Made by a program: the position numbers and the translations under genes | Part shown: positions 1-64,000 of the stretch, piece by piece | Layout of the letters: each line of letters starts with the position of its first letter | Position numbering within the stretch: position 1 is the stretch's first letter | NCBI GenBank assembly: GCA_905171695.1 | Contig: LR991653.1 | Coordinates: forward strand, 1,338,150-1,402,149 | Direction: 5' to 3' | Length of the DNA stretch: 64,000 nucleotides | Source of the DNA: Candidatus Methanoperedenaceae archaeon GB37 | GTDB taxonomy: Archaea > Halobacteriota > Methanosarcinia > Methanosarcinales > EX4572-44 | The notes under the pieces: model-generated | What the model was told of the DNA's origin: nothing | The model's input: the letters and a program-made list of their open reading frames with translations, nothing else | Databases searched by the model: none

Positions 1-858
1 GATTGCTGTTATTTTGATTCCAAGTCTTCCGAATAGGGAGACGTACATTGAAACGCTGAATTTGATGTAGATTAGCGTTATTATGATCATGCTTCCAATT
101 AGAAGCGTCAATATCGCTTCTTTCTCTGTTATGATTCCCTCGGTTAGGAACGATCCGATGATTGCATATCCGACTGAGTAGTGTATGAACTGTCCTGCGA
201 GGGCTGCTGCACACTCGCCTGGGATTCCAAGTAGCCTGAGCAGGGGATCGAAGAGGATAGAGATCTGATTCATCAAGCCGTGGTCAAGTAAGAGACCGAT
301 TGAGTATATGGTTATTATGAGAAGTGGTATTATCTTTTTTAGCGTTGGATACGATGCTTTAAGTCCTTTTTTGATCGTGTCTCTCTCTAATGTGAGTCTT
401 TCAGGGTTGTTCTTGATCTGTATTCTCCGTGGTGGAAGGGCTATCTTCGAGTAGATCAATGCCCAGGTGGTCTGTATGAGGGCTGCAAAGAGGTTCAGCA
501 CGATATAGATTCCGCCAACTATAGGTCCGAGTATTACGAGTGCTGCCGGTGCCTGCACTCTGAAGAGTGATTCGCCGAGAACGACCGGGAATGTCCCCAT
601 CACAACGGTTATGATTGTTTCATCTTCTGTTATCTCGCCCCTTCTGTAGAGCTCGGCGAGGGTTGATTTGCCTGCGGTTGCGCTTAAGAGCGTTGTGAAG
701 AGTGAGAGGATGCAGGTCTCTGGGAGGTTGGAAGCTTTGCAGAGTGGTTTTACGAGTGGAGATAGTCTTGATGGGATATTTGTCTCGACGAGAATGTTTG
801 CAAGTACCACACCCACTGTGACAAGTATCACGCTCTGGAAGAGGTACTTTATGAGCAT
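1..858 (-). CDS. Multi-pass membrane protein, nucleoside-recognition (Gate)-domain-like; 3' end runs off the window start
   Basis: Not in the ORF track because it is open at the window edge. My own translation from the ATG at 858-856 gives MLIKYLFQSVILVTVGVVLANILVETNIPSRLSPLVKPLCK...LLGIPGECAAALAGQFIHYSVGYAIIGSFL... It is hydrophobic throughout with no stop down to position 1. Confidence 0.45.
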   Translation of the reverse strand, partial: MLIKYLFQSVILVTVGVVLANILVETNIPSRLSPLVKPLCKASNLPETCILSLFTTLLSATAGKSTLAELYRRGEITEDETIITVVMGTFPVVLGESLFRVQAPAALVILGPIVGGIYIVLNLFAALIQTTWALIYSKIALPPRRIQIKNNPERLTLERDTIKKGLKASYPTLKKIIPLLIITIYSIGLLLDHGLMNQISILFDPLLRLLGIPGECAAALAGQFIHYSVGYAIIGSFLTEGIITEKEAILTLLIGSMIIITLIYIKFSVSMYVSLFGRLGIKITAI

Positions 859-2850
859 ACACTTCGTATGGAGCCTGCGATTGCATCAGCTTTCATCTCC
901 TCGAGTTTGAAGTATCTCGCCTTGAACGCATCTGCAAGCTCTCGTGCTGTGCCAAGGTCGAGGAGTCCCTCGGTCGTATCGATCAGAACCGTTTCGATCT
1001 CATCGTCCACGATCGAGGAGGCGAGTTCCTTTGCTTCTTCGATCGGATTCTTTCCAGAGATGCTCACGTTCGCCCGCCCATCAGAGATCAGAACCATGAG
1101 GGGGGATGTATCTCTATTTTTCAAGAGTTCTTGCTTCAGAAGCTGATATCCTTTAAGAATTCCATGAGAGAGTGGTGTTCTTCCACCTGTTGGAAGATTA
1201 ACAAGGAGTTTTTCTGCAAGCTCCACGCTCGCGGTTGGAGCAAGGAGGAGATCTGCTCTATCCTTTCTGAATGTCACAAGTCCCACCCGGTCACGCCTGA
1301 TGTATGCGTCTTTGATGAGTGAGAGGATCGCACCTTTTGCTGCGACCATTCGCTCCTTCACACCCATCGAGCCTGAGGCGTCGACAACGAATAGGATCGT
1401 GTTACCGATCTTTCGCTCACGCACCTTCTCCCGAATGTCAGAAGGGTGGAGCGCGATCGCTCTATCACCCTTATCTCGACTCTTGAACCCTGGGTCTCCA
1501 CACGCTGCCCTTATGGTGGCATCGAACGCAACATCCCTACCCATGACCTCCCCTCTCGGGATTCTGCTCCGCACGTATCTTCCCCTCTTTGAGAGCGTCT
1601 TTGTTCGTCTTCCGCTCCCATTCCTCGTTATCCTATCCCGCTTGCTTGAGATCGGTTTAACCCTGAACGTATCCCCCACCGGGAATAGCTCCTCGCCCCC
1701 CTCACGTGCCTCCTCCTCTCCTTCACCCTGCTTTTCACCTTCATCCTCGCCTCTCTCCCCTCTACCCATATCATCCTCGCTCTTCTCATCGTTCGAGTCT
1801 TCTTTATTCTTTTTGTATCGTTCAATCGAGTCATCGATCATATTCTGGTCTATCTTTCCCTCTTCAAACGGCTTCTTTCGCATCCGGTGTGTGAGGACGA
1901 GCTCTGCGACCGCTCTCACGTCATCCTCAATGACTTCACACCGCCCCTCATACGCTGCGAATGCAGTTGCTGCCTTTGCAAGTGTTATATCTGCTCTGTG
2001 ACCATCAACCCCGCAATCGATGCAGAGGGATGCGATAAGCTCAAGTATATCATCAGGGACGAAGACCTCTGATAAGATCTCTTTTGCCCTGAGGATCCTC
2101 TCTCTGATGATCCTATCATCCCTCTCCCATGCCCTTTCAAAGGCAAACGGGTCCTCTTCGAAACTCTTCCTCCTTTTTATAACCTCAACTCTCTCTTTGA
2201 GGTCTTTTATCCCTTCAATCTCGGCGCAAAGACCGAATCGGTCGAGAAGCTGTGGTCTGAGTTCTCCCTCTTCAGGGTTCATCGTTCCAACAAGGATGAA
2301 GTGCGCCGGATGCGAGAACGAGACCCCTTCACGCTCAACGATAGTTGACGCCCATCGCAGCAGAAGTCGAGGAGTATGTCAACGATGTGATCATCGAGCA
2401 GGTTCACCTCATCAACATAGAGTATCCCGCGATGTGCCTCAGAGAGAACACCCGGCTCGAACCGCTTCTCACCCTCCTTAATCACATGCTCTATGTCAAG
2501 CGTTCCAACGACCCGATCCTCTGTCGCATTTATCGGAAGGTCAACAACCCTCATCGGCTCTCTCGTAACCTTCGAACTCCTCCCCTGCCTCGAAGCCGTG
2601 CTATGCACGAGGAGCACATCTCATGCCGATCGATCGGACTGCATCTGAAAGGACAGTCCTTGACAACATCGATCTCTGGAAGAAGATGAGCCAGCGCCCG
2701 CACAGCAGTCGACTTTGCAGTTCCCTTCTCGCCCCTGATAAGCACTCCACCGAGCTTTGGATCTATCACATTGAGTATGAGTGCCCGCTTCATCCGTTCC
2801 TGCCCAACGATAGCACTGAATGTGTACACCGATCTCTCAAAACACGTCAT
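849..2850 (-). pseudogene. ChlI/ChlD-type chelatase subunit (AAA+ ATPase fused to an acidic linker and VWA domain), broken by frameshifts
   Basis: Three consecutive ORFs in three frames (2850-2551, 2617-2279, 2282-849) together read as one ChlI/BchD-like protein: [38 protein letters not shown]; [40 protein letters not shown]; then SAAMGVNYR in a third frame; then [36 protein letters not shown]; an E/D-rich linker; and VWA MIDAS ILFVVDASGSMG. Confidence 0.75.
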
Positions 2851-2992
2851 CTTCTAAACCTCATACTTACTTTTTACTTCATTCAGTTAAAAATGTTGCT
2901 ACTGCATAATCTCTCCTTCGGAGCCATCTACTTGAAAAGATTTATAAGGGTTTAAATAGGCGTAGTGTTGTACATGTTGGTTGTGATATATA

Positions 2993-3559
2993 ATGTCCAA
3001 ACTTGATGAAGCTAAGAGATCGATCAAGATCGAGAACGTTGTTGCCTCCAGTTCTGTAGGTACCACACTCGACCTTCAGGAGGTCATCAAGGTTCTCGAA
3101 AACGCTGATTATAACAAGGAGCGATTTCCTGGAGTGGTCTATCGCACCACCAATCCAAAGACGGCTGCACTCATATTTGGGAGCGGAAAGATCGTGTGTA
3201 CTGGTGCAAAGAGCATACCCGACGTCAATAAAGGCCTTGAACAGGTCTTCGATCGCATACGCAAGACAGGTGTTGAGATACTGGACAAGCCAGAGGTCAC
3301 AGTTCAGAACATCGTAGCCTCTGCCAACATCGGTTCTGTCCTCAATCTCAACGGCATTGCTATTGGATTGGGGCTTGAAAACATTGAATACGAGCCAGAG
3401 CAGTTCCCAGGTCTTGTCTATCGGCTAAAAGAGCCAAAAGTTGTAATGCTCTTATTTGGCAGCGGAAAACTGGTGGTTACAGGTGGAAAGAAGGTAACAG
3501 ACGCCGAAGATGCTGTAACCAAGGTTATGGAAGAACTTGAGAACCTGAAATTGCTCTGA
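2993..3559 (+). CDS. tbp: TATA-box-binding protein
   Basis: 188 aa with the two direct TBP repeats: IENVVASSSVGTTLDLQEV...FPGVVYRTTNPKTAALIFGSGKIVCTGAKS and VQNIVASANIGSVLNLNGI...FPGLVYRLKEPKVVMLLFGSGKLVVTGGK. Confidence 0.95.
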   Translation: MSKLDEAKRSIKIENVVASSSVGTTLDLQEVIKVLENADYNKERFPGVVYRTTNPKTAALIFGSGKIVCTGAKSIPDVNKGLEQVFDRIRKTGVEILDKPEVTVQNIVASANIGSVLNLNGIAIGLGLENIEYEPEQFPGLVYRLKEPKVVMLLFGSGKLVVTGGKKVTDAEDAVTKVMEELENLKLL

Positions 3560-3586
3560 AAGAATATAACCAAGTTCTCAAGTGTT

Positions 3587-4426
3587 ATGGACGGTCTCCC
3601 GATACTCGACGACCACATGCACCTCGATCGGCGAGGCAGATTCCTAGCCGCGGCACGAGAGTTTGCCAGATCTGGCGGAACCCACATAATCCTCGTCTCA
3701 AAACCGCCATCGACGATCAATATCAAGATCGCCAAGCCAGACGACTATCGAGAGGTCTTCGACGAGACACTCACAATAGCCGAGAGAGTGAGAGAGACAG
3801 GGATAGAGGTCTTCGTCATACTCGGCGTCCACCCAGCCGAGATAACCCGGTTGACAAGAGAGAGAGGGCTCGAGAATGCCGTAGAGATGATGAAAGACGG
3901 ACTTAGAATCGCAGGTGGATACGTCGAAGAGGGGCTTGCGATCGGGCTTAAATCGGGGCGACCACACTACCCGGTCCCGGAAGACGTCTGGAGAGGATCG
4001 AATCAGATAATGGAGCATGCAATGATACTTGCAAAGGAACTCGACTGCGCCATCCAGCTTCACACCGAAGAGACAAGTGAGAAGGGACTGCGCGAGATAA
4101 AAGAGATGATGAAGAGAAGTGGGATACCGCCTGATCGCACAGTAAAGCACTACGCATCACCACTGCTGAAGGAGTTTGAAAGAGCAGAGATCTATCCAAG
4201 TATCATCGCAAGAGAGAAGAATATCGAAGAAGCCCTCCAGAACGGCACACGCTTCATGATGGAGACAGATTACATCGACGACCCAAGCCACCCAGGAGTC
4301 GTTCTCGGACCAAGAACCGTTCCAAAGAGGACGAATAAACTGATCAAAATATATGGCACAGAACCATTCTACAGAGTACACAAAGAGAACCCAGAGAGAG
4401 TATACCAGATAGAGATAGACCTATAA
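3587..4426 (+). CDS. TatD-family metal-dependent hydrolase
   Basis: 279 aa. It has the N-terminal LDDHMHLD metal-binding motif and later His/Glu/Asp positions (IQLHTEE, METDYIDD) typical of the TatD/amidohydrolase fold. Confidence 0.6.
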   Translation: MDGLPILDDHMHLDRRGRFLAAAREFARSGGTHIILVSKPPSTINIKIAKPDDYREVFDETLTIAERVRETGIEVFVILGVHPAEITRLTRERGLENAVEMMKDGLRIAGGYVEEGLAIGLKSGRPHYPVPEDVWRGSNQIMEHAMILAKELDCAIQLHTEETSEKGLREIKEMMKRSGIPPDRTVKHYASPLLKEFERAEIYPSIIAREKNIEEALQNGTRFMMETDYIDDPSHPGVVLGPRTVPKRTNKLIKIYGTEPFYRVHKENPERVYQIEIDL

Positions 4427-4443
4427 AACCAGGACTCGAAGCA

Positions 4444-4520
4444 GGGCTCGTAGTATAGCCTGGAGAGTACACTGGCCTCCGGAGCCTGAAACCCGGGTTC
4501 AAATCCCGGCGAGCCCACCA
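4444..4520 (+). tRNA. tRNA-Arg (anticodon CCG), CCA encoded
   Basis: Acceptor GGGCTCG/CGAGCCC; anticodon arm CTGGC-CTCCGGA-GCCTG (one U-U mismatch; loop has T33, CCG, G37); T arm CCGGG-TTCAAAT-CCCGG; discriminator A followed by CCA. Confidence 0.85.
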
Positions 4521-4579
4521 TAAAAATACCCCCTAAAACAACTCAAGTCATAGAATACCTTCATAGAACGGTAGTCACT

Positions 4580-4704
4580 GACCTCTAAATAGAGGGACGC
4601 CCGACAAATCAAAATTTCAAGGAAAATAGAGCATATTAGAGATTTTAAATCAAAAAGTAAATTTTTATAACTATTAGTGATTGCCGGGCATTCTTATAGA
4701 GGTC
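4580..4704. repeat. Imperfect inverted repeat pair flanking about 75 bp of AT-rich DNA (MITE-like or hairpin)
   Basis: GACCTCTAAATAGAGGGACGCCCGACAA (4580-4607) versus the reverse complement of TTGCCGGGCATTCTTATAGAGGTC (4681-4704). The outer GACCTCTA and inner GCCCGnCAA blocks match. Confidence 0.4.
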
Positions 4705-5033
4705 GGGGTATTTGGGAGGATGCTCATGAATTATATTTTGATATGATTATTTGTTATCTGATGCCAAATGAGGCGCAAATATGCGATTTATAATGAAGTA
4801 ATGACGAAACCATTGAGGGAAACGTTACCCTAAGACATATAGATTCTATAGTATTATTATGTAAATAATAATTTCACTCTACGTTTTAAGGGTTGTTAAC
4901 TTGCGTGGTGTTACCTTTGAAACTTTGCAATCTCTGCAATCTCTGCATATTCAAACCCGAGACAGAACCCAAAATACCTCAAATCAACAACGAACTCAAA
5001 ACAGTGTCAACATCATATACCATGACAGTACCG

Positions 5034-5610
5034 CATTTTATGCTGTGTTGAACAATTGGCTGAGAAGCTTCCTGGAATAAACCTTCAATAGTTTTTGCTC
5101 TGGATGTTTCTCCAAATGCTCTTTTAACTCCAGAAAAGAAGGCTTCAGATGCTCATCTCTTGCCATGTCTATACTTATCTCTCCAGGCTTCATATCCGAG
5201 TCTCTCCATTTCTCTCACCGTCTTGGTTCTTGATGGAGATCCCCTTGCTTTTGTGGATGAGTTCTTTCTCGTCTTTATTACTGCCTTGATCTTCTCTTCA
5301 TCAAGAAAGGTTGAAGTTATCTTACTATCATATACCTCCATTGCCATTGATACTCTTCTTAGTCTCTCTCACCAGCGCTATTAAGCATCTTTCCATCACC
5401 GGTTCTTTCATCCTCCAAAGCCAAAAGCCTCTCTTTCTTTTCACATCAACAAGCGATTGTGAACCTTGATCCAACCTTTATGTACTCTCCATTTATGTCT
5501 GATCCACTCTCCTCTACCTGTAACACACCAGATGAACCAATAGCAATAACGACATTCTCCAGATTTTCTATAGTATTCGGACAGTTTTCTTATAAAACTT
5601 TCTATCTGCC
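5034..5610 (-). mobile_element. Truncated IS5/IS4-type IS copy (fragment B), C-terminal transposase part only
   Basis: Starts with GCATTTTA+TGCTGTGTTGAACAATT, the same as the left end of the copy at 6767. ORF 5153-5347(-) ...NSSTKARGSPSRTKTVREMERLGYEAWRDKYRHGKR parallels the C-terminus of the 7007-7729 transposase. It is cut at 5610 by another IS end. Confidence 0.7.
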
Positions 5611-6766
5611 TGCTGTGTTGACCAAATGAGAAGATTTATTCGTATTCTTAATAATAAAATTATAAAAATAAGTAAATTTTATGGTATTGGATTTATTATC
5701 ACTATCAGGAGATTATTAACTCAAGAAATGAAACATATAAGATGGGGTAAAAAATTCGAAGATAAGAGAGACTGGAAGTAATATAACGGGAAGTAATATA
5801 ACGGGAAGTAATATAACGGGAAGTAATATAACGAGACGTTGGTCAGACGTGGAGAACTCTACCTCTCATTCGGTTTTCTGGATAGTTGGGATGATGAACT
5901 TGCTATAGATGAATGCGGGCAAAAGAGGAGCACCTTTCTCATACCCAGATCAGTTCGTTGCTTTTATGGGATTTATATATTCGATATTTCATATTCCCTA
6001 CAGGCAAATGGAAGGATTCTTGAGGAAACTTTCAGGTTTAGTTTCCCGAGACATAACAGCGGATTACACGACTTTATTCAAACGTATATCAAAAATGAAC
6101 TTTGATCTCCCAGAGACGATCTCGGAAGAAGAAGACGATATAGTAATAGCCGTAGATCTATCTGGTGTAAAGGTTACAAATCGTGGAGAGTGGATGAGAG
6201 AAAAATGGAGAGTGTACATGGGAGGGATCAAGGTACATATAGCAGTAGATATCAGCACTAAAGAGACTCTGGCTATTGAAGTAACAGATGAGACCGTGTA
6301 ACTGAGAGTGAAAAACTCGATAATCTTATAGATCAGGGAGGGGAGAACATAATATAGGAGGTAAGAAAATAAAACGTGTTTTGGGAGACGGTTGTCATGA
6401 CGATCGAGATTGCTTCAATACCCTGGATAAAAAGAAGATAGAATCTGGAATAAAAACACGAATTAATCCAAGTACGAGGCCGAGAAGACCGCCATACAGA
6501 GCTAAACGTGTTAGAGAAAAGAGAGAACTTGGTGACTACAAAGGTTGACGAGGCAAATATGAATATGGCAAACACCGGATCGTAGAAAGCGTACTCTCCG
6601 CTGTTAAAAGAATATTTGGCGAGATAGTGAGAACGACCAGCATCGAGGGAATCTTCAAAGAAGCAAAAATGAAGTTTAATTTGCTACAATATATTGTTGA
6701 ACTACGTATAGATTTAAAGAGAGTAAGAGAGGAAGTCAGAAAACTAAAGATTTATTCAACACAGCA
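5611..6766 (+). mobile_element. Degraded IS5/IS4-type IS copy (copy C) inserted into fragment B
   Basis: Ends are TGCTGTGTTGACCAAAT (5611) and TTATTCAACACAGCA (6752-6766). The interior encodes broken pieces homologous to the 7007-7729 transposase (LVRRGELYLSFGFLDSWDDEL; GKRGAPFSYPDQFVAFMGFIYSIFHIPYRQMEGFLRKLS...IVIAVDLSGVKVTNRGEWMREKW) with stops and frameshifts. Confidence 0.7.
5774..5833 (+). repeat. Perfect 4 x 15-bp tandem repeat (GGAAGTAATATAACG) inside the degraded transposase 5' region
   Basis: Read directly: units at 5774-5788, 5789-5803, 5804-5818 and 5819-5833. The unit corresponds to the W-K-E-Y-N codons of the intact homologue (KRNWKEYNEKLVRRGEL) but carries a TAA. Confidence 0.95.
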
Positions 6767-7784
6767 GCATTTTATGCTGTGTTGAACAATTAGCTGGATG
6801 GGGTATATCTTCAGGTAATTGTTTCTCTGAGAATGTAAGTTTAAACACTTATGAGCATGTTGTAGAAGATGAATTTCATCTTTACTTCTTGAAATAAAGC
6901 TTCTGTAGATCTTGCTCTGCATGTCTCTCCAAATACTCTTTTAACACCAGAGAAGAAACTCTCTGTTGTCCATCTGCAGCCATACCTGTATTTATCTTTC
7001 CATCTTTCATGACCTAACTCTTTTGGGTTCTCTTACTCTCTTAGCTCTGGATGGAGAGCCTCTTGACTTAGTTGAAGAGTTACTTCTTATCTTGATCACT
7101 GGTTCTACATTATTTTCAGCAAGATAATTGAAATTCTCTCTGCTATCATAACCTCCATCACCATATACCCTACTTATCTCTCCACCTCTTCCTTTAATTT
7201 GCTTTACCAGAGGTTTTAACATCTTTCCATCACCTGTTCTTTCATCTGTTATCTTTAAGGCTAAGAGTTTCCTTGTTTTAACGTCTATAGCAATATGAAC
7301 CTTAATCCAACCCTTTCTCGTTTTCCATTTATGTCTGATCCACTCTCCTCTATTCGTTATCTTCATACCAGACGAATCTATTGCAACTACAAGATCTTCT
7401 CCAAGATTACTAGAGAGTTCAAAGTCTAGTTTCCTCAACCTCTTACAAACAGTGGAATAATCAGCTACCTTTAACTCAGGTATATATTCTGATAATTTCC
7501 TCAAAAATCCTTCCATTTGTCTTAATGGAAGGAAAGCTACATGCAAGAAAGCTAGAAAACACATAAAGGTTCGAGGAAACCTGAAAGGTCTGCCAACCTT
7601 CCCCTCATTCATCCTATTTAATTCTTCATCCCAGTTCTCAAGGAAATCCAATGAGATATAGAGTTCTCCCCTCCGCACAAGTTTTTCATTATATTCCTTC
7701 CAATTTCTCTTACTCTGCATCCCAATCATCCCTCCTGTAAATGAGAAATACAGGAAGGAAACTTAAGAGTTATTCAACACAGCA
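6767..7784 (-). mobile_element. IS5/IS4-type IS copy (copy A), most complete, about 1 kb
   Basis: Terminal inverted repeats with core TGCTGTGTTGAA (6775-6786) and TTCAACACAGCA (7773-7784). It contains the transposase ORF at 7007-7729. Confidence 0.8.
6841..7729 (-). pseudogene. DDE transposase (IS4/IS5 superfamily) with a 1-nt frameshift near its C-terminus
   Basis: The 240-aa ORF reads MIGMQSKRNWKEYNEKLVRRGELYISLDFLENW...LPLRQMEGFLRKL...VVAIDSSGMKITNRGEWIRHKW...YGDGGYDS and ends ...KRVRS*. The conserved tail GHERWKDKYRYGCRWTTESFFSGVKRVFGE...YNMLISV continues in the +1 frame to 6841. Confidence 0.75.
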
Positions 7785-7787
7785 CTC

Positions 7788-8000
7788 AAGACTATAAAAG
7801 TAATAGTTGAAAAGCATCCTGAAGGATATGTGGCGTATCCTTTGGGGCTAAAAGGTGTAGTGGTTGGTGAAGGTAATACCTACGAGGAGGCACTTGCGGA
7901 TGTGAAGTCAGCTATCAAATTTCACATGGAAACCTTTGGAAGAGAGGTTTTTGAAAGTGAAGAGATTATGGAAACCTTTGTTGTAGAAGTGGCAGTGTAA
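7788..8000 (+). pseudogene. hicB: HicB-like antitoxin (UPF0150 type) that lost its start codon to the IS insertion
   Basis: Reads KTIKVIVEKHPEGYVAYPLGLKGVVVGEGNTYEEALADVKSAIKFHMETFG... with stop at 7998-8000. There is no in-frame start between the IS end (7784) and this sequence. Confidence 0.6.
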
Positions 8001-8218
8001 TGAAGTTCCCAAAAGATGCCCATAGGTGAAAGGTCATAAAAACATTCGAAAATCTCGGATTTAGAATAGCTAGAATGGGAGAACATATCTCAATGGTGAG
8101 AGAAAATCCAGATGGGACTAAAACTCCTTTAACCATGCCTAACCATGATAGGATAAAAGGTTCGACGCTGAGAGTTATTTGCAGGCAATCAGGTATAAAA
8201 GCGGGAGGAGTTTTTTAA
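8000..8218 (+). pseudogene. hicA: HicA-like mRNA-interferase toxin with an in-frame TGA at codon 10
   Basis: The ATG at 8000 overlaps the hicB stop (TAATG). It reads MKFPKDAHR-TGA(8027-8029)-KVIKTFENLGFRIARMGEHISMVRENPDGTKTPLTMPNHDRIKGSTLRVICRQSGIKAGGVF, which follows the HicA/YcfA pattern. Confidence 0.65.
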
Positions 8219-8236
8219 AAGCTTATGAAGAAACAT

Positions 8237-8277
8237 GAGTAACTTCGCCTAGGCTCGGAACGTTAGCAGAAATTCGG
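8237..8277 (+). repeat. Short-form cassette-junction site (E3): ...GAGTAAC...CGGAAC|GTTAGCAG-AAATTCGG
   Basis: Lies directly after hicA. GTTAGCAG (8262-8269) is the exact reverse complement of CTGCTAAC at 8836-8843. It shares GTTnnnnGAAATTC with the sites at 8852, 15006(-) and 27266. Confidence 0.55.
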
Positions 8278-8332
8278 GGCTCGTTTTTTGAAAAAGAAAG
8301 TTTAATAATTAAATATTGGATTCAAATGCATT

Positions 8333-8749
8333 ATGAATCACAGAAAAATATTGATCGTAAGTTTATTAGTGATCCTAGTCTTATCTAGTGTTTGGTTTGT
8401 TTTTAGTTTGCCTCCAACAAAAGCAACGGTTGAAAAATTTTTAAAAGAAAATAGTCGTAGTCTATCGTCCATTGAAACTGACTATGTTAGTGAATATTAT
8501 TGTGCCGCATATTTGAGAAGACATACAACATTATTAGGCGGACAAATTATTAGTGTCCCAAAATTTACATTTTTATTTGTTTTTACGCCATTTCACTATT
8601 TTAATTACATAGATCCAACTACTTTTGATAATCATGTATATGTTTTTGTTATTACAAGGGATGAAGGAATCTTAGTATACAATCCTGTTAATGGAGAATA
8701 TGTTGGTCGTTATGATGACTTACTTCAAAACATGAAAAACATTTCATGA
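8333..8749 (+). CDS. Hypothetical protein with an N-terminal membrane anchor (AT-rich cassette gene)
   Basis: 138-aa ORF beginning MNHRKILIVSLLVILVLSSVWFVF... I could not recognise a family. Confidence 0.5.
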   Translation: MNHRKILIVSLLVILVLSSVWFVFSLPPTKATVEKFLKENSRSLSSIETDYVSEYYCAAYLRRHTTLLGGQIISVPKFTFLFVFTPFHYFNYIDPTTFDNHVYVFVITRDEGILVYNPVNGEYVGRYDDLLQNMKNIS

Positions 8750-8793
8750 TACTTACATAAATGCATAGTTAAAATTTGTTGGATCGCCTCGAA

Positions 8794-8867
8794 CTCTGCG
8801 ACAACTTCGTTACCTTGCCCTCACTTCGTTCAGGTCTGCTAACCCGAATACGTTGTCCGAAATTCGG
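8794..8867 (+). repeat. Cassette-junction site (E2)
   Basis: CTCTGCGACAACTTCGTTACCTTGCCCTCACTTCG...CTGCTAAC-CCGAATAC-GTTGTCC-GAAATTCGG. The first 35 nt are homologous to 24661-24695 (CTCTGCGGAC...CCTTGCCTCGCCTTCGG). Confidence 0.55.
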
Positions 8868-8911
8868 CTCGGTGGCTTTAAAGATTTGAGAGTGGAAAAA
8901 GGTGAAAAATC

Positions 8912-9087
8912 ATGCTAGATGAGGCAGACACAAGGGTTAAACTGATGTATCTAAAATTGCATGAATCTGGATGGTCAGAAGATTTAATCTAGCTTTAGAG
9001 AGGTATTTTTCAATTGCTGTTGTGGAAGCAAAGGAAGAAGTAAAGCATCATGTAGTAGGAATTATAGAGGCAATGAGTTTTGGTTAG
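8912..9087 (+). pseudogene. Remnant of a type I/III restriction enzyme R-subunit N-terminal (HSDR_N-like) domain
   Basis: MLDEADTRVKLMYLKLHESGWSEDLI* followed by ...FSIAVVEAKEEVKHHVVGIIEAMSFG*. This matches the E-x-DTR-x-K-LI...GW and ...VVEAK... signatures but covers only about 55 codons and is broken by a stop. Confidence 0.4.
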
Positions 9088-9110
9088 GTGGGTTATGTTG
9101 GATACTATAA

Positions 9111-10004
9111 TTACCTGCTTACCTGCGCGCCTGCGCCTATCATGGTTTTATACTCGATTGAGTCTATGTCATGTTCTCTGAAGGCTTGCTTCATCGCATT
9201 GGCTATTCTATCGCGCTGGTTGAGCCTTGAGACTGCGATCATGGTTGGTCCTGAGCCGCTGATCGTAACACCGAGTGCGCCAGCGGCAGTAGCAGCCTTC
9301 TTCACGTCCATGTACCCTGGTATGAACTGTGAGCGTAGTTCCTCTATCACGTGATTCTCCATACCGAGTCCGATCAATTCGGGATCGCTTCTGAGCATGC
9401 CAGCGGTCATGAAAGCAGCGCTTCCGGCGTTGAAGACGAAATCGCTCATCTTGATCTTTAGAGGGAGGATCTTGCGCGCCTTTTTCGTGTTGACCTTCAC
9501 GAAGGGAGAGACCGCGGTTATCCCGATGTTCTTGGGTTTTATGCTGACAATCCTTCTCTCATGCACGATATTGAATCCTCCGAAGAGGGCTGCTGCCACG
9601 TTATCTGCATGTGGAATGCCCGCCGATACTCGCTCTCCTTCTGCTGCTATCCAGACGAGGTCCTCTCTTGAATGACCTGTGTTGTGGAGCACGTTTATCC
9701 CGAGTGCTGTTGCAGCGGCAGGTGCTGCACTGCTGCCAAGCCCGCTTGATATTGGGATCTCTGCGTGAATGGTTATCTGCACAGGATGACCCATCGCCTC
9801 TGCAACGATCCCTGCAGTATTCTCTTCAGGACTTGTCGGCACCTTCTCGCCATAAGTTCCGGTAACATCTATCGAGGTCTCATCACTGCTGCTCTCTGAG
9901 ACTTCAACGATGAGCCTTGGCTTGTCCAGTGCTATTCCGAAGATGTCAAAGCCTGCGCCGAGATTCGCACTCGTTGCGGGTGCTCTGACCTTCACAGATC
10001 TCAT
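9111..10004 (-). CDS. thrB: Homoserine kinase
   Basis: From the internal ATG at 10004: MRSVKVRAPATSANLGAGFDIFGIAL...PISSGLGSSAAPAAATA... (GHMP kinase motif), 297 aa. The upstream 168 codons of the 465-aa track ORF are low-complexity and overlap the divergent HIT gene. Confidence 0.85.
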   Translation of the reverse strand: MRSVKVRAPATSANLGAGFDIFGIALDKPRLIVEVSESSSDETSIDVTGTYGEKVPTSPEENTAGIVAEAMGHPVQITIHAEIPISSGLGSSAAPAAATALGINVLHNTGHSREDLVWIAAEGERVSAGIPHADNVAAALFGGFNIVHERRIVSIKPKNIGITAVSPFVKVNTKKARKILPLKIKMSDFVFNAGSAAFMTAGMLRSDPELIGLGMENHVIEELRSQFIPGYMDVKKAATAAGALGVTISGSGPTMIAVSRLNQRDRIANAMKQAFREHDIDSIEYKTMIGAGAQVSR

Positions 10005-10061
10005 TCTCAGCAAAAGAGATATATTCCGAGTATTAATAGATGGTGGTGTGGAGAGGATCGA

Positions 10062-10487
10062 TTGATGGAGTCTGAGTGTATATTCTGCAGGATAGTTGAT
10101 GGAGAGGTTCCGTCTGTGCGTGTCTATGAGGATGGTGAGCATCTTGCTTTTCTTGATGCAAATCCACGTTCCGAGGGGCATGTGCTGGCGATTCCGAAGG
10201 AGCATATAACAACTCTTGACGAGCTTGGAGACGAAGAGATAGCAAAGCTCTTTGTCGTGGTAAAACGGGTTGCAGAAGCCCTGAAGGAGAGAATGGGGGC
10301 AGAGGGATACAACGTTGTGAGCAACAACGGAGAGATCGCGGGTCAGGTGATACCTCACGTGCATATCCATGTAGTGCCGCGATACGCTGCTCAGGAGAGC
10401 AGGGCTGGCTTTGAGTCGGTATTGCCGGTCGACAGAAAAGCAAAGAGTCGGCTTGAAGAGGTTGGAGCGCGATTGAAGATCCAGTAG
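10062..10487 (+). CDS. HIT-family (histidine triad) nucleotide hydrolase
   Basis: 141 aa with CIFCRIVDGEVPS...ANPRSEGHVLAIPKEH...IPHVHIHVVPR (HxHxHxx triad). Confidence 0.9.
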   Translation: MMESECIFCRIVDGEVPSVRVYEDGEHLAFLDANPRSEGHVLAIPKEHITTLDELGDEEIAKLFVVVKRVAEALKERMGAEGYNVVSNNGEIAGQVIPHVHIHVVPRYAAQESRAGFESVLPVDRKAKSRLEEVGARLKIQ

Positions 10488-10889
10488 GGATGAAGAATTT
10501 GACTCCATGGTTTGCAGAGATCAGCATAGTTATACAAACCTGAACACAATATGGTCAGGAGATATTACGCCGAGTACGGTCTGCTAAGCACTGTGTGACG
10601 TTATTTGTAATGATCATCTCTAAATTTCCTACTTCTTTTTTCATAGCCTATCATCTGTAAACTCAAATCACACACAAATGTAATATATAAATAAAACGAT
10701 TTTTAGTTGTTAAATGGCACATATTGGCTTATACGATGCTGTAATTGAAGTCAAATTATGCAAGAATAATTTTTCGGCTCAGAGTAACGTTTGTATACCG
10801 AGGACATTATTCACGTGCAAAATATGTACGATAATATATTTAAAAAATAATTACTTAATAAAAGTTTCAATTAAAAAATTTAGAAATAT

Positions 10890-11105
10890 TTAAATGAAAT
10901 CTTTAAATGTTTTCTGTTTTTTGTATACTGGCAAAATTTTGGCACTCCGAACGGCTGAATCATTAAATTTCATATCGAATTTTTCCTCAAGTAGGGCTTT
11001 ACCTTCTTTACAAGCTTTTTCTCGATACTTATCACTAGCAAAAATATGGCCTTTCCACTTGTTAGCTATATAACTTTCTAGCCATCCTTTCGGGGACCCG
11101 TCCAC
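10890..11105 (-). pseudogene. 3' part of a gene split by the IS6-like element
   Basis: The frame opens exactly at the IS terminus (V/M)DGSPKGWLESYIANKWKGHIF... The 5' part is ORF 11772-12188(-), which ends inside the other IS terminus. Confidence 0.5.
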
Positions 11106-11794
11106 ATAGGATTATAAATATGGGAGACTATCTTTTATTTATGCTGAGGGTAAGGGAAATTGTTGAAGAGTTGAAGGTGTTTGAGAGGAATAAGGTTCCT
11201 TTTGAGGTTAAGGTTCTCGGTGTTGCAACCTATATTCAGACGTCTTCTGTGAGAAGGACTGCTAGAATTCTCTCTGAGCTTCATCCAGTCTCTAAAACCT
11301 CTGTTTGGAACTGGATACGGAAGTTTGAAGAGAAATTGCCTGTTGTATCAGAGAAGAAGAGAAGATACTCTATAGCATTGGACGAAACAGTTGTTAAATC
11401 AAATAAAAAGGCGTACTATGTCTATTCTGCGGTAGATGTTGAGAAGAACGAGTTAATTCTGATGAGAGTTTATACAAACAGAAATTATCTTGTTTCAAGG
11501 TCTTTTCTCAAAGAAGTGCTAAAGTTCTGCGAGAACAAGCCAAGATTCATCGTTGATAAAGCTCCCTGGCTTATAGATGCACTGAAAAGCCTGGATCTGG
11601 AATTTGAGCATCAAACCTTTCGGAGAGAGAAACCTGGTTGAATCGGTGTTTTCTTCGCTAAAACATAGAATAAAGATATTCTTTTTCTCAATTAGCTCTT
11701 TTAACCCTGTTAAAAACTGGAATTTCTTCTGTAAGCTCTTTATGCTTTATTATAATCGGTTGAGGTGGTGTTTATATTAAGTGGACACGTCCCC
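11092..11794 (+). mobile_element. IS6-family-like insertion sequence (about 0.7 kb)
   Basis: 14-bp terminal inverted repeats GGGGACCCGTCCAC (11092-11105) and GTGGACACGTCCCC (11781-11794), 12/14 complementary. It carries a single transposase gene. Confidence 0.75.
11120..11780 (+). pseudogene. IS6-type DDE transposase with a frameshift
   Basis: The 173-aa ORF reads ...SIALDETVVKSNKKAYYVYSAVDVEKNELILMRVYTNRN...IVDKAPWLIDALKSLDLEFEHQTF and then stops (RREKPG*). The conserved continuation GERNLVESVFSSLKHRIKIFF...YYNRLRWCLY* is in the +1 frame, ending at 11778-11780. Confidence 0.7.
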
Positions 11795-12188
11795 ACTTCT
11801 CCATTTTTAAATCGAATTCTTCTAAATGTCTTCCTTCACGAAATTCTTCTGCTAGATAGGCAGGGCAAACAAGTATTGATTCCATGTATTTATCATGTTT
11901 ATCTGAGATTTGATTTCTATTATTAAAATCCTGTTCTAGGTCACAATCTTGGGTTAAAACAATAATATACGGCACATTTTTTTCTACAACATTATATTTT
12001 GATCCTATGTCATCAGCATATTGCATTTCTAACAATAGCATATCTCTTAAAATATCTCCCTGATAGACCCTTCCGTTATTACGCTTACAGTATTGAGTAT
12101 CAACTTTTGAGGGAAACATAGGCAACGACCCTTTTTCTTGCCTTCGTTTTGGGGTATTTTGAAACATCCAATTCGACATCGTATTCAT
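11772..12188 (-). pseudogene. 5' part of the IS-disrupted gene (unknown function)
   Basis: Reads ...GRVYQGDILRDMLLLEMQ...VPYIIVLTQDCDLEQDFNNRN...ILVCPAYLAEEFREG...MEKWGRVHLI*. The last codons are IS terminus sequence. The true start is probably an internal Met (12167 or 12119) because the 5' end overlaps ORF 12100-12303. Confidence 0.45.
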
Positions 12189-12303
12189 TCATGGGTTCAT
12201 TAATGAGTCTTTTAGAGACATTAATAATCTTATTTTTAACTATAGTTTCTGTTTCGTATTCATCATCTGAAGAATACTTATTTTCCGTTTCAGTGGAATT
12301 CAT
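12100..12303 (-). CDS. Small acidic hypothetical protein (67 aa)
   Basis: Its ATG overlaps the stop of the upstream gene (ATGA at 12300-12303), which suggests translational coupling. The sequence is rich in D/E/T. Confidence 0.4.
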   Translation of the reverse strand: MNSTETENKYSSDDEYETETIVKNKIINVSKRLINEPMNEYDVELDVSKYPKTKARKRVVAYVSLKS

Positions 12304-13037
12304 AATGAATCCTCCTCAATTATTTCTTTGATCTTAGAACCGATACTCTCCTTAAATTTTATCTTTACTAGGTTGTGCATATTATTCAATAAAGTAAACG
12401 TTTCGTTGAAATCACGAGGCTCTTTTGTGTAGCAATCATAATCCAACACAAATTCCCTTTTTGATATTGGATTCGGGAACTCGCTGTTGTACATCCCATA
12501 TTGAAATTTCATTAGAAAGTCATCGTAATTATAAACTATTGTGCCCATACATCTTGCTAAAGTTTTTTTCTCGCTTACAAATTCTAACGATTTAAATAGA
12601 TTTGAATTGATCCAGTTCTCCCAATCAAACGGATTTCCCTCATTTAGCGTTATTTGGTTAATATATTTTAGGCCCAAACGCGCACTGTTTCCTTCTAAAT
12701 TCAATTCATCTATAACAGTCTTTATTAATTTTCTAAAACGTTCAAATGATAAATATTTGGAAACCTCTATCCAAATGGCATTCTCATCAATATGAATCCA
12801 TTCGGTTTCTTGCTCATTCTTAAAATCAAAAGTCTCACTTCGTCTCCTTATGGTTTTTTGCTCGTTTGCCCCCATCATAACTTCAACAGTCTCTAACTGA
12901 CCTTCATTATATTTAGGCAACTCATCCTTTATTTTTTCTTTCGCTTTTCTTAGATAGTCTATAGGGATTTTTTTACGCTCTTCAAAATCGATTTTAAAAA
13001 CAACTTTTGTTAAAAAATTGTCTCTCCCCTCAACCAT
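12300..13037 (-). CDS. Hypothetical protein (245 aa), first gene of a three-gene minus-strand unit
   Basis: Long uninterrupted AT-rich ORF. GGAGG lies 8 nt upstream of the ATG (13043-13047, minus strand). I could not confidently assign a family. Confidence 0.55.
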   Translation of the reverse strand: MVEGRDNFLTKVVFKIDFEERKKIPIDYLRKAKEKIKDELPKYNEGQLETVEVMMGANEQKTIRRRSETFDFKNEQETEWIHIDENAIWIEVSKYLSFERFRKLIKTVIDELNLEGNSARLGLKYINQITLNEGNPFDWENWINSNLFKSLEFVSEKKTLARCMGTIVYNYDDFLMKFQYGMYNSEFPNPISKREFVLDYDCYTKEPRDFNETFTLLNNMHNLVKIKFKESIGSKIKEIIEEDSL

Positions 13038-13177
13038 AGTATTCCTCCGTTTTGCTTAATTCAATTTTATCCATCGCGTGTAGAGATTAGGTGAAGGGTG
13101 TTAAAAAAACTTTCCGTTTCATCTTTAAAACCAATTCCCTCTCTTATTGAAAATTTGGGTCTTCGCCTCGCGAAGCC

Positions 13178-13195
13178 GTTTAACCCCCGTTATGC
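13178..13195 (-). repeat. Short-form junction site (E6): GCATAAC-GGGG-GTTAAAC (minus-strand reading)
   Basis: The plus strand reads GTTTAAC-CCCC-GTTATGC. It is adjacent to the perfect hairpin CTTCGC-CTC-GCGAAG (13161-13175). Confidence 0.4.
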
Positions 13196-13315
13196 CGGGT
13201 TGCGTAGCAATCTGGTTCATGTTTCTTCCTCTCGTTTTCTTCGTTAAACGAATCCAAGCCCTGTTTCTTTTGGTGGTTCAGGTCTCCTTTCCTCCGGGAA
13301 GGAGAATTGGAAATT

Positions 13316-13394
13316 TTGGCTAACGTTCTGCGGATAAAAGAAGTTGCCGAAGGCAATTTGGACGAAGCGTAGCGAAGCCTTTTATTAGATGATG
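13316..13394 (-). repeat. Long-form attC-like structured repeat (E5), decayed copy
   Basis: About 90% identical to 14323-14408 over TAACGTTyTGCGGATAAAAGAAGTTGCCGAAGGCAATTTGGrCGAAGCGyAGCGAA. Relative to that copy it lacks 7 nt (CCGCTGT), which removes half of one stem arm. Confidence 0.7.
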
Positions 13395-13410
13395 TGCGGA
13401 GTCCATATTA

Positions 13411-14259
13411 TCAATAGCCTCCAAAGAATCTTATAAAATCAATAAACCAATGAAATGTAATAGCAGTCTCTAAATTTCGTTTATATTGTAAAAATGCCAT
13501 CGGCAATCCAAATAAAAAACTGGTAGATATTAGCATAAATAGAGCACCTGGTATATTATGTATCCATAATTCTGGAAAGTGAATTAAACTGTGTGGAACT
13601 ATACCAAAGAAAAAACTAATTATAACTGAGTATTTCCTCTCAACCTTCCCTTCCAATAAATAAAATATGAAATTCATAGTAAAAAACCTAAATATAATCT
13701 CTTCAGAGATTCCTGGTGCTAAAGCTAAAAAACCTGCACTAAATATGTTTGTCCATTCAGCCTCACCTAAAGTCAGTCTAAAATAGATGTAATTTATTAA
13801 TGCAAAAGGTAATGCAACTATAAGACCTATTAAAAATGACTTAAATAATGATTTATACTTCTGTAATATGAGTAATGACTTGTTTCTATTACTTCCACCC
13901 GATAATAAACTACCTCCAAGAAATGCAACAAATGTTACAATAGAGTTAATTACTACTGTGAATATGTCTGTTTGTTGAATAAAACTAAAATAACTTATAC
14001 CCGATAACAATATTCCAAGCGCAATATATCTTAAACTCAACCACTTAAATTTCTTATAAATTACTATTAAAGCAAGACAAAATATATAATATTCTGTCCA
14101 TGTCCAGGCTCTATATGTAAACCCAGAATCCTGTTTACTTAGTGTATGGACAATTGAAATTATGTATATTAAAACAAATATGGTGAACAAAAGTATGGTG
14201 TATATAAAATATTTCTTGAAATTATTATTCATATCTTTATTTAAAACAACGCTTCTCAT
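13411..14259 (-). CDS. CPBP-family intramembrane glutamic endopeptidase (CAAX protease/Abi-like)
   Basis: 282 aa, polytopic. It has the three CPBP motifs: GISEEIIFRFF (EExxxR), FGIVPHSLIH (FxxxH) and ITFHWFIDF (HxxxD/N). Confidence 0.75.
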   Translation of the reverse strand: MRSVVLNKDMNNNFKKYFIYTILLFTIFVLIYIISIVHTLSKQDSGFTYRAWTWTEYYIFCLALIVIYKKFKWLSLRYIALGILLSGISYFSFIQQTDIFTVVINSIVTFVAFLGGSLLSGGSNRNKSLLILQKYKSLFKSFLIGLIVALPFALINYIYFRLTLGEAEWTNIFSAGFLALAPGISEEIIFRFFTMNFIFYLLEGKVERKYSVIISFFFGIVPHSLIHFPELWIHNIPGALFMLISTSFLFGLPMAFLQYKRNLETAITFHWFIDFIRFFGGY

Positions 14260-14322
14260 TATATCTTGATTCCTCTCTTTCTTTTTCTTTAATCAATATT
14301 CCAATTACCATCACATTAGCAT

Positions 14323-14408
14323 GTCATCTAACGTTTTGCGGATAAAAGAAGTTGCCGAAGGCAATTTGGGCGAAGCGCAGCGAAATCTTTTATCCGCTGT
14401 TATATGAC
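14323..14408 (-). repeat. Long-form attC-like structured repeat (E4)
   Basis: Minus-strand reading: GTCATATAAC-A-GCGGATAAAAG-(38 nt incl. TTGCCTTCGGCAA hairpin)-CTTTTATCCGC-AAAAC-GTTAGATGAC. It has a perfect 11-bp stem pair, and the outer boxes are 9/10 complementary. Confidence 0.8.
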
Positions 14409-14462
14409 CCGAAGGGTAAGGTTGCAAAGCAACCATAGAGTACCGAACCCCGTCTAATATTT

Positions 14463-14927
14463 TCATTTTGGCTTACTATACCACTCTTTTTTTCCTTTAA
14501 GGAATTCATCCACTCCTTTTTTCTTAATTCTCCTTAGATTTCTTATATGGGCATCCCCGTGATTCGGCTTTAAAAAGTCCAGCTTCTCGCATGTTTCAAA
14601 TTCATCGCACTCCCAGCACCCCTCAAATCCTCTCTTCTGGCAACATTTCCTTATCTTGCAGAAAGGCGGACCTCCACCACCTCTGCAAGCGTTCTTGCAT
14701 CGCATTTTTACTAATGCACCCAGCACTTCATAGCATTCACTGTAGTTCTTGTATGCGGCAAAGAACGGCATCGTAGCCAGGTATTCCGCTGTCTTGTCAA
14801 ATTTTGTCTCTCTTAATTCTTTTCTGAGATCCCTTGCCAAATCTGCCGCCTTTTGCCTGTATCCAATACAATCCCCACAATAAAGACCACAGTATGCGAT
14901 TAGGTCCTTGTATTCTTTATTATTCAT
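14463..14927 (-). CDS. Cysteine-rich protein (DUF3795-like)
   Basis: 154 aa with YCGLYCGDCIGY near the N-terminus and a C-terminal Cys cluster (CKNACRGGGGPPFCKIRKCCQKRGFEGCWECDEFETC). GGAGGT lies 8 nt upstream of the ATG. Confidence 0.55.
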   Translation of the reverse strand: MNNKEYKDLIAYCGLYCGDCIGYRQKAADLARDLRKELRETKFDKTAEYLATMPFFAAYKNYSECYEVLGALVKMRCKNACRGGGGPPFCKIRKCCQKRGFEGCWECDEFETCEKLDFLKPNHGDAHIRNLRRIKKKGVDEFLKGKKEWYSKPK

Positions 14928-14997
14928 TTCTTGACCTCCATAAATGACACTTTGAATCTCTTTAATATTTCTATTTCCAAAGGCAGGGTTCGGAATT

Positions 14998-15018
14998 TCA
15001 TATAACTATGTTATATCA
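14998..15018. repeat. Palindromic minimal site TCATATAAC-TAT-GTTATATCA at the boundary of the cassette region
   Basis: Read directly. It overlaps the stop codon (15011-15013) of the CcdA/DsbD-like gene. Its minus-strand half GTTATATGA-AATTCCG matches the conserved GTTnnnnGAAATTC motif. Confidence 0.7.
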
Positions 15019-16363
15019 CTCCGAGTTGGATCAGTGCGGCGAGTGCGAAGAGCGTTATCCCTGTTATGATGCGGAGGGCGACACGCCACTCTTCTCTGAA
15101 CGATTCAACCTTCTCTGGGGCAAGTCCCGTGGCGATGGCTGCGCCTATGAGAAGCACTGGGAGCATGACTCCGAGGTTGTAGATTGCAAGGTATAACATG
15201 GCACTTGATTTGCCGCTCTTTATCATCTCGAGTATTGCAAGGTATATGGCGCCGACACACGGGGCTTTTATAAGTGAGAAGAGGCTTCCGAGTATGAAGG
15301 ATGCTGGGAGGCTTGCACCTTCTATTGCTCGTTCGGTCATTTTTGTGAAGATTTTTGGTGTGCGGAAGGTCGATCTCTTGTTCTTCTCGGATGTGTGGAT
15401 GTGATATGCGTCGTATACCTGCCAGAGCCCGAGTGCTACGATTAAGAGAACCAAGAATGTCTGGACCCCTTCCTGCATCTCACTGCCGATGACTTCGAGA
15501 AGACCGATTCCGAATATCAGATAGGTGGTGAAGATCCCAGAGCTGAAGGCAATCACAATGTAGAGAACGTTTCTTCTCTTTCCAGTGGATGCAAGGGTGA
15601 TACTTGCTATGAATGCAATTATTGCAAATAGGCAGGGGTTCAATCCAGCAAATAGTCCCATGAGTAAGATTGAAGGTGGTGAAAGGTCTGGTCTAACGTT
15701 TATCGTCAGGTCTTCTGATGCAAAGGTATGGTTTGAATCGTTCAGATAGAGGATTGTTCTTGAGAGGAGCCGTCTGCCATACCCTGATTTCTCTACTCTG
15801 ACTTGGTAGGTGTACGAGGCTTTATCATGGGGCTTGAGTCGTGCGTTCCACGAGGTCTCTCCGCCGATGAGTGTTGCGTTCGAAGTGAGGCGTTCGGTTG
15901 CGTTGATCTCTGCACTCCTGTTGCCTGTGTTTGTGAGAGTGATTGTGACGTTGATGAGATCCCCAGGTGCAGTCGATGTCCTGTCTGACCTCTTCTCGAT
16001 CGTTATAACAGGTTTTCCTCCTAAGGATTCTTCGATCTCTCTAAGAAGGAGTCTCTTGAGGAGTGTGGTGTTGCCGTTGTAGTCTTCATAGCTAATGAGC
16101 GTTGTTTCATCTATCACGATGCTTGGGATCTCGAAGACTCCATAGCTCTTTGCCTTCAGGATTCCTTCGTCGTTCTTGAGGTTATAGATCTCGTAGTGTA
16201 CTTTTCCCTCGTATCTGTAAACGACCTCTTCAACGACTGGGCGTGCGTCCTCGCATCTTGAGCAGAGTGGGTCGTAGAAGTATTTCACGCTGATGGGAGA
16301 CCTGGCGCTGGCTGGTATTGAGGGGAGGAGTAGAAGTAAGAGGAGGAGTGGCAAGACTCTCAT
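15011..16363 (-). CDS. Thiol:disulfide transfer membrane protein (signal peptide + thioredoxin-like CxxC domain + beta-sandwich + CcdA/DsbD transmembrane domain)
   Basis: 450 aa with MRVLPLLLLLLLLPSIPASA; DPLCSRCEDARP; and a C-terminal polytopic region with GLNPCLFAIIAF and IKAPCVGAIYLAIL (the two conserved Cys of DsbD/CcdA). Confidence 0.7.
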   Translation of the reverse strand: MRVLPLLLLLLLLPSIPASARSPISVKYFYDPLCSRCEDARPVVEEVVYRYEGKVHYEIYNLKNDEGILKAKSYGVFEIPSIVIDETTLISYEDYNGNTTLLKRLLLREIEESLGGKPVITIEKRSDRTSTAPGDLINVTITLTNTGNRSAEINATERLTSNATLIGGETSWNARLKPHDKASYTYQVRVEKSGYGRRLLSRTILYLNDSNHTFASEDLTINVRPDLSPPSILLMGLFAGLNPCLFAIIAFIASITLASTGKRRNVLYIVIAFSSGIFTTYLIFGIGLLEVIGSEMQEGVQTFLVLLIVALGLWQVYDAYHIHTSEKNKRSTFRTPKIFTKMTERAIEGASLPASFILGSLFSLIKAPCVGAIYLAILEMIKSGKSSAMLYLAIYNLGVMLPVLLIGAAIATGLAPEKVESFREEWRVALRIITGITLFALAALIQLGVI

Positions 16364-16504
16364 GAAGATCTCCGTAACAGCCTCTTTTTTAATCTGCTTA
16401 GAGATAAAGCATAGGGGCAGGGCATGAAAAAGAGAGGGGGTTAGGGTGTGACTGAGGGGGAACGATCGGGTTTTGATCGGGTTTTATACTTCCCAGGCAG
16501 AGGT

Positions 16505-17137
16505 TTATCTTTCAAGTATCATCGTTGTTGTGGCGTTCATCGTTCTGCTGTTCATCACAAGAGTTGCTGTTACGCTGTGTATGCCTGGATCGAGCTTGGC
16601 ACAGCCTGTGCAGCTCGGTGTTGTGAATGTGAAAGGTATCTCGTTCTCACCCGGGCTCAGATTCACATACCTAACCTCTCTTATTTTATCTCTACCCAGC
16701 TTATTTGTGAGCCCTGAGACCGTTAGTTCTACGTCGGATAGTTCACTCTCAGCGAAGACTGTTACGTTCACATGCATCATCTCACCAGAGTGATATGTCT
16801 CGTTCTCTATGGCAATCACGAGAACTGGTTTCACGTCTTCTACTTTCAAGAGAGGGGTATCGTTCTGATCGCTGAATGTTCCCCAAAGCGCTGCATAGAT
16901 GCCGGCATTACCGTAATCATCGATGGTATCTGATATGTTCTCAAGTTTGATCGCTCCGTCAAGCATTCCGTCCCTGATCTCGCCCTCAAGAGAGACATGC
17001 TTATCTATGTATTCGCTCCCATTTGCGAGGAGCTCTCTTGGTGATAACTCTTCATATACGATCTTCTCTGTGCATCCCATGCCTGCAATAACTATTGCCA
17101 GGATGCCTATCAGGATCTTTGATCTTATTCCCTTCAT
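16505..17137 (-). CDS. Putative secreted lipoprotein, unknown function
   Basis: The internal start gives MKGIRSKILIGILAIVIAGMGC (signal peptide plus lipobox-like Cys). The 53 upstream codons of the track ORF lie in repeat/promoter-like sequence. Confidence 0.5.
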   Translation of the reverse strand: MKGIRSKILIGILAIVIAGMGCTEKIVYEELSPRELLANGSEYIDKHVSLEGEIRDGMLDGAIKLENISDTIDDYGNAGIYAALWGTFSDQNDTPLLKVEDVKPVLVIAIENETYHSGEMMHVNVTVFAESELSDVELTVSGLTNKLGRDKIREVRYVNLSPGENEIPFTFTTPSCTGCAKLDPGIHSVTATLVMNSRTMNATTTMILER

Positions 17138-17264
17138 CGTTACTGCCGTCCACTCGTACTCTCTTCTGGATAATCGGTCCCTCATCCAAACTCTCTCCTC
17201 GGGATGAATGCACCGATTCTCCAGGAGCAGGTTCTCTAATACTCGTTCTATAATATTAGTCTTA

Positions 17265-17302
17265 CCCAATCCCCATCTTCTATATATTATATCCATGGGT
17301 GG
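17265..17302 (+). repeat. Left copy of a direct repeat bracketing the type III-C island
   Basis: CCCAATCCCCATCTTC (17265-17280) ... TGGGTGG (17296-17302). The same two blocks recur at 24825-24840 and 24846-24852. Confidence 0.8.
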
Positions 17303-17305
17303 CGG

Positions 17306-17391
17306 CGGGACGCGTCCATATAAAGCCGCGTAAATCTAAAAAACCGCTAACTGGCTTAGAGGGAAAATATACAAAGTGGACACATCCGCCC
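17306..17391. mobile_element. Miniature (about 86 bp) derivative of the IS6-like element (MITE-like)
   Basis: GGGACGCGTCCA (17307-17318) matches the IS left terminus GGGACCCGTCCA 11/12. GTGGACACATCCGCCC (17376-17391) matches the right terminus GTGGACACGTCCCC. Only about 57 bp lie between them and there is no ORF. Confidence 0.55.
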
Positions 17392-17437
17392 TACGTAATG
17401 ATAAAAAATAAAAGGTGGTATTGTATTAGATGAAAAC

Positions 17438-18523
17438 ATGGAAATTAAAATTAAGGCACTTACGCCCATCTGGACTGGTGGAGTGGAAGGCAAACCAGAC
17501 AGATTGCATACGACAAGCATCATTGGCAGCATGCGTTGGTGGTACGAGGTCGTTGTTAGGGGCCTTGGAGGGTATGCGTGTGATCCGTCGAGCGAAAAGA
17601 GATGTGAATTGTCGGGTAAGGAAAAGACACGTGAGGAAAGGCTTGCTAAGTTGTGCCCGGCATGTTATCTGTTTGGATGTGGGGGATGGAAAAGAAGATT
17701 TCGGTTAGAGGTTCAGAGTAATACCTCTGTTCCTTTTCAATTGGCCACTTTGGAAAGTAAGAACAAATTCAATCACTGGTGGCTTTCGCAGATTTTTGAA
17801 GATTCGCGAGGAACGAATTTACCATTTGGAGAGATATCATTGTCTTTAAATGGGGATGATGACGTGATTGATCAGGTTAAAGCTCTACTCTCTATCATGG
17901 TAAATATTGGTGGAATCGGTGCAAAAACTCAATATGGGTATGGTCAATTCGATTGGGACGATAAAATAGAATTAAAAAATGCGATTAACACAATTCGCCA
18001 GTTCTTATCAGGAAATATTTTTAAAAGCGGTTCAAACAAAGATAAATGGTATTCACTGACTAATTTTTGGTATTACAAATTGTCCATAACGTCTGACAAT
18101 GGGTTGGTGAACAAATTTAAAAATGCAAACTTGATTGGCAATGGAAATATGCCCTCGGATTATTTGCCTGTTTCGTTCGACATTCGCTATAAAATGCCAA
18201 GTTCTGGGGATGGTACTGGATTAAGGAGTGCATATTATTCATTTTGTAGGCATTCCATGTCAAAAGAAGACGCAAAACAAAAAACAAGATCATTATTTGG
18301 AACACTTGAAAATGATAAAATCGGAAGCAGGATTTTTGTAAGTCATCTTTTCAGGAGGAGAAACATTGATAATAATCATCATCTGAAAGTTTGGGGATTT
18401 ACTGACGATTCGGTTGGAAAAGTTGTTGGTGATGAATTAAAGAACATTTTTGGATTGGATAAACCCCCTTCTATAGTAACTGGAAAAGAGCTTATCAACT
18501 ACTCAAGGGGTGAAGTCCAATGA
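17438..18523 (+). CDS. cmr1: Type III RAMP protein, Cmr1-like (Cas7 group)
   Basis: 361 aa with IKALTPIWTGGVEGKPDRLHTTSIIGSMRWWYEVVVRGLGG, a Cys cluster ending CPACYLFGCGGW, and the Gly-rich GGIGAKTQYGYGQF. Confidence 0.75.
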   Translation: MEIKIKALTPIWTGGVEGKPDRLHTTSIIGSMRWWYEVVVRGLGGYACDPSSEKRCELSGKEKTREERLAKLCPACYLFGCGGWKRRFRLEVQSNTSVPFQLATLESKNKFNHWWLSQIFEDSRGTNLPFGEISLSLNGDDDVIDQVKALLSIMVNIGGIGAKTQYGYGQFDWDDKIELKNAINTIRQFLSGNIFKSGSNKDKWYSLTNFWYYKLSITSDNGLVNKFKNANLIGNGNMPSDYLPVSFDIRYKMPSSGDGTGLRSAYYSFCRHSMSKEDAKQKTRSLFGTLENDKIGSRIFVSHLFRRRNIDNNHHLKVWGFTDDSVGKVVGDELKNIFGLDKPPSIVTGKELINYSRGEVQ

Positions 18524-19767
18524 ATTATGATTATTGCTCGCATCTCACGAAGGAACAAAACCAAACCATTGAAAAAATATTGCGTCTAGAAAATGAAATA
18601 AAACAGGATAAACAGATAAAACAACAAAAAGAAACCGAAGTCGGAAGGCTACGAAAAGAATTATTATCACAAAACCCGCATTTGTTCTATCACGTTATAG
18701 CAGTGTTGAATAATTCATTAAAAGATAATTTACGCTCCACATGGCAAACGGGAAATATCAATATAAAATTGAACAATTACCATATCGATGAAATTATATC
18801 TCCATCAATCAACATATCCGTACTTCCAAAATACTCTTTTCTAATCCAATTCAAATTTACACTCGAAAAACCTTATATCTCACGTGATGAACAGGATTTT
18901 TACATCATAGACAATCCTATCCGCAAAGACAGGGTCTTTGGTCTTCCCTATATTACTCCCTCCTCATGGAAGGGAAGCCTACGGGCCGCACTGTGGCAAA
19001 ATGGACATAAAGAAGACGATGTCCAGATCAATCGAATATTTGGAAATAAACGAGGGATAGAAGAGCATACTGAACTCAAAGCCGGGCGATTGCATCTGTT
19101 TCCCACATTCTTTGATAGAATCGGTCTTGAGATAATAAATCCTCATAACAGGGAGAGACGGATTGTTGAGTATCCGATTCGTATCGAGGCCGTTCCGGGT
19201 GGTACATCGGGTATATTCACCCTTTTATATGTTCCATTCGATTTGATTGGGAAGAATGAAAAGGAGTTTAATAATCAGATCTCAAAAGATGTATGGATAA
19301 TTGCGCAGGGATTGAAAGCAATGTTCAGAGATTATGGCTTCGGTGCAAAGACTTCCAGTGGATTCGGTATTGCAAAACCAGAATTTACCGAAGGAAAACT
19401 CGTTCTGAAGGTCGAGGGCATAGACATCAACCAAAAAGAGGAGGCGACCATCCAAGAACCGGAGGACGGGTTTAAAAAATATCTTAATAGCGATGGGATT
19501 GTGAAAGAGGAGTTTAAAGGGAGTGGCGACGCTGGCCTTCTCAGCAACAATGAGTATAGCGAAACGGGTGAAAAATACGGCGGCGGCAGTCTTACCGAGT
19601 TCAAAAAGTTCAGGCGATGGTATGGCCGTTATGGTGAGAAATGGCAACAACAGTTAAAGAATTCTCATGCCGAATGGCCTATCTGGTGGTTTGAAAGCTT
19701 TGACGAGCTGGTGAATGTTGCGACGGAAATAAAAGAATCACTACTTTCCAAGGAGGCTGCGCGATGA
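18520..19767 (+). CDS. cmr6: Type III RAMP protein, Cmr6-like (Cas7 group) with N- and C-terminal extensions
   Basis: 415 aa with FGLPYITPSSWKGSLRAALW...INRIFG and the G-rich loop YGFGAKTSSGFG. It overlaps its neighbours by 4 nt at both ends (operon coupling). Confidence 0.7.
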   Translation: MNYDYCSHLTKEQNQTIEKILRLENEIKQDKQIKQQKETEVGRLRKELLSQNPHLFYHVIAVLNNSLKDNLRSTWQTGNINIKLNNYHIDEIISPSINISVLPKYSFLIQFKFTLEKPYISRDEQDFYIIDNPIRKDRVFGLPYITPSSWKGSLRAALWQNGHKEDDVQINRIFGNKRGIEEHTELKAGRLHLFPTFFDRIGLEIINPHNRERRIVEYPIRIEAVPGGTSGIFTLLYVPFDLIGKNEKEFNNQISKDVWIIAQGLKAMFRDYGFGAKTSSGFGIAKPEFTEGKLVLKVEGIDINQKEEATIQEPEDGFKKYLNSDGIVKEEFKGSGDAGLLSNNEYSETGEKYGGGSLTEFKKFRRWYGRYGEKWQQQLKNSHAEWPIWWFESFDELVNVATEIKESLLSKEAAR

Positions 19768-22451
19768 CTCCTGACCTTTCAGTTCTGAAGGAAAATAAGG
19801 AAGTCCTCCTCGCAGAGATGGCCGCCTGGCTGCATGATATGGGGAAGTGTAGCGATGAGATGATAGAAAAACAGGCTTTGGATTGTCCATCATCACCCAC
19901 ATTTCAATCCAATAGTGCATATAAAACCGCTTTTTCTTATCTACTGAATGGTAATAATCATAATATTAATTTGTTAGGCGAAACAGTAACCTTTAAAGAC
20001 CTCGTTGAAAAGGGGATGCCTAGGGCAATAAAGGATAGTAGTATTCAATTATCGCTAATTAAATACTTGGGTCGGTGTCATGCTGCTGCGCACATCGAAA
20101 AAGAAGGACAAGCAGATAAAAAGCAGACGGTGAATGATACAAGATTGAGTTCTCCCTTTGGAAATGAAACGGAAGTATTAGTACGTCTTACAGATAAGTT
20201 GAAAGCTTTGCCCTTTGATAAAATAGTCAACAGGGAGGAATTCCTGCCTATTTTGAAAGAAACATTCAAAAACGCACCTGGAGACACGGAAAGACCAATA
20301 AACGAGGTTGATCTGTGGAGCTGGTCCAGCATAGTCGCTGCTCTTTACAAATCTGCACTGGCAGGGGCACTTCTTGGTAACAAACCCAAACCAAATGATT
20401 TGAAGTGGCGGTTGTTGGCCATAAGAATTGATTCCGATAGGATTCTTGGCGATGTGGCGAAGATTCCAGTATTGCTTGCCAGAAAGAAATGGATTACCGA
20501 AGGGTTAGATAATGTTAAAGAACTGATTGAAGAAGAATATCCTCTTGGAAACGAGGTTTACAGGGATGAGAGCGGAAGTATTTTCGTTGTGCCGGACATC
20601 CCGAGTCTATTGAAACTTAAAGAAAATGCGGATAGTTCTGAAAAGACCTTGGAAGATTTAATCTCCAAAAAGTTAGGATTTGAAGGAGAGATTGTTGTAA
20701 CGCCTTCGTTATCTGAACACTGGTGGGGTCAGAATCCTAGTGGAAGACCTGATCCTACGAAAGATAAGATCCCACCGATTGGAGAGATCTTTCAGGAAAA
20801 ACCATATTCACCACCGGACCCAGAAAAGGTTAAGGAATGGTGGCGGGATGTGGACAATACAGAGATTTGCACGATTTCCTGGCTGAGACCTCAGGGAAAA
20901 AAAGAAGGAGCTTTGAGAAAATCTTCAGATTACTGGGCAAAAAAGGTTCGGGGACGATCTGAAGAATGGTATAAGGACAGGAGCAAAACTATATGGATAG
21001 ATGAGGTGGCAGATAAAAACGGCAGAATATGTCTCATCACCGGCAAACTGGACATATCAGGATGGTTAAAACCTAACGGTCATGTGAGGACCCTGCTTGT
21101 TAAGGCTCCAGATGGTAATTCCAGTCAAGTCATTCAGAAAACCCCTTCATTCGCTCGCCTCAGACGTGTCTGGGAAACAACAAAGACGTTCTGGGAGGAA
21201 GTCGAAGAAGATTTTGAGAAAACTGTCGGCAGGGTAGAAAAAAGATTGGTTATTACTGGCTCTGTAGATGATCTATCCAAAAATAAGCTTTTTAAAAACA
21301 ATGTGTATGAGATAGATATCGAAAAAACAAGGGTAAGTGTTTTCTATTCTGGAAATGGTCGGTTTATTGTCGTTGAAAATCTTGAACGATTGGCCCGTAA
21401 GATGGGTTATTCAAAGAACGATGATGACTATTTAGTGTACATTCAACAAGAATTAAACGATAAAGAAGTCAGAATATATAATCCAGACGGTAATAATAGA
21501 AATAAGCACATTGTACTAATAAAAATGTTGAGGGTCGAGCCGATAGAGGATAATTTCATTCCTGTGATCCCTATCTTCTCTGAGCCCAGTCTATTCATGG
21601 CAATCGTACCTGCCAACAAGGCTATGGACATCGTAAAAAACATCAATAAAAAATATGAAATAGAAATGGATAAAGTACGAAACCGTCTCCCTCTTAATAT
21701 CGGATTGACCTTTGCCAGATCTCATACGCCGATAATGGCTTTAATGGAGTCGGGGTGGAAGATGATAAACGCATCTCTAAAGGAGGAAATCAGGATACTC
21801 AATGCAGACTCTGAAAAATGCGATGATAAATATATCTTAAATTTCGAGAACGGGATAACCTGGCGTGTTCAGGGGAAAATGGGGGATGGAATAACAGAAG
21901 ATGTTTGGTATCCGTATTTTTATGTGGATGGAAATCCGAACGATAGAAATATGGTTTTTAAAGGTCCGAAGGGGTGGCTAGTGCATGTATCAGAATTAAA
22001 AAAAGGGGATGCCGTCAAAATCACACCTTCCTCTTTTGATTTCGAGTTTCTGGATTCTGCATCCCGGAGGTTTGAGATATCTTATGATGAAACTGGAAAA
22101 CGGCGTGATAATACAAAATCTAACCGTCCATATTTGATTGATAAATTTGATGACTTCGAGCGTATCTGGAAAGAGATGACAAATAATTTAGCAGCCACTC
22201 AAATAAAGAACGTCATAGGCCTTATTGAAACCAAACGGGAGGAATGGAATGTTTCCAGAGATGATGAAACATTCAAACAATTCGTCAATGATGTTCTCCG
22301 CAATGCCAACTGGAAGCATGGCACCCCTCAAAACCTCGATGAGATCACAAACATAGCAGTAAGTGGAGAGTTAAAAGATATTATCGAACTTTACATGAAT
22401 ATACTGAAGGCAAAAGGAGATTATATGAACGATACAGAGGTGAATACATGA
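19764..22451 (+). CDS. cas10: Cas10 large subunit with N-terminal HD domain and no GGDD cyclase motif
   Basis: 895 aa with HD motif AAWLHDMGK at residues 20-28. The conserved post-palm segment is RLPLNIGLTFARSHTPI. Where GGDD is expected about 40 aa upstream, the sequence reads SEPSLFMAIVPA. No GGDD occurs anywhere in the protein. Confidence 0.8.
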   Translation: MTPDLSVLKENKEVLLAEMAAWLHDMGKCSDEMIEKQALDCPSSPTFQSNSAYKTAFSYLLNGNNHNINLLGETVTFKDLVEKGMPRAIKDSSIQLSLIKYLGRCHAAAHIEKEGQADKKQTVNDTRLSSPFGNETEVLVRLTDKLKALPFDKIVNREEFLPILKETFKNAPGDTERPINEVDLWSWSSIVAALYKSALAGALLGNKPKPNDLKWRLLAIRIDSDRILGDVAKIPVLLARKKWITEGLDNVKELIEEEYPLGNEVYRDESGSIFVVPDIPSLLKLKENADSSEKTLEDLISKKLGFEGEIVVTPSLSEHWWGQNPSGRPDPTKDKIPPIGEIFQEKPYSPPDPEKVKEWWRDVDNTEICTISWLRPQGKKEGALRKSSDYWAKKVRGRSEEWYKDRSKTIWIDEVADKNGRICLITGKLDISGWLKPNGHVRTLLVKAPDGNSSQVIQKTPSFARLRRVWETTKTFWEEVEEDFEKTVGRVEKRLVITGSVDDLSKNKLFKNNVYEIDIEKTRVSVFYSGNGRFIVVENLERLARKMGYSKNDDDYLVYIQQELNDKEVRIYNPDGNNRNKHIVLIKMLRVEPIEDNFIPVIPIFSEPSLFMAIVPANKAMDIVKNINKKYEIEMDKVRNRLPLNIGLTFARSHTPIMALMESGWKMINASLKEEIRILNADSEKCDDKYILNFENGITWRVQGKMGDGITEDVWYPYFYVDGNPNDRNMVFKGPKGWLVHVSELKKGDAVKITPSSFDFEFLDSASRRFEISYDETGKRRDNTKSNRPYLIDKFDDFERIWKEMTNNLAATQIKNVIGLIETKREEWNVSRDDETFKQFVNDVLRNANWKHGTPQNLDEITNIAVSGELKDIIELYMNILKAKGDYMNDTEVNT

Positions 22452-23407
22452 ACAGTGAAAAGAAAAAGCTGTACACCCACCAGCGGTTTGTAATGTTCGC
22501 TCTTGACCCGATTCATATTGGGGCTGGTGGATACCGTCTTGGTCGGGTTGACAACAGTATTGTAAGAGAAATGGGGACGAATTTACCGAAGATTCCGGGT
22601 ACAAGCCTTGCAGGTGCCGCGCGAAGTTATGCTTCGATGAGATATGGGAAGCCTGAAGCCGCAGGCCAGCATAAACGGTTTATAGGTGAAAAAGAGAAGT
22701 GCCCGATAATCTACACCTTTGGAACCGCAACGGAAACCGGTGGTGAGGCAGGCAAGGTCAGCTTTGGAGATGCAAGGATTTTATTCTTCCCGGTGCCTTC
22801 AGTGGCGGGTCCTGTATGGGTCACCACAAAGGAGATTCTTGAGGAAGTTGGGTTCACCGTTAATGGTGGCGATGTCGGTGAGGAAACTGTGCTGTCCAAT
22901 CTTTCCTGGAGTAAAGAGCAAATAAACCTCGGCTGGTTATCGTTGAATCATAACTGGGGCTTAACCATTTCTCCACCCGAAGAAATCAAAGACAAAAAGG
23001 GATGGAAAGCAATAGAAAACAGGATTGTCCTCATTTCTCAGAAATTGTTTTCAGAGGTTGTCAACAGCAATTTGGAGGTGCGAACATCGGTTGCCATAAA
23101 CCCCGAGACCGGAGCTGCTGAAGACGGTGCCCTGTTCACATATGAAGCATTACCTCGAGCTACCTGGTTATGGCATGATATCATCGAGGATGATTACAAA
23201 CAAAGTTTCCCGAAAACGGAAAATCAATTCAAAGATAACAAGGAAAACAGTGGGGATGCTCTCGGGGAGATATGGGAGCGACCGTTGGATGTTGTGAAAG
23301 CCGGTTTAAGATTAATCGAATACCTTGGAATCGGTGGCATGGGGACACGCGGTTTTGGGAGGATGAAAAACATCTGTGATTGGGAGGTTGGCAGTAATGA
23401 ATCTTGA
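22448..23407 (+). CDS. cmr4: Cmr4-like Cas7 backbone subunit
   Basis: 319 aa with ALDPIHIGAGGYRLGRVDNSIVRE...LPKIPGTSLAGAARSYA and the C-terminal GIGGMGTRGFGRM glycine-rich loop. Confidence 0.8.
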   Translation: MNSEKKKLYTHQRFVMFALDPIHIGAGGYRLGRVDNSIVREMGTNLPKIPGTSLAGAARSYASMRYGKPEAAGQHKRFIGEKEKCPIIYTFGTATETGGEAGKVSFGDARILFFPVPSVAGPVWVTTKEILEEVGFTVNGGDVGEETVLSNLSWSKEQINLGWLSLNHNWGLTISPPEEIKDKKGWKAIENRIVLISQKLFSEVVNSNLEVRTSVAINPETGAAEDGALFTYEALPRATWLWHDIIEDDYKQSFPKTENQFKDNKENSGDALGEIWERPLDVVKAGLRLIEYLGIGGMGTRGFGRMKNICDWEVGSNES

Positions 23408-23762
23408 CCTTGAAGCTACGAGAACCTCCCAGGAAATAATAACGAAGACGGGAGGAAATAGATCCAGTGAGGTTGAAAACCTGATTACTAAGACGCTAGG
23501 GGTTCTTCAGGAGAACGGCATTTATGCATGCACACTCTATCTGAACTCCAGAACGAGTGAAGCGGAGAAGAAGATTGGCCCTGTCATCCACGAGGAACTT
23601 CTTAAAATGACGAAACGACTTGTTAAGACACCAATAAAAAACGATGATTACGAATATCTTACGGACGAAATCTGTTCAGACATTGACCTACTTATACTAA
23701 CAAAACAGCTCTGGGAGCAGACATTGACCTATGCTAGATACGGGGCGAAAGCAAGGACGTGA
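23397..23762 (+). CDS. cmr5: Cmr5-like small subunit (Cas11)
   Basis: About 121 aa and predicted helical (..VENLITKTLGVLQENGIYACTLYLNSR..). It lies between cmr4 and cmr3. The ATG at 23397 overlaps the cmr4 stop region; the track ORF starts at 23376. Confidence 0.6.
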   Translation: MNLDLEATRTSQEIITKTGGNRSSEVENLITKTLGVLQENGIYACTLYLNSRTSEAEKKIGPVIHEELLKMTKRLVKTPIKNDDYEYLTDEICSDIDLLILTKQLWEQTLTYARYGAKART

Positions 23763-23766
23763 TATT

Positions 23767-24660
23767 ATGACATGGACCCCCTATCTTGTAAGTTTCAAAT
23801 TGCGCTCACCAGTTCATATCGGATGGAAAAAAATTGGAAACTTGCAAGTAACACGCCCTTACATTACCGGAAAAACATTATGGGGTGCGCTGACAGCAAG
23901 ACTTGTTAGAGATGAAGGGAATAGCAATTATAGTGAGATTGGAAAACAAGTAGATGATGAATTACGCTTCACTTACTTTTATCCATCAACTAGTCCAGAT
24001 AAGGTCAATCTATGGCCATGGGATAAAAAGAACGAGTTTGCCTGGAAATTTCTGGGTAGTTATATCAGTACTGCAATAGAAGGCGATACCGCCGAGGAAG
24101 GGAGCCTCCATGAGGTTGAGTATATATCCCCAACAACTCGTGATGGAAACCCGGTCTTTCTTGTTGGGTATGTGATTGAAAAGAAGGATTGCCACTTGAA
24201 ATGGAAGGAAGCTTTAAAGCGGATTCAAATTGGCGGTGAGAGAGGATATGGATGGGGACGAACTGAGTTATTGAGCGATCCCAAACCAGTAGAAGAGTGC
24301 TTTGGTTATAGAATCGATAATTCCGAGATTTCTCCAATGATTTCTATTCCCAAAGATAATGTGATTCTTGCACATGCAAAAACCGATTTCCTAAAATGCA
24401 TAGGATATATTGAACCATTTCTGGGGAGAGAAACAAATGATTCGGATGGCGTTGGTGGAAAAATACCGCACCCTATAGGTGGAAAAATACCGCACCCTAT
24501 AGGTGGAAAAATACCGCACCCTATAGGTGGAAAAATACCGCACCCTATAACATGTTACACACCAGGGAGTAAAGTTGTGGCCGATACAACATTCGTTATT
24601 CAACCGAAAGGAGTATGGGAAAAAACGAGGTGCAATAGTTCGGGAGGTTCCAATCCATGA
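23767..24660 (+). CDS. cmr3: Cas5-group RAMP (Cmr3/Csx10-like) with an internal tandem octapeptide repeat
   Basis: MTWTPYLVSFKLRSPVHIGWKKIGNLQVTRPYITGKTLWGALTARLVR..., IGGERGYGWGR glycine-rich loop, then (GGKIPHPI)x4. It is the last gene of the operon. Confidence 0.65.
   Translation: MTWTPYLVSFKLRSPVHIGWKKIGNLQVTRPYITGKTLWGALTARLVRDEGNSNYSEIGKQVDDELRFTYFYPSTSPDKVNLWPWDKKNEFAWKFLGSYISTAIEGDTAEEGSLHEVEYISPTTRDGNPVFLVGYVIEKKDCHLKWKEALKRIQIGGERGYGWGRTELLSDPKPVEECFGYRIDNSEISPMISIPKDNVILAHAKTDFLKCIGYIEPFLGRETNDSDGVGGKIPHPIGGKIPHPIGGKIPHPIGGKIPHPITCYTPGSKVVADTTFVIQPKGVWEKTRCNSSGGSNP
24454..24549 (+). repeat. Perfect 4 x 24-bp in-frame tandem repeat (GGTGGAAAAATACCGCACCCTATA)
   Basis: Read directly: units at 24454-24477, 24478-24501, 24502-24525 and 24526-24549, with no mismatch. 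Each unit encodes GGKIPHPI. Confidence 0.97.
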
Positions 24661-24803
24661 CTCTGCGGACACTCCGTGTCCTTGCCTCGCCTTCGGCTCG
24701 GTCATATAACATGCGGGTATGCGGTTCGGGCTTACGCCCTCACCCAAATTGCTCCGCTCCCGTTGGTCGCTACGCAACTTCGCATACCCGCAAACCGTTA
24801 TAC
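24661..24803 (+). repeat. Long-form attC-like structured repeat (E1) immediately 3' of the type III-C operon
   Basis: CTCTGCGGACACTCCGTGTCCTTGCCTCGCCTTCGGCTCG-GTCATATAAC-AT-GCGGGTATGCG-(58 nt incl. CACCCAAATTGC)-CGCATACCCGC-AAACC-GTTATAC. It has the same architecture and conserved blocks as 14323-14408(-), but the 11-bp stems carry different, mutually compensating sequences. Confidence 0.8.
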
Positions 24804-24824
24804 CAACAATAAGTTTACAGAACC

Positions 24825-24852
24825 CCCAATCCCCATCTTCTTATATGGGTGG
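24825..24852 (+). repeat. Right copy of the direct repeat bracketing the type III-C island
   Basis: CCCAATCCCCATCTTC (24825-24840), TTATA, TGGGTGG (24846-24852). Compare 17265-17302. Confidence 0.8.
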
Positions 24853-24943
24853 TGTGTCTCGATATCTCTTTTATTGGTCTCATAGTTTATGTACCAAAAC
24901 AGATATACTATGATTGTCATCCAGCCGTCTTGTATTCGATTGT

Positions 24944-25049
24944 GCGAGGGTAACCAAGTCGGCCAAAGGTGCAGGACTTAAGTGGTACTGGTGGTATCGG
25001 AGTTATCCTGTCTCGAAGGAGTTCATGGGTTCAAATCCCATCCCTCGCA
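24944..25049 (+). tRNA. tRNA-Leu (anticodon UAA) with a 22-nt intron after position 37
   Basis: Acceptor GCGAGGG/CCCTCGC; anticodon stem CAGGA (24972-24976)/TCCTG (25006-25010); loop CTTAAG + intron TGGTACTGGTGGTATCGGAGTT (24983-25004) + A; long variable arm; T arm ATGGG-TTCAAAT-CCCAT. No CCA is encoded. Confidence 0.8.
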
Positions 25050-25094
25050 TCAAAAACAGAAAATTTTCTGAATTGTGATGGATGTGGTCTCTTG

Positions 25095-25634
25095 ATGGTT
25101 GACGATGATACTCTCTTTGGCGAGGTTGTTCGGGTGGATGGTGTGAATGTGTATCTTGTGAGGTCGGTCTCTCGGTCTTCTCGTGAGCTTGGTGTTGGCG
25201 AGTTCGTGGGAGTTGAGTGTGGAGGGGATGTTGTGGTCTCTGTTCTCACTGGCGTGGAACGGTCGATACCTGAGGATGTGGTATCGATGATCTCTCTTGA
25301 GATGGAGTCGAAGTATCTCCCTTACAGTTCTGAGCTGGATAGTAGCTATTATCGTCTCTTTGGGCTTGGGCTTCTCTCCCGGAGTGGTGTTCAGCATGGT
25401 CTTCGTGTGGCTCCGCGGCTTCGCAGCAGGGTGTGGCGATTGGATGATGATACGATCAGGAAGTTTCACCTACCTCATGGTCGTGCTAACATCTCTTACT
25501 TCAATCGGTATCGTGAAGCACTCGGGGATGATCTCCTGCTTGCGATCGTTGATGAGCTCTGGGCTCTTCTGCCAGAGGCTCGGAGGATGCTTGCGCCGGT
25601 CAGGAAGTACCTTAAGGGTGGTGGTGCACTCTGA
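25095..25634 (+). CDS. Hypothetical protein resembling a stand-alone HerA-type N-terminal barrel domain
   Basis: From the internal Met (the track ORF start at 24969 lies inside the tRNA). FGEVVRVDGVNVYLV...GEFVGVECGGDVVVSVLTGVER parallels the N-terminal region of the downstream ATPase. Confidence 0.4.
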   Translation: MVDDDTLFGEVVRVDGVNVYLVRSVSRSSRELGVGEFVGVECGGDVVVSVLTGVERSIPEDVVSMISLEMESKYLPYSSELDSSYYRLFGLGLLSRSGVQHGLRVAPRLRSRVWRLDDDTIRKFHLPHGRANISYFNRYREALGDDLLLAIVDELWALLPEARRMLAPVRKYLKGGGAL

Positions 25635-25642
25635 GCGGGTGT

Positions 25643-27223
25643 GTGATCGGGCTTGTCTTGACGCACACGCGTGAGGGCTTCTCTTTTGTAACGAAGTACT
25701 CACTTGCATCTGGCGAGTTTGTCTCTTATCGGTCTGGGAGTGATCGCGTCCTTGCCCGTGTGAGTCATACTGAGCCCTTGCGGGATTATCCTGTGGAGTT
25801 CCTGCTCGATCCCGAGGTTGACGCTGAGGATGTTGCACTCTTTTATGGGCTTGATGCAGATGATTATCGGTTTTATCGTGTGCATGCACGGGTTGTGGGC
25901 TACTTTGACAGGCGGGTTAACGAGTTCATAAACCCGCGTATGATGCCGCTCTCAGGGACGAGGATAGAGCGAGTGGATGAGACGATCCTCTCGGATGTGA
26001 ACCGGGTCTCTGCAGACGAGGTTGGCTCGGCTCACATCGGCACGATACTTGGCACGAAGACCGATGCTGTTCTCTCTGTTCGTGAGATGGTGAGCCAGCA
26101 TCTCTCAATCATCGCTGCAACGGGCGCAGGCAAGTCCTATACCGTTGGCGTGATCGTGGAAGAGTTGATCTCGGCAAAGAACATGGCGTCGGTATTGATC
26201 TTCGATCCACACGGCGAGTACAGTGTGCTAAGCGAGATTCAGAACGATCAGAGCTTCTGGGAAGAGGGGTATCGACCAAGGGTGCGGATCGTTAAGCCGG
26301 ACCAGATAAAGATCAGACTCGGTGATCTCACGCCTGGCGATTTTATCAGTATCATGGACGATGGTAACATGTCAGAGAAGATGAAGACGCTCTTTGTGGA
26401 GGCTTATGAGAGTTTGAAGAGGGATGAGAGGAGCCTCACACGAAGTTTCACCAGGAACGAGCTTCGTGAGACTATTGAGGGCTTAAGTGATGGCAAGAAT
26501 GAGCTGAGCATTGCAGGCCTCCTCTGGCGCTATGATAGGATGGTGCGTGAGAAGATCTTCGATGACTTTCGGAGCATCCCACTCCGCGAGTACTTCCAGC
26601 CAGGGCTTCTCACCATAATGGATGTCTCAGGCATAGGGGAGTGGAAACAGCAGTTGATCGCAACGATTCTCCTCCGCCAGCTCTTCGATTCTCGGGAGGG
26701 CACAGATAATGAGCGTTACAGTGAAGAGTTCCGACCTGAGCGTTATCTACCCTATCCTGTCTTCCTGATACTTGAAGAGGCGCACAGGTTTGCACCGCAG
26801 AGTGGAGATGCGAAATCGAGACAGATACTCAAGAAAATCCTATCAGAGGGTCGAAAATTTGGAATTGGCGTATGCATGGTCTCACAGCGCCCAAGTAAAC
26901 TCGATTCAGATGCGCTCTCTCAGTGTATGACACAGATCACGATGCGAATCATCAATCCAGCAGATCAAAAGCAGATAGGAGAGAGCATCGAGTCGGTGAG
27001 CAGAGACCTGCTCGAAGAGCTACCAGCCCTCACACGGGGGCAGGCGATCGTAAGCGGTGTTGCCATAAACACACCGATCATCGTTGATATCAGAAAGCGG
27101 CGCACAAGAGAGATAGGTGGGACGAGCAAGGACGCACCGCAACTCTGGAGAGAAGAGATGCAAGAGAGGCGATATGAGACGGTGGAGAGACGGCCAAGCT
27201 ACGAACTCGATGTGGGAGTATAA
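25643..27223 (+). CDS. HerA/DUF87-type P-loop ATPase
   Basis: 526 aa with Walker A IIAATGAGKSYTV, Walker B/sensor VFLILEEAHRFAP, and GRKFGIGVCMVSQRPSKLD, typical of HerA/FtsK-like DUF87 ATPases. Confidence 0.75.
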   Translation: MIGLVLTHTREGFSFVTKYSLASGEFVSYRSGSDRVLARVSHTEPLRDYPVEFLLDPEVDAEDVALFYGLDADDYRFYRVHARVVGYFDRRVNEFINPRMMPLSGTRIERVDETILSDVNRVSADEVGSAHIGTILGTKTDAVLSVREMVSQHLSIIAATGAGKSYTVGVIVEELISAKNMASVLIFDPHGEYSVLSEIQNDQSFWEEGYRPRVRIVKPDQIKIRLGDLTPGDFISIMDDGNMSEKMKTLFVEAYESLKRDERSLTRSFTRNELRETIEGLSDGKNELSIAGLLWRYDRMVREKIFDDFRSIPLREYFQPGLLTIMDVSGIGEWKQQLIATILLRQLFDSREGTDNERYSEEFRPERYLPYPVFLILEEAHRFAPQSGDAKSRQILKKILSEGRKFGIGVCMVSQRPSKLDSDALSQCMTQITMRIINPADQKQIGESIESVSRDLLEELPALTRGQAIVSGVAINTPIIVDIRKRRTREIGGTSKDAPQLWREEMQERRYETVERRPSYELDVGV

Positions 27224-27326
27224 AAGAACAACCAGACCACATGCTACCCAATGCAGAAAACCCGTGTTAAGCGAAATTGCCTCAGCAAAAGTAGGTTCTA
27301 TGAAGTCTTAGAGAAGGGTACAAAAT

Positions 27327-27815
27327 ATGCCAGAATGGAAAAATCACGATAAGTGGGCTGAAAAAATGGGGATATCAAAAGAGACTTCAAAGTTTGTCAA
27401 TGGTCTAATTGATTTTCCAAAAAATTGTCAAGAGTTCCAAGATTTTTGTGAGAGAGACCCTAGTGCAAGAATTTTTACCAAAGGTAGACCAACACGCATG
27501 ACTGTAGCATCCCTAATAACCCACGATAGTGGTAGAAGTAACAAATTTTATAGAGAAATACAGCTAAAATTCTTATCACAAAAAGGGAGCGATCATGTAA
27601 AAGCATATTATCTACACCAAGTTTTAGATTATATAGAATGGTGGATTAAAAATTATTCTGAAGAAAATCTAACCGTTGAAAACATTTTACAGGAAAAAAG
27701 GTTGGAAAAGAAAATTGGCGATCCTATAAACGAAGAATTACAGTCAGTGGTGAAATTTGCAATCCAAAATTCAGAGGAAATATTGCAAGATTATAGCAGG
27801 GATGACATAAAATGA
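27327..27815 (+). CDS. Hypothetical protein (AT-rich single-gene cassette)
   Basis: 162-aa ORF, compositionally unlike its flanks and bounded by GTTAAGCG (27266) and the structured repeat at 27885. No family recognised. Confidence 0.5.
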   Translation: MPEWKNHDKWAEKMGISKETSKFVNGLIDFPKNCQEFQDFCERDPSARIFTKGRPTRMTVASLITHDSGRSNKFYREIQLKFLSQKGSDHVKAYYLHQVLDYIEWWIKNYSEENLTVENILQEKRLEKKIGDPINEELQSVVKFAIQNSEEILQDYSRDDIK

Positions 27816-27884
27816 TCAGAGAATCTATACTTTTAGTTGAAGATAATTCTTTGCCCATTTCATTAGCTCAGCGCTGTTGCACTC

Positions 27885-27956
27885 ACTTAACACGGTGTAT
27901 GCAGTTCGCTTTCATTTACCCACACTGTTCGGCTTCACAGCGCATTTCGCATACAC
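27885..27956 (+). repeat. Long-form attC-like structured repeat (E8)
   Basis: ACTTAAC-AC-GGTGTATGC-(46 nt)-GCATACAC-AAGAA. It has a perfect 8-bp stem pair GTGTATGC/GCATACAC. ACTTAAC fits RYYYAAC. No clear GTT box follows. Confidence 0.6.
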
Positions 27957-28049
27957 AAGAATGGATGAGGGATTACACCGTTTGATTAAGTATAAATCCG
28001 ATGGTGTGAGTACTCGGGAAGATGATCTTACGTCTGCAGGGATAGAATC

Positions 28050-29012
28050 ATGGAAGGGTTTGAACTTGTTAAAAGGAACACGGAAGAGCTTGTGAGCGAA
28101 GAAGAGATACGAGAGCTCTGCAGTTCCAGTCAGACGCCAAGAGCGTATGCCGGATATGAACCGAGTGGAAGGATACACATGGGGCATGTTCTGACCGTGA
28201 ACAAACTGATAGACCTCAAGAGGGCTGGATTTGACGTGACAGTCCTACTCGCAGACCTCCACGCATACCTCAACCGCAAAGGCAGTATGGACGAGATCCG
28301 AGAGATGGTTGAGTACAACAAGAGGTGTTTCATTGCACTCGGGCTTGACGAGAAGAGCACAAGATACGTCTGCGGGACAGACTTTCAACTCGGCTCCGAG
28401 TACACCCTGAATATGCTCAAGCTCTCAAGAACTGCCACGTTGAATCGAGCACGAAGAAGCATGGATGAAGTAAGTCGTGACGCAGAGAACCCATACGTCT
28501 CACAGATGATCTACCCGCTGATGCAAGCCGTTGACATAGCAATGCTGAGAATAGACGTTGCAGTCGGCGGAATCGACCAGCGCAAGATCCACATGCTCGC
28601 ACGAGACACACTACCATCCATCGGCTTCAAACCACCACTCTGCATCCACACGCCGATCCTGACAGGCCTCGACGGCTCCAAGATGTCAAGCTCAAAAGAG
28701 AACTATCTCTCAGTCGATGATGAACCAGAAGTCCTAAAGCGAAAGATAAAGAAGGCATACTGTCCCGAAGGCAGAACCGAGAAGAACCCAATCCTTGAAC
28801 TCTTCAGATACCACATCGAACCAAGATACGGAAGACTCAAAATAGAACGACCAGAGAAATTCGGAGGCGATATAGAATACGAAGACTACACTGCGCTTGA
28901 GAGCGACTTTGCAGAGAGGAGATTACACCCACAGGACCTTAAAAGAAGCGCAGCCGAATACCTGATAAAGATCTTCGAACCTGTCCGAAAGATGATGAAG
29001 AGCACAGAGTGA
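28050..29012 (+). CDS. tyrS: Tyrosyl-tRNA synthetase (archaeal type)
   Basis: 320 aa with GYEPSGRIHMGHVLTV (HIGH-type motif), DLHAYLN and KMSSSK (KMSKS motif). Confidence 0.9.
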   Translation: MEGFELVKRNTEELVSEEEIRELCSSSQTPRAYAGYEPSGRIHMGHVLTVNKLIDLKRAGFDVTVLLADLHAYLNRKGSMDEIREMVEYNKRCFIALGLDEKSTRYVCGTDFQLGSEYTLNMLKLSRTATLNRARRSMDEVSRDAENPYVSQMIYPLMQAVDIAMLRIDVAVGGIDQRKIHMLARDTLPSIGFKPPLCIHTPILTGLDGSKMSSSKENYLSVDDEPEVLKRKIKKAYCPEGRTEKNPILELFRYHIEPRYGRLKIERPEKFGGDIEYEDYTALESDFAERRLHPQDLKRSAAEYLIKIFEPVRKMMKSTE

Positions 29013-29084
29013 AGAAGAGCAACATCCATATACTTTCTACTCCTTTGTGGTGTTGTGAGGATTCTCACGAAGAGGTGAATAGGT

Positions 29085-29927
29085 ATGGATGATAAGAGTA
29101 ATGATGTTGAGAGTGATAAGGTCTCCGAGGCACCTGAGGCACCTGAGGTTCCAGCTACACTGGAGCGTATCAAGCACAAGATCGTGGTTATGAGTGGTAA
29201 GGGTGGTGTTGGTAAGAGCACGGTTGCAGCCAATCTGGCACTTGCACTTGGGCGCAAAGGCTATTCAGTTGGGCTCCTTGATGTTGATATTCATGGGCCC
29301 ACCATCCCAGAGATGCTCGGTGTTGCATCTGAAACGCCCATTATTGAGAATAAGAAGCTGGTACCTGTCAGGGTCTCAGAGAATATTAAACTGATCTCGA
29401 TAGCGTTCATGCTCCCGGATAAAGACTCTCCTGTTATTTGGCGTGGTCCGATGAAGAGTGGGGTGATTCGTCAGTTCATAGGCGATGTGGACTGGGGAGA
29501 GCTTGACTATCTCGTGGTCGACCTGCCGCCTGGCACAGGCGATGAATCGCTAAGCATCGCCCAGATGATGCCTGGGAGCTATGCACTCATCGTTTCAACG
29601 CCACAGGAGATTGCACTCCTGAGCGTCAGAAAGTCGATAAACTTTGCAAAAATGTTGAAGATGCAGATCGTTGGGATCGTTGAGAACATGAGTGGATTCA
29701 TCTGCCCGCACTGCGGTGAGAAGACCGATCTCTTCAAGTCTGGCAGAGTCAAAAGCGTCGCAGAAGAGTTCAAGATACCGTTTCTTGGCAGTATCCCGAT
29801 CGACCCGGAGATAGTTGAGAGCGGTGACAGAGGGACGCCCTTTATACTGCGACACAGAGACTCGCTCTCAGGCAAGGTCTTCGAGGAGATCGTCTCAACG
29901 ATAGAGGAGTTCGTGGCAAAGGGTTGA
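29085..29927 (+). CDS. Mrp/NBP35-family Fe-S cluster carrier ATPase
   Basis: 280 aa with the deviant Walker A VMSGKGGVGKSTVAANLA, DLPPGTGD and the CPHCGE cluster-ligand motif. Confidence 0.9.
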   Translation: MDDKSNDVESDKVSEAPEAPEVPATLERIKHKIVVMSGKGGVGKSTVAANLALALGRKGYSVGLLDVDIHGPTIPEMLGVASETPIIENKKLVPVRVSENIKLISIAFMLPDKDSPVIWRGPMKSGVIRQFIGDVDWGELDYLVVDLPPGTGDESLSIAQMMPGSYALIVSTPQEIALLSVRKSINFAKMLKMQIVGIVENMSGFICPHCGEKTDLFKSGRVKSVAEEFKIPFLGSIPIDPEIVESGDRGTPFILRHRDSLSGKVFEEIVSTIEEFVAKG

Positions 29928-29984
29928 GGTAGCAGTCCTGACCACTTCACAATCAAGAGTTGCTCAGAGAGAAGAGGCAATATA

Positions 29985-30305
29985 GTGAAGATCTGTGTGA
30001 CCGCTGAATCAGATACTCTTGATGCTATGGTTGCCCCACACTTTGGGCAATCTCCGTACTTCATCTTCGTAGATTCTGAGACGATGGAATGTGAGGTTGT
30101 TGAAAACCCTGCAGACAGAACCGAGAAGGGGGCGGGCAAGCAGGTGGCACTGATCCTCATTGAGCGAGGCGTTGATCTGCTCATAACTGGGAAAGTTGGG
30201 GTGAACACATCGCAGATACTGGCTGCAGCCGAGATCAAAGTTCTTCAGGGCGTTACTGGAAGCGTGCGCGAAGCCATCGAGAAGTACAGAAGAGAGTCAG
30301 GATGA
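29985..30305 (+). CDS. NifB/NifX-type (dinitrogenase FeMo-cofactor-binding fold) small protein
   Basis: 106 aa, GTG start, with VAPHFGQSPYFIFVD...GAGKQVALILIERGVDLLITGKVGVN. Confidence 0.7.
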   Translation: MKICVTAESDTLDAMVAPHFGQSPYFIFVDSETMECEVVENPADRTEKGAGKQVALILIERGVDLLITGKVGVNTSQILAAAEIKVLQGVTGSVREAIEKYRRESG

Positions 30306-30387
30306 GCGAGGTTGAAAACTGCTGCAAAGAGTTATGGCAGATAAGTGCGTATCCTATCTATGCCCTTATAGGCAGGAGATATGAGTT

Positions 30388-30678
30388 GTGACAGAAGTTG
30401 AGATCGGAAAAGAAGTTGGTAAGAAGATCGATTCGAGTCTTGAGATCCTTAAAGAGATTGCAGAGAATGCTGAGCTTCCAAAACTTGATAAGGAGAAGTT
30501 TGAGGAGGTGATAGATCTGATAAAAGAGACAAAAGAGGCACTTACTACTACAACGATCAAAGACATCTTCGGACTCCTCGGGGGAAAGCGCATCGAGGCT
30601 AAACTGAGTTTCGATAAGCTGATGGTTGATGGTGCAATCAGGATCGATATCACACCGATCGAAGAGAAGGAGAAATAG
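30388..30678 (+). CDS. Hypothetical protein (96 aa)
   Basis: ORF only; K/E-rich with a GTG start. The overlapping antisense 133-aa ORF was judged spurious. Confidence 0.35.
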   Translation: MTEVEIGKEVGKKIDSSLEILKEIAENAELPKLDKEKFEEVIDLIKETKEALTTTTIKDIFGLLGGKRIEAKLSFDKLMVDGAIRIDITPIEEKEK

Positions 30679-30754
30679 ATATCAAGAGGCATATTGAATG
30701 CTTGAAAAATCAGCAACTTAGCTAAAAAAATAAAGAAGGTATACGTGGGAAGGT

Positions 30755-31183
30755 TTGAATAATTCATCCCCTGTTAATCTCTTAAATCTGGTAAAGAGTG
30801 GATCAGTAAGATCAGATCTGAAGATCGATGGATCCAAAAGAGTTGAGCTAAGGCTCTCCAGAGGTAAGATAGAGATTCAGATCGAGAGCCTTGACCTTTT
30901 AAAACTCATAGTAAAGATTACGAAATTTTTAAAGCCCGATGTTACTACAGAAGAGATTGAAACGAGAAGACTGGGAACGTTAGATAGTTTTAAAATCTTT
31001 AAAAACATAGCAGATGATCTTGCAAAATCGAGACAGACTGTAACAGTGGTTTACAAAGAAAAAGAAATTATAAAAATCGGTGAAGATGCAAAACCCATGA
31101 TAACAGGTATCTTCTTGAAACACGTAGAAGTGATCGATAAGACGGAGGCTCTCACCATCCTCAAGAACCTATCAAGAACTTAA
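30755..31183 (+). CDS. Hypothetical protein (142 aa)
   Basis: ORF only, with a non-ATG start in the track. Confidence 0.35.
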   Translation: MNNSSPVNLLNLVKSGSVRSDLKIDGSKRVELRLSRGKIEIQIESLDLLKLIVKITKFLKPDVTTEEIETRRLGTLDSFKIFKNIADDLAKSRQTVTVVYKEKEIIKIGEDAKPMITGIFLKHVEVIDKTEALTILKNLSRT

Positions 31184-31325
31184 TCTAAGCTACGACTAAA
31201 AAATCCTGACAATATCCTCGATCCAGCTGATATCGCTCTGACCAACGCCAGACACAAAGTATAAGAAGTAATATGAACCATATCTCCATAAGTCGATCGA
31301 GCATCGAGAGAAAGGATGTGATACT

Positions 31326-31646
31326 GTGAAAATAGGGATTGTGATCTACTCAAACGATCCAGAGACCGTGTGGAACGCCTTCAGATTCGGAAACTTCGCA
31401 CTTGAAGCTGGAGATGAAGTCAGCGTATTTCTACTCGGCAAGGGCGTAGAATGCGAATCACTTGGAACCGACACATTCAACGTGAGAGAAGAAATGCAGA
31501 GATTAATCACAAACGGCGGGAGCATACTCGCCTGCGGCTCATGTCTCGCAGTTCGAAAATCCAAAGGCTCAGAAACATGCCCAATCTCGACAATGAAAGA
31601 CCTGTATGATATGATAGAGAAAAACGATAAGATCCTTACATTTTGA
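31326..31646 (+). CDS. DsrE/DsrF-like family protein
   Basis: 106 aa with MKIGIVIYSNDPETVWNAFRFGNFAL..VSVFLLGKGVE...ACGSCL. Confidence 0.6.
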   Translation: MKIGIVIYSNDPETVWNAFRFGNFALEAGDEVSVFLLGKGVECESLGTDTFNVREEMQRLITNGGSILACGSCLAVRKSKGSETCPISTMKDLYDMIEKNDKILTF

Positions 31647-31743
31647 AAGGTTAGATCTGATAGCCTTGACCTTATAACATTCTGCAAATAAGAGAAGATC
31701 TGGATAGTTGAAGAGGTAGAAAAGAGAAGATAGAATAGAAACG

Positions 31744-31866
31744 GCTTTATTTACCGCTGGACTTCCGCACAACCTCTTTGCAACCAGCGTGAAGTTCCCA
31801 ATTCCACCTTATTCTCCCGACTTAAATCCTATTGAGTTTGGTTGGAAGAGTTTGTTAGTGCAGAAA
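31744..31866 (+). mobile_element. Remnant of an IS630/Tc1-type transposase C-terminus
   Basis: ALFTAGLPHNLFATSVKFPIPPYSPDLNPIEFGWKSLLVQK carries the PPYSPxLNPIE signature. It has no start and abuts the cobN stop. Confidence 0.7.
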
Positions 31867-31870
31867 TATT

Positions 31871-34800
31871 TCACTTCTTTTCATTTATCGTTCTTTCCAT
31901 CTTTTTCTTCCAGCTTTCTATGTCTTCCATTGTGAATATGTCGATTGATACGCCCTGGATTCCTGAGACGTCTTCTATTCGTTCTTCCATCCATCCTTCG
32001 ATCTCGATGTAGTGTTTTTTGAGTTTGTCGAGTACTTGGGGGTCCGGGTTCCAGAGGTCTCGCTCGTGGGCTTCCAGTAATCGTCTTCCTATCTCTTCGA
32101 GTGCCCATGGGTTTTTTTCTTCGAAGAACTCTCTCATTTCGTTGTCGAGGATGTATGTGCGTGTTATCTCGTTGAAGATCCAGTCGTCTACTTCGTGGGT
32201 TGTTGCCTGCCAGCCGTAGACCTTTGTGACTTTGCCTGATATTTCGGATGCTCCTCGGTATCCGTGTTCTTTCATTCCTTCGATCCATTTGGGGTTCAGG
32301 AGGCGGGTTCGAACGACTCGTTCTATCTCGTCTGAGAGGTCTGTTACCTGCACGTCTGAGGGGTTTCTTGTGTCTCCGTGGTAGGCTTTGACGTCTTTTC
32401 CTGATAGGGAGCGTGCGGCTGCTGTCAGTCCCCCGTGGTATCCATAGTAGCAGCAGCATCCGAATAGGTCGTGTTCGTCTGTTGGGTTGGATCTGAAGGA
32501 GAGGTTAACGGTCTTGAGCTGGTTCAGGAGTTCTTGGTGTGACTCTCTTCCTTGTATGCCTTTTCCGTAGGCGTAGCCGCTCCAGTAGATGAAGACGTTT
32601 GCGAGGTCTTCTTCGGTCTCCCATGCTGATGCGTTCACTGCGAGGTTGACGCCTGCACCGTATGTACCTGGTTTCGATCCGAATATTCGTGTTGTGGCAC
32701 GCTCCCACTCAAGTCCAGTCTCTCTCTGTGAGAGCGCGTGTTTTCTTATGAAGTTCATGTCGGGTGGTTCATCGAGTTCTGCAACCCGTCTTATTGCATC
32801 GTCGAGGAGCTCGATTACCTGCATAAATGAGTCTCTCATTATGCCGCTGATTCTGATGGTGACATCGATTCTCGGTCTTTTAAGTTCGTTGAGTGGTATT
32901 ATTCTCAGGTCTTTGACCCGTCTTGGCTCGTCCCACTCTGGTTCGACTCCGATGAGGTAGAGGATCTGTGAGAGTTCTTCGCCATCTGCCCATGTTATAT
33001 CGGTTGAGAAGAGTATCATTCCGCAGTTTTCAGGAATTTTTCCTGTTTCACGCTCGTATTTTTCTATCAGGTTTGTTGCAAGCTTTCTTCCGACTCTCCA
33101 TGCGGCGCGGGTCGGGATTCGTGTTGGGTCGAGTGTGTAGAAGTTTCGCCCGGTTGGGAGGACGTCCCACCTACCCCTTGTGGGGAGCCCTGATGGGCCG
33201 GGTGGTATGTAGCCCCCGTCAAAGCCATGGAGGAGATTTGTGATCTCATTCTTGCAGAGATCGATCCGTTCTGAGATATCCCTGACCTTGAGGGCGATTC
33301 CATCATCACGTTCATGGTCTGGGTCTTCGAGGATGCTTGACACGGCTTCCTTGAGCCTCTCCCGATCGTTCTCAAAGGCTCTCTTGACGTCCTCGTCAAA
33401 GCGCATCATCGATGCTATGAGCTCTATCTTCTCCTCTCCCTCTGGTGCTTCCCCGAATACGTGAAGCCCCTTGTTTATGAGCGAGTCTTTGATCCTTGAT
33501 ATCGCGTTATGCGCGCTTCTCACGACCTCTTCAAACTCAGTATTCTCATAGGATTCGATCTCGCCATTGAGGTTTGCCTTGTCGATCGCTTCGAGTATCA
33601 GGTGTTCCAGTGCATGTGCTCGTGCGTGGTCCGAGGTCTTTGCAAGCTCGTACTCGCCGATGAGCCTCTCAAGCTCGTTCAACTCTCCGTATGTCCCGCT
33701 CTCGGTCATCACTGGGAGCATGTGGTCCACGAGTGCTGCGTATGATCTTCGCTTTGCAACGATTCCCTCTGATGGGTTGTCGACAGAGTAGATGTATAGG
33801 TGGGGGAGGTCGCTTATTGCAAGGTCTGGGTAGCAGCTCTCAGAGAGTCCGACAGACTTTCCAGGTAGAAACTCGATGTTTCCATGTGTTCCAACGTGCA
33901 CGATCGCGTCCGCTCCCCAGATCTCTCCAAAGAACCTGTATGTTGCGATGTAGTGGTGTGTTGGTGGAATCTCAGGGTCGTGGAGGATCTTGCAGACCGA
34001 TCCATCGCATCTTGCACCATAGCATCCCCGTTTTGGCTGGGTGCAGACGAGAACGTTCCCGAGATCAAGCCCTGTTATAACGATCCTTCCCTTGTAGACC
34101 ATCGCATCTCCGGGTGGCTCGCCCCAGCCTTCGATCATACTCTTTCTTGTGTCTTGAGGAAGCTTCTCGAACCATGATAGGTATCTTTCCTTCTCAAGGA
34201 GGTGGATTGCGCCACCTTTCTTCACGATCTCGTCAACCGATGTCCACCTGAAGTCTGATATTGCCTTTCTTTCCATTATCTTCTCTATAAGCTCTTCTCC
34301 ATCGACAGGCATGTCGTTTATCGCGTAGCCTTCCTCTCTCATTCGTTGTAGAATTCTTGATAGGCTTTCAAGTGTGTCAAGGTTAGACCCTGCACCGACG
34401 TTTGACTCAAGCCCTGCACATGGATTGTTATGGAGAACAAAGACTATTTTCCGATCTTTTATTGGTTTTTTCCTGAGATTAACCCATTTTAAGACTCTAT
34501 CTGCAAGGTGCTCGACTCTCTCTCTTATCGGTGAGAAATGCTCGGATGTAGCACCCCCTGCCGTCTCTCTCACCCTTGCACCCGTTATCAGTGGCTCTAT
34601 TATCCCTTCGAACTCTGGCATGACGACCGACCATACGAGCTCCCCTCCAAGCCCGTGCATGTCCTCTCTCCACTCATCCTCTGTTCTGTGGTATGTTGTG
34701 ATGCCTTTTATGATCGGAACGTCCATCCGGTTAAGGACGCTTCTATCCTCTGTATGGATGAGAAAAGAGGATTGGAGATCGATCAAGAGATCTATTATGG

Positions 34801-35500
34801 GCTTATCATCCTTTATGAAGAACCTCTCGATGACGGTATCGTTGCCCGCAATCTCGAACTCTTTATTCGGAAAGTCCCATGAGAAGACTGGTATGACCGT
34901 GAGACCTCTCTCTTCTAAAGCCGAGATGAGTGCATCCTCGACCTCAAGGTCGCCAGTGACGACATGGCTTCGGTAGAAGAGGATTCCGACAGTCGACGCG
35001 CTCGTTATCCGCTCTTCGCCGTACCACTTGATGTAATCATCGATCGAGGAGAATAGACACGAACTCTCTGGATGGTAGATCCCCTCCCACTGGATCTCCA
35101 TCGGTGGTGGAACCTCGAGGTCAAGATCGAAGAACTCTCTTCCAATGTAGGATAGGGCGTTTCTCAGATTTTCAACTCCTCCGAGTCTGAGGTAACGATA
35201 GATCGTGCTCAGTTGCTCGCTACTCACGCTGGGTGATACGAAGGAGGCTGTGTAGCCAATGTTTATGATGAGTTTATCCTTGACCTTCGAGAGCAACTCG
35301 TCGACCGTGCCATCGAACCCTGAATGCGATACAAGGATCAGATCGGCTTCATCTCTGAGATAATCAAGAAACTCTATCCTGGTCTTCTCATCCTCAAGAT
35401 CTCTCAGGGATTTCAGGTTGATCTCGAGAAAATCGAGTTCACGAGATGCCTCTGTCATGCTCTCGATGTATCCGCTCCACATAACACATCCAATCTTCAT
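31871..35500 (-). CDS. cobN: Cobaltochelatase large subunit CobN (CobN/ChlH family)
   Basis: A single uninterrupted 1209-aa ORF, the size of a CobN/ChlH large chelatase subunit, with long colinear CobN-like blocks (e.g. ...HVGTHGNIEFLPGK..., ...LPTGRNFYTLDP...). All internal antisense ORFs are spurious. Confidence 0.9.
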   Translation of the reverse strand: MKIGCVMWSGYIESMTEASRELDFLEINLKSLRDLEDEKTRIEFLDYLRDEADLILVSHSGFDGTVDELLSKVKDKLIINIGYTASFVSPSVSSEQLSTIYRYLRLGGVENLRNALSYIGREFFDLDLEVPPPMEIQWEGIYHPESSCLFSSIDDYIKWYGEERITSASTVGILFYRSHVVTGDLEVEDALISALEERGLTVIPVFSWDFPNKEFEIAGNDTVIERFFIKDDKPIIDLLIDLQSSFLIHTEDRSVLNRMDVPIIKGITTYHRTEDEWREDMHGLGGELVWSVVMPEFEGIIEPLITGARVRETAGGATSEHFSPIRERVEHLADRVLKWVNLRKKPIKDRKIVFVLHNNPCAGLESNVGAGSNLDTLESLSRILQRMREEGYAINDMPVDGEELIEKIMERKAISDFRWTSVDEIVKKGGAIHLLEKERYLSWFEKLPQDTRKSMIEGWGEPPGDAMVYKGRIVITGLDLGNVLVCTQPKRGCYGARCDGSVCKILHDPEIPPTHHYIATYRFFGEIWGADAIVHVGTHGNIEFLPGKSVGLSESCYPDLAISDLPHLYIYSVDNPSEGIVAKRRSYAALVDHMLPVMTESGTYGELNELERLIGEYELAKTSDHARAHALEHLILEAIDKANLNGEIESYENTEFEEVVRSAHNAISRIKDSLINKGLHVFGEAPEGEEKIELIASMMRFDEDVKRAFENDRERLKEAVSSILEDPDHERDDGIALKVRDISERIDLCKNEITNLLHGFDGGYIPPGPSGLPTRGRWDVLPTGRNFYTLDPTRIPTRAAWRVGRKLATNLIEKYERETGKIPENCGMILFSTDITWADGEELSQILYLIGVEPEWDEPRRVKDLRIIPLNELKRPRIDVTIRISGIMRDSFMQVIELLDDAIRRVAELDEPPDMNFIRKHALSQRETGLEWERATTRIFGSKPGTYGAGVNLAVNASAWETEEDLANVFIYWSGYAYGKGIQGRESHQELLNQLKTVNLSFRSNPTDEHDLFGCCCYYGYHGGLTAAARSLSGKDVKAYHGDTRNPSDVQVTDLSDEIERVVRTRLLNPKWIEGMKEHGYRGASEISGKVTKVYGWQATTHEVDDWIFNEITRTYILDNEMREFFEEKNPWALEEIGRRLLEAHERDLWNPDPQVLDKLKKHYIEIEGWMEERIEDVSGIQGVSIDIFTMEDIESWKKKMERTINEKK

Positions 35501-36276
35501 GCTCTTACCTCCACAGGTTCTATCGGTATAATGTAGGGCTTCCCTCCATCCTCTATGAGAGAGACCTCAACACCGTAGACGCGTCTTATATTCTCTGGTG
35601 TCAGAACCTCATGGGAGGCTCCAACCGCCTCGATTCTCCCCTGGTACATCATACCTATTCGGTCAGCGTACCTGGAGGCTAAATTGAGATCGTGAATCGC
35701 CATTATCGCAAGAATACCATGTTTCTTCGTGATCGTTCTCATGATCTCCATCACCTCGAGTTGATGCCGTATATCGAGGTTCGATGTCGGTTCATCAAGG
35801 AGCAAGACCTCTGGGTCCTGGCAGAGTGCGCGGGCGATCAGGACCTTCTGTCGCTCTCCACCGCTGAGTTCATCAAAGGCGCGAAGCGATAGTTCCTCTA
35901 TATTGAGGAGCTCAACCATCTCCATAACCCTCTCAAGATCGTTCTCTGTAACCCTCCACTGGATGTGAGGACGCCGTCCCAAGAGGATCGCGTCAAATAC
36001 TGTTACTGGTGAGCCTCTCGGTGCGCTCTGCGGGACATACCCGATCTTCTTTGCAAGATCCCCTCGATCAAGATCGCTCACATCATGCCCGTTTAGCAGT
36101 GTTGATCCGCTCGTTGGCTTGAGGATTGCATCGATGCACTTGATGAGCGTTGTCTTGCCGGTCCCGTTCGGGCCAACGATTGCAAATAGCTCTGGGGGCT
36201 CGATCTCGAGTGTTACTCCATCGAGGATCGGGTTTGACCTGTAGCTGAAGGTGAGACCCTTTATCCTGAGCTTCAC
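35497..36276 (-). CDS. ABC transporter ATP-binding protein (FecE/BtuD-type)
   Basis: The GTG start at 36276 overlaps the permease stop (GTGA). VKLRIKGLTFSY..., Walker A GPNGTGKTT, signature LSGGERQ, Walker B LLLDEPTS. The longer track ORF extension overlaps the permease gene. Confidence 0.85.
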   Translation of the reverse strand: MKLRIKGLTFSYRSNPILDGVTLEIEPPELFAIVGPNGTGKTTLIKCIDAILKPTSGSTLLNGHDVSDLDRGDLAKKIGYVPQSAPRGSPVTVFDAILLGRRPHIQWRVTENDLERVMEMVELLNIEELSLRAFDELSGGERQKVLIARALCQDPEVLLLDEPTSNLDIRHQLEVMEIMRTITKKHGILAIMAIHDLNLASRYADRIGMMYQGRIEAVGASHEVLTPENIRRVYGVEVSLIEDGGKPYIIPIEPVEVRA

Positions 36277-37361
36277 CAGTAGCCACCTCGCTCTCTCATC
36301 AATAGATATACGAAGAGGGGTACGCCCATGAAGGATGTCACGATCCCAACAGGCAGTATCACGGGCGCAACGACCGTTCGCGCGAGTGTGTCTGCGGAGA
36401 GGAGGAGGACTGCACCGGTGAGGCATGAACCTGGGAGGAGGAACCTGTGGTCAGATCCTATAGCCATTCGTGTGATATGCGGGCAGACGAGACCTACGAA
36501 GCCTATCGTGCCTGTGAAGCAGATGATCGACGCGGTTATGAGGGCGGCGAGAAACATGCAGGATACCCTGATCCGTTCAACATTGACGCCGAGGCTCTTT
36601 GCGGTCTCGTCCCCTGTTCCAAGAGCGTTGAGGTCCCATGACTTCAGGAAGATATAGGGGATCGTTACTACAAGTATCATCGAGATTATGCCCAGGTTCC
36701 CGTAGGGAAAGTGAGAGGACCAGTTTGCACGGCTGAGGCTTCCGAACATCCAGTAAACAACCTCCTGGACCTCCTCTGCCTCGCCAATGTACTGAAGTGA
36801 TGCTACCATCGCGGTGAAGAGGTACATGATCGCGATCCCTGCAAGTATCATCGTCTCAGAGGATGTTCTTCTGCGCGAGAATCCATAGATCAAGAGCGCT
36901 GCAACCATCGAGAAGAGGAATGCGTTTGCGATTATGATGTGCGCTCCACCAACGACTCCCACACCGAGTATTATCGCAAGTGACGCACCGAATGATGCAG
37001 CCGATGCGATCCCTAGCGTGTAGGGGGATGCGAGTGGGTTCTTGAGTATCGCCTGCATGACCACTCCTGCGATTGCAAGACCGGATCCGGCGAGAATTCC
37101 CATTATAACTCTCTCTATCCGTAACTCCCAGATCACAGTGTATGCAAACTGGTCTACACTGATCTTCTCTGGGAAGAAGCGTTCAAGTATCGCTGAATAG
37201 GTATCTTTCAGGCTTAGATCCGCGGACCCGATCGATGCAGAGAGGACTGCGAGGAAGATGAGGAGTAGGAAGAGAGATATGATGAGATGCAGTTTTCTTT
37301 GTGTCAACCCAGTATACTCTTCTAGTATACTGGACCTAAGACTGGGTTCGGATGTCATCAT
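36273..37361 (-). CDS. FecCD/BtuC-family ABC permease
   Basis: 362 aa, polytopic, with the typical FecCD pattern (..NPLASPYTLGIASAASFGA.., ..LGTGDETAKSLG..). It overlaps both neighbours by 4 nt. Confidence 0.85.
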   Translation of the reverse strand: MMTSEPSLRSSILEEYTGLTQRKLHLIISLFLLLIFLAVLSASIGSADLSLKDTYSAILERFFPEKISVDQFAYTVIWELRIERVIMGILAGSGLAIAGVVMQAILKNPLASPYTLGIASAASFGASLAIILGVGVVGGAHIIIANAFLFSMVAALLIYGFSRRRTSSETMILAGIAIMYLFTAMVASLQYIGEAEEVQEVVYWMFGSLSRANWSSHFPYGNLGIISMILVVTIPYIFLKSWDLNALGTGDETAKSLGVNVERIRVSCMFLAALITASIICFTGTIGFVGLVCPHITRMAIGSDHRFLLPGSCLTGAVLLLSADTLARTVVAPVILPVGIVTSFMGVPLFVYLLMRERGGYW

Positions 37362-38461
37362 ATCTCCGGGTAGATGAATATCATCCCTTCAGGGTACTGA
37401 AGACCCTGCATCTCAAGGTATTCACGGTAGACAGCTTCGGGATCGATCTTGAATTCTGGATGGAATAGTTTTGTCCACTGGACGAGTCCAACGATGCTGT
37501 CAAGCCCGTAGAGTGTCTCGCAGCTTGTGACATAGACGTTCTCCTCGCCTATTATGCTTCTCCATCCAGGGCGATTCATGATCTCGTCTCTGATCTCACT
37601 GGGTTTGGAGGAGTTGTTCCAGCCCCATCTCACGTATCTCTGCTTTATCACTAGATCGGGCTCTTCATCGAGCACCCACTCTGCCTCGACGTGTGGAAAT
37701 GGGGTTGTGAGGTTGTGGGCGATGTTGATCCCTCCTGCAAGGGTGCAGAGTGTATCTGATGCAGAGCCGTTGGCGTATGTTCCGATCTCGCTCAGGTCTT
37801 CCACGCCTTTTGACCCTTCAAGGAAGACTCGTGGTCTCCTCTTCTCCTTCTCAACGAATTCCCTCACGGCTTCTTCGTACCCGGTATACCATTCGATGTA
37901 CTCTTCTGCTCTCTTCTCTTCTTCGAGTAGATATCCAAGCTTCCTGATCTCTTCTTTCAGGTTCTCCTGGTCTGTGAAGTCGAGTCTGAGAACCGGGACA
38001 TCGAATGCTTCGAGATCGAGATCGAGTTCGGCACCTGGCCATCTTACATAGGCGACCACAAGGTCTGGATCGAGTGATGCGATCGTCTCGATATCTGGCT
38101 CGTTCCACTTTCCAACCGATGGTGTGGCATTCAACTCGGGGAAGTAGTATCCCTTCCTTGTTATGATGCCATCGGCAACCCCCACGATCTTCTCGCTGCA
38201 TCCAAGTATCCTGACTGCCTCTGCAGTGTCTGTATTGAGAACGACGATTCGCTTGACCGGGGTGTAGATCGTTATATTTCTTCCAGCAGAGTCCTCGACT
38301 GTGCGGGGATAGTGGTGATGGATCGATGCAGCCTCTCTTGACTCAGAGAGATCCGTAGCTTCAACCGCTTCATCGGTATAGGTTGGCAGGAATATTAAAA
38401 GAACTACTATGAATATAAATAAAATAATACTTATTGATAGGATCTTCCATCCTTTCTTCAT
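37358..38461 (-). CDS. Substrate-binding protein of the FecB/BtuF class (N-terminal membrane anchor)
   Basis: 367 aa with the anchor MKKGWKILSISIILFIFIVVLLIFL and the class III periplasmic-binding pattern (..RIVVLNTDTAEAVRILG...PDLVV..). It is the first gene of the three-gene importer operon. Confidence 0.75.
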   Translation of the reverse strand: MKKGWKILSISIILFIFIVVLLIFLPTYTDEAVEATDLSESREAASIHHHYPRTVEDSAGRNITIYTPVKRIVVLNTDTAEAVRILGCSEKIVGVADGIITRKGYYFPELNATPSVGKWNEPDIETIASLDPDLVVAYVRWPGAELDLDLEAFDVPVLRLDFTDQENLKEEIRKLGYLLEEEKRAEEYIEWYTGYEEAVREFVEKEKRRPRVFLEGSKGVEDLSEIGTYANGSASDTLCTLAGGINIAHNLTTPFPHVEAEWVLDEEPDLVIKQRYVRWGWNNSSKPSEIRDEIMNRPGWRSIIGEENVYVTSCETLYGLDSIVGLVQWTKLFHPEFKIDPEAVYREYLEMQGLQYPEGMIFIYPEI

Positions 38462-38626
38462 ACTAGGTGGTGAGGTGTATCCCGATTGGTAATAAGTTTT
38501 TCGATTTCACAAATCCGAAAATCTTAAGTATTGTATTATAAGTATTACATTCTTTGAGGGTGTGAAGCTGAGAAGAGACGAAGAGGAGGTATGAATTGAA
38601 TCTGAGGAGGATAGGATGAGGATAGA

Positions 38627-39883
38627 ATGATCCCAGATCTATCCACAGTACTCCAGTCAGCAATCTACGAGATATCAACCTTCATGCTCTACCCTGTGAT
38701 GGCTATACTTCTCGGGCTTGTGACCTGGAGCATCATCGAACTGGGGGGTTTTCTCTTCGAGTTTCGATTCCGAGAGAGAGATCTGAAACGGATGGAAGAG
38801 GGTGCACTCCTCGCAAGAAGATACCTCTCCGAGGGAGACGACGATAGCGCGGTCCGCGTGATGAGAGAGAACGGCTCCAATTACTTCGTGCACAGTTTTA
38901 TAAACGATCTTCAGAGCTGCACCGGGAGGAAGGGCGAACTTCGAGCGGTCAAGGTGGAAAAGCTGATACAGGATTACGAGACAGCGATGCAGAAACGCCT
39001 TGAAAAGACGAGATTCCTGACGAGAGCCGGGCCCATGTTCGGGCTGATGGGCACACTCATACCGATGGGACCGGCACTGATGGGACTTATGCGGGGCGAT
39101 GTTGAAGCTCTTGCAAACAACCTCGTGATCGCATTCGGAACGACCGTTGTTGGACTTATGGCAGGGGTTACCGGCTTCATGGTCTCGATGGTGAGGTCTC
39201 GCTGGTACAGGCAGGATATGAGCGATATCCAGTACATATCAGAGGTGATCTTCGGTGATTTTACACGAGATACCGACATGAAGACCCCTCCTCTCGATCT
39301 ATCAGGGGAGGCATCATCTGCTACGCCAAGCGTCACACTCTCGATCGATGAGAGAGACTCGAAGATCAGGGGCATCATACGAACTGTTACGATGAGACTG
39401 GGTGAATCGATCTACTACACCCTCTTCTTCACACCGAGAAGGCTGATCATTGCAAAGACGACTGGCTCACTCCTTGCCAGCCCACTGGTCTTTATGGGTC
39501 TAATCATCTCTATCGACTCTCTTGCAATCATCGCCAGATTTTTCGAGATCGCCATTCCATTCAGCTATTTAATACTTATCAACTCACTTATCTGCGCTGC
39601 ACTCGTGGCTATGATACACGTCTGCAGGGTGCGTGCTAAAAGAAGATCAGACCAGCTCATCCATCTGCACCCCGACGAGATCTTGGCAGACGATGCAGCC
39701 AATCGCGAGATACCCTATCAGGATATCGTGCGAATAGAGGTGACCCATGGATGGTACAACCGCGCAGTGAAGATCTTAACAAGGAATAACCGGTGGATCG
39801 ATCTCGGATGCATCGAGAGATCCCAGCCAAAGAGCATTGGAATCATGCATGAAACACTCCCAGGGCGCATCATCGAGAGGTAG
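38627..39883 (+). CDS. MotA/TolQ/ExbB-family proton-channel protein fused to an extra C-terminal membrane/PH-like region
   Basis: 418 aa. The N-terminal approx. 200 aa have the family signature ..RAGPMFGLMGTLIPMGPALMGL.. The C-terminal half has two more hydrophobic segments and a soluble tail. Confidence 0.7.
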   Translation: MIPDLSTVLQSAIYEISTFMLYPVMAILLGLVTWSIIELGGFLFEFRFRERDLKRMEEGALLARRYLSEGDDDSAVRVMRENGSNYFVHSFINDLQSCTGRKGELRAVKVEKLIQDYETAMQKRLEKTRFLTRAGPMFGLMGTLIPMGPALMGLMRGDVEALANNLVIAFGTTVVGLMAGVTGFMVSMVRSRWYRQDMSDIQYISEVIFGDFTRDTDMKTPPLDLSGEASSATPSVTLSIDERDSKIRGIIRTVTMRLGESIYYTLFFTPRRLIIAKTTGSLLASPLVFMGLIISIDSLAIIARFFEIAIPFSYLILINSLICAALVAMIHVCRVRAKRRSDQLIHLHPDEILADDAANREIPYQDIVRIEVTHGWYNRAVKILTRNNRWIDLGCIERSQPKSIGIMHETLPGRIIER

Positions 39884-39896
39884 AGGTTTTGAGAGT

Positions 39897-40229
39897 ATGA
39901 GGTTTATGAAGAGTAGAATAGAAGCGTTCGAGGATGAAGACGATCCACTGAGCGGGGTTGCAAACCTCTTTGACGTGGCGATGATATTCGCCGTCGGCCT
40001 GCTCGTTGTGACAATGATGCACTTCAGCCTCACAGAGCTCCTCACAACAGAGGACGTAACGATCGTGAAGAACCCTGGAGAGGAAAAGATGGAGGTGGTG
40101 ATCAAGAATGGAACCGAGATCGAGAGACTGAATATGACCGAAGAGACAGTAACAACAAGAGGTCGGAAGATCGCCACACTATACACAACCCCTGAGGGTG
40201 CTACAGTATACGTGGAAGAGGAGAGATGA
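39897..40229 (+). CDS. Small single-pass membrane protein in the ExbD position (DUF2149-like)
   Basis: MRFMKSRIEAFEDEDDPLSGVANLFDVAMIFAVGLLVV... followed by a soluble domain. GAGGT lies upstream of the ATG at 39897. It is coupled to its neighbours. Confidence 0.5.
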   Translation: MRFMKSRIEAFEDEDDPLSGVANLFDVAMIFAVGLLVVTMMHFSLTELLTTEDVTIVKNPGEEKMEVVIKNGTEIERLNMTEETVTTRGRKIATLYTTPEGATVYVEEER

Positions 40230-41818
40230 TCCCACGCAGGATAGCGATAATGGTAACGCTGGCAGTGATGCTCTCCACGGCATCGATAGACGTTCTATCT
40301 GCAACCCTCGATCCAGAGAGTCCAGAGTACTGGAGTGATGTAGGGGACGCAACACTCTACAAGGGAGATACCTATAGCGCGAAGGGCTATACCATCGAAT
40401 TTCTCGATTATGAGTCCGTCCCGTTCGAAGCCAGCCTCGTCCACCTCGAGCTTCGAAGAGGAGATGACGTACTCGCAGACTTCATCCTCAATGCCACCTG
40501 CAATGCCTCGAATGAGACGATAGCAGTCTGTGATGAATTTATCTGGAACGATGAGGTCAAGGTCGAGATATACGCCGATACCGAGGAAGATCCACGATCC
40601 AAGAATCCTCTCGACTGGCCAAATCCCTCTATCCACATCAACCTCTACCTGCGAAAGATGCCAGAGATCTCACTTGAACTTGAGACCAACTGCGAGACGT
40701 ACACTGCACAGGACTCTCTGATCTTTCTCAGAGCGATAGTCGAGAATGAGGGGGATGCGGTGATCAAGAACCTGAGCGTGACAATCGATCCAGGCAGTTT
40801 GAGGTTGACAGACGGAGATCTCACCCGGCACTGGGGCAGTCTCGATCTCGATTGCGAGGAAGAATTCCATGCAAGACTACAGGTTCCATCCTGGATAACT
40901 GACCCCGCTGGAGAGTCGTTCGTGATCTTTGCAAATGCAACAGGCTTCGATGAGAAGGGCGTGGTCTACAGCAAGTCCACCTCAGCTGAAATCCTCGTAT
41001 TGCCAAGATGGGGTCTGAAGGTCAGAAAGAGTGTTAACAACATAACGATGGAAGAAGAAGCATGGGTCAGGATCGACGTGGAGAACACCGGGAGAGAAGC
41101 GCTCTCAATCGAGATAAACGACGCCACTCCAGAGCACTTCACCCTCTGCGACGACGAGAACCTCAACTGGAGATACAACATAACACCTGGAGAGAGAGTG
41201 CGATACTCGTACTTCATGAAACCGACCCGACCAGGCATCTTCAACCTTCCACCAGCAACTGCCACGTTCTCAGCGAACGGAGAGACGATCAACGTCACAT
41301 CGAATAACTGCACCCTCGCTGTTGATGGTGCATACATTGAGGTGAAGAAGAGAGCAGAGCCAGCAATAGTTACACCAGATGAAGATCTGAGAGTTATAGT
41401 GACCGCTACCAACACTGGAAACAAGGATGCAGTCATTGAACTTAGAGATCAAGTGCCAGTAAGTGCCCGGGTCACCAGTGGCAACACCACGATGCACGCA
41501 ACACTCTCACCAGGGAGTACGAGAAAGATCAGTTACACGATCACACTCAACACCACAGGGAAGATCACACTCGAAGCGCCAGTTGTGGCAGTGACAGGGA
41601 GTGGCTACAGCCGTGTTACCACATCACGAATGCCCGTGATCGAGGTGAGAGATACCGCTATCAAACCCACGCCGAGTACACTGAATAATCAAAGCGATAC
41701 TATCACACCCGAAGCCGAGAAACCCCAGAGAGAGAGACTGCCAGCGATGATGATATACGAGATCATGCTTGCAACAAGCACACTCGCACTCGTCTATCTG
41801 ATAAGCAGGTTCAGATGA
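40226..41818 (+). CDS. Secreted beta-sandwich-repeat protein with a C-terminal membrane anchor
   Basis: 530 aa with a signal-like N-terminus, many N-x-S/T sequons, repeated segments of the ...VENTGREALSIEINDA... / ...ATNTGNKDAVIELRD... type, and the C-terminal anchor IYEIMLATSTLALVYLISRFR. Confidence 0.55.
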   Translation: MIPRRIAIMVTLAVMLSTASIDVLSATLDPESPEYWSDVGDATLYKGDTYSAKGYTIEFLDYESVPFEASLVHLELRRGDDVLADFILNATCNASNETIAVCDEFIWNDEVKVEIYADTEEDPRSKNPLDWPNPSIHINLYLRKMPEISLELETNCETYTAQDSLIFLRAIVENEGDAVIKNLSVTIDPGSLRLTDGDLTRHWGSLDLDCEEEFHARLQVPSWITDPAGESFVIFANATGFDEKGVVYSKSTSAEILVLPRWGLKVRKSVNNITMEEEAWVRIDVENTGREALSIEINDATPEHFTLCDDENLNWRYNITPGERVRYSYFMKPTRPGIFNLPPATATFSANGETINVTSNNCTLAVDGAYIEVKKRAEPAIVTPDEDLRVIVTATNTGNKDAVIELRDQVPVSARVTSGNTTMHATLSPGSTRKISYTITLNTTGKITLEAPVVAVTGSGYSRVTTSRMPVIEVRDTAIKPTPSTLNNQSDTITPEAEKPQRERLPAMMIYEIMLATSTLALVYLISRFR

Positions 41819-41854
41819 AACCAACCCACCAAAACCACGTGGTGAAGAAATAAT

Positions 41855-44800
41855 ATGAAGATGCAGCATCTCTCTCTCGGGCTTCTCCTCCTCGGAATCA
41901 TCACAACCAGCGCGGTCCCATCAACCCAAGTCACCAATACCAGCAACCAGCCCACACCATTTCTGATCTACGGAGAGGTATTCTATGAGAACAACACCCA
42001 GGTTGACGCTCCAAGGGTTGTTGTGACGAACCTCAATACGAGCAGGGAACTTGTTGCTGAAAACCACAGCGGAGAAAACTTCTACCAGGTCATAACCACT
42101 ACCTCAGAGATACACCCCGGCGATCTACTGCTCATCAGCGCGGAGAAGGATGGAAGACCGGTTGGAAGTGTGAATCGCACGATAACAATGAATGAGAGTC
42201 GTGCTGGAGTTCTCATCGTGGATATCAACCGCGGACTCCCTGATCTTCGGGTGATAGGAATATTCCCACCCCAGTGTATATTCGACAGCAGGAATAACAC
42301 GGTCAATGCCACGATAGCAAACAACGGAACCACCCCGGCAGGAGGATTCAATGTGAGCCTTGCTGTGAATGGCGATCTCTTTGAGAGAGCACGTATCGAG
42401 TCACTTAATACGGGGTGCACCGAGAATCTCACCTTCAACTGGACGCCAGTAGAGAGAGGGAACCATACTCTGACCGTGACTGCGGATTCTGACGGTGAGA
42501 TCGATGAGTCGGATGAGATGAATAATGCTACGAGCGTGTCGGTACTCGTTGGCGCACCCGATCTCACTGTGACAGATATAAGCGTCAAAGGCTACGTGCT
42601 TGACCCAGAGTACCCGGATGAGACCGTGCCAGTCTTCGAGTACCCGAATAATGTAACGGCCACGATTCTGAACAGAGGGCGTCTGAGTGCTGATGCCATG
42701 GTTGAGTTCTGCAGTGAGCTTAACATCTCAAGCACACCTATAATCAGGTTTTTTACGGGTTATGGAAACTCATCAAACGATACCATCACACAGCCAAACG
42801 CCAGCAGGACAAGGGTTCATTTTATCAGTGTGAACCCGGGAGCATACTCGTATGTTAACATATGCGATGAAGAGAACAATACCGTGGAGACCATTGGTAA
42901 TCACAGGTCTGATTACTGGAGCAACTGGGTGGATGGCGATACCCTGCGGGTGCACGCCCGCATCGCCAGTACATCAGATTACATCTCTTTTGTTATAGAT
43001 AAATACGAATATGTGTTTGCAGATGCAAGCGTATCGATAGCTGCTAACAAATCCGTGAATATTACCAGAGTATGGCACGCCGACCCCCCGAGATTCACGA
43101 ATGAAACAGGGACCAGATACGTGATGATACCCTGTTACACACTCTCAGTGATTGCAGACCCTGCTGACACGCTCTGCGAACTCGATAAATCAAACAACAC
43201 CTACAGAAGAGAAGCGAGACTATACTACCCCTACGACTTCACGATCACGAACATAACATTTTCACCAGAGCATCCAAGAGAGGGCGATCCTGTGACCATT
43301 GATGCAGCCATGAGAAATAATGGTTTCAGAAGCATAGATGCGAGGGTTGCCTTCTACATCGATGATAGCATTCTTGCGGGAGAGAGTGTATATTTCAGGG
43401 CGAATAAGACAGAACATGTCACGGCAATATGGAATGCGCTACCTGATATAAACCACCTGAGATGGGAGCACAACATAACAGTCGTGGTCGATCCAGAGAA
43501 CGAGATAGAGGAGCAGGATGAGGAGAATAACAACCTCTCCAGAGTGATGAATATAACACTCCCAAACCTCACGATCACAGAGATAACAACCGATCCCGAA
43601 GAGCCAATCATCGGCGATACCATCGCTGTGACGGCTACCATCAGAAATGATGAGAATAGGACTGCAAATACCACGGCGTGGTTCTGCGAAGAGAACAGCA
43701 GCATACGGCTCACTGGCAGTGTCAACAGACCAAAATCACGGGTAATTGAATTTGATGAAGTCATCACGCACGAGGATGCGATCATGATGAGGGCGTACTG
43801 TACCATACATGGTGGGGTTGACGCTAGTGGTGGTACTCTCAAGGTCTATCTCAACGATCGCCAGGTGCTGACGTGTACAGGTGGAAATTTCAACTGGTCT
43901 GGATGGACATCGTGGACTTCTGGAAGCACCAAAATGATAAATATAACAGTAAAAGGAGATAACGTGCCGGACAACGACTTCCATGTTGACTACAGCATAG
44001 ATAAGTACCAGGCAGTATTTGGAAACACAAGTATAGTCATACCTGCCAACGAGTCCGTGAACCAGTCGATGAACTGGAGAGTGACTCAGAAAAATCCAAG
44101 ATTGATCGTTACTACGAGCAATGCCACAAACTCAACAGATGTGTCTGTGAGCGGGACCGATATTGCAGTTCAAGACCTATCGATCAGTGATGATCTCCTG
44201 TGGGATGGGGATGTTGTGAATATCACTGCTGTGATCGCCAATTTCGGTCGAATGAATGCAAGCAATATCACGGTCGCATTCTATGATGTGCCCCTCGATG
44301 CTGGCAATCAGACGGTGCTCATCGCCAAAAGAGATATCGCATCCCTCGATGCTGGTGAGTCGAGAGATATCACAGTGCCATGGATTGCATCCCTGAAGGT
44401 TGGAAGGGATATCTCATACAACCACACCATACAGGTCAAAACAATGCCAGAGGATAGTTACATTGAGGATAATCCAGAAAATAATACAATATATTCGAAT
44501 ACGATTATGGTAAAGCGTTCCCGTGATTTTTCGCTCACCGACATCTCTTTTTCCATGAACAATGAGACGCTTGATCCAGTGAATCTGAGCATAGGTGAGC
44601 TTTTGACCATAAACGCCACGATAGATGCCACGAATCTTGCCAGTTGCGGCGGAAGTGTTGAGGTAAGCTGCTATCTGGATAACACTCTGATCAACATAAC
44701 AACGGTCTCATTCCCTGCTGGCAATGAAACCGTAGATGCAGAATTTGAGTGGAATGTACGTGCTCATGGAAATCACACCATCACCGTGATCGCAGATCCT

Positions 44801-47800
44801 GAGAATAATATATCTGAATTCAATGAATCAAACAATGCGTCCAGTCAGGATATTTACATAAGAGCATCTGATATTACCGTAACAGATTTGACATTTGATC
44901 CAGCACGTCCGGAAGAGGGGGAGCCGGTGAATATCACGGCAACCGTGAGCAATCTGGGTAATAAGGATGCGAGTGATGTGACTGTTAGATTCATAGATGA
45001 ATCCTTTACTGATACGGAGGATGTGCAAATACCTCTGAATGCAGGCGATGAAAAGAACGTGACCGTGCGATGGAATGCAACGCCAGCCGGAGAACACATC
45101 ATAACCGCAGTGATCGATCCCAAAAATGAGAATCTGGAATCCGATGAATCGAATAACGAGTTAAGCAGAACATTGATTGTCCAAGGTGCGGATCTTACAG
45201 TCTCTGATCTACGGCTGGAAATCAACGGCACCGAAGTAAAGACCAGCACAGTGATAACGGCTGGCAGGGTCGTGAATATCAGTGCCGTGGTCAAAAACAT
45301 CGGAATAAGACCCGCAAGGAACCTCGATGTGAGTTTTTGTGTTAACGATATGGAGATTGCCAGCAGAACCAATCTGAGTCTGAATATCACTGAGTCGGTG
45401 AACGTATCGGCAAGATGGAATGCCACGATTGGGAATCACACCATCGCCGTTGTGGCAGATCCAGAAAAGCGCATACATGAGACGAATGAGTCGAATAACA
45501 CGGCAGTGAGAGATATGTGGGTAGAGGGTGCTGATCTACTCGTCACAAACATCTCATGTCTCGTGATACCCCCAGATGGTGCAGCCATCAATGATACCGG
45601 CAGCGTGTTGTATGATACCGATACCCTATTGATCAATGCCACGATTGCCAACCGCGGGATCCTCTCGGCTGATAACTTCTCTGCACATATCTTCTATGAG
45701 ACTGGGGGGACTGGAGGTTTTGGCAAGTTGAAGGATGAGTGCGGGACTGGTAGCTGGATATGGATCAACAGGACTGTCGATGGTGCAGAGTGTGTCTACG
45801 TTAATATCCAAGATGCTATAAATATCAAAGATAATATAAAAATATATGATTGCAATGGCAGACTCATAGCCTGTCCTGAAGGTGACGGCTGGTATTATGT
45901 GGATGGTGATGAAGCAAACGTGTACTTCCAGAGCAAACACGGAGTTGGAATCCGCATGAGCTTTTATGCTGGCGAGATTCACCGATATGATCAACTGAAT
46001 ATCCTAGCCAATCAATCAAACAACCTCGCAGTAGAGCAGCAGGTATCTACCGGGGATCATGCCATCAGGGTCTTCATTGATCCTGAAAACAATGTAAGTG
46101 AGAATAGTGAAGACAACAATTATGCAGACCATGCACTGGTTGTGTATCCAGCAAGGGATTTTGTTGTGAGCAACATGCAAATATTCCATAATGAGTCTCC
46201 GATCGATCTCAACGACACGATCATGGACGGGGATACAGTACTTGCAAACGCCACTCTCAGAATGGATATCAATGAAAGCGATCCATATCACGAGTACAGG
46301 ACGGGTGTGGTTGATCTTTTGAGTATAAACGAGCATGAGTGGGTTTCCATCACACCACGATCTGTACTCACACCCTACGGATATGCCAAGATGATCACAT
46401 ACCCAGGAGCCGATGCGATACGGGTGCACTTCGATGAGCTAACTCTTCCATGGGCAGGGTGTGTTGAGATCAGGAATAGTAGCGGGGCAGTGGAGTGGAC
46501 TCGCTGCTGGAAGAGTAAGGATAAGTTTGACCACAACTCCTCGTGGGTTGAGGGAGATACGATCTATGTCTACAAGGTTGAAAAACCAACGGCGAGCACG
46601 CCTGTCTGGGGACGCACCACATTCTCCATTGACAAATACCAGTACAGGAAATTGAATCATACACGTGTATTGCTTGGTGCAGGCAGTACCCGAAAGATCA
46701 CCACTCTGTGGGATGTAAGTGCAGGAAACCACACCCTACAGGTACTAACCGATGCAGAAGATGTGGTGGGTGAGATAAACGAGTCAAACAATGAGATATC
46801 CAGAAAACTCCAGGTTGAAGCCTGTGAGGATCCCGGTGTTTTAAACATCACCTTCACCCCGCAAAAGCCGGGAGCTGGAAGCGATGTGCTGATAAATACC
46901 ACAATCACAAATTTTGGAAATCGGACAGCCAATTTCACGGTTGATCTGTGGGCTGAGAAGATCGAGTACCACCCGTTCGAATCACCGCATGATGAGGAGT
47001 TCCCGGTGGGTGGTAAGTACACGTGGGAGATACCATCCACGTACCCTGACGCAGATTGGATGGGTATTCACTTCAAGAAGATCAGCATGTCACAGAGAGT
47101 AGGAGAGACCACGATCAAGCGAAACCTCTACGTGTGGGATGAAAATGACACTATAGTGGATAATTTTTGTGGCTCAGAGGAGAGCGACGTATGGGTATGG
47201 GTGAGAGGAGATCGGGTCAAACTCAGGACAACAAAGTGTGATATGTTCCCTGGCTACCATGTCTGGGGTTTCAACATCACAGAGCATGGATATAGGATTA
47301 TACTCAACCACACCATACTGACCCTTGCCCCCAACGAAACAGCAACTGTCACGGGAAGATTGAGTAATGTGCGTGCAGGGAACCATTCCATGAATTACAC
47401 TATCTACGCGAGCCTCGATATGAATAACACCGTCTATGAAATGAACGAGTCAAATAATGAGATGGTTAGAGTCCTTAACATATCAATGCCTGATTTCACG
47501 GTCGACATCCATCCCCCAACAGCATACAGTGGTATACGTGCTGCATTCAGAAACATCGGTTCTGGCAGTACCAGTGCAAGGATCTTATTCTCTCGAGACG
47601 TGGATTATTCAGTTCGCAAAAGCGGGAGCTGGTACACAGTGGTCCCAGAAGATCCGATTCAAGATGATATCGACTGGACACGTCTCCACTTCAAGGAGTT
47701 GAACATAAGAGCGGGCGGGTACATGGAAGTTGGAGGCAGGCGATATGAAGAGAGTGAATCAGACTTCTGGTCACCATGGGTTGCCGGGGATCGTGCACGG

Positions 47801-49873
47801 GTAAAATATCTTCGCACAAGTTTTGAGATCGACAGGTATGAGTTTGGAGAAGAAGACTTCATCGATGATTTCGATGCTGACAGCAGGGTCTATCGGGAGG
47901 TTCCATGGGACGAATACACCGAGCCATATAACATCACAGTCTGGATCGATCCTTTTTACGAGATATCTGAAGGCAACGAGGACAACAACAATGAGACGGC
48001 ACGGGTGTGTGCGGATCTTGTGGCAGAGAAGATAGATTTTGTCAGCCCTGCTAAAAACAAGATGAGTCTTGATGCAGAGAGATTCATCATCGACGGGTGT
48101 ATCAGAAACGGCGCTGCTGGGGGTGGTATAGTATTCCCTGTCAGCGACTTCAATGTCACACTCGATGTCATGAAGAGACATCCAAATGGCACACTCGGCG
48201 AGAGCGTCTTCAATATAACAAAAGAGGTAGAAGATCCAGTCTATGCCGGAGAGAAGAAGATACGGTTTGAGTTTGATCCAGAAGATAAGTTCGAAAGTGG
48301 TGGGAACTACACGATACGATTGATCGCAGACTCCACAGATGATGTGTGCGAGTCAGACGAAGAGAATAACCTGATATCAGTGAATATATTTGTTTACAAT
48401 TCAAGCGGATACACCGGGGGCGGCGATCTGATCCCGGCTGCGCATGGGGAGGTGCACGGCAGGGTGGTATACACGATCGGGGACAGTTCTCTCCTTTCTC
48501 TGGAACCCGGGAGTGAAGGGGTCGTCAAATACCCTGATTTCATCCCCAGTACCGCAGACGAGATAGAACTTGCACGGCTCTTCGTGTACTGGTACACGTC
48601 TCATAAGGACCCAGTTAGGCCCGGGTGCTATCTCCCGGAGATGGCTGATGTGGATGTGAGATTCAATGGTCACAGTCTCACCATGGCTGGGAACTATTCT
48701 GATAACCCCGGTGCCACAGATTTCGATTTAGGCTATGGACTCTACAGTTACGATGTGAAAGATCACTTCAGAGACGGCGAGAATGAGGCAAGCATAACGA
48801 ACAAAGCGGACTGGCGTACGGGTGTGCATGCGATCGGTCTTCTTGTGGTCTATGAGGATGAGGATGAGCCGCTCACCAAGTACTGGGTCAATGAGGGTGC
48901 TGATATCATGATGGCTGCAAATGCCAGGTACCCAACAGGCCTTCCAAGTGGAGACTGCGTCACAAGAGCGTCATTTGAGGGCGTTGAACGAAACGATACA
49001 GAGAATGTCTGCGCATCGCTGCTGACTGTTCTTGGCATGTATCGCTCATACGATAGATCAGATCTGTTCTCGAATGAAGGTGATGCGCTTGAGTTCAATG
49101 ACCAATCGATCGGATCCAGGATAGGGACAGGCCACTGGGTGTATCATTACAATGGGAGCGGGATAGCCCTCACAAAGAACCAGTGGGAGGACGTGGCTGA
49201 CCACTTAAAGCGTGGAGATAATATTGCCACGATCCGCAGCCTTGGCAATTACATGATGCCGAACAACGCATTCCTCCGCCTGATCTTCCCGCCTGATCTC
49301 AACGTGATCAATATGACCGCTCCAGAGTACACACCGATCGGGATAGAGCACTCGATTGATGCCACGATCAGAAACGATGGCAGGAGCGATGCTCATGACT
49401 TCAATGTGACATTCTACATCGATGGAATGAAGATGAGGAGAATCCCGCACCTCGATCTTCCAGCGGGCGGGTCGATGACGCTCCACCTCTACAACTGGAC
49501 ACCCATGCTGCCCGGTCATGTGTACAACCTCACGGCTGCTGCTGATCTGCTATCGGGTGAGGACTGGAGAGAAGTTGAGATCAATAACAATGCTCTGAGC
49601 CAATACGTGATCATCACAGAGGGAGGCTGGGGGAACGAATCTGGTCCTGTTGGGTCAGGCGGGAAGAGCGAACGGACGGGTGGTATCTTCACCGAGAGGA
49701 TCACCGGGCGAGTGATGAACAAGATAATATCGGCGGCTCTTGGAGGGGGTGGTGGTGCAGGCATCTTCTCTATGCGGGAGTGGATCCTAAAGCTCGGGAT
49801 GCTCGCCCTCTGCGCACTCACCTTTGGCGTTGGGTACTGGAGAGAGCAGCGCAGGCATAATCGCAGGATGTGA
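41855..49873 (+). CDS. Giant (2672 aa) cell-surface protein with at least a dozen CARDB-like repeats, a signal peptide and a C-terminal TM anchor
   Basis: N-terminus MKMQHLSLGLLLLGIITTSAVPS. The repeat-ending motif D-x(3-6)-E-x-[ND]-E-x-NN recurs (DESDEMNNAT, EEQDEENNNLS, SEFNESNNAS, LESDESNNEL, HETNESNNTA, SENSEDNNYA, GEINESNNEI, YEMNESNNEM, SEGNEDNNNE, CESDEENNLI ...). The C-terminus has a GGGGGAG stretch, a hydrophobic helix and RRHNRRM. Confidence 0.8.
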   Translation: MKMQHLSLGLLLLGIITTSAVPSTQVTNTSNQPTPFLIYGEVFYENNTQVDAPRVVVTNLNTSRELVAENHSGENFYQVITTTSEIHPGDLLLISAEKDGRPVGSVNRTITMNESRAGVLIVDINRGLPDLRVIGIFPPQCIFDSRNNTVNATIANNGTTPAGGFNVSLAVNGDLFERARIESLNTGCTENLTFNWTPVERGNHTLTVTADSDGEIDESDEMNNATSVSVLVGAPDLTVTDISVKGYVLDPEYPDETVPVFEYPNNVTATILNRGRLSADAMVEFCSELNISSTPIIRFFTGYGNSSNDTITQPNASRTRVHFISVNPGAYSYVNICDEENNTVETIGNHRSDYWSNWVDGDTLRVHARIASTSDYISFVIDKYEYVFADASVSIAANKSVNITRVWHADPPRFTNETGTRYVMIPCYTLSVIADPADTLCELDKSNNTYRREARLYYPYDFTITNITFSPEHPREGDPVTIDAAMRNNGFRSIDARVAFYIDDSILAGESVYFRANKTEHVTAIWNALPDINHLRWEHNITVVVDPENEIEEQDEENNNLSRVMNITLPNLTITEITTDPEEPIIGDTIAVTATIRNDENRTANTTAWFCEENSSIRLTGSVNRPKSRVIEFDEVITHEDAIMMRAYCTIHGGVDASGGTLKVYLNDRQVLTCTGGNFNWSGWTSWTSGSTKMINITVKGDNVPDNDFHVDYSIDKYQAVFGNTSIVIPANESVNQSMNWRVTQKNPRLIVTTSNATNSTDVSVSGTDIAVQDLSISDDLLWDGDVVNITAVIANFGRMNASNITVAFYDVPLDAGNQTVLIAKRDIASLDAGESRDITVPWIASLKVGRDISYNHTIQVKTMPEDSYIEDNPENNTIYSNTIMVKRSRDFSLTDISFSMNNETLDPVNLSIGELLTINATIDATNLASCGGSVEVSCYLDNTLINITTVSFPAGNETVDAEFEWNVRAHGNHTITVIADPENNISEFNESNNASSQDIYIRASDITVTDLTFDPARPEEGEPVNITATVSNLGNKDASDVTVRFIDESFTDTEDVQIPLNAGDEKNVTVRWNATPAGEHIITAVIDPKNENLESDESNNELSRTLIVQGADLTVSDLRLEINGTEVKTSTVITAGRVVNISAVVKNIGIRPARNLDVSFCVNDMEIASRTNLSLNITESVNVSARWNATIGNHTIAVVADPEKRIHETNESNNTAVRDMWVEGADLLVTNISCLVIPPDGAAINDTGSVLYDTDTLLINATIANRGILSADNFSAHIFYETGGTGGFGKLKDECGTGSWIWINRTVDGAECVYVNIQDAINIKDNIKIYDCNGRLIACPEGDGWYYVDGDEANVYFQSKHGVGIRMSFYAGEIHRYDQLNILANQSNNLAVEQQVSTGDHAIRVFIDPENNVSENSEDNNYADHALVVYPARDFVVSNMQIFHNESPIDLNDTIMDGDTVLANATLRMDINESDPYHEYRTGVVDLLSINEHEWVSITPRSVLTPYGYAKMITYPGADAIRVHFDELTLPWAGCVEIRNSSGAVEWTRCWKSKDKFDHNSSWVEGDTIYVYKVEKPTASTPVWGRTTFSIDKYQYRKLNHTRVLLGAGSTRKITTLWDVSAGNHTLQVLTDAEDVVGEINESNNEISRKLQVEACEDPGVLNITFTPQKPGAGSDVLINTTITNFGNRTANFTVDLWAEKIEYHPFESPHDEEFPVGGKYTWEIPSTYPDADWMGIHFKKISMSQRVGETTIKRNLYVWDENDTIVDNFCGSEESDVWVWVRGDRVKLRTTKCDMFPGYHVWGFNITEHGYRIILNHTILTLAPNETATVTGRLSNVRAGNHSMNYTIYASLDMNNTVYEMNESNNEMVRVLNISMPDFTVDIHPPTAYSGIRAAFRNIGSGSTSARILFSRDVDYSVRKSGSWYTVVPEDPIQDDIDWTRLHFKELNIRAGGYMEVGGRRYEESESDFWSPWVAGDRARVKYLRTSFEIDRYEFGEEDFIDDFDADSRVYREVPWDEYTEPYNITVWIDPFYEISEGNEDNNNETARVCADLVAEKIDFVSPAKNKMSLDAERFIIDGCIRNGAAGGGIVFPVSDFNVTLDVMKRHPNGTLGESVFNITKEVEDPVYAGEKKIRFEFDPEDKFESGGNYTIRLIADSTDDVCESDEENNLISVNIFVYNSSGYTGGGDLIPAAHGEVHGRVVYTIGDSSLLSLEPGSEGVVKYPDFIPSTADEIELARLFVYWYTSHKDPVRPGCYLPEMADVDVRFNGHSLTMAGNYSDNPGATDFDLGYGLYSYDVKDHFRDGENEASITNKADWRTGVHAIGLLVVYEDEDEPLTKYWVNEGADIMMAANARYPTGLPSGDCVTRASFEGVERNDTENVCASLLTVLGMYRSYDRSDLFSNEGDALEFNDQSIGSRIGTGHWVYHYNGSGIALTKNQWEDVADHLKRGDNIATIRSLGNYMMPNNAFLRLIFPPDLNVINMTAPEYTPIGIEHSIDATIRNDGRSDAHDFNVTFYIDGMKMRRIPHLDLPAGGSMTLHLYNWTPMLPGHVYNLTAAADLLSGEDWREVEINNNALSQYVIITEGGWGNESGPVGSGGKSERTGGIFTERITGRVMNKIISAALGGGGGAGIFSMREWILKLGMLALCALTFGVGYWREQRRHNRRM

Positions 49874-49981
49874 ATAAAAAAGGGAAGTGGATGAAAGAAA
49901 CAACTCTCTTCCGTGCGGTGGATGTAGATATAGCTAACAAAGTTAAAAGCAATTTAGAATAAGGTGAATAAACCAGCAAGG

Positions 49982-50101
49982 ATGGAGTCAGATGTGATAA
50001 GAGTAAAGATATTGAACAGGGATGAAATTTTAACTGAGGAGGACCTGGAGAATATTTTGGAAGCAATAGACGAGAGAGAAAGGCGATTGCTAAGAGCTTG
50101 A
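49982..50101 (+). CDS. Small putative antitoxin-like ORF (39 aa)
   Basis: MESDVIRVKILNRDEILTEEDLENILEAIDERERRLLRA. It lies 13 nt upstream of the RelE-like pseudogene and is below the ORF-track size cut-off. Confidence 0.3.
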   Translation: MESDVIRVKILNRDEILTEEDLENILEAIDERERRLLRA

Positions 50102-50114
50102 TGAAGTGTTTAAA

Positions 50115-50363
50115 TGAGCTTTAAAGTAGTCTTTTCACATAAGAGCTATAAACAGATAAAATCCTTCAATGAATAACTGAAAAAGAGAATAAAGAAGGAT
50201 GCTATTGAAATCGGCAGTTATCCGTGGCATAGAGGAACTATAAAAGTAAGAGGTTATGAAAAGATGAGAGGGAAGAGGATGGACAATTACAGGATGCTTT
50301 ATACCGCTGATAAGAGGCGAAAAAACGAAACCGCATATATGGTTGAATGCATAGCATCTTAGA
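50115..50363 (+). pseudogene. RelE/ParE-like toxin with an in-frame TAA at codon 21
   Basis: MSFKVVFSHKSYKQIKSFNE-TAA(50175-50177)-LKKRIKKDAIEIGSYPWHRGTIKVRGYEKMRGKRMDNYRMLYTADKRRKNETAYMVECIAS. This follows the RelE pattern (..F.....KQLKKL......RI...I..L...P...G.K.L.G....YR.R.GDYR.iY.id). Confidence 0.55.
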
Positions 50364-51480
50364 CTTAGAACTCCTCATTCTACTTTTTTGCAAGTGTTAT
50401 CGATTTTGTTATCTTTTTGAAGGTTTTAGTAATAGTTTCTTTAAGTTCTTTTATATTCAGTGGTGTTTTCTCTGAAATTGCTCTTTTAGCACTCTTCTAG
50501 ACGTTTTCAATCGGATTTAGATTAGGTGAGTGAGGGGGGGATAAACCAGTGAAATGTTCGGTTTCTCGGCTTCTTTCTTTATCTTCCTGGTATGTTGTGT
50601 TCTGAGGTTGTTCGGGGTGATTACAATTCTCTTTTTTCAGGTTTTGCTTCCCTTATCTTTCTGGGAAAAGAGACGCGGAGTCTTCAGCCTTGCTGCTCTT
50701 GGGAGACTCTATTGAGCTTTCTCTGTTCAAGGTGTAGAATCCTGTAACTTTGGTTTTGATGTATGTAGCAACTCTTTTAACTGGTTTTCCGAAGCTTCAC
50801 AGCCTTGCTCTGTTTGCGTTCGCTTCGACTGCCATCTTATCGATGAATCCTATTTACGTCATCCTCGATTTCAGCGTCGTCAAGGGTTTTTAAAGTGTCT
50901 TCTGCATTATCTGGCTTCCTGTAATCCTTCTGGTACGGTTTGGCGTATCTCATTCCAAACGATTTTAGAATTCTTCTGACCTGCCACGAAGAATAGCTAA
51001 CTCCAAATTCTGCTTCAATGAGCTCTTGAACTTCCTTCGTTGTCCAGGAATCCTTTTTCTTGAGCATTTCTCTGAGTTCTTCCTTCTGCTCTTCTGTAAG
51101 TTTAGAGGGTCTACTTCCTCCATAGTTCGGTTTTAAGCCTTCGTAACCGCTAGAATTCCACCTTTTAAACCATGCATAGCCCGTTGCTTTAGTGACCCCA
51201 ACCAGTTCAGCAACTTCCTCAACACTCATCACTCTGTAGAGATATCTTATAAAGTATAATCTTTTGAGAACTCCTGTATCCTTTTCGAGCCTCTTGATCC
51301 TTTTGTCGAGTTCTTCTGCTGGTATGCGTTTTGCAACTTCGTAGACTCGCTTTCTGCCCACATATTTTGTTGCTTTGTTTTAGTATAAATAGCTCTGCTC
51401 AAGACCATAATTTGAAGTTTCATACAATTAATATATTAATGAATATTAGTGAATCCAACACATTTTATAAATATATTTAA
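50364..51480 (-). mobile_element. Degraded IS630-family element
   Basis: ORF 50837-51361(-) encodes only the N-terminal HTH part of an IS630 transposase (..MSVEEVAELVGVTKATGYAWFKRWNSSGYEGLKPNYGGSRPSKLTEEQKEEL...WTTKEVQELIEAEFGVSYS.WQVRRILKSFGMRYAKP). The region 50364-50836, where the DDE domain should be, has no long ORF. The ends are not defined. Confidence 0.6.
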
Positions 51481-51524
51481 AGTGTTTATGTGTAGACAGA
51501 GCGCTGAGAATGGATGAAAGATGA

Positions 51525-52214
51525 GCCGCTCTGAGCCTCCACTGGCGAGCACGATGCTCAAGGCAGTCTCGCTCGCACGCAGCATTCTGCCTTCAAGAGC
51601 TGAGAGAGACAAGTGTCGATGGAGTCATACTTGTTGACAACCAGTTCCTGAAACAGGCAGGAAAGGACATCAAAACTGCCTACGACAGCATAAACAGGAT
51701 GGTTGCAGATCGCTTCCTCTTCTTGATCCGCGCACTCGACAGTGAGATGATGATGGTAACAGACCTTGGAGACTTCAACACCCTGATGGCAAGCGGAGCC
51801 AGACTCGCGACCTTCGGATTCGCAAAAGGAGGGAAGAATCAGAGCATAAAAGACGTAATCAAAGAGAGCATGTCACCAAGAGGACTCCTCTTCTCAACGC
51901 AACCATACGAAGAAGCAGTGCGAGCAATGATAATCATACAGGGCGACAAAAAATACCTCGATATAAACGAGATCACGAGCGAAGTCGAGACACTCTCGAG
52001 CAATGTGGGACACGTCTTCAAAGGCGTACTCATACGAAACCGAGAAGAACCACAAGTCCTGACCATATTCTCACTATCAGCATCAGAAGAACTCGACAAA
52101 TTCTACCTTGAAGCAATCGAAGCCATCAAAAAAGAGAAAGAACAGAAAGAAAGAACAAAAAGCCAGAAAGAAGTAGCAAACGACCTGCTCAAAGGAATGG
52201 AACCAGAATACTGA
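51525..52214 (+). pseudogene. 5'-truncated tubulin/FtsZ-family (CetZ-like) gene remnant
   Basis: The open frame from 51525 reads ...VDGVILVDNQFLKQAGKDIKTAYDSINRMVADRFLFLIRAL...DLGDFNTLMASGARLATFGFAKGG...PRGLLFST.PYEEAVRAMIIIQGDKKYLDINEITSEVETL... This is the C-terminal half of an FtsZ/CetZ fold. The GTP-binding N-terminal half is absent. Confidence 0.5.
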
Positions 52215-52319
52215 CGAGAACGCCACGGGACACTCCAAGCGAGAACCCGCATAAAAACAAGCGAAAAGAATAAAAAGCATAATGATAATAATCACTAAAC
52301 AAGGTGGGCACAGACAACA

Positions 52320-54209
52320 ATGATAGAAGCAATCAAACAAATCGGGGAATATGCGATAGGGAGAGAAGGGAAGAGTGTTGACGATCCCCTTGACATTCTT
52401 GTGGATAGTCCTGCAAATAGAGATACAAAAAATGTGTTGTTTATTGTTCTTAAATGTGAGGGAGATGGTTTTAGTTATAAAGGTGTGGATGTTGAAGAAT
52501 ATTCAAAATATGATAAAGAAAAATATCTATATAAAAAGGGCAACCCAAGGGGTACGGACATCACACCAACTGCAATGATAACTGATGTGAAAAAAACGTT
52601 TGGAAATAAAATATTGAACTGGTTTAAAAATTATGATGAAATTGGATTGGATGAAAATCAAAATTTCTTGGTCAAAATCGGTAATTGTATTAGAAATAAT
52701 AGTGAACAGATATTAAAGGACCTAGAAGAAAAGCAGAGCAAGGAAAACAATATTATTAGCTTGAGGATCGACAATAAATATCTATATGATTTTAAGATAT
52801 TTCACGATATATTATTAGATAAAGCAAAAGAAAATTTTTATTCAAAATATGGTAAAATATCAAAATCTGAAAATCAGATATGTTCGGTTTGCAATGAAAG
52901 AAAGGCGGAAGTCTATGGTTTTGTGGATACATACAAGTTCTACACCGTCGACAAACGAGGTTTTGTAAGCGGGGGATTTCAGCAGAAGAATGCATGGAAG
53001 AACTATCCTGTGTGTTTAAATTGTGCACTAACACTTGAAGAAGGTAAAAAATATTTGCAGAATAATCTTAAATTTAATTTTTATGGTTTTAATTATCTTT
53101 TAATTCCTAAATTTTTAAATAATGTAGATAAATCAGTACAAGAAGACATTTTCAAAAGAATAGAAGAGCAAAATGACCCAAAATTCAGGAAAAAAGAGAT
53201 AAACAGGCTAACAGCCGATGAAAATGAAATATTAGAATCAATGAGTGAACAAAAGAACTATTTAAATCTGAATTTTATGTTCTACGACGCTCCTAAGGGA
53301 GATAATGGCTCCGTTTTTAACATATTATTATACATTGAAGATATTCTGCCATCGAGGTTGAAGACCTTATTCAACGCAAAAGTAGGTTGTGCAGAGGAGA
53401 ATATAATTGGAGTTGACCAGATTCAGATCTTTCAAGAATGCATGGTGTCTACGTTTGAAAATAAGAAAAAAACTGGAGAAAAGCCACTGGAGTTTAATTT
53501 TGGAATTTTAAGAACGTTTTTCCCAAAAACTAGCAATAATGGAACTTATGATAAGTATTTTTTAGATATCACAAATAAAATTTTCACAAATAAAACAATA
53601 GATTATTATTTCTTATTGAATTTTATTATGGAGAAAATAAGAGATGAGTTTGCCAATGGTTACCCAACTAAGGTTTCAACATTGAAAGGATTCATGTTAT
53701 TAAACTATTTAAATAAATTAAAGTTAGTGAATCTTGGTGAGGAGAGAGAAATGGATGAGAACAGATTAAACATGTTTGAAAAAAGCGTTTCAAAGGAAGT
53801 AACGGATTTAGATCAAAAAATTGATACATTTTTTAATGAGTTTTCAGATTTCTTTAAGAGTGATGCAAAAAAAGCAATATTTCTTGAAGGAGTTTTGACA
53901 CAATTCCTGCTAAATATTCAATATCAGGAACGAAACGCCACCCCTTTTAGAGTGAAGCTGAAAGGGCTGAAGTTAGATGAAAAACAAGTCAAAAAACTTC
54001 TTCCAGAAATACAAAACAAGCTTGAAGAGTATGGAAAGAATTATTATAGAAATTTGGAATCGATTATTTCGAAATATCTCGTATCTGCAGGAGATGAATG
54101 GAATATGAGCAACGATGAAATAAGTTACTATTTTGTGCTTGGAATGAATCTTTCTTATTTATTTAAGAAAGAAAATCAGGATAATGAGATAGGTGATGAA
54201 AATGAGTGA
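52320..54209 (+). CDS. cas8b: Cas8b large subunit (type I-B, TM1802-like)
   Basis: 629 aa with MIEAIKQIGEYAI... and the zinc-ribbon-like CSVCNERKAEVYGF...KNYPVCLNC. It is followed directly by cas7-cas5-cas3. Confidence 0.75.
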   Translation: MIEAIKQIGEYAIGREGKSVDDPLDILVDSPANRDTKNVLFIVLKCEGDGFSYKGVDVEEYSKYDKEKYLYKKGNPRGTDITPTAMITDVKKTFGNKILNWFKNYDEIGLDENQNFLVKIGNCIRNNSEQILKDLEEKQSKENNIISLRIDNKYLYDFKIFHDILLDKAKENFYSKYGKISKSENQICSVCNERKAEVYGFVDTYKFYTVDKRGFVSGGFQQKNAWKNYPVCLNCALTLEEGKKYLQNNLKFNFYGFNYLLIPKFLNNVDKSVQEDIFKRIEEQNDPKFRKKEINRLTADENEILESMSEQKNYLNLNFMFYDAPKGDNGSVFNILLYIEDILPSRLKTLFNAKVGCAEENIIGVDQIQIFQECMVSTFENKKKTGEKPLEFNFGILRTFFPKTSNNGTYDKYFLDITNKIFTNKTIDYYFLLNFIMEKIRDEFANGYPTKVSTLKGFMLLNYLNKLKLVNLGEEREMDENRLNMFEKSVSKEVTDLDQKIDTFFNEFSDFFKSDAKKAIFLEGVLTQFLLNIQYQERNATPFRVKLKGLKLDEKQVKKLLPEIQNKLEEYGKNYYRNLESIISKYLVSAGDEWNMSNDEISYYFVLGMNLSYLFKKENQDNEIGDENE

Positions 54210-55182
54210 GATTATAGGAAACAGGTCAGAGTTGGTATTTCTGTATGATATAAAAGATGCAAATCCAAACGGCGACCCATTGGATGAGAACAAGCCAAGA
54301 ATAGATGAAGAAACTGGGATAAATGTCGTAACAGACGTTCGACTGAAAAGGACAATACGAGATTATCTCATGAATTTTAAAAATCAGGAGATATTTGTTA
54401 GAGAGATAACAGATGATGAAGGCAATATCCAAGACGCCAAACTAAGAGCAAAAGATTTTTTAAATGGTGTATCTGACTTGGAGAGTAAGGGCTTTAATGA
54501 GCAAAAAGAGATAATCAAAAACAAAATAATCAGTACCTGTATTGATGTGCGTCTATTCGGAGCTACAATACCTCTTGATTTGACAATAAAAGACGGGAAG
54601 AAGTTAAAAAGTGTTACAGGGTCCATCACTCTCACAGGTCCTGTTCAATTCAGAATGGGCAGGTCATTGCACAGAGTTGAGATGAAGCATATTAAAGGTA
54701 CTGGTGCCTTTGCATCGAAAGCAGGAGCAACTCAAAAAACCTTCAGAGAAGAAGACATATTACCGTATTCATTAATTTGTTTCTACGGCATCATTAACGA
54801 AAATGCAGCAAAACACACAGGATTAACAGAAGAAGATGTCAAACTACTTTTAGAAGGAATGTGGAACGGCACTAAAAATCTGATTTCACGAAGCAAAGCG
54901 GGTCAAATGTCGAGATTGCTTTTGAAAGTGAACTATAGAGAGAACGGATATCACATAGGTGATCTTGACAAACTCATCAGGATAAAAGATATTGAAAAAA
55001 TAAATCAGGAGAGTATACGTGATATTTCTGAAATTGAACTGGATGCAAGCGAACTTGTTGAAACATTGAATCGTAATAGAGATAAAATTGAAAGTGTTGG
55101 GATAAAAAGGGATGATAGAGTGAAGATCGATTTAAGTTGGTTGGACAGCACTATTCGACAAAACGAGATAATCTTTGAATAG
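54196..55182 (+). CDS. cas7: Cas7 (type I-B, Csh2/CT1132-like)
   Basis: LVFLYDIKDANPNGDPLDENKPRIDEETGINVVTDVRLKRTIRDYL is the canonical Cas7 N-terminal block. The start overlaps the cas8b stop (alternatives are 54193 GTG and 54202 ATG). Confidence 0.9.
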   Translation: MKMSEIIGNRSELVFLYDIKDANPNGDPLDENKPRIDEETGINVVTDVRLKRTIRDYLMNFKNQEIFVREITDDEGNIQDAKLRAKDFLNGVSDLESKGFNEQKEIIKNKIISTCIDVRLFGATIPLDLTIKDGKKLKSVTGSITLTGPVQFRMGRSLHRVEMKHIKGTGAFASKAGATQKTFREEDILPYSLICFYGIINENAAKHTGLTEEDVKLLLEGMWNGTKNLISRSKAGQMSRLLLKVNYRENGYHIGDLDKLIRIKDIEKINQESIRDISEIELDASELVETLNRNRDKIESVGIKRDDRVKIDLSWLDSTIRQNEIIFE

Positions 55183-55185
55183 AAT

Positions 55186-55950
55186 ATGAATCCAGAGCAA
55201 AGGATAGACAAATTGTTAGTATTTGATGTGTGGGGAGACTATGCTCATTTTAGACGATTCTATACTACTACGTCTCCGCTCACTTTTACTGTCCCTCCAC
55301 GAACTGCATTATGTGGCTTAATTGGTGCAATGATTGGATTGGAAAAAGAGAACAATGAGTATCTAAAATATTTCACTACGGACAAGGCATACATCGGTTT
55401 AAAGCTGCTAACTCCAGTAAAAAAAGTAATTATTGCTGAAAATTTGATACACACAAAGAATGCAAAGGGCATTGGGATGAACTTGATAACTGAAAGAACT
55501 CAGATAAATTTTGAGTTCTTGAAAGACCCAAGATATAGAGTTTATTTTTACCACGCGGATAAAGAGATATATCAACAGCTGAGAGAAAACTTAGAAGCTC
55601 ATAAATCTGTATACACGCCGTGTCTTGGTTTAAGTGAGAACATAGCGAACTTTGTGTTTGTTGGTGAAGTTGAAGCTAAAACTAACTCAAGTATCGATGA
55701 ATATGTTCAAATTGATTCCGTATTGCCGTCTGAAAAAATTGTTTGCGAGAAGGGTATCAATTTTAATTTAGATGGAGAATTTTTTTCAATGAAAGTTCCA
55801 ATAGAGTTGAATTTAGAAAGGGTTGTTACAAAGTATAGTGATCTTTTGTTTGAGAGAAATGGCAAACGGATTGAAGTTAAATTAGCAGAACCTTATTGGA
55901 CTATAGATTATGGAACTGGAACACAGGAAAATATCGTCTTCATCGAATGA
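55186..55950 (+). CDS. cas5: Cas5 (type I-B)
   Basis: LVFDVWGDYAHFRRFYTTTSPLTFTVPPRTALCGLIGAMIGL is the canonical Cas5 N-terminal block. Confidence 0.9.
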   Translation: MNPEQRIDKLLVFDVWGDYAHFRRFYTTTSPLTFTVPPRTALCGLIGAMIGLEKENNEYLKYFTTDKAYIGLKLLTPVKKVIIAENLIHTKNAKGIGMNLITERTQINFEFLKDPRYRVYFYHADKEIYQQLRENLEAHKSVYTPCLGLSENIANFVFVGEVEAKTNSSIDEYVQIDSVLPSEKIVCEKGINFNLDGEFFSMKVPIELNLERVVTKYSDLLFERNGKRIEVKLAEPYWTIDYGTGTQENIVFIE

Positions 55951-58378
55951 GCTTAAATCGCATCCAGATAAGCATTTAATGGAACACTTATCAAATGTGG
56001 GAGCACTGTGTAAAGAGATCATATCATCGAAAAAGTTGAGCATGGATGAATATGTGGATTTTGACGTGCTCCAAGATGTGGCTTATCTGGTTGGAATAAG
56101 TCATGACTTCGGTAAAGCAACGTCTTTTTTTCAGAAATATATTAATGAAACAGATGAATTGAAAAGGATTAAACTAAAAAATAAACCAGAAACGTATCAT
56201 GGATTTCTTTCATCCCTTTTTACGTATTATGTTATAAAAGAGTATCTTTCCTCTAAAAACTTACAGGAGAGGAGATATTTAAAATATCTTCCTATAATAT
56301 GCTTTTTGATTGTTAAACGGCACCATGGGAATTTACATGATGCATTGGATGAAACCAGTGATTTTGGCGAGGCTGATAAAGCGATTTTAGAAAAACAAGT
56401 TGAGTCCATTGATTTTAATAAAATAAACGATATTTATAATGTGTTGTTCTTAAAGGTGCAGTTTAATTTTGATTGTAACTTCTTTCGAGATAAAATTTTG
56501 AATTCAAAACCGATCTATGTTTATGGGAAGCTTAAAGGACATAAGAAACATTACATGCATGATGTTGGAGGTGAGGGGAGGAGGTTGGTTAGGAATATAG
56601 ATGAAGAGCGCAGTTTGTTTTATTATTTTATAGCTTTGTTTTTGTATTCAGTACTTTTAGATGCTGACAAAACAGACGCTGCGAATTTAAAGCCAGTTAG
56701 AAGAAAAGATGTATCCAATGATATAGTTGATAATTATAAAAAATCCAGATTTAAAGAAAATGAGAGTAAGATGAACAGAATGAGAGAGGAGATCTATGAG
56801 GAAGTTATGAGCAACCTTAAAAATATTAATTTAGATAGAGATAAGATTTTATCGCTGAATGTTCCAACTGGTACTGGAAAAACACTTACCTCTCTGTCTT
56901 TTGCTTTAAAAATAAGGAAACGAATCGAGTATGAGAAGGGATATTCGCCACGGATTATTTACTCACTTCCTTTTTTGAGCATTATTGATCAAAATTATGA
57001 TGTTTTCAATGAGGTTTTAGGAAATCCAACCACAGATATACTTTTAAAACATCACCATTTATCAGACGTGCTTTATACAACAGAAGAAGACGAATTTGAT
57101 AGTATAGATAGCGATGTTGGAAAGGACGTTCTTTTAATCGAGGGATGGAATTCAGAGATTATTGTTACAACTTTTATACAATTTTTTCATTCGCTAATAT
57201 CAAATAAAAACAGGTCGATAAGAAAGATTTATAACATCGTAAACAGCATTGTTATATTAGACGAAGTTCAAGCTATTCCACACAAATACTGGTTGTTGTT
57301 AAATAAAACAATTAATTTTCTTGCAAATCATTTTAACACATATTTTATTTTTATTACAGCCACGCAGCCTTTGATTTTTAACGAAAAGAAAAATGAAATA
57401 AAAGAATTAGTAAAGAACAAGGAAAAATATTTTAGAGAACTTGATAGAGTTAAATTACATGTGGTTTTAGAGCCTATTTTAATTGAAAGCTTCAAAGAGG
57501 TCTTAAAAAAAGATTTAATAGAGAATGAAAACAAAGATTTTTTAATTGTTTTGAATACTATTAACTCGTCAAAAGACGTTTATGAGTTTGTTAAGGAGTT
57601 GAATATTAAAGATTCCAAAATATATTATTTATCTACAAATATTGTTCCAAAGAGTAGATTAAAAAGAATTAAAGAGATAAAGAAAGAAACGAAAGAGAGA
57701 AAAATCATAGTAAGTACCCAGCTTATAGAAGCGGGTGTAGATATGGATGTCGATATTGTTTATAGAGACTTTGCACCCCTTGATTCCATAAATCAGGTTG
57801 CAGGTAGATGTAACAGAAACTTTAGAGATACAAAAGGTATTGTTAAAATTTTTGTTTTAAAAGAAGAAAATAGAGAATATTACAAACATATCTATGGAAC
57901 ATTTTTACCCTCTAAAACAGAAAATGTCCTCAAAGACAAAAACAAAATAAACGAATCTGAATTTTTAAAAATAAATGAAAAATACTTTGAAAAAATAGAT
58001 ATTGAAAAAAGTGACGATGAATCAATGAGTATTTTAGAAACACTTGAAAAATTGAAATTTGAAGATTTATCCAAATTTAAATTAATAAAAGAGGATTATT
58101 TCAAGGTTGACGTGTTCATTGAACTTGATGATTATGCAAAATCTGTGTGGAGAAAATATTGTGAAATAAAAGAGCTTCCACCGTTTGAGCGCAGGAAGGA
58201 GTTTTTGAAGATTAAAAAGGATTTTTATGATTATGTGATTTCTGTTCCAAAAAATTATGCGGCTGGTTTTGAAGAGGGAGAAATAAATCACGTTTCAAAA
58301 GAGGAATTATCTAATTACTATGATGCTGAAACCGGTTTCAAACGAGAGACTGCAGGAGAGGGGGTGCTGATCTGTTAG
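55910..58378 (+). CDS. cas3: Cas3 (HD nuclease fused to SF2 helicase)
   Basis: 822 aa with HD motif GISHDFGKATSFFQ, helicase motif I LNVPTGTGKT, motif II VILDEVQ, and later STQLIEAGVDMD. The only in-frame ATG preceding the conserved SHPDKHLMEHL is at 55910 (41-nt overlap with cas5). Confidence 0.9.
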   Translation: MELEHRKISSSSNELKSHPDKHLMEHLSNVGALCKEIISSKKLSMDEYVDFDVLQDVAYLVGISHDFGKATSFFQKYINETDELKRIKLKNKPETYHGFLSSLFTYYVIKEYLSSKNLQERRYLKYLPIICFLIVKRHHGNLHDALDETSDFGEADKAILEKQVESIDFNKINDIYNVLFLKVQFNFDCNFFRDKILNSKPIYVYGKLKGHKKHYMHDVGGEGRRLVRNIDEERSLFYYFIALFLYSVLLDADKTDAANLKPVRRKDVSNDIVDNYKKSRFKENESKMNRMREEIYEEVMSNLKNINLDRDKILSLNVPTGTGKTLTSLSFALKIRKRIEYEKGYSPRIIYSLPFLSIIDQNYDVFNEVLGNPTTDILLKHHHLSDVLYTTEEDEFDSIDSDVGKDVLLIEGWNSEIIVTTFIQFFHSLISNKNRSIRKIYNIVNSIVILDEVQAIPHKYWLLLNKTINFLANHFNTYFIFITATQPLIFNEKKNEIKELVKNKEKYFRELDRVKLHVVLEPILIESFKEVLKKDLIENENKDFLIVLNTINSSKDVYEFVKELNIKDSKIYYLSTNIVPKSRLKRIKEIKKETKERKIIVSTQLIEAGVDMDVDIVYRDFAPLDSINQVAGRCNRNFRDTKGIVKIFVLKEENREYYKHIYGTFLPSKTENVLKDKNKINESEFLKINEKYFEKIDIEKSDDESMSILETLEKLKFEDLSKFKLIKEDYFKVDVFIELDDYAKSVWRKYCEIKELPPFERRKEFLKIKKDFYDYVISVPKNYAAGFEEGEINHVSKEELSNYYDAETGFKRETAGEGVLIC

Positions 58379-58548
58379 GAAGACACCGTCTCGCTCACAA
58401 TCCTATGAAATCAGTTTGAATGAGGAACAGTATACAAGAATACTGGAGAAGAGAGAAGTTATGGACGAAGTAGGAACGATCGTATTCGGACTCGATTGCG
58501 TGAGTGCGTCTTACGTCTTCGGCTATCAATCTCCAAAGGACTGAAACC

Positions 58549-59214
58549 ATGCCCCTTGAAACTCTCACTCTGACCCTCACATCCTCCCGCCCGGTCAGAG
58601 AGACAGGGGTTCAGCTCCGCGGCTTCTTTGCAACCAAGTTCACAGAGTATGAGCTCCTGCACCAGCACGTGGATGCGGGCAGACTCGTCTACCAGTACCC
58701 GAAGATCCAGTACAAGGTGATCGATGGCACTCCGATGGTGATCGGGATAAACGAGGGTGCAGAGGTATTAAAGGAGCTATACGACCAGTACGATAGAATA
58801 ACGCTTGGAGATAATACCTACGAGATTGTTGAGAGAAATATAACTCTGCGAGAGGAAGCTTTTGGTATCTCGCATCAGATTTTGAGTTATCGATTTATTA
58901 CGCCGTGGCTTGCACTGAATCAGAGGAATTATGAACGGTATTTTAGATTGGATTGGTCTAAGCAGAAGAATTTGCTGCGCAGAACGCTTGTTGGTAATAT
59001 ACTTTCGATGGCAAAGGGGCTGGATTATGTCGTGACCTCACATATAAAACTGGATATTGGTAGAGTGCGGCATAGGATGTGCACTGTTAAGGGTGTGAAC
59101 ATGCTTGGAATTGAATGCGATTTTATGGTGAACTTTGCAATTCCTGACTATCTCGGGCTTGGTAAGTCGGTATCGAGGGGGTTTGGGGCGGTTGTGAAGG
59201 TGAAGAATCTTTGA
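58549..59214 (+). CDS. cas6: Cas6 crRNA endoribonuclease
   Basis: From the internal Met: MPLETLTLTLTSSRPVRETGVQLRGFFATKF...YPKIQYKVIDG... and the C-terminal glycine-rich loop GLGKSVSRGFGAV. Its composition is noticeably more GC-rich than the flanking cas genes. Confidence 0.8.
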   Translation: MPLETLTLTLTSSRPVRETGVQLRGFFATKFTEYELLHQHVDAGRLVYQYPKIQYKVIDGTPMVIGINEGAEVLKELYDQYDRITLGDNTYEIVERNITLREEAFGISHQILSYRFITPWLALNQRNYERYFRLDWSKQKNLLRRTLVGNILSMAKGLDYVVTSHIKLDIGRVRHRMCTVKGVNMLGIECDFMVNFAIPDYLGLGKSVSRGFGAVVKVKNL

Positions 59215-59290
59215 AAGGGTTCTGGATGTGGAAAGGATTAATAAAGACGGAGAAGATAGTTAAATATTGCTTTACTGTTGGTGAAAAAAT

Positions 59291-61324
59291 ATGAGCGATG
59301 ATCTGGTTCCAGAGCTGCATGATATAGGGAAGATGGTTGATGAGTCGTTGATGAACGAAGACGGGCACACTTTTCGTCGTATAGACGATCGCTACAAGAA
59401 TAGAATAAAAGATAATAAAAATTGGGTTGGTATAAAATTTCATACAGGCGGAAAGACTCCAAATGAATACAAAGGAGACATGGATCTCTTTTTGCTTAAG
59501 TTATCGGATCACATGGCATCTGCCGTGTCGAGAATGCTACCTAAAAAAGAGGCGAATCAAGCCAAGGATCAAGCCAAAACACAAAACAAAACACAAAGAA
59601 GTGATAAAAAGCGGAGAAAATCGAGTATCTGCAAATTATGGTGGGAAAATGAAGCCGAGACGGAATTGATCTCGGATGATAAGGAATTCTTAGAATTAAT
59701 TGATTTTGTAAATAATTACTCGTCTAACGACGGTACTAAATATTTTGAAAAATACGGTAAAAGATTAAAAGAATGTCCAGAAGATAAATTTCCGGGATTA
59801 AATATCATATCTCTCTTTACACATTCAAAACTTGTTGGCAAGTTTTATAGATTCTTCAAGAAGTACGGGGACGATATCAAGGATAATGGAACAACTCTCG
59901 GAGAGGTATATGAAATAAAGAAAGCAGAGAATAATTTTACAATAAAACTCGTTCACGGAAAAATTAAATTTCATTTATCGCCTGTTCGAGCAGGAGATTT
60001 GAATATCTTCAATGTTAAAGAACGAATTGTAGAGTTTTTAAAGCAAAGAGATGAGATTTTGTTTTGCACTCAAGATGAATTTCTGGCAATTCTTCCAGTG
60101 AATAAAGATATAACGAGTATTTTTGAAAAAATAGAAGAAAACCTATACTTTGATGTAGAAGAGGCAGAAGCGGTGTTATATGAGGTATATCCCACTCCAC
60201 TGGCGATGAAAAGCAGATTTGAAAGAACAAATTCAAAAGGATTTAGGGTTCGTGAAAAATTTAACTATGCTGAAAAGTTGATATATTTCGATTTATCTCC
60301 GCAGATACATGATATCTGCGACCTCTGCCAGATGTATGAGGCAACAAAGGAATTTCCAAGAGATTATGTTTACGAGCATCTTTGTGAGAAATGTAGAACT
60401 GCTGTGAGAAATGAAGAATACCCGTTTCCTTTAGATAAAATCTGTGAGAGTTGCAAGAACAAAAACGAAAAATGGTTAGAGGAGACTATTTCTGAAAAAT
60501 TATGCATACACTGCTTTAATTTAAGAGAAGAAGAGCCTCGTGCACCAAAAATTGTAGAATGGTCTGAATCAGATGAAGATTTTAAGGTTGCGTGGGTCAA
60601 AATAAGTCTGGACATCGAAGAACTCCAGAAAATTTTGGAAAAACTGTATGAAGAATATCTAAATCTAAATGAAAAAGAGTTTGAAAAGAGCAGGGAAGGA
60701 GAGATAAGATTTTCTGTTCTTTCTGAGTTCCAGAGTGATTTTGAGAATTTCCTGGGAGATTTGATGAGAAAGAGAGAAGATGATGGGGAGATAGAGGGGT
60801 TGCTTGCAGATAAATTTGGAATTGCAAATTGTCAGTGGATTCTGTCAGATCTTTTCTGCGTCAGGATAGAGAGTCTGGCTGACATAACAGAAATTTTGGA
60901 AATCTACAACAAGCTCTTCAATGGATATTTCCCAAAGTTCAAAAAGGTAGCTTCGCCAATAAAACTCTCAATCTCCTACTCCAGCATAAAGTTCGCATTC
61001 TTCTGGCACTGGAGGTTTCTGGATAACCCAGTGAATGATGTCAATGTAAATCTCGTGGGCAAAGGCGAGATGCATCTGGATCTGGAACAGTTAGATAATA
61101 TCCTTGAATTGAATGAAATCTCTGTAGCTCAACTTCATAAGTTGGCAAAGATATCAGAAGTATCTAAAGAACTATCAAAGATCTTACTGTATCATAAAGG
61201 CGAGTGGAGGTTAGTCAAAAAAGAAGATTATGAAAAACTGAAGAAATTTACCTCAGCAGTTGGTTTTGAGAATATCTTGACCTATGCAAAGATGATACGC
61301 GATCAGGAGCAGTTGGTTGAATGA
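59291..61324 (+). CDS. cas10: Short Cas10-like large subunit (HD domain, four CxxC pairs, no GGDD)
   Basis: 677 aa with HD motif PELHDIGK at residues 7-14 and the Cys cluster CDLCQ..CEKC..CESC..CIHC. The palm-like segments read ILFCTQDEFLAILP and WILSDLFCVRIE, followed about 45 aa later by KLSISYSSIKF (the usual position of the SxGI block). Confidence 0.65.
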   Translation: MSDDLVPELHDIGKMVDESLMNEDGHTFRRIDDRYKNRIKDNKNWVGIKFHTGGKTPNEYKGDMDLFLLKLSDHMASAVSRMLPKKEANQAKDQAKTQNKTQRSDKKRRKSSICKLWWENEAETELISDDKEFLELIDFVNNYSSNDGTKYFEKYGKRLKECPEDKFPGLNIISLFTHSKLVGKFYRFFKKYGDDIKDNGTTLGEVYEIKKAENNFTIKLVHGKIKFHLSPVRAGDLNIFNVKERIVEFLKQRDEILFCTQDEFLAILPVNKDITSIFEKIEENLYFDVEEAEAVLYEVYPTPLAMKSRFERTNSKGFRVREKFNYAEKLIYFDLSPQIHDICDLCQMYEATKEFPRDYVYEHLCEKCRTAVRNEEYPFPLDKICESCKNKNEKWLEETISEKLCIHCFNLREEEPRAPKIVEWSESDEDFKVAWVKISLDIEELQKILEKLYEEYLNLNEKEFEKSREGEIRFSVLSEFQSDFENFLGDLMRKREDDGEIEGLLADKFGIANCQWILSDLFCVRIESLADITEILEIYNKLFNGYFPKFKKVASPIKLSISYSSIKFAFFWHWRFLDNPVNDVNVNLVGKGEMHLDLEQLDNILELNEISVAQLHKLAKISEVSKELSKILLYHKGEWRLVKKEDYEKLKKFTSAVGFENILTYAKMIRDQEQLVE

Positions 61325-62052
61325 ATTTTATTGAATACACGCTCACATCGGATATGCTCTGTATGGGCGAACGGATAAAGAAGGGGCAGTTCAGACCGAC
61401 AGTCACAACAATCCCTTATAGCCAGATTACTGGCGCCTTAAAGGCGGTTTTTGGAGATAAGGATATTCACGCCGTTGGTTACTTTCCTTTTGAGAATGAG
61501 CAGGAGTTTAGAAGAAGGCATGTGCAAATATTAACGTATTCACCGAGGGACAGGGCAATCAACACGAGCATCATTCCACTGTATATTGAATACCTGAGGG
61601 ATGTTAAAGGGAGGGTGTTTATCGCAGCGACAGATGATATCAGAGACGCCCTTAAAAATGAGTCAATTTCCATTTATATGGATATGGGTGCTTTCAAATC
61701 TAAAGGGTTCGGGGGGTGTACATTGAAAAAGTGCAGAGAGATAGGTGAAGAAGATTTGGAGATTCGAGAAGGGTTATTGAATACCAGAATTCCAATAGCA
61801 AAGGCAAAAGAGATGAATGGAATGGATGGCAAGTCTCAAAAGAGGTTGATAGACGAAGGGGGGACGACTGAATTCCTGAAAAATACATTCGGTATCGAAA
61901 AGGTTGTAAAGGCACGATATGGTTACCTCTTTGAGCCGACGAGTAAAACATCCGGGTGGTACGTGCTATCACTCTTTGAGGGAAGCGTGATAAAAGGACC
62001 GGAATTTCTGTTGAAGGATTATGATAGAGGTGATGGGAATGATACTCAATAA
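61321..62052 (+). CDS. Cas5-group RAMP (Csm4/Cmr3-like)
   Basis: 243 aa with ...TTIPYSQITGALKAVFG... and the glycine-rich GAFKSKGFGG. It overlaps the cas10-like gene by 4 nt. Confidence 0.55.
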   Translation: MNFIEYTLTSDMLCMGERIKKGQFRPTVTTIPYSQITGALKAVFGDKDIHAVGYFPFENEQEFRRRHVQILTYSPRDRAINTSIIPLYIEYLRDVKGRVFIAATDDIRDALKNESISIYMDMGAFKSKGFGGCTLKKCREIGEEDLEIREGLLNTRIPIAKAKEMNGMDGKSQKRLIDEGGTTEFLKNTFGIEKVVKARYGYLFEPTSKTSGWYVLSLFEGSVIKGPEFLLKDYDRGDGNDTQ

Positions 62053-62638
62053 CGTCGATGAATTTGTTAAGGAAATATTGAATGACCGGAGGATATTTTT
62101 TTATTCTCATGGAGCGGAACTATTTAACAAAGCGGAAATGGATAATCTGAAGAAAAAATATGAAAATAATAAGGCAGATTTTATCAAAAAGATCAAAGAT
62201 AAAATTGAGCAAGTTAATGAGGAGATAGAACATCTGAAAAAGCAAAAAAATAACAGACTGAAGAAAAGAATAGAGAATAGACAAAGATGTGTAAAACTTG
62301 CAGAATCGATGATTCGGGCGGTCACAGATACGTCAAATTCTTTAGAAGAACTAATAGAAACGTTCGATGACCTGGGGATATTATCAAGTAATCTAGCGCC
62401 AAAACATTTAGAAGATATTGGCCAATTGATAGAAGAGACCGAGAGAAATATCGTGAAAGAATTTATTTTGTATAAAGCTCAAAAAGAGGGAGATAAACGT
62501 AAAAGGGAGGCACTAATGGTTTTGTGGAATTATGTAGATCAACTATATGGAATGAATTTATCCCTACCTGAAAAGGGATTTGTAATAAGAAAAATAAATG
62601 CATTTAAGTTACTCCCTGAGGTGATAAACCATGAATAA
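62021..62638 (+). CDS. Putative small subunit (Cas11-like), helical K/E-rich protein
   Basis: Assigned by position between the Cas5-like and Cas7-like genes, by size (about 200 aa) and by helical/coiled-coil character only. The start may be 62033 or 62039. Confidence 0.35.
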   Translation: MIEVMGMILNNVDEFVKEILNDRRIFFYSHGAELFNKAEMDNLKKKYENNKADFIKKIKDKIEQVNEEIEHLKKQKNNRLKKRIENRQRCVKLAESMIRAVTDTSNSLEELIETFDDLGILSSNLAPKHLEDIGQLIEETERNIVKEFILYKAQKEGDKRKREALMVLWNYVDQLYGMNLSLPEKGFVIRKINAFKLLPEVINHE

Positions 62639-63488
62639 GTTTGAAACTCTTGCAGATATTGGAACAACCGAACAGATCGGCAGAATTAAGAGGCTTAATG
62701 TGGGCATAGTTGTGAAGGTTGAAGATGCGTCTTTCTTGCACATTGGGGGAAGTCCTACGCCATTGACAGATAAGAAAGCACCAATATTCATGATTGGTGA
62801 CCAGCCAGCGATCCCCGCATCGAGTTTCAAAGGGGCATTCCGAAATAAAGTAGAAGCCTACTTAATAGAACACCAAGACGAGATTAAAACGATTTTCAGA
62901 GTGGAAGATGCAAAGTGTTTGATGCCATGCATTCCCGCATCAAAACCCACCGCCGCAGAAAAATCTTTCTTGACCAACAAAGCTGTTTACAGAGAGAAAA
63001 ACTGCGAAGTGAAAGTGGACGAAAATACGATCAAATTCCCAAATAGTGGGATATGCCCAGTCTGTTATTTATTTGGTGCCAATGGCATAATGGGTTTCCT
63101 GCGAATACCCAACTTTCTACCAATAACGAAAGGGCTTAGCAAATTGGAACAAACTCAGATAGGAATTGACAGGAAAACAGGAACTGCTCGCCACGGAGCA
63201 ATTGTTCGCGGAGATCAGGTTTTACCGGGAACAAAATTCGTTGGTAAACTTGAAATTCTATTGAATGATGGTAATTTTGAATTTGGTGTACCGAGAAAGA
63301 TAGGCGAGAATAATAAACAAGTATTGGATACGTGGCTAAACAACACTGAAATAGAAGATCTTAATGAAATCCAGATTAAGATTATCGATAACTTGATACT
63401 AAGACCATTAAAAGAGTTGGATCGTCTTGGTGGTCAGAAATCCAAAGGTGCGGGGAAAGTAAAAATAACAGTCGGAGCGCCTCCATGA
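62631..63488 (+). CDS. Cas7-group RAMP (Csm3/Cmr4-like), the single backbone subunit of the minimal type III module
   Basis: 285 aa with LHIGGSPTP...QPAIPASSFKGAFRNKVEAYL, CPVCYLFGANG, IGIDRKTGTARHGAIVRGDQVLPGTKF and the C-terminal LGGQKSKGAGKV. Confidence 0.75.
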   Translation: MNKFETLADIGTTEQIGRIKRLNVGIVVKVEDASFLHIGGSPTPLTDKKAPIFMIGDQPAIPASSFKGAFRNKVEAYLIEHQDEIKTIFRVEDAKCLMPCIPASKPTAAEKSFLTNKAVYREKNCEVKVDENTIKFPNSGICPVCYLFGANGIMGFLRIPNFLPITKGLSKLEQTQIGIDRKTGTARHGAIVRGDQVLPGTKFVGKLEILLNDGNFEFGVPRKIGENNKQVLDTWLNNTEIEDLNEIQIKIIDNLILRPLKELDRLGGQKSKGAGKVKITVGAPP

Positions 63489-63586
63489 AACTTCGCGTCC
63501 AATCTTCAAAGTAAGATTTGTGTGTGGGGTGTTAGTGACAGCGTGGTGATAACCGATAATAAAATCCATAAAATACTCCAAAACTT

Positions 63587-64000
63587 ATGCATATGCAACT
63601 CGTAATCAACACCCGCGGATCATACCTGAGAAAGAAAGAGAACCGCTTTCTTGTCAGGAACGAGGAGAAGGTCTTTGAGATATCGGTGAATAAGGTTGAT
63701 AGCATACTGATTACGACATCTGCGTACATCTCGACCGACGCAGTCAAGTTCGCTGTAGATAACAACATCGATATAGTCTTCCTTGACAACTTTGGTGATC
63801 CTTTCGGCAGAGTCTGGCACAGTAAACTCGGTAGCACGACTCTTATCAGAAGGCGTCAGCTTGAGACCTCCAGCACGGCAAGAGGGTTTAACATGGCGAA
63901 GGGATGGGTGGAGATAAAGATCGATAATCAGATCACCTTTCTGAAGGACCTCAAGAAGAACCGTCCAGAGAGGAGGGGAGAGATCGAGTCTCACATCAGA
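63587..64000 (+). CDS. cas1: Cas1 integrase, N-terminal part (runs off the window end)
   Basis: Not in the ORF track (open at the edge). My own translation gives MHMQLVINTRGSYLRKKENRFLVRNEEKVFEISVNKVDSILITTSAYISTDAVKFAVDNNIDIVFLDNFGDPFGRVWHSKLGSTTLIRRRQLE..., the canonical Cas1 N-terminal domain. Confidence 0.85.
   Translation, partial: MHMQLVINTRGSYLRKKENRFLVRNEEKVFEISVNKVDSILITTSAYISTDAVKFAVDNNIDIVFLDNFGDPFGRVWHSKLGSTTLIRRRQLETSSTARGFNMAKGWVEIKIDNQITFLKDLKKNRPERRGEIESHIR

Follow-up and report, generated by a model that had tools for sequence, protein, structure and literature searches.

A direct repeat flanks a strain-variable, Csx11-type cas island beside tRNA-Leu in Candidatus Ethanoperedens thermophilum

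Introduction

Archaeal and bacterial islands that depend on tyrosine integrases, such as those of the SSV and pNOB8 types, are bounded by attL and attR direct repeats beside tRNA genes. CIMEs (cis-mobilisable elements) of Streptococcus are islands that have att flanks but no genes for recombination or transfer. IS26 and its IS6 relatives form translocatable units and cointegrates, and the target duplication of the IS6 family is 8 bp long. Target duplications of known DDE transposons measure 2–15 bp and those of casposons, Cas1-dependent transposons some of which lie near tRNA-Leu in Methanosarcina, 14–15 bp. Stand-alone type III cassettes of archaea include those of subtype III-C (Csx11/TIGR02682, MTH326-like), and the lack of a linked array or adaptation genes is reported to be common for type III (PMC3973734).

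The locus described here, from the ethane-oxidising archaeon Candidatus Ethanoperedens thermophilum (GB37), resembles each of these systems in part. With tyrosine-integrase islands it shares a discrete, strain-variable insert of lower GC, direct repeats of 28–38 bp, an empty site with one copy and a tRNA neighbour, but it has no integrase, its site, a probable promoter region between genes, lies 91 nt upstream of tRNA-Leu and a variable TA-rich spacer interrupts the identity of the repeats. Like CIMEs, it has att-like flanking repeats and no recombinase and would rely on functions in trans; unlike them, it has an archaeal host and a cas effector cargo, and no helper element or integrase-bearing element sharing the att site was identified. 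An IS6-type end at one boundary, an 8-bp junction block and a miniature element without target duplication recall IS26/IS6 units, whereas the element is present only once, the target has no IS and the extra 16-nt duplication is not a product of the IS6 mechanism. As with casposons, the host belongs to the Methanosarcinales, tRNA-Leu is nearby, the repeat resembles a target duplication and there is a CRISPR link, yet Cas1, PolB and terminal inverted repeats are missing and the duplication is 28–38 bp rather than 14–15 bp. Closest in cargo are the stand-alone III-C cassettes, with which the island has in common a Csx11 large subunit, a Cmr-like gene order and no linked array or adaptation genes; the exact boundaries, target and island-free sister strains that are visible here are undescribed in that work (PMC3973734).

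Results

The analysis covered a window of 64,000 nucleotides, the whole stretch of GB37 DNA to which all positions refer. A preliminary description of it had proposed that an island of about 7.5 kb is bracketed by a direct repeat with differing spacers, the right copy lying about 90 bp upstream of tRNA-Leu. We found the repeat as described, with a net insert of 7,550 bp and a distance of 91 nt from the right copy to the 5' end of the tRNA gene. The left, attL-like copy (17265–17302, plus strand) consists of a 16-nt block (CCCAATCCCCATCTTC; 17265–17280), a TA-rich spacer of 15 nt (TATATATTATATCCA; 17281–17295) and TGGGTGG (17296–17302). In the right, attR-like copy (24825–24852, plus strand) an identical block (24825–24840) is separated from TGGGTGG (24846–24852) by the 5 nt TTATA (24841–24845). 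The common blocks can be extended by one base per side, to 17 nt (…CTTCT) and 8 nt (ATGGGTGG).

The repeat is exact and non-random; two composite matches were reached in none of 100 shuffles. When up to three mismatches were allowed, the window held two other matches, both at chance level. The idea that the repeat is a common motif found at unrelated loci did not hold, since neither the rest of the window nor 1.09 Mb of related loci contains a further copy of CCCAATCCCCATCTTC...TGGGTGG. Scanning with the composite motif gave no match in viral contigs and, in metagenome contigs, matches at two chromosomal junctions of the same population only, with no circular form among them. The right copy in one metagenome contig (L074) is identical to that of the window. 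The TA-rich spacer varies in length among strains (15, 21 and 5 nt), so the difference in spacer between the two copies argues only weakly that one of them was borne by the island. None of the chromosomal alleles seen has TTATA as its spacer, which may have come with the island or may reflect a later deletion within a true target duplication. A 28-bp dif with inverted 11-bp arms was also tested, and no Xer/dif-like symmetry was found, the arms CCCAATCCCCA and TATATGGGTGG not being inverted repeats of each other.

Sister strains reveal the site without the island. L085 (ENA ERZ1742239) and L087 (GCA_029932115.1), which are independent assemblies from other strains of this species, have one repeat copy each and no island, and in both the lipoprotein gene, the single copy, tRNA-Leu and herA are contiguous. 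Their flanks are 96–99% identical to the window, and their alignments to it stop at 17302 and restart at 24825, exactly at the repeat. The single copy has the long type of spacer, like the left copy of the window, and is followed directly by TGTGTCTCG…, the sequence found to the right of the window's right copy. Three further contigs are occupied (L075, L076 and L086). One of these, L086, and the empty L085 encode an identical lipoprotein (P0127), and their flanks, at 98.45% identity, match one another more closely than the flanks of either match the window. The left copy of L086 and the single copy of L085 are the same allele (three C's, 15-nt spacer). The left copy is therefore chromosomal through TGGGTGG, with the junction to the right of the spacer. 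The empty sites in L085 and L087 could be secondary, precise deletions and not ancestral states. The closest species representative, ex4572_44 (L001), was considered as an empty site and rejected, its synteny with the window being confined to 25073–27223. More distant relatives of the left flank (L077–L084) are too short or too rearranged to reveal the sequence upstream of the motif.

The preliminary description had attributed the repeat to integration of the island, and the single-copy empty sites, which do contain the repeat and break at it, support this. Its account of the content stands in part. A miniature element, six cas genes and the E1 element do lie between the copies, but not everything there is AT-rich and foreign-looking: the AT content of the island exceeds that of its surroundings only moderately (41.7% GC versus 47–48% in the flanks), and E1 is GC-rich (0.56) and has genomic copies elsewhere. 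GC3 is 0.34–0.48 in the cas genes versus 0.50–0.59 in the neighbouring genes checked. The island-only DNA, absent from L085 and L087, spans 17303–24824. This stretch between the copies measures 7,522 bp, or 7,550 bp with one copy included, and the distance from copy to copy is 7,560 bp. No integrase, transposase or recombinase is encoded inside it, its six ORFs being cas proteins or without family match, and the other window ORFs that were checked gave no match to a recombinase.

The two edges of the island differ. At the extreme left is an IS6-like miniature element (17304–17391) with terminal inverted repeats GGCGGGACGCGTCCA and TGGACACATCCGCCC; all the occupied contigs have it at the junction. 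Its ends resemble those of a truncated IS6/IS240 copy at about 11093–11795 (GGGGACCCGTCCAC and GGGGACGTGTCCAC; Pfam DDE_Tnp_IS240), and no 8-bp target duplication surrounds it. The right edge has no IS6-type terminal repeats and is made up of E1 and the repeat copy; the ends of the island are not inverted repeats of each other. The 8-bp ATGGGTGG is common to both junctions but is part of a longer, interrupted repeat. E1 (24690–24806, plus strand; covariance model R1, 82.5 bits) is a structured element in which ten pairs show compensatory changes. It has no Rfam match, and the covariance model finds further copies at 14323–14415 and 13315–13400, both on the minus strand, and at 7911–8009 of contig L003.

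Judged by its family matches, the island operon is a Csx11-type (III-C) effector module. A candidate TATA-type promoter (GATAAAAAATAAAAGG; 17401–17416, plus strand), recognized from sequence, lies 22–37 nt upstream of the first ATG at 17438. All six genes are on the plus strand. The first encodes a Cmr1-like RAMP protein of 361 aa (17438–18523; PF03787, 5e-26; TIGR01894, 9e-31) and the second a Cmr6/Cas7-like RAMP protein of 415 aa (18520–19767; PF03787, 6e-14; weak Cmr4 and Cmr6 matches). They are followed by Csx11, the Cas10-like large subunit and signature protein of subtype III-C, of 895 aa (19764–22451; TIGR02682, 3.9e-179), which scores 598 bits against a curated cutoff of 249; Csx11/TIGR02682 is the Cas10 analogue of III-C (PMC3973734). 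Next come a Cmr4 (Cas7) RAMP protein of 319 aa (22448–23407; TIGR02580, 3.4e-38; PF03787, 1.8e-27), a putative small subunit of 128 aa without family match (23376–23762) and a RAMP protein of 309 aa in the Cas5/Cmr3 position (23731–24660; PF03787, 2.8e-7). The genes thus run in the Cmr-like order cmr1-cmr6-cas10-cmr4-small subunit-cas5, with four RAMP proteins, the roles of the small subunit and Cas5 being assigned by position. The Csx11 ortholog in GB50 is 95% identical; viral contigs contain no Csx11 relatives, and plasmids only distant ones (≤33% identity), cyanobacterial and from Thermus. The island has no array, cas6 or adaptation genes of its own, and TRF detected no CRISPR array in the window. 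Its crRNAs presumably come, therefore, from the locus about 27 kb away in which Cas6b and type I-B genes are found (52320–59214).

The chromosomal neighbours place the repeat between two genes. On the left is a lipoprotein-like gene (16505–17262, minus strand) with its ATG at 17137, a leader of about 120 nt (17138–17262) and the signal/lipobox MKGIRSKILIGILAIVIAGMGC. The leader is kept in L077, L078 and L080 and contains a hairpin with compensatory changes. In L078 and L077 a diverged form of the motif (CCACCCACAGATATAGAAAATAGGG and CCACCACTCACAGATGTAAAAGATGGGGG, respectively) occupies the same place, upstream of the leader that the orthologous gene has kept. Read on the minus strand, the left copy is likely to be the core promoter (CCACCCA, a TATA box and AAGATGGGG) of the lipoprotein/DsbD operon, a function suggested by position and conservation. 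The repeated sequence is chromosomal, and its left copy, we infer, serves this operon as its TATA-containing promoter region; diverged relatives keep it in modified form. Since the 16-nt block is identical in the two window copies and diverged in L077 and L078, the duplication postdates the divergence from those relatives. Reading the left copy as a Walker A motif (…RRWGLGKT… in the long ORF 16505–17296) was rejected, the true start being MKGIRSK with a lipobox; the extension is also interrupted in L085 and L086, where the allele has three C's, and is unconserved in L077.

On the right is a tRNA-Leu(UAA) gene with a 22-nt intron (about 24944–25049, plus strand; Rfam RF00005, 48.1 bits; ARAGORN intron mode), which adjoins the single repeat copy in both empty sites. 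The repeat is intergenic and not inside the tRNA gene. No partial copy of tRNA-Leu occurs elsewhere in the window, and the tRNA was the sole match in an Rfam scan of 14–28 kb.

Discussion

The reading that we prefer, with a probability of roughly 0.6, is that the two copies mark where a 7.55-kb non-autonomous island joins the chromosome, with Campbell-type recombination as its most likely origin. The insertion site is intergenic, with the lipoprotein/DsbD operon and tRNA-Leu diverging from it on either side. Island-free strains have the site once, followed by TGTGTCTCG… and tRNA-Leu. In occupied ones the island starts directly after TGGGTGG, runs through the IS6-like miniature element, the candidate promoter, the six-gene Csx11 operon and E1, and ends with the second copy of the site. 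A circular cassette with its own copy, the one with the short TTATA spacer, would have recombined with the chromosomal site through a crossover in or adjoining ATGGGTGG. The agent may have been a recombinase acting in trans or short-homology recombination, and subsequent loss, gain or exchange between strains may have produced the pattern of presence and absence.

A true target-site duplication is a less likely origin, though one with some claim. Linear or transposing DNA would have entered a staggered break of about 30–40 nt, fill-in would have duplicated the promoter segment and the right copy would later have lost 10–16 nt of spacer. Such a loss is plausible for a TA-rich spacer that is demonstrably unstable among strains, and a single 16-nt deletion converts the spacer of the L087 type into that of the right copy; the latter, however, exactly matches no chromosomal allele. 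That both window copies have the four-C allele of the 16-nt block also fits, as does an island without a recombinase. The size of the duplication does not, 28–38 bp far exceeding what is known for DDE transposons or casposons, and the two ends of the island are not inverted repeats.

Very unlikely, in our judgement, is that an IS6 family transposase acted in trans on the left miniature element and fused a circular cas donor to the chromosome, with ATGGGTGG as the 8-bp IS6 target duplication. A cointegrate should have the element again at the right junction, where there is none, the duplicated 16-nt block goes unexplained and the empty sites have no IS6 end to serve as target. This is despite an IS6-type terminal repeat whose outer end is 1–3 nt away from the left junction, a right-hand common block of exactly 8 bp, an IS6/IS240 transposase remnant in the window (11120–11641) and a miniature element without its own target duplication, as expected after cointegrate-type events. 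Least probable of all is that a regulatory or promoter motif occurs twice by chance, that the cas operon is ancestral and that the empty sites are deletions between pre-existing copies: the motif does hold a TATA box and, in its left copy, forms a conserved promoter region, and direct-repeat recombination would yield exactly the single-copy product observed, but the motif is found at no other locus, the common 16-nt block is diverged in the orthologous promoter of relatives, which makes the duplication recent, the island differs from its flanks in GC and GC3, the right copy has no gene to drive at the operon's 3' end, which it faces, and the long spacer in both empty sites demands that both crossovers fell in the 8-nt and not the 16–17-nt block.

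Under the preferred reading of a non-autonomous island joined to the chromosome at the repeat, the variable cas-carrying island is a clean but expected, and so unsurprising, example of such an island with a cas effector module. A bolder version, which we regard as speculative, would make it a novel kind of self-contained defence module without integrase, which spreads between Ethanoperedens strains through site-specific recombination and uses a promoter-like att site for it. Such a module would bring along its own promoter and, in E1, a structured terminator or insulator, and its carried copy of the target would restore the sequence upstream of tRNA-Leu. It would be mobilized in trans; the enzyme could be, for instance, a chromosomal recombinase or an IS6 transposase for which the miniature element at the island's edge serves as substrate. 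With the Ethane37 and Ethane50 enrichment cultures that already exist, excision and integration can be tested directly.

Type III interference modules are widely called exchangeable cassettes, and the literature usually documents their gene content, not their insertion junctions. For this ethane oxidiser of an uncultivated lineage, the target, the two junctions and sister strains free of the island can all be seen. The CRISPR effector repertoire differs between strains of Ca. Ethanoperedens thermophilum. L075 and L086 carry a divergent Cmr1-like allele (45% amino acid identity), and the gene in the Cas5/Cmr3 position contains a 24-bp tandem repeat (24454–24549; GGKIPHPI four times; TRF) that has two units in L074 versus four in the window.

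A unique repeat pair borders the cas island

As the preliminary description had claimed, a repeat lies at both ends of the type III-C cas island, at 17265–17302 and 24825–24852. Each copy begins with the 16-nt block CCCAATCCCCATCTTC (17265–17280 and 24825–24840) and ends in TGGGTGG, the intervening spacer being 15 nt in the left copy (TATATATTATATCCA) and 5 nt in the right (TTATA); the shared blocks can also be read as 17 nt plus 8 nt. The likeness ends abruptly on either side, with AGTCTTA preceding the left copy versus CAGAACC preceding the right, and CGGCGGGAC versus TGTGTCTCG following them. The composite pattern occurs twice in the window and in none of 100 shuffles, and allowing up to three mismatches adds two matches in the window, both at chance level. 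The motif is uncommon: a search of 1.09 Mb of related loci tolerating two edits found it at the orthologous junctions only, and viral and metagenome collections yielded no further exact composite matches.

Empty sites carry one copy of the repeat

The source of the window is Candidatus Ethanoperedens thermophilum (Methanoperedenaceae archaeon GB37), its DsbD-like protein being 100% identical to CAD7773953.1 (1,922,745-bp contig). Strain variants were found among members of the 90% cluster of the lipoprotein encoded left of the island. One lipoprotein variant, P0127, is present on two contigs. The first, L085 (ENA ERZ1742239, 31.5 kb), carries herA, a 180-aa ORF, tRNA-Leu, a single motif and the genes for the lipoprotein and DsbD, and lacks cas genes; in the second, L086 (ENA ERZ27227320), the motif is followed by a miniature element and then the first cas gene. 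A further variant, P0134, marks a second empty site on L087 (GCA_029932115.1). The island is also in place in L074 and L075 (both JGI) and L076 (Logan), and in GB50 as judged from neighbouring locus tags.

The alignment of L085 covers window positions 15010–17302 and resumes at 24825–34706; that of L087 covers 15071–17302 and resumes at 24825–34687. Where these alignments overlap, by a few tens of bases, the shared sequence is the repeat itself, and both breakpoints coincide with it. The empty site reads …AGTCTTA-CCCAATCCC(C)ATCTTC-[spacer]-TGGGTGG-TGTGTCTCGATATC…-tRNA-Leu, which joins the left copy to the sequence lying right of the right copy; the attB-like junction is …TATATCCATGGGTGG|TGTGTCTCG. 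Mis-assembly by collapse on the 16-nt repeat is unlikely, since the empty sites differ in both source assembly and spacer allele (15 nt versus 21 nt). The island-free relatives that the preliminary description had proposed to look for thus exist, each with one motif; with one copy in empty and two in occupied sites, its reading of a duplicated site created by island integration is supported.

L085, L086, L087 and the window are strains of one species, with flanks 96–99% identical to the window. On the left flank, empty L085 is nearest to occupied L086 (98.45%). Occupancy therefore does not track flank relatedness, indicating that the island was gained or lost more than once or that strains recombined with one another.

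How the island may have inserted

Strains either have or precisely lack a 7,550-bp segment, and its site occurs once where the segment is missing and twice where it is inserted. The left copy retains the local chromosomal allele, that of occupied L086 having the three Cs and the spacer of empty L085. We favour a Campbell-type recombination, in which a circular cassette bearing its own copy of the site would recombine with the chromosomal site by a crossover in or beside ATGGGTGG; the predicted circle junction is …TTTACAGAACC-CCCAATCCCCATCTTC-[spacer]-TGGGTGG-CGGCGGGACGCG. This is supported by the right-copy spacer, TTATA, which is unlike any chromosomal allele seen, by the long chromosomal spacer kept in both empty sites, and by the repeat length of 28–38 bp, a usual size for att sites and well beyond that of transposon target duplications. 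Against it count the lack of a recombinase gene in the island and in the window ORFs examined, and the instability of the TA-rich spacer, which has three alleles among strains. A serious rival, in view of these two observations, is a genuine, long target duplication with a later deletion. IS6-mediated insertion is suggested by the IS6-like element at the left junction and by an 8-bp block common to both junctions, but fails because a second copy of the element is missing and the duplicated 16-nt block is not accounted for.

The island behaves as an att-flanked genomic island that lacks an integrase of its own, and its cargo is a stand-alone type III-C interference cassette. Unlike tRNA-targeting integrase islands, it has no integrase and its target is outside the tRNA gene. 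It does not qualify as an IS6 compound element, a casposon or a Xer-dependent element. Both categories to which it conforms are already known, and what is new here is one well-delimited example. It is of moderate interest, since strains with and without the island are known and enrichment cultures of the organism make a direct test of mobility feasible.

The repeat resembles an old promoter

On the minus strand, the left copy reads CCACCCA, then a TATA-rich stretch and AAGATGGGGATTGGG, and a leader of ~120 nt follows directly. This leader is kept in the relatives L077, L078 and L080 (protein identity 66–78%), in which its hairpin has compensatory changes; the orthologous position reads CCACCCACAGATATAGAAAATAGGG in L078 and CCACCACTCACAGATGTAAAAGATGGGGG in L077. 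The motif is therefore old chromosomal sequence rather than island DNA, and its position and conservation make it most simply a putative core promoter of the lipoprotein/DsbD operon. As the 16-nt block is identical in both window copies and diverged in L077 and L078, the duplication is recent. That a pair of promoter motifs pre-existed and the segment between them was secondarily deleted is the least likely explanation.

The leader (17138–17262, minus strand; likewise in L077, L078 and L080) forms the hairpin CTGGAGAATCGGT…ACCGATTATCCAG, has no match in Rfam and is a candidate cis-regulatory RNA. Upstream of it, L080 has two tandem copies of a ~200-bp element (6915–7165 and 7297–7520), each with the stem GTTGTGTGC…GCACACAAC and each terminating in a motif-like CCACCCA-TATA-like sequence.

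Island content and edges

Six genes lie between the copies, encoding a Cmr1-like protein, a RAMP, Csx11, Cmr4, a 128-aa protein placed where the small subunit is expected and a second RAMP. The third, Csx11 (TIGR02682, 3.9e-179), is the hallmark Cas10 analogue of subtype III-C (PMC3973734); its nearest homologs are from Methanosarcinales, with identities of 95%, 83% (P0148), 71% (P0149), 68% (P0150) and downward. The GC content of the island is 41.7% versus 47–48% in the flanks, and GC3 is 0.34–0.48 in island genes versus 0.50–0.59 in the neighbouring genes checked. A TATA-like sequence lies 22–37 nt ahead of the first cas ATG. The 88-bp miniature element (~17304–17391) forms the left edge, 1–3 nt past TGGGTGG; its inverted ends resemble those of a truncated IS6/IS240 copy at ~11.1–11.8 kb, and no 8-bp target duplication surrounds it.

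The island is itself mosaic: L075 and L086 share just 45% amino-acid identity with the window in Cmr1, amid adjoining sequence of 92–96% identity. The divergent stretch, window 17702–18782 (616–1695 in L075; also in L086), covers Cmr1 in its C-terminal two-thirds and extends into the start of the following gene. In the last cas gene, a perfect 24-bp tandem repeat (24454–24549) encodes GGKIPHPI four times; metagenomic L074 has only two units, which makes unit number a length polymorphism within the population.

After this gene comes E1 (24690–24806, plus strand), a GC-rich element of branched structure comprising an outer ATAAC/GTTAT stem, a long covarying stem, two inner hairpins and a conserved unpaired CCCAAATT. 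Compensatory changes are seen at ten of its base pairs, slid controls collapse, and Rfam has no match. Further copies lie at 14323–14415 and 13315–13400 (both minus strand) and on contig L003 (7911–8009, plus strand). Each copy is 10–75 nt past a stop codon in the orientation of that gene, which suggests a 3′-end, terminator or processing RNA element, not island-specific DNA.

Genomic neighbourhood

A tandem-repeat scan (TRF) found no CRISPR array within the window. A type I-B locus including Cas6b occupies 52–59 kb, followed by another type III module, and is the likely crRNA source for the orphan III-C cassette. Within the interval 52320–63488, the type I-B locus, of very low GC (34%), encodes Cas8b, Cas7, Cas5, Cas3 and Cas6b; beyond it lie type III-like genes with a RAMP at 62631–63488.

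Left of the island, on the minus strand, are the lipoprotein-like gene (real start 17137) and the DsbD-like gene. The DsbD stop (15010) ends synteny between the window and L085 and is a second strain-variable boundary. Beyond it L085 encodes BofA, an amino-acid kinase and a tRNA deacylase; the window, which L086 resembles here, has DUF3795, two E1 copies, an Rce1-like gene, a truncated IS6 and a low-GC stretch. Insertion sequences are frequent at 4900–7950 and 11093–11795, with an element whose DDE_Tnp_1 transposase lies at 7007–7729, degraded partial copies at 5068–6766, and the truncated IS6/IS240, its inverted ends recognisable, at 11093–11795.

To the right lie tRNA-Leu(UAA) with a 22-nt intron, the 180-aa ORF and the herA-like gene. 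The last two (25073–27223; herA-like DUF87) are the region's only synteny with ex4572_44, the closest species representative. A 27-nt inverted repeat (25064–25090 and 27234–27260) flanks this block, which may itself be mobile, and herA pseudogene fragments occur within the lipoprotein/DsbD locus of L080–L083.

Follow-up and report, generated by a model that had tools for sequence, protein, structure and literature searches.

What kind of effector is encoded by a type III CRISPR-Cas operon whose Cas10 subunit carries no cyclase motif, and from where does it obtain its guides? The question is raised by six co-oriented genes at positions 17438-24660 (+ strand) of a 64,000-nucleotide stretch of DNA from Candidatus Methanoperedenaceae archaeon GB37, hereafter the window. 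A first-pass annotation had assigned these genes to subtype III-C. The ORF map and profile-HMM typing identified them as cmr1, cmr6, cas10c/csx11, cmr4, cmr5 and cmr3, and led to the same subtype: the large subunit falls into the Csx11/Cas10c family and the small subunit into III-C-specific Cmr5 profiles. The profile scores of Csx11, Cmr4 and Cmr1 all exceed their own curated cutoffs, and since the profile E-values range from 1e-30 to 1e-223, chance matches are ruled out. The order cmr1-cmr6-cas10-cmr4-cmr5-cmr3 recurs in about 60 of 80 related Csx11 loci, found with tblastn in both bacteria and archaea. The operon is an ordinary example of the already-known subtype III-C in a Methanosarcinales archaeon, and we consider it probable that it is an intact, stand-alone interference operon acting by the mechanism proposed below.

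All five subunits other than the large one have recognizable Cmr identities. The Cas7-family RAMP encoded by cmr1 (17438-18523, + strand, as are all six genes; 361 aa) matches Cmr1 in TIGR01894 (E=9e-31, above cutoff) and the PADLOC profile for III-B/III-C Cmr1 (E=8e-30). The product of cmr6 (18520-19767, 415 aa) is a Cas7-family RAMP extended at both its N- and its C-terminus; PADLOC Cmr6 matches across residues 100-297 (E=9e-75), and homologues from other III-C loci align over nearly all 415 aa, which marks such extensions as usual for this family. The Cas7 backbone subunit, encoded by cmr4 (22448-23407, 319 aa), matches TIGR02580 Cmr4 over its full length and above cutoff (E=3e-38). In a phmmer alignment its residue D35 pairs with D26 of the P. 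furiosus Cmr4 chain 4wnz_A (GRVDNSIVRE versus GVVDQPIQRE). We take D26 to be the catalytic residue of P. furiosus Cmr4, and the aligned aspartate is present in the GB37 protein as a putative catalytic residue. The Cas11 small subunit is encoded by cmr5 (23397-23762, 121 aa) and matches PADLOC Cmr5 (E=3e-36) as well as the III-C-specific Cmr5 profile PDLC01471, 'CAS-III-C; effector_SS' (E=1e-34). Finally, the Cas5-family subunit encoded by cmr3 (23767-24660, 297 aa) matches PADLOC Cmr3 (E=3e-80). Inside cmr3, TRF detected a perfect in-frame tandem repeat of 4 x 24 nt (24454-24549, +; 4.0 copies, 100% match), encoding GGKIPHPI four times. The relative 'Ca. Methanoperedenaceae archaeon GB50', about 97.7% identical over the operon region, has two copies of this repeat, and other Cmr3 proteins carry one FGGxxSxA unit at the same loop.

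The starts of the last two genes were chosen by Shine-Dalgarno-like sequences, the beginnings of the PADLOC matches and the gene calls in GB50. The mechanical ORF for cmr5 runs from GTG 23376; both Cmr5 profiles match from residue 8, ATG 23397 is preceded at a distance of 8-14 nt by the sequence GGGAGGT, and the GB50 call is likewise 121 aa long. For cmr3, the mechanical ORF runs from ATG 23731, the PADLOC match starts at residue 13 of this long ORF, and the GB50 gene call agrees with the later start. Judged from these signals, the true starts are most likely ATG 23397 and ATG 23767, respectively. The gene order given by the first-pass annotation held, and all six ORFs are present on the + strand within its coordinates, whereas its 4-nt overlaps throughout did not hold: ATGA overlaps exist at only three of the five junctions, cmr1/cmr6 (where the cmr1 stop overlaps the cmr6 start), cmr6/cas10 and cas10/cmr4. 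With the chosen starts, cmr4 and cmr5 overlap by 11 nt, and cmr5 and cmr3 are separated by 4 nt. A Shine-Dalgarno-like sequence precedes each of the six genes, which together with the ATGA overlaps indicates a single coupled operon.

Is this operon still in use? It might be a decaying or silent relic, that is, a III-C module that was acquired horizontally, fell into disuse and is heading to pseudogenisation. GB50, the closest genome, carries two frameshifts, a +1 in cmr1 and a -1 in cas10c just past the HD motif, which could be a sign that the lineage can dispense with the module and is losing it, or could be assembly errors. The GC content of the module is 0.39-0.44, compared with about 0.49-0.52 in housekeeping parts of the window, cas6b is 34 kb distant, and the I-B and III-C systems of Methanosarcina mazei were reported to be very weakly active under standard conditions (PMC7465815). 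In the window, however, the six genes are all intact and of full length relative to their profiles, the overlaps expected of translational coupling and the Shine-Dalgarno-like sites are kept, and so are the catalytic HD residues of Cas10c and the Cmr4 aspartate; the GB50 indels, moreover, are single-base and may have arisen in assembly. We regard a relic as unlikely.

The large subunit, cas10c/csx11 (19764-22451, +, 895 aa), matches Csx11 in TIGR02682 with E=4e-179 (a score of 598 bits, where the cutoff is 249) and PADLOC Cas10c of CAS-III-C with E=3e-223, the latter spanning residues 4-882 of 895. Exact-match look-ups gave no record of either this Cas10c or the Cmr4 protein. The top Foldseek matches of its AF2 model (pLDDT 88.4) are all Csm1/Cmr2 Cas10 chains, with probability 1.0 and 8-13% identity. 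A sequence search of the PDB for Csx11 relatives, run with the single sequence and with a 50-member profile, found none. Hallmarks of subtype III-B did not appear: there was no match to a Cmr2 model, generic Cas10 palm-2 models gave only fragments (E=1e-2 to 2e-4), and there is no GGDD.

The protein does retain the HD nuclease motif noted in the first-pass annotation, WLHDMGKC (in the context MAAWLHDMGKC), at residues 22-29 (19827-19850, +). In the family alignment the H-D pair is kept in 112 of 115 Csx11 members, and H24 and D25 are nearly invariant (alignment A1). The conservation profile reveals a second HD-domain motif, RCHAAAHIEKE, at residues 104-114 (20073-20105, +), in which H106 is invariant and H110, E112, K113 and E114 are nearly so. 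These residues bear on the possibility of an effector that is regulatory or acts on RNA only, in which Cmr4 cuts or binds complementary RNA and the HD domain contributes nothing to cutting DNA. A recognizable HD domain is missing from about half of III-C systems, which persist nonetheless (PMC11229360), so HD activity is not essential to the subtype, and the putative catalytic aspartate of Cmr4 is conserved. Against this, the HD motifs are nearly invariant in the clade to which GB37 belongs, H106 and H110 as well as the H-D pair, which suggests that selection has maintained a functional metal site. We find an effector without DNA cleavage quite unlikely, and favour one in which the HD nuclease is active.

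The cyclase site presents the opposite picture. Where GGDD is expected, Cas10c has SEPSL (residues 606-610, 21579-21593, +), a degenerate palm-2 hairpin according to the AF2 model and the alignment. In the model, SEPSL forms the turn between strands 602-606 and 610-616, which are followed by a helix at 617-638, and the Pfam PF22335 palm-2 match begins at residue 611, directly after it. In the predicted structure, SEPSL is thus part of the second palm domain's strand-hairpin-strand-helix element. Searching the whole protein with the expressions GG[DE][DE] and [SG]GD[DE] gave zero matches, in agreement with the earlier observation that GGDD occurs nowhere in it. Across 114 homologues, the replacement is itself conserved: the Csx11 family shows [SA]EPSxFMAIVPA at the palm-2 hairpin, with P608, F611, M612 and P616 invariant and an acidic residue (E or D) at position 607 in nearly all members. 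As far as sequence and model allow us to judge, the cyclase motif is lost in this Cas10c, as in the whole Csx11 family. No canonical GGDD Cas10 gene was found in the flanks of the 80 loci.

The surroundings of the operon fit this picture. Searches with Pfam, NCBIfam and PADLOC found no CARF, Csm6 or Csx1 in any ORF of at least 150 aa in the 64-kb window, as the first-pass annotation had stated; five neighbouring ORFs match no family and could in principle still encode such a protein. Two candidate links to neighbouring genes were rejected. HerA (25643-27223) and its flanking ORFs could have been accessory genes of the III-C system, but their homologues adjoin none of the 80 other III-C loci, and the best-scoring HerA profiles are generic rather than 'type III coevolved'. 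The tRNA-Leu at 24944-25049 has no duplicated fragment elsewhere in the window that would mark it as an integration site.

One may still ask whether Csx11 is more than a cyclase-dead Cas10, with the degenerate hairpin or a Csx11-specific beta-rich block at residues ~675-790 (21786-22133, +, defined by the conservation profile) serving instead in catalysis or signalling of another kind, with another output. The palm-2 hairpin with its following helix (600-650) and the 701-790 stretch are among the most conserved parts of the family, the acidic residue at hairpin position 607 is kept in nearly all members, and the block has invariant residues (D713, W715, Y716, H741, D759, Y774, R788 and P789). 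When residues 670-795 were modelled in isolation, even the best PDB match in the fold search fell short of significance (E=0.25) and no Cas10 chain was among the hits, so that the block appears to have no structural counterpart in solved Cas10s. Yet interfaces between subunits would explain the conservation equally well, and the isolated model is poor over the FDFEFLD motif (pLDDT <50). Furthermore, no conserved candidate sensor or effector gene stands beside III-C among the 80 other loci, HerA and its neighbours included, and a published census lists no known ancillary effectors for III-C (PMC11229360). We consider such another output extremely improbable. The more specific idea, that the [SA]EPSxFM hairpin together with the 675-790 block (D713, H741, D759, R788) forms a new catalytic or signal-generating site, is in our estimate very unlikely; if true, it would give III-C an output besides the HD DNase and the Cmr4 RNase.

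An effector of this kind would need guide RNAs. No CRISPR array was found in the 64-kb window by TRF, a repeat finder, two custom scans or an approximate search for copies of the GB50 repeat, so the absence noted earlier extends to the entire window. The accompanying claim that cas6 and adaptation genes are missing is true of the immediate surroundings only, since the window contains both cas6b (58504-59214, +; PADLOC Cas6 E=7e-82, Cas6b E=3e-76) and the 5' part of cas1 (63587-64000, +), which runs off the window and whose translation matches the full Cas1 of contig L001 and of GB50. In L001 the start of cas6b is called at 58549, and the identical gene there matches Pfam Cas6b_N and Cas6b_C. 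These genes belong to a distal locus at 52-64 kb, in which they are joined by effector modules of two subtypes, I-B and the rare III-F; both modules are complete, and neither had been mentioned before. L001 differs from the window by a single 1-nt indel near 60898, in cas10f.

In GB50, cas1 is followed by cas2 and cas4 and then by an array in which the repeat occurs at least 82 times. The repeat is GTTGCAGAGCAACATCCACTAAAACAAGGATTGAAAC, ending in ATTGAAAC. Its last ~24 nt recur in the arrays that directly adjoin the III-C operons of Methanococcoides (L072) and Methanosarcina (L008), and among the other arrays examined next to III-C operons, most have repeats with the ending ATTGAAAC. The first-pass annotation had proposed that crRNAs are borrowed from a locus at or beyond 58.5 kb. 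Synteny (cas6b and cas1 in the window; cas2, cas4 and the array in GB50) and the match of the repeat 3' end to III-C-adjacent arrays support this, and on these grounds the III-C complex most likely uses guide RNAs from the CRISPR locus ~35-40 kb away. One array probably feeds III-C as well as the neighbouring I-B and III-F modules, with Cas6b probably processing the crRNAs of all three, and the archaeon may run three mechanistically different effectors off a single Cas6b and array. The stand-alone ("orphan") arrangement is common for III-C: neither array nor cas1 lies nearby in 14 of the 23 III-C loci that are complete and have enough flanking sequence.

We propose the following mechanism, modelled on that of the III-B Cmr complexes. 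Pre-crRNA would be transcribed from an array ~1.7 kb past the end of the window, a position given by synteny with GB50, the genome in which the array itself is observed. Cas6b (58.5 kb) would cut it to leave the 8-nt 5' handle AUUGAAAC. Cmr3 and Cas10c would bind the handle, and several copies of Cmr4, together with Cmr5, Cmr6 and Cmr1, would coat the guide. On binding of a complementary invader transcript, Cmr4 would cut the target RNA, and the same binding would switch on the HD domain of Cas10c to cut nearby single-stranded DNA. A cyclic-oligoadenylate (cOA) signal would not be produced, and a CARF effector would therefore not be needed. A literature search turned up no work on the biochemistry or structure of a III-C complex (nor anything relevant on CRISPR in Ethanoperedens); because of this, because the PDB search returned no Csx11 relative, and because the structural matches are only 8-13% identical, all III-C activities considered here are extrapolated from III-A and III-B.

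The main value of the case is a clean annotation, in which both the III-C operon and the loss of its cyclase motif had been correctly read from the raw sequence. It adds one example of a type III system relying on the HD nuclease and not on cOA signalling, and an alkane-oxidising-type archaeal lineage with three interference modules (I-B, III-F and III-C) that probably share Cas6b, the adaptation module and the array. Given that our searches yielded neither biochemical nor structural work on III-C, and no III-C structure in the PDB copy searched, this operon may be a sensible choice for such work, being intact and coming from a lineage of thermophilic enrichments. It does not challenge current understanding.

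The III-B Cmr complexes of P. furiosus, S. islandicus and T. thermophilus share with the GB37 operon the Cmr1, Cmr3, Cmr4, Cmr5 and Cmr6 families and the overall Cas10 fold, and GB37 Cmr4 aligns with the solved P. furiosus protein including D26. In III-B, however, the large subunit is Cmr2 with GGDD, whereas GB37 has Csx11, with no sequence-level match in the PDB, SEPS at that position and the extra beta-rich block at 675-790; the typical cmr gene order is also different, and cOA signalling is not expected in GB37. The III-F module of the same window (59291-63488) resembles the III-C operon in having a Cas10 with an N-terminal HD motif (ELHDIGK) and no GGDD, in lacking ancillary effectors, and probably in using the same Cas6b and array. 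Unlike III-C, it is a minimal four-gene module (cas10f, cas5, cas11f and one cas7) with an unrelated Cas10 subfamily, and it is embedded in the I-B/adaptation locus, while III-C stands alone.

The closest likeness is to III-C systems such as that of M. mazei Go1, which agrees in its six genes and their order, in a Csx11 with HD and without GGDD, and in having no CARF effector, and which likewise co-occurs with a I-B system and Cas6b. The presence of both I-B and III-C in M. mazei has been described (PMC7465815), and a paper cited there names Cas6b cross-cleavage for both systems in its title. The GB50 repeat is nearly identical to those of Methanosarcina and Methanococcoides over the last ~24 nt. 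In these genera (L008, L072) the III-C module lies between cas6b and cas1-cas2-array, whereas in GB37 that slot holds the III-F module and III-C is found 34 kb away; the fourfold octapeptide expansion in Cmr3 is specific to the GB37 lineage. Csx11 has been described as an "inactivated Cas10" (PMC3150331), and III-C loci as having neither cyclase sites nor known ancillary effectors, with about half keeping HD (PMC11229360). The inactive cyclase and the stand-alone layout of the GB37 operon are thus the published norm for III-C (PMC3150331, PMC11229360).

Profile-HMM typing placed the six co-oriented genes of the operon in subtype III-C, as the first-pass annotation had proposed. In the mechanical ORF map of the window they are, all on the forward strand, cmr1 (17438-18523; TIGR01894, E=9e-31), cmr6 (18520-19767; PADLOC, E=9e-75), cas10c/csx11 (19764-22451; TIGR02682, 598 bits against a cutoff of 249, E=4e-179; PADLOC 'Cas10c, CAS-III-C', E=3e-223), cmr4 (22448-23407; TIGR02580, E=3e-38), cmr5 (23376-23762; III-C-specific small-subunit profile, E=1e-34) and cmr3 (23731-24660; PADLOC, E=3e-80). 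The 4-nt overlaps noted earlier hold for the first three junctions, all ATGA, but not for the last two genes, whose mechanical starts are probably too early. Later starts are favoured because they fit both the beginnings of the PADLOC matches and the gene calls of GB50 ('Ca. Methanoperedenaceae archaeon GB50', LR991654.1), the genome closest to the window: ATG 23397 for cmr5, with GGGAGGT upstream and a 121-aa product, and ATG 23767 for cmr3 (297 aa). A Csx11 survey of one genome per species yielded 153 Csx11-encoding stretches, 80 of which were kept for tblastn with the window proteins. The order cmr1-cmr6-cas10c-cmr4-cmr5-cmr3 was recovered in about 60 of these 80 loci, spanning Methanosarcinales, Chloroflexota, cyanobacteria and Bacillota, among others. 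This recurrence bears out the III-C architecture of the first-pass annotation and marks the operon as a typical III-C interference module.

The motif search likewise agreed with the earlier description of the large subunit, Cas10c (895 aa): MAAWLHDMGKC occupies residues 20-30 and SEPSL residues 606-610, and no GGDD-like string was found anywhere in the protein. The H-D pair of WLHDMGKC is kept in 112 of 115 aligned family members, and in a second motif of the same alignment, RCHxAAHIEK, H106 and H110 are invariant or nearly so. Since half of III-C systems lack the HD, according to PMC11229360, the complex might act on RNA only; the HD being near-invariant in this clade, we regard this as quite improbable. 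Across the family the SEPSL position reads [SA]EPSxFMAIVPA, with P608, F611, M612 and P616 invariant. An AlphaFold2 model built from 50 homologues (mean pLDDT 88.4, pTM 0.88) had only Cas10 chains as its best PDB matches (Csm1, Cmr2 and III-D Cas10; probability 1.0, identity 8-13%). In this model strands 602-606 and 610-616 are joined by a turn made of SEPSL, and helix 617-638 comes next; judged by fold element, the motif is thus predicted to occupy the strand-hairpin-strand-helix unit that bears GGDD in palm domains. Sequence searches of the PDB detected no Csx11 relative. A weak Pfam palm-2 match starts at residue 611. Placement in another subtype and an intact cyclase pocket were both looked for as grounds against the first-pass annotation, and neither was found.

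A Csx11-specific beta-rich block (residues ~675-790; window 21786-22133, +) is dense in invariant polar residues, including the FDFEFLDSASRRFE motif; D713, W715, Y716, H741, D759, R788 and P789 are invariant. Together with the palm hairpin and helix (600-650) it is the most conserved part of the protein after the HD, and modelled alone it gave no significant PDB match, features that could betray a cryptic new active site. We hold this to be very improbable: the stand-alone model is poor over the key motif, III-C has no conserved partner gene, and conserved interfaces would account for the pattern just as well.

In Cmr4, D35 (GRVDNSIVRE) aligns opposite D26 (GVVDQPIQRE) of the solved P. furiosus Cmr4, the residue on which we take cleavage of target RNA to depend. 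Cmr6 shares its long N- and C-terminal extensions with its homologues. Within cmr3, a perfect in-frame tandem repeat of 4 x 24 nt (24454-24549, +) encodes GGKIPHPI four times, against two copies in GB50; in other Cmr3 proteins this loop, which directly follows the conserved EPxVGRET motif, carries only one FGGxxSxA unit. The octapeptide is a strain-variable coding repeat. GB50 further differs by a +1 insertion in cmr1 (window 17692) and a -1 deletion in cas10c (19851, directly after the HD motif), which split both genes and reflect either real pseudogenisation or assembly error. An operon in decay could be read from these frameshifts, yet all six window genes are intact and keep their coupling signals, and faulty assembly may account for the indels of GB50, so we consider decay unlikely.

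The operon stands apart from other CRISPR genes, as first described: four methods detected no array in the 64-kb window, and no ORF of at least 150 aa in it carries a CARF, Csm6 or Csx1 domain. The stand-alone state is common for III-C. Of 23 complete modules flanked by 5 kb or more on both sides, 14 lacked both an array (at least four repeats) and any cas1 homologue in the flanks. Upstream lie a DsbD-like protein, a DUF3795 protein, an Rce1-like protease and a 263-aa protein without assigned function; downstream follow tRNA-Leu(UAA), a 180-aa ORF, a HerA ATPase, a 162-aa ORF, a class I (Trp/Tyr-type) tRNA synthetase and a ParA/Mrp NTPase. The tRNA (24944-25049, +; 284 nt past the cmr3 stop) has a long variable arm and, behind its anticodon, an intron of 25 nt; it was found by Rfam (48 bits) and missed by ARAGORN. 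Because it overlaps the mechanical start of a 221-aa ORF, 25092, which gives the 180 aa of the GB50 gene call, is the more likely start. The HerA-family gene (25643-27223) sits in a cluster (25092-27815, +) with the 180-aa and 162-aa ORFs, neither of which had family hits. The cluster is conserved in GB50 and linked to III-C in no other locus; as neither HerA nor any of the three proteins without assigned function (263, 180 and 162 aa) recurs beside III-C in the 80 other loci, they are neighbours and were rejected as accessories. The HerA cluster could be a defence or repair cassette in its own right.

The distal locus, which the first-pass annotation placed at 58.5 kb or farther and took for cas6 plus an array, does contain cas6b (58504-59214, +; profile typing) and cas1 (63587 onward, +, running off the window; matched to GB50 Cas1, 98% identical), but is richer than that. 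It adds a complete I-B effector module (cas8b, cas7, cas5, cas3; 52320-58378, +; profile typing) and, between cas6b and cas1, a four-gene module (59291-63488, +) that types as the rare subtype III-F, made up of Cas10f (E=4e-103), Cas5 (Cas5_IIIf, 1e-52), Cas11f (1e-22) and one Cas7 (Cas7_IIIf, 2e-68). Cas10f has an N-terminal HD, ELHDIGK, and lacks GGDD. In a contig carrying the same cas6b/III-F/cas1 region (L001), a single 1-nt indel relative to the window, near 60898, splits cas10f. GB50 is syntenic and, across the 22.5 kb that surround III-C, 97.65% identical. In its distal locus the order cas8b-cas7-cas5-cas3-cas6b-[III-F]-cas1-cas2-cas4 is followed ~136 nt later by an array with 82 or more copies of the repeat GTTGCAGAGCAACATCCACTAAAACAAGGATTGAAAC. 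The last ~24 nt of this repeat are the same in arrays adjoining III-C in Methanococcoides and Methanosarcina, and the ATTGAAAC handle ends most other III-C-adjacent arrays examined. GB50 synteny and this repeat likeness make it the best-supported model, as had been presumed, that III-C would borrow Cas6b-processed crRNAs from the distal array, known from GB50 and here presumably beyond the window end. One cas6b, adaptation module and array apparently serve three interference modules (I-B, III-F and III-C) in 64 kb.

Both CRISPR regions and the stretch at window positions 10-14 kb have a GC of 0.30-0.44 against ~0.49-0.52 in housekeeping parts, which suggests horizontally acquired islands. Transposase/IS fragments (DDE_Tnp_1, IS240-type DDE, HTH_32/33) occur at 7007-7729 (-), 11120-11641 (+) and 50837-51361 (-), and a TIGR04255-family protein (12300-13037, -; E=4e-25) lies in low-GC sequence near one of them. 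Elsewhere, a protein of 2672 aa (41855-49873, +) contains eight CARDB repeats and DUF3344 and is preceded by a 530-aa BatD/DUF11/CARDB protein; both are probably large surface or S-layer-associated proteins.

No study of the biochemistry or structure of any III-C complex came up in a literature search or among the PDB matches, and every step of the following scheme is extrapolated from III-A and III-B. Cas6b would yield crRNAs with a AUUGAAAC 5' handle, to be capped by Cmr3 and Cas10c while Cmr4, Cmr5, Cmr6 and Cmr1 assemble along the guide. Cmr4 would cleave the complementary transcript, whose binding may allow the HD domain to cleave single-stranded DNA in the transcription bubble; cyclic oligoadenylate would not be made.

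An earlier study (PMC3150331) names Csx11 an 'inactivated Cas10' subfamily; thus the HD-positive, cyclase-negative state is the published character of III-C. The coexistence of I-B and III-C is reported for M. mazei in PMC7465815. The Methanosarcina (L008) and Methanococcoides (L072) loci read cas3-cas6b-[III-C]-cas1-cas2-array, whereas the same slot of the window holds III-F. This occupancy of the cas6b-cas1 slot, the grouping of three effector modules about a single array and the variable Cmr3 octapeptide are the more unusual items, none of them unprecedented. The operon adds one more example of a known subtype, with the properties already known for it, from a lineage already in public databases.

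Follow-up and report, generated by a model that had tools for sequence, protein, structure and literature searches.

Coding variable-number tandem repeats (VNTRs) differ in copy number between strains of prokaryotes, a property exploited in MLVA typing. For Cmr3 or Cas5 genes, we found no description of tandem repeats in the literature, which is weak evidence of absence. The Cmr3 subunit of type III CRISPR effector complexes has a C-terminal domain that terminates in a second glycine-rich loop (Makarova et al.; PMC3150331). The consensus of this loop has been given as xxxxxG-phi-G (PMC3727216), and the motif described below fits it. In the type III-B complex SisCmr-beta, two Cmr3 loops, L51-60 and L247-260, wrap nucleotides -6 to -8 of the crRNA tag. 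Here, we describe a cmr3 gene of a type III-C operon in which an octapeptide of the glycine-rich C-terminal loop is present in four perfect tandem copies, and we show that this array is a true coding minisatellite (VNTR), in frame and variable between strains.

The window, i.e., the whole stretch of 64,000 nucleotides that was analysed, carries a complete type III-C operon in the order cmr1-cmr6-cas10c/csx11-cmr4-cmr5-cmr3. All six genes are uninterrupted, and the same gene order is found in the related loci L002-L004 and L007. Elsewhere in the window lie a type I-B operon (52320-58378) and an intron-containing tRNA (24944-25049), the latter a sign of archaeal origin. The genes of the type III-C operon, with cmr3 as the last, are as follows.

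17438-18523, forward strand: cmr1 (Cas7-group RAMP); TIGR01894 E=9.3e-31; PADLOC Cmr1
18520-19767, forward strand: cmr6 (Cas7-group RAMP); PADLOC Cmr6 PDLC00988 E=9.1e-75
19764-22451, forward strand: cas10c/csx11, type III-C large subunit; TIGR02682 Csx11 E=3.9e-179; PADLOC Cas10c E=3.2e-223
22448-23407, forward strand: cmr4 (backbone RAMP); TIGR02580 E=3.4e-38; PADLOC Cmr4
23376-23762, forward strand: cmr5 (small subunit); PADLOC Cmr5 PDLC00984 E=2.7e-36
23731-24660, forward strand: cmr3 (Cas5-group RAMP, type III-C); PADLOC PDLC00979 E=2.9e-80, PDLC01478 E=4.5e-78

The longest cmr3 ORF encodes 309 amino acids; the deposited annotation starts at Met13 (position 23767) and gives a product of 297 amino acids, which is 100% identical to CAD7774006.1 (deposited under "Ca. 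Methanoperedenaceae archaeon GB37") from the closed PacBio genome of the Ethane37 strain of the ethane-oxidising archaeon Ca. Ethanoperedens (GoM-Arc1). The PDLC00979 match runs from residue 13 to residue 299 and covers profile positions 1-285 of 287, and hence both sides of the repeat. Searches of the product with the curated Pfam and NCBIfam Cmr3 models, including Pfam Cas_Cmr3, gave no match, and Pfam returned only the generic RAMPs family PF03787 (E=2.8e-07), confined to the N-terminal half (residues 22-177). Judged from the profile match, the operon setting and the layout of two RAMP-like halves, the gene is a Cmr3 gene.

The repeat tract, as read directly from the sequence, occupies positions 24454-24549 of the forward strand and consists of four identical 24-bp units, each reading GGTGGAAAAATACCGCACCCTATA.

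24454-24477, forward strand: unit 1 of the variable minisatellite, GGKIPHPI
24478-24501, forward strand: unit 2, GGKIPHPI
24502-24525, forward strand: unit 3, GGKIPHPI
24526-24549, forward strand: unit 4, GGKIPHPI

Tandem Repeats Finder reports the same interval with a period of 24, 4.0 copies and 100% matches, and its score of 192 is the highest in the whole window. The flanking bases break the period on either side, so the array comprises exactly 4.0 copies. Outside the four units, the 64 kb contain no further copy of the 24-mer with three or fewer mismatches, and none of 100 dinucleotide-preserving shuffles yielded a match to it; nor was the unit found in viral contigs or in GTDB representative genomes. 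The tract lies inside the gene, 720 nt downstream of its start, in frame with the ORF at 23731-24660 on the forward strand, where the four copies of GGKIPHPI make up residues 242-273 of 309, and past the tract the frame runs on into a conserved TCYTPGS...KGVWEK segment. The initial annotation had claimed a perfect in-frame 4 x 24-bp repeat near the C-terminus of a Cas5-group effector subunit; both the direct reading and Tandem Repeats Finder reproduce its coordinates and unit exactly, and the Cmr3 profile matches and the residue positions bear out its placement. A CRISPR array or mini-array was considered for the tract and rejected, since the units abut without spacers and the 64-kb window holds no spaced repeat family.

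To place the unit within the family, 944 homologues were collected and the best 120 of them aligned with the window protein, giving 121 sequences. Two glycine-rich segments are conserved in this alignment.

24226-24261, forward strand: N-terminal glycine-rich loop of Cmr3, QIGGERGYGWGR; invariant columns Q166-G176; end of the RAMPs match
24424-24570, forward strand: conserved loop segment; family consensus GRETxxxxGFGGxxSxAxICWxPGS

The N-terminal loop reads GGERGYGWG; the C-terminal motif, GRETxxxxGFGG across the family, ends in G-V-G-G in the window, and the (near-)invariant columns of its segment are G, R, F, G, C, W, P and G. At the position of the unit, each of the 119 more distant homologues carries a single octapeptide, whose consensus F-G-G-x-x-S-x-A runs on into x-I-C-W-x-P-G-S. 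Just 21 columns are invariant across the 121 sequences, and the Gly with which the unit opens occupies one of them; the Phe before the unit and the Cys, Trp and Gly after it each reach 90% conservation or more, and the intervening Pro is invariant. The loop is also constrained in length: from the Arg of GRET to the Cys it spans 18-21 residues in 119 of the 121 sequences (19 residues in 91 of them), as against 27 in the two-copy allele and 43 in the window protein. The conserved motif and this narrow range of lengths show that the unit is a native, length-constrained octapeptide and no foreign or low-complexity insert. In the outgroup protein P0002 the same position reads GGKMSHSK, and five of the last 12 nucleotides of the window unit differ from it, replacing both Ser residues by Pro and the final Lys by Ile; in the window's lineage, the conserved F, S and A have become V, P and P.

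These alignments settle several further points of the initial annotation. The comparison with homologues that it proposed does reveal a single unit, in all of the more distant ones. Its placement of the tract after the glycine-rich loop is correct for the N-terminal loop QIGGERGYGWGR only; with respect to the second loop it fails, as the unit begins inside that loop, at the invariant Gly of its G-phi-G motif. Its remark that tandem coding repeats are unusual in such proteins is upheld, for among the 121 homologues a repeat of this size occurs in this lineage alone. Other tandem duplications are found in five of the 119 other members, each of 4-5 amino acids in two copies, and among those five none lies in this loop and none exceeds two copies.

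The suspicion that the tract varies in copy number also proved right: an identical 24-mer is present once, twice or four times in close relatives. The copy-variable alleles fall in the 90%-identity cluster round the closest match, and the relatives that carry them are 90-98% identical. One copy is found in L004 (Logan SRR3669912; protein P0124) and in P0125, two copies in L001 (ENA), in L002 and L003 (both assemblies of E50), in L005 (JGI Ga0164311), in P0126 and in P0127, and four copies in the window assembly only. The two-copy allele recurs in at least five independent assemblies; a three-copy allele is absent from the roughly nine sequences, which show three states only (1, 2 and 4). The 24-mer is identical at the DNA level in all three kinds of allele, and the flanks are near-identical. 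The E50 comparison genome is GB50 (LR991654.1/GCA_905171685.1) of Ca. Ethanoperedens thermophilum E50. Over 14 kb the window is 97.2% identical to it, with a 48-bp insertion as the sole large indel in cmr3, and the strains that differ in copy number share 98% ANI. Other short perfect repeats (9 bp x 2.4 at 29127 and 11 bp x 2 at 16464) have equal copy numbers in both strains.

Several relatives depart from the window gene in or near the loop. L006 (JGI Ga0180301) has a more ancestral loop with an in-frame TAA in the same octapeptide (GGRI*PSK; codons GGT GGG AGA ATA TAA CCT TCT AAA), and its downstream frame is kept to the normal stop. In L004 the 3' end is replaced and the last ~17 amino acids are missing, and a patch of ~100 nt round the unit is near-identical to the other alleles, against a dS of about 0.24 in the rest of the gene, which suggests that the allele moved by recombination. 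Recombination is likewise seen in the mosaic make-up of the operon between strains, in which cmr1 is 45% and cmr4 97% identical. In L001, a homopolymer near the end of the gene differs in length.

24620-24625, forward strand: A6 homopolymer close to the 3' end of cmr3; A7 in the relative L001, where the last 11 residues are altered

An AlphaFold2 model of the window protein, built from the 121-sequence alignment, has a mean pLDDT of 86.1 and a pTM of 0.83 and is confident everywhere but at the repeat. There the tract, flanked by strands at model residues 215-218 and 261-264, is modelled as coil with a pLDDT of about 45. In the model of the single-copy protein P0002, the same segment is an ordered beta-meander with block pLDDT values of 75-91, formed by the strands RETN (230-233), GFGGKM (237-242) and KICY (246-249). 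Low pLDDT values are to be expected at the added units, whose columns are covered by no other sequence; they mean that the model cannot place these units and are no proof of disorder. Foldseek linked the models of the window protein and of P0002 alike to type III RAMPs; the single-copy model gave full-length matches to chains of 275-320 amino acids in Csm/Cmr complexes and to type VII Cas5, with TM scores of 0.45-0.56, the assignment of these PDB chains to Csm4, Cmr3 or Cas5 resting on chain length. A search of PDB with the family profile, at E-values up to 10, gave no match, and sequence search retrieved no III-C structure. From the motif and its relative position, the repeat loop is probably the counterpart of L247-260 of SisCmr3, and the conserved loop probably binds RNA.

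Three readings compete with a natural, tolerated expansion, and the first of them is that assembly or polishing has added units that the genome lacks. Four copies are indeed known from one assembly only, that of the window itself. Both the Ethane37 and the Ethane50 culture were sequenced with PacBio Sequel, and the E37 genome was closed de novo with HGAP4 plus Canu and polished, while for the "complete" E50 genome the long reads of E50 were mapped to that of E37 (Hahn et al. 2020). The 96-bp array is far below the read length of that platform, and two assemblers were applied to the E37 data. The mapping of E50 reads serves as an internal check, for on a four-copy reference they still gave two copies with a clean 48-bp deletion, so copy number can be resolved in this way, and L003, an independent de novo assembly of E50, likewise has two copies. 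The short-read metagenome assemblies L001 and L005 independently give the unit twice in tandem. We therefore regard an artefact with fewer true units as very improbable. A different possibility is that loss of function is under way, with the III-C module, or at least cmr3, under relaxed selection, and that the expansion is one of several lesions in a C-terminal RNA-binding loop that leave the four-copy Cmr3 crippled. In its favour are the otherwise fixed length of the loop (18-21 amino acids in 119/121) with an invariant Gly inside the unit, the F, S and A already swapped for V, P and P in the lineage, the nonsense codon of L006 in the very same octapeptide, and the altered ends of L004 (without its last ~17 amino acids) and L001 (tail frameshifted by A6 to A7). 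The genome could also afford such a loss through redundancy, as it encodes further type III-like RAMPs besides the type I-B system. The dN/dS of cmr3 among the closest strains (Nei-Gojobori) is 0.6-0.8, compared with 0.11 for the neighbouring herA and 0.14 for tyrS; the changes behind this value are few, however (4 synonymous and 12 non-synonymous between the window and E50), and a raised dN/dS at very short divergence is a known time-lag effect. On the longer branch to L004 the ratio is 0.33-0.37, indicating purifying selection. The six operon genes of the window are intact, and two apparent lesions elsewhere proved not to be real. In L002 (GB50), the splitting of cmr1 and cas10c is a consensus artefact of E50 reads placed on the E37 reference, the breaks lying where the true E50 allele (cmr1 only 45% identical) is too divergent to map, and in L007 cmr4 merely looks broken where the scaffold has a gap filled with Ns. 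Furthermore, in the published transcriptome of the Ethane50 culture the two-copy cmr3 (FHEFKHOI_01508) is transcribed, with 121-185 raw reads per replicate beside 132-176 for cmr4; raw counts are used here, and the published RPKM values are not proportional to counts per length for neighbouring genes. The initial annotation suggested that length variation could disable the complex; the wide occurrence of an intact, transcribed two-copy allele speaks for tolerance of one additional unit at least. Decay of the gene is, on balance, unlikely.

The third reading holds that the length of the loop is adaptively tuned, with copy number under selection, for example to escape docking of an anti-CRISPR on Cmr3, to alter recognition of the crRNA 5'-tag or to match growth temperature. 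Strains at 98% ANI do differ in copy number, and the four-copy allele comes from a 37 °C culture and the two-copy allele from a 50 °C culture, a pattern that rests on n=2. The patch in L004, which suggests transfer of the allele by recombination, and the mosaic operon (cmr1 45%, cmr4 97%) would also be in keeping with selection on the locus, as would the known regulatory roles of Cmr3 loops in type III-B, e.g., the stalk loop. Against tuning stand the three states seen in about nine sequences, the absence of the unit from viral contigs and the fixed loop length across the family, which speaks against a general benefit of a longer loop. We know of no anti-CRISPR directed against type III-C. We consider adaptive tuning to be quite doubtful, and its most elaborate form, a "VNTR-tuned" effector in which copy number changes the grip on the 5'-tag or the docking of viral inhibitors and slippage maintains a standing pool of variants, to be more doubtful still.

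As a whole, we find it fairly probable that the tract is a natural expansion of a native loop octapeptide that is tolerated, neutral to mildly harmful in effect, and no switch. The first duplication would have been an illegitimate event, and the step from two to four copies probably occurred by slipped-strand mispairing or by unequal recombination, the mutational routes to be expected as soon as two identical units are present. The duplication junctions show no microhomology, and the array DNA folds no better than shuffled sequences (z=+0.68), so there is no sign that secondary structure drives slippage. The identity of the units might be kept either by recency or by homogenisation. A tandem duplication of this kind would preserve both native junctions, the first unit following G-V-G and the last leading into TCYTPGS, so that the beta-sheet, and the domain with it, could still fold while the 8-24 extra Gly/Pro-rich residues loop out. 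As the loop resembles the C-terminal Cmr3 loop that wraps the tag in type III-B, the extra length could weaken or alter tag binding. The four-copy allele most likely has no effect or a mildly harmful one; we do not regard it as a regulatory device.

On the conservative reading, the locus is a clean case from nature of a cas gene that carries a coding minisatellite, and the tract can serve as a strain marker in Ca. Ethanoperedens populations. For a Cas5-group protein, it further provides a natural series of insertions into the second glycine-rich loop (0, +8 and +24 residues), with which the weight of that loop in binding the crRNA tag could be probed in type III-C complexes, which have been little studied. 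Its significance would be greater if copy number did change interference or sensitivity to anti-CRISPRs.

Compared with known systems, the tract shares with prokaryotic coding VNTRs its identical head-to-tail units, a unit length that is a multiple of three, copy numbers polymorphic between strains and a presumed origin by slippage or unequal recombination; it differs from typical ones in residing in a cytoplasmic CRISPR effector subunit, not in a surface or secreted protein, and in duplicating a conserved structural motif, not a low-complexity linker. The protein resembles Cmr3 of types III-B and III-C in its profile match, in the Cas10c/Csx11 gene order, in its two RAMP-like halves that each have a terminal glycine-rich loop, and in the short strand before the C-terminal G-phi-G, with AlphaFold2 strands on both sides. 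Unlike other Cmr3 proteins, it has a loop longer by 8 (two copies) or 24 residues (four copies), Val as phi, and Pro in place of the conserved Ser and Ala. Contingency loci of Neisseria, Haemophilus and Campylobacter offer a looser parallel: an intragenic tract, a system engaged in conflict with parasites and mutation by slippage are common to both, but the unit here is 24 nt rather than 1-8 nt, there are at most four copies and all alleles are in frame. The description of the tract as "contingency-like" therefore had to be abandoned, since a 24-nt unit never shifts the frame, which precludes on/off switching of cmr3 by frameshift, and an intragenic tract offers no promoter-spacing switch. A parallel among Cmr3 loops is the stalk loop of SisCmr-beta, likewise lineage-specific, which affects how the crRNA tag region is read; that loop has been characterised by experiment, lies in the N-terminal part (residues 16-31) and contains no repeat, whereas the loop described here is C-terminal and repetitive, with a role that we infer.

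The type III-C operon that ends in cmr3 is mosaic among strains with about 98% average nucleotide identity, as seen when its 5' part in the window (17438-20295) is set against an E50 assembly (L003, 3489-6496) and a Logan contig (L004, from SRR3669912, 87-3100). Against these two loci, cmr1 is only 44-46% identical, the cmr6 N-terminus yields no alignment and cas10c is 80-83% identical; by contrast, cmr4 is 94-97% identical. This pattern suggests that the operon's 5' half has been exchanged in a cassette-like manner. In the published "closed" E50 genome (LR991654.1, locus L002), 1-nt indels at 3645-4731 and 5972-6070 of the locus split cmr1 and cas10c. These splits are probably artefacts of consensus building on the E37 reference in places where the real E50 sequence differs strongly from it, and users of LR991654.1 are advised to be cautious in regions of strong E50/E37 divergence.

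Within cmr3, a natural allele from a JGI contig (Ga0180301_10131343; locus L006, 834-857) carries an in-frame TAA in the octapeptide that the window has in four copies, here reading GGRI*PSK, and the frame 3' of the TAA is conserved up to the normal stop. This allele is likely a pseudogene, with its lesion at a hotspot shared with the window repeat. At the 3' end of cmr3, an A6 run (window 24620-24625) corresponds to A7 in an ENA metagenome contig (L001, about 1682-1688), where the last 11 residues (TRCNSSGGSNP) become NEVQ; two readings fit the difference, a sequencing error or a second place in cmr3 that is prone to slippage.

Another perfect tandem repeat, 4.0 copies of the 15-bp unit GGAAGTAATATAACG, occupies window 5774-5833 inside a degenerate IS transposase gene copy. 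Every unit contains an in-frame TAA, giving the reading ...DWK*YNGK*YNGK*YNGK*YNETLVRRGELY, and the corresponding reading of the intact paralogue (minus strand, 7007-7729) is KRNWKEYNEKLVRRGELY. With two perfect four-copy arrays in 64 kb, short tandem duplications may arise often in the GB37 genome. Two 66-nt copies (13320-13385 and 14328-14393), 92% identical and 1008 nt apart, lie on either side of a minus-strand ORF (13411-14259), and a giant ORF of 2672 aa (41855-49873), probably encoding a repetitive surface or adhesin-like protein, holds several diverged DNA repeat families with units of 69 nt and 37 nt, at spacings of about 320-3700 nt.

Downstream of cmr3, window 24650-27250 forms an island rich in G+C (0.49-0.55; the cas operon has about 0.42, and the sequence that directly follows the island 0.33-0.38). 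The island contains an ORF that is unannotated (about 180 aa as called in E50) and the following two features:

24944-25049, tRNA gene, 106 nt (Rfam, 48 bits)
25643-27223, HerA-like ATPase, matching DUF87/HerA

The tRNA gene, found by Rfam with no ARAGORN call at its position, presumably contains an intron and overlaps the 5' end of a mechanical ORF (24969-25634). Matches of the ATPase to anti-phage HerA models fall below threshold; together with the island ORF, it may constitute a two-gene defence or repair module adjoining the CRISPR operon.

Farther downstream, window 52320-63488 comprises a type I-B operon, four ORFs and a Csx7-like RAMP:

52320-54209, type I-B cas8b
54193-55182, type I-B cas7
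55186-55950, type I-B cas5
55910-58378, type I-B cas3
62631-63488, Csx7-like type III RAMP

The four intervening ORFs (236, 677, 243 and 205 aa) have no match among NCBIfam models, and, going by the E50 annotation, cas1 and cas2 lie immediately past the window end. This region may represent a second type III-like module and a crRNA source for the array-less III-C operon.

Follow-up and report, generated by a model that had tools for sequence, protein, structure and literature searches.

Integron cassettes are usually thought of as single-gene units of about 1 kb. Regarding CRISPR-Cas systems, Tn7-like CRISPR-associated transposons and plasmid type IV systems provide instances of effector modules which, devoid of adaptation genes, have become the cargo of mobile elements, where they serve the element's own transposition or plasmid competition.

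In the literature searched, the defense functions found so far in integron cassettes correspond to small systems or single regulators (bioRxiv 10.1101/2024.07.02.601719; PMC10661359). A text search of the former report ("Mobile Integrons Encode Phage Defense Systems") gave no mention of CRISPR, and the latter describes cassettes encoding one CRISPR-associated regulator, Csa3. Integrons have also been described in archaea, together with CALINs, whose definition requires at least two attC sites with a spacing below 4 kb (Ghaly et al., 2022, Sci Adv, PMC9668308).

Here, we report on a locus from a Methanoperedenaceae-related archaeon (order Methanosarcinales) in which a structured element, E1, is very probably the attC site of an integron gene cassette having as cargo a complete type III-C CRISPR-Cas effector operon. 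Defense as a cassette function is shared with both of these reports, the difference from Csa3 cassettes being that a whole multi-subunit effector complex is concerned instead of a single regulator; no earlier report of a whole type III-C effector complex as an integron cassette was found in the literature searched. A six-subunit complex conserved as a cassette would enlarge what integrons are known to move, and the archaeon joins those with attC-bearing cassettes. In contrast to the Tn7-like and type IV effectors, there is no indication of a role of the type III-C complex in recombination, and it looks like passive cargo.

A Type III-C Effector Operon and its 3' Element

The window (i.e., the whole 64-kb stretch of DNA analyzed) contains the following features in and around the operon:

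17265..17281, plus strand: 17-nt direct repeat CCCAATCCCCATCTTCT, upstream copy (blastn-short 17/17, E 4.8e-4)
17390..17437, plus strand: what survives of the cassette 5' untranslated leader, the L123 and L128 cassettes being homologous from here on (GCCCTACGTAATGATAAAAAATAAAAGGTGGTAT)
17438..24660, plus strand: six-gene type III-C effector operon, 7.2 kb (Pfam RAMPs, NCBIfam, PADLOC)
17438-18523, plus strand: cmr1
18520-19767, plus strand: cmr6
19764-22451, plus strand: cas10c/csx11
22448-23407, plus strand: cmr4
23376-23762, plus strand: cmr5
23731-24660, plus strand: cmr3
24661..24700, plus strand: conserved 5' extension of the attC; its first base is the base after the cmr3 stop codon
24667-24672 / 24676-24681, plus strand: extension hairpin GGACAC/GTGTCC, then CCTTGCC, then GCCTTCGGC
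24701..24806, plus strand: attC site E1
24701-24710, plus strand: R'' GTCATATAAC
24712-24723, plus strand: L'' (T)GCGGGTATGCG, followed by a variable hairpin
24743-24752, plus strand: conserved CCCAAATTGC, followed by a second variable hairpin
24775-24781, plus strand: CAACTTC
24781-24792, plus strand: L' CGCATACCCGC(A), followed by the spacer AACC
24797-24806, plus strand: R' GTTATACCAA
G24797 / T24798, plus strand: predicted crossover (inferred)
24825..24841, plus strand: 17-nt direct repeat, downstream copy, starting 28 nt past the predicted crossover
24944-25049, downstream of this repeat: intron-containing tRNA (Rfam tRNA, 48.1 bits)

With PADLOC, Cas10c (741.6 bits) and Cmr5 (117 bits) are labeled CAS-III-C, and Cmr1, Cmr6, Cmr4 and Cmr3 are recognized at 102-268 bits. 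Cas10c and the five Cmr proteins being encoded in a single operon, the definition of a type III-C module is met and the subtype proposed by the earlier note stands. A different subtype name, first hinted at by the NCBIfam Csx11 match on the operon's Cas10 (598 bits), was rejected, as PADLOC and the gene order both back type III-C. Gene content, gene order and strong profile matches are those of known type III-C modules, the differences being the bounding by cassette recombination sites and the absence from the operon of adaptation genes (cas1/2), cas6 and a CRISPR array. No CRISPR-like tandem array was found anywhere in the window. Without array and cas6, the module would therefore need crRNAs from another CRISPR-Cas locus, one candidate being the type I-B locus with cas6b located at 52-59 kb of the window, Cas6b being encoded at 58504-59214.

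The stop codon of cmr3 occupies 24658-24660 and the element thus begins directly after the operon, as had been proposed. Two copies of this structured element were compared, E1 with its extension (24661-24806, plus strand) and the following one:

14323..14408, minus strand: attC site E4, terminating a DUF3795 cassette

E1 reads CTTCGGCTCGGTCATATAAC-AT-GCGGGTATGCG...CCCAAATTGC...CAACTTC-GCATACCCGC-AAACC-GTTATAC and E4, on the minus strand, CTTCGGGTCATATAAC-A-GCGGATAAAAG...CCCAAATTGC...CAACTTC-TTTTATCCGC-AAAAC-GTTAGAT. The block-by-block match drawn by the earlier note is thus that of the sequence and both 11-bp stems are perfectly complementary as claimed, the arms differing however at four positions (5, 8, 9 and 10; GCGGGTATGCG versus GCGGATAAAAG) and not at five.

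The boxes of both copies (ATATAAC...GTTATAC in E1, ATATAAC...GTTAGAT in E4) satisfy the R'' (RYYYAAC) and R' (GTTRRRY) pattern of attC sites, with one deviation in E1 at the variable R/Y positions, and the perfect stem of E1 (11-12 bp) satisfies the requirement for L'' and L'. As for integron attCs, E1 is located 3' of its cargo with a common orientation, its ~100 nt being in the range of attC lengths. Canonical attC sites have a symmetric unpaired spacer and extrahelical bases, by which the choice of strand is set, whereas E1 has a fully paired L stem without bulged bases and, between R and L, a one-sided internal loop (1-2 nt versus 4-5 nt on the top strand; consensus A versus AAAAC). Two further peculiarities are the invariant motifs CCCAAATTG and CAACTTC carried by its tip and the conserved extension of ~40 nt upstream of R''. 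This extension can be aligned with the sequences preceding E4 and the operon-linked attCs of three related loci (L129, L130 and L128), and is also present upstream of many foreign copies (e.g., L048, L052, L001 and L041). Its hairpin covaries, GGACAC/GTGTCC in E1 corresponding to GGTTGC/GCAACC in E4.

Folded as single-stranded DNA, the bottom strand of E1 reaches -27.3 kcal/mol (z -3.7 against shuffled controls) and the top strand -20.9 kcal/mol (z -2.3). E1 might instead act mainly as RNA, forming the structured 3' end of the operon transcript (terminator, stabilizer or processing signal) with only a secondary likeness to attC, a reading that we judge improbable. Since E1 directly follows the cmr3 stop codon, its plus strand is probably transcribed; this strand folds better than shuffles, and the hairpins of the extension lie outside the R''-R' limits and have no known recombination role. 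However, it is the non-transcribed strand that folds better, the stem is followed by AAACCGTTATACCAACAAT and not by a run of T, and a terminator scan of 24300-25300 gave no plus-strand site at E1, this being a weak test for an archaeon because the model is bacterial. Moreover, an RNA hairpin would need neither AAC...GTT boxes nor the complementarity between cassette 5' end and R'' nor the breaks of homology at G|TT described below, and the same-strand arrays of the family and the integron integrase adjoining it also speak against this reading, a secondary RNA role being not excluded. Among curated RNA families (Rfam 15, gathering score), no match was obtained at E1 or E4, the whole window giving only two tRNA matches.

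A Widespread Family of Covarying attC Sites

A pattern scan of bacterial and archaeal genomes identified at least 120 loci, from many groups, with copies of this attC family. Eighty-five foreign copies (alignment A1) were used to build a covariance model, R1, which contains no window sequence. The invariance of GTTA in these copies was imposed by the scan pattern; AAC, left free in this pattern, is kept in at least 90% of them. Pairing amounts to 95.9% in the L stem, 9 of its 11 pairs having compensatory changes that alter both sides, and falls to 26-43% when the 3' partner is slid. The covariation score amounts to 0.310 versus 0.108 in shuffles (none out of 500 reached the observed value) and 0.04-0.09 with the slid partner. 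Selection on a folded structure, which had been claimed from two copies, is borne out by these values.

In the window, R1 recognizes E4 with 92.6 bits (E 1e-20) and E1 with 69.1 bits (E 1e-14, full model covered), as well as two further copies at 13315-13400 (minus strand, 54.9 bits) and 27882-27973 (plus strand, 17.8 bits, E 0.11). Elsewhere it gives 156 matches over 100 foreign loci, 37 of which hold two to seven copies, always on a single strand. The family hence forms, as integron attCs do, same-strand arrays, and it shares with them an integrase nearby in a related locus (L131). By its sequence, E1 is shown to be a member of this covarying family, and the qualification "attC-like" is upheld by the R'' (..TAAC) and R' (GTTA..) boxes, the covarying L''/L' arms, the position 3' of same-oriented genes, the arrays and the adjoining integrase. 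AAC/GTT boxes, covarying stem and near-identical sites across bacterial and archaeal phyla are features in common with the attCs described by Ghaly et al. (PMC9668308). No usable match to the conserved motif of the family was found in the supplements of this study or in the literature searched. These copies define a very widespread, sequence-conserved type of attC that can be searched directly. A MITE or insertion-sequence identity was considered and rejected: there are no target-site duplications, the "terminal repeats" correspond to the AAC/GTT boxes and the flanks fit cassette logic.

The Site Follows Diverged Homologues of the Operon

The closest genome, that of Methanoperedenaceae archaeon GB50 (LR991654.1), was reached by a Cas10 homology search, which gave 463 homologues; exact-sequence look-ups of the Cmr3 and DsbD-like proteins of the window gave no match. 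In GB50, in which the E1 sequence is identical, the attC lies within ~40-70 nt of cmr3. It likewise follows cmr3 in L129 (a single substitution relative to E1), L130 and L143-145, as well as in L123/L124 and L128, whose Cas10 proteins are 71% and 62% identical, respectively. The samples with L123 and L143-145 come from the Guaymas Basin and from oil reservoirs (SRR28876186, JGI 3300006094, JGI 3300003664). Homologous operons down to 62% Cas10 identity thus have an attC right after cmr3, whose product has a conserved ...GGSNP* terminus, and the contexts found downstream are of four kinds. The stems of these sites differ with pairing kept (GCGGGTATGCG/CGCATACCCGC, ACGGGTATCTG/CAGATACCCG and GGGGACATACG/CGCATGTCCCC, a single G-C pair having become G-T in the last), the L128 copy having a degenerate R' (ATTAAAT) and an imperfect stem.

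A further homologue, L125 (68% Cas10 identity), lacks an attC and belongs to a complete cas locus comprising cas3, cas4, cas1 and cas2. As a metagenome scan with the Cmr3 alignment gave only eight loci, the comparison of attC-bearing and attC-less operons remains small. In L122, the AAAACGTTAGGTGCAAT found at the end of cmr3 was examined as a possible attC remnant and discarded, protein alignment identifying it as homologous coding sequence with a frameshift.

Cassette Boundaries in Related Loci

In two lineages, a 5' boundary, G|TTATATGAAATTATGG, is kept and is complementary to the R'' box of the attC itself, as is the case for integron cassettes. The motif GTTATATGAAATTATGG is found upstream of the first gene, at 86 nt in L123 and L143-145 and at 98 nt in L128. 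It differs at 1 of 10 positions from the reverse complement of the L123-type R'' (GTCATATAAC) and at 2 of 10 from that of the L128 R'' (GTTATATAAC). For L123, the start GTTATATGAA agrees with the reverse complement of R'' GTTATATGAC at 9 of 10 positions, versus 7 of 10 with the downstream R' GTTATGTGCA. A G|TT junction with a 5' end complementary to its own R'' is present in L123 and also in an Rce1-like cassette of the window (see below).

Upstream of GTTATATGAAATTATGG, the L123 and L128 sequences differ, and past the 3' G|TT those of the window, L130, L123 and L128 are unrelated. Homology between contexts therefore stops at the G|TT crossover points. The proposal of the earlier note that the operon is or was mobilized by this attC family gains comparative support from these breaks, from the attC after cmr3 in diverged operons and from the conserved 5' boundary. 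At the level of sequence comparison, both the linkage of operon and attC across diverged homologues and the cassette-type boundaries at both ends in related loci are shown. That the whole six-gene operon would have moved as one unusually large cassette of ~7.5 kb is supported, its recombination activity being inferred.

These data bear on the idea that E1 is a stray attC, left by a former small cassette and lying by chance beside an operon that was never one. E1 is a singleton in the window, the 5' side of the window operon has no cassette boundary, cassettes usually comprise a single gene over ~1 kb and the region is strewn with decayed attCs, all of which would suit a chance neighborhood. 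Against it, operons of 62-71% Cas10 identity and in different contexts have the same attC at an unchanged position past the ...GGSNP* end of Cmr3, with a matching 5' boundary conserved 86-98 nt upstream of the first gene. This explanation is largely refuted and we regard it as highly improbable.

The 5' boundary of L123 and L143 is found 68 nt past the stop codon of a truncated tyrosine-recombinase gene, a position matching that of archaeal attI sites, which are reported to follow intI directly (PMC9668308). An apparent insertion sequence accounts for the truncation of the recombinase gene that precedes the L123-type copy. Considering this truncation together with the degenerate R' and imperfect stem of L128, all the copies observed may be fossils. 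Neither empty site nor circular form nor strain polymorphism was found, and recent mobility is consequently unproven. In the empty-site search, homologues of the 226-aa lipoprotein gene of the left flank either had another genomic context or came from very short contigs. On the herA side, a relative (L139) is without the operon, the tRNA and the cassette encoding a 162-aa protein; its upstream synteny was too different to define a breakpoint.

Recombinases Associated With the Family

In the related locus L131, an ORF at 17082-18047 matches "integron integrase" (TIGR02249) with 458.7 bits, the cut-off being 265. This gene is 7 kb downstream of a type III-C cassette, on the same strand and within the same region of cassette arrays (L128/L131). 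Proteins clustering with it at 90% identity were designated integron integrase at source, one of them coming from a Fidelibacterota MAG. Association with an integron integrase is met in this related locus only and not in the window, in which a tblastn search with the L131 integrase gave no match for a tyrosine recombinase of the integron kind over the 64 kb.

Tyrosine recombinases were also found at eight foreign loci, 0.9-6 kb from a family attC and either divergent or upstream on the same strand. Five of them were scanned and pass or nearly pass NF040815 (XerA/integron integrase), remaining below the TIGR02249 cut-off, with a match split where the IntI-specific insert lies. Several foreign copies thus adjoin XerA-like recombinases below the integron-integrase cut-off, an observation which goes against the cassette reading in its classical form. 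The sites could accordingly belong to an integron-like system run by XerA-type recombinases without the IntI insert, and not by classical IntI, the type III-C module being its cargo. We hold this unlikely, without dismissing it. Besides the neighborhoods just mentioned, the C-terminal fragment (..TTELYTHVSNNELSKIKNPLDSL) that precedes the L123 cassette is similar to the ends of XerA-like proteins. However, the array region of the L128/L131 type III-C cassette also includes a full, insert-bearing integron integrase, the architecture of the sites is that of attC, and action of XerA-like proteins on them is untested. Furthermore, 8 of 9 archaeal attCs tested recombine with the class 1 IntI1 (Ghaly et al., PMC9668308).

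Proposed Mechanism and Fate of the Window Copy

Returning to E1 as the attC of an integron cassette, a mechanism can be proposed from established integron biology. The bottom strand of E1, as single-stranded DNA, would fold into a hairpin composed of a short R box (TAAC/GTTA), an asymmetric internal loop (1-2 versus 4-5 nt) and a 12-bp L stem, with a branched tip in which the invariant motifs CCCAAATTG and CAACTTC would enclose two variable hairpins. An integron-type tyrosine recombinase would bind this fold and cut between G24797 and T24798. Recombination between two attCs would then release the operon and its attC as a circle of ~7.5 kb, which for L123 and L143-145 would join ...CCCGTCCG to TTATATGAAATTATGG, and recombination between attC and attI would insert the circle behind the integrase gene. 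Folding as single-stranded DNA in vivo, the point of cleavage and actual recombination activity of E1 are all inferred, the more stable fold of the bottom strand being merely indirect support for its use by IntI.

In the window, the cassette is a relic. Alignment with the L123 and L128 cassettes indicates that its first ~48 nt, including the G|TTATATGAAATTATGG boundary and hence the crossover site, are missing and have been replaced; the boundary motif is absent upstream of the operon and no integrase lies within the 64 kb, two points in which the window differs from integrons. With only the 3' boundary left, the cassette has probably lost its mobility here. The 17-nt repeat pair encloses the leader, the operon and E1, its upstream copy showing one SNP in GB50. 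This repeat bracketing the module suggests a later relocation by a process other than integron recombination.

Besides the absence of an integrase and of extrahelical bases in the L stem, two observations on the window copy count against the cassette reading. It is without a 5' boundary (the GTTATATGAAATT-type motif), and E1, having no other attC within 4 kb and an orientation opposite to that of E4, fails the clustering rule for CALINs (PMC9668308). The 7.5-kb length of its cassette makes E1 a singleton by this criterion. A six-gene CRISPR-Cas effector operon of 7.2 kb, in place of one short ORF, indeed exceeds the attC spacing allowed in calling integron arrays. If the cassette reading is true, a blind spot of this rule for finding integron arrays is exposed.

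Beyond this locus, integrons or integron-like platforms may move complete type III-C complexes devoid of array and adaptation genes, as single cassettes of 7.5 kb, between distant lineages, among them a Methanoperedenaceae archaeon and a host that is probably bacterial, as deduced from the L131 integrase cluster with its Fidelibacterota MAG. A recipient could plug such a new interference machine into its resident arrays, and these cassettes would be missed by standard integron surveys because of attC spacing above 4 kb. We lean only slightly toward this broader proposal. If true, it would offer a concrete route for the horizontal, possibly cross-domain, spread of array-less CRISPR interference modules.

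Other Cassettes and attC Remnants of the Window

Apart from the type III-C module, the window contains further small cassettes and sites in various states of decay:

8241..8266, plus strand: 3' end of another attC (..AACTTCGCCTAGGCTCGGAACGTTAGCAGAAAT; inverted repeat I8), downstream of HicB/HicA-like frames
13315..13400, minus strand: degenerate attC (L'' and R'' partly deleted), terminating the Rce1-like cassette
14259-13411, minus strand: Rce1-like ORF
14927-14463, minus strand: DUF3795 ORF; its cassette starts with G|TTATATGAA at 15006-14997
27266..27973, plus strand: small cassette between herA and tyrS, starting with G|TTAAGCGAA at 27266-27275
27327-27815, plus strand: 162-aa ORF of this cassette
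27882-27973, plus strand: its decayed attC

In the remnant at 8241..8266, only L', spacer and R' are recognizable. The segment corresponding to the cassette between herA and tyrS is wholly missing in L139, where both genes are 216 nt apart. The DUF3795 and Rce1-like cassettes end with sites located 1 kb apart, both on the minus strand. The start of the former differs at 1 of 10 positions from the reverse complement of the E4 R'' (GTCATATAAC). Between the Rce1-like cassettes of the window and of L128, no sequence similarity was detectable. In the window one, the R'' remnant TCATCTAA mismatches its own downstream R' (GTTAGCCAAA) and is complementary to its own cassette start, TTAGATGA, which is the distal part of the R' of E4.

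Sequence and fold of the element downstream of the type III-C operon

The structured element located 3' of the type III-C operon (E1) and a second copy on the opposite strand (E4), each re-read on its own strand, have the common block layout that an earlier note had described. From 5' to 3', it consists of (G)GTCATATAAC, 1-2 bases, an 11-nt arm, a variable hairpin, CCCAAATTGC, a second hairpin and CAACTTC merging into the complementary arm, followed by an A-rich spacer of 4-5 nt and GTTA. The first arm is GCGGGTATGCG in E1 versus GCGGATAAAAG in E4, the complementary one being CGCATACCCGC or CTTTTATCCGC. As claimed, the two stems differ, yet each is perfectly complementary; the differences number four per arm and not five. 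E1 does lie directly after the operon, its first base following the stop codon of the last gene (24658-24660). Searching the window with R1, a covariance model made from foreign copies only, retrieved both elements and two poorer ones:

24661-24806, plus strand: E1, read from the sequence; its attC part (24701-24806) scores 69.1 bits
14323-14408, minus strand: E4, read from the sequence; 92.6 bits
13315-13400, minus strand: degenerate attC copy; 54.9 bits
27882-27973, plus strand: weak attC remnant; 17.8 bits

As single-stranded DNA, the bottom strand of E1 folds at -27.3 kcal/mol (z -3.7 versus shuffled controls) and the top strand more weakly, at -20.9 kcal/mol (z -2.3). An extension of about 40 nt 5' of the R'' box (CTGCGG, hairpin, CCTTGCC, CTTCGG) is conserved at 24661-24700 and, on the minus strand, at 14409-14448. 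Its hairpin covaries between E1 and E4, and it is common to many foreign copies, other subfamilies having different extensions.

A covarying, array-forming family of sites

Scanning one genome per species for the pattern CCAAATTGC..CAACTTC..CGTTA returned at least 120 loci. Among those listed, hosts include bacteria (Patescibacteria, Atribacteria, Bacteroidota, Spirochaetes, Dehalococcoidia, Omnitrophota, Nitrospirota) and archaea (Methanosarcinales, ANME-1/Methanophagales, Thermoplasmata, Nanoarchaeota, Promethearchaeota, Micrarchaeota, Bathyarchaeota, Altarchaeum). An identical attC core of about 65 nt (AACAGCGGATAAAAGGGAAATCAAAGATTTCCCCAAATTGCCTTCGGCAACTTCTTTTATCC) recurs across phyla (L010, L020, L052, L078, L079, L087, L116, L119), in MAGs of Bacteroidota, Patescibacteria, Methanosarcinales, Methylomirabilis, Dehalococcoidia, Aerophobetes and an unclassified bacterium (L078), which points to very recent cross-phylum and cross-domain exchange, or to binning errors.

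When 85 distinct foreign copies are aligned, 95.9% of the cells in the 11-bp stem are paired, and both-sided changes occur at 9 of the 11 pairs. The stem covariation score reaches 0.310, versus 0.108 for shuffled columns (0/500 attaining the observed value) and 0.04-0.09 when the 3' partner is slid, so that the proposed selection on a folded structure is borne out. In the outer box, the four proximal pairs (TAAC/GTTA) are nearly invariant and the distal ones poor (69.5% paired over the whole helix), as would follow if the next cassette contributes the distal half of R'.

Over 100 foreign loci, R1 found 156 sites; 37 loci carry 2-7 of them, always on a single strand and mostly spaced by 0.5-2 kb, while a Leptonemataceae chromosome has dozens across about 100 kb. 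Recombination at G|TT yields hybrid junctions, and such junctions are visible in the window. On its minus strand, the order is a DsbD-like gene, G|TTATATGAA, a DUF3795 ORF, E4, an Rce1-like ORF and the degenerate attC, whose R'' remnant TCATCTAA complements TTAGATGA, with which its own cassette begins and which forms the distal end of E4's R'; to the following R', GTTAGCCAAA, the remnant has no complementarity. With same-strand arrays, association with integrases and these junctions, the label "attC-like" is justified, and E1 belongs to this family. It is not ruled out that E1 has an additional role at the RNA level, in termination or in processing; such a role leaves the AAC/GTT boxes, hybrid junctions and arrays unexplained, and the element lacks a hairpin-plus-T-run.

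The operon as a probable cassette

A search of homologous operons with R1 placed a family attC 40-70 nt 3' of cmr3 in L123/L124 (Cas10 71% identical to that of the window), L128 (= L131, NPIE01002735.1; 62%), L129 (Cmr3 92%), L130 (Cmr3 86%) and L143-145, close relatives of L123. The attC-bearing operons share the Cmr3 C-terminal end ...GGSNP*. The orthologous stems differ with pairing kept, as in L130 (ACGGGTATCTG/CAGATACCCG); L123 (GGGGACATACG/CGCATGTCCCC) has one G-C to G-T change. The sequence 3' of G|TT is unrelated among four contexts:

Window and L129: tRNA-Leu
L130: AAA-ATPase gene
L123: other genes
L128: AhpC cassette that has an attC of its own

At the 5' end, L123, L143-145 and L128 share the motif GTTATATGAAATTATGG, almost exactly the reverse complement of R'' in the cassette's own attC (GTCATATAAC). 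The motif precedes the first gene by 86 nt (L123, L143-145) or 98 nt (L128), and the sequences before it differ between L123 and L128. In L123 and L143, 68 nt separate this boundary from the stop codon of a preceding tyrosine-recombinase gene, of which only the last ~36 codons survive, upstream of an apparent insertion-sequence fragment; archaeal attI sites have been reported immediately downstream of intI (Ghaly et al., PMC9668308). In L128/L131, the cassette sits inside a same-strand array (attCs at 1582, 15011 and 15836, a weak one at 21194), preceded by a degenerate attC 3' half. A full integron integrase (TIGR02249, 458.7 bits for a cut-off of 265) is encoded 7 kb away from this array. 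This contig is probably bacterial, since the 90%-identity cluster of the integrase includes an "integron integrase" of a Fidelibacterota MAG.

No attC was found with L122 (83% Cas10), where the end of cmr3 is frameshifted and other sequence follows it, with L125 (68% Cas10), whose operon lies within a full cas locus (cas3, cas4, cas1, cas2), or with four more distant operons (L132-L135). The linkage of site and operon holds across divergence, and cassette-type boundaries exist at both ends in related loci. These comparative data refute the reading of E1 as a stray attC beside the operon by chance, and support the proposal that the operon is, or was, mobilised by the family. It is supported that E1 is an attC of a known kind and the operon itself the cassette, this 7.5-kb type III-C unit being a new form of a known mobile element. 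By inference from integron biology, the bottom strand of E1 would fold and be cut between G24797 and T24798, the cassette leaving as a circle and entering at attI. Current recombination activity has not been demonstrated.

The recombinase serving the family may not always be a classical IntI, and this remains open. In eight foreign loci (L027, L028, L039, L102, L004, L105, L048, L029), a XerA-like tyrosine recombinase is encoded at a distance of 0.9-6 kb from a family attC, either divergently or on the same strand and upstream. The five scanned (L027, L028, L039, L102, L004) passed or nearly passed NF040815 (XerA/integron-integrase), did not reach the integron-integrase cut-off, from which this doubt arises, and lack the IntI-specific insert. 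No integron-type tyrosine recombinase was found in the 64-kb window.

Archaeal integrons and CALINs, with near-identical attCs across domains, have been described in a survey that demanded an attC spacing below 4 kb, whereas the present cassette spans 7.5 kb, and that does not mention CRISPR (Ghaly et al. 2022, PMC9668308). Cassettes for the CRISPR-associated regulator Csa3 have been reported (PMC10661359). CRISPR goes unmentioned in the other defence-cassette papers searched, and the limited literature collection searched yielded no description of a cassette made up of an entire CRISPR-Cas effector operon.

State of the window copy

The window is archaeal (TBP, 2993-3559; intron-containing tRNA, 24944-25049) and syntenic with Candidatus Methanoperedenaceae archaeon GB50 (LR991654.1), in which Cas10 is 95% identical and E1 identical. 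The type III-C assignment stands, with cmr1, cmr6, cas10c/csx11, cmr4, cmr5 and cmr3 present; the operon has no cas6, cas1/2 or CRISPR array, and no array occurs anywhere in the 64 kb. Two more CRISPR-Cas gene sets occupy the 52320-63488 region, one of them type I-B-like (Cas8b, Cas7, Cas5, Cas3, Cas6b) and the other including a RAMP protein, starting at 59291.

Homology to the L123 and L128 cassettes starts about 55 nt upstream of the first ATG; the first ~48 nt of the cassette, crossover site included, are missing. The leader, the operon and E1, together with a further 27 bases, lie between two direct copies of the 17-nt sequence CCCAATCCCCATCTTCT, one at 17265-17281 and one at 24825-24841 (blastn-short E 4.8e-4); the repeat grows to about 30 nt with an 11-nt indel, and the upstream copy in GB50 has one SNP. 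This repeat is not an integron-type junction and suggests later relocation by a non-integron process, of unresolved mechanism. Neither an empty site nor a circular junction was found.

Other cassettes and remnants in the window

Between herA and tyrS, a small cassette starts at G|TTAAGCGAA (27266) and comprises a 162-aa ORF and the decayed attC at 27882-27973; in L139, a related locus, it is missing and 216 nt separate herA from tyrS. A possible short attC 3' remnant follows the herA stop (27240-27275, by eye). In Ca. Ethanoperedens thermophilum (L142, WNEG01000089.1), a family attC (7918-8009, 63 bits) lies directly 3' of a 179-aa/HerA gene pair homologous to window 25092-27223; this pair may once have been a cassette too; alternatively, the position may be a hot spot for insertions.

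A head-to-head mini-palindrome at 14997-15019, TTCATATAAC-TAT-GTTATATCAC, overlaps the stop codon of the DsbD-like gene and gives, on the minus strand, the start of the DUF3795 cassette, G|TTATATGAAATT. L123 and L143-145 have a near-identical junction, GATATAAC-TT-G|TTATATGAAATT, ahead of their type III-C cassette. The palindrome could be a simple attI-like site or a collapsed attC. Another attC 3' end (..AACGTTAGCAGAAAT, 8241-8266) follows HicB-like and interrupted HicA-like frames (7790-8235), probably as part of a decayed toxin-antitoxin cassette.

The tRNA at 24944-25049 (Rfam 48.1 bits) was missed by ARAGORN and is missing in L139; its anticodon loop, by eye, reads Leu(UAA), with a long variable arm. 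Within cmr3, four perfect 24-nt tandem repeats (24454-24549) encode GGKIPHPI x4, an insertion that none of the homologues in alignment A3 has. The low-G+C stretch from 4 to 14 kb holds DDE transposase fragments as inverted and direct repeats (I1-I5, D3, D10, D19; 5068-7729). They resemble a decayed cluster of insertion sequences that borders the cassette region, beside tRNA-Arg (4444-4520). Four tandem 15-nt units (GGAAGTAATATAACG, 5774-5833), each with an R'-like core GTTATAT on the minus strand, adjoin insertion-sequence fragments.
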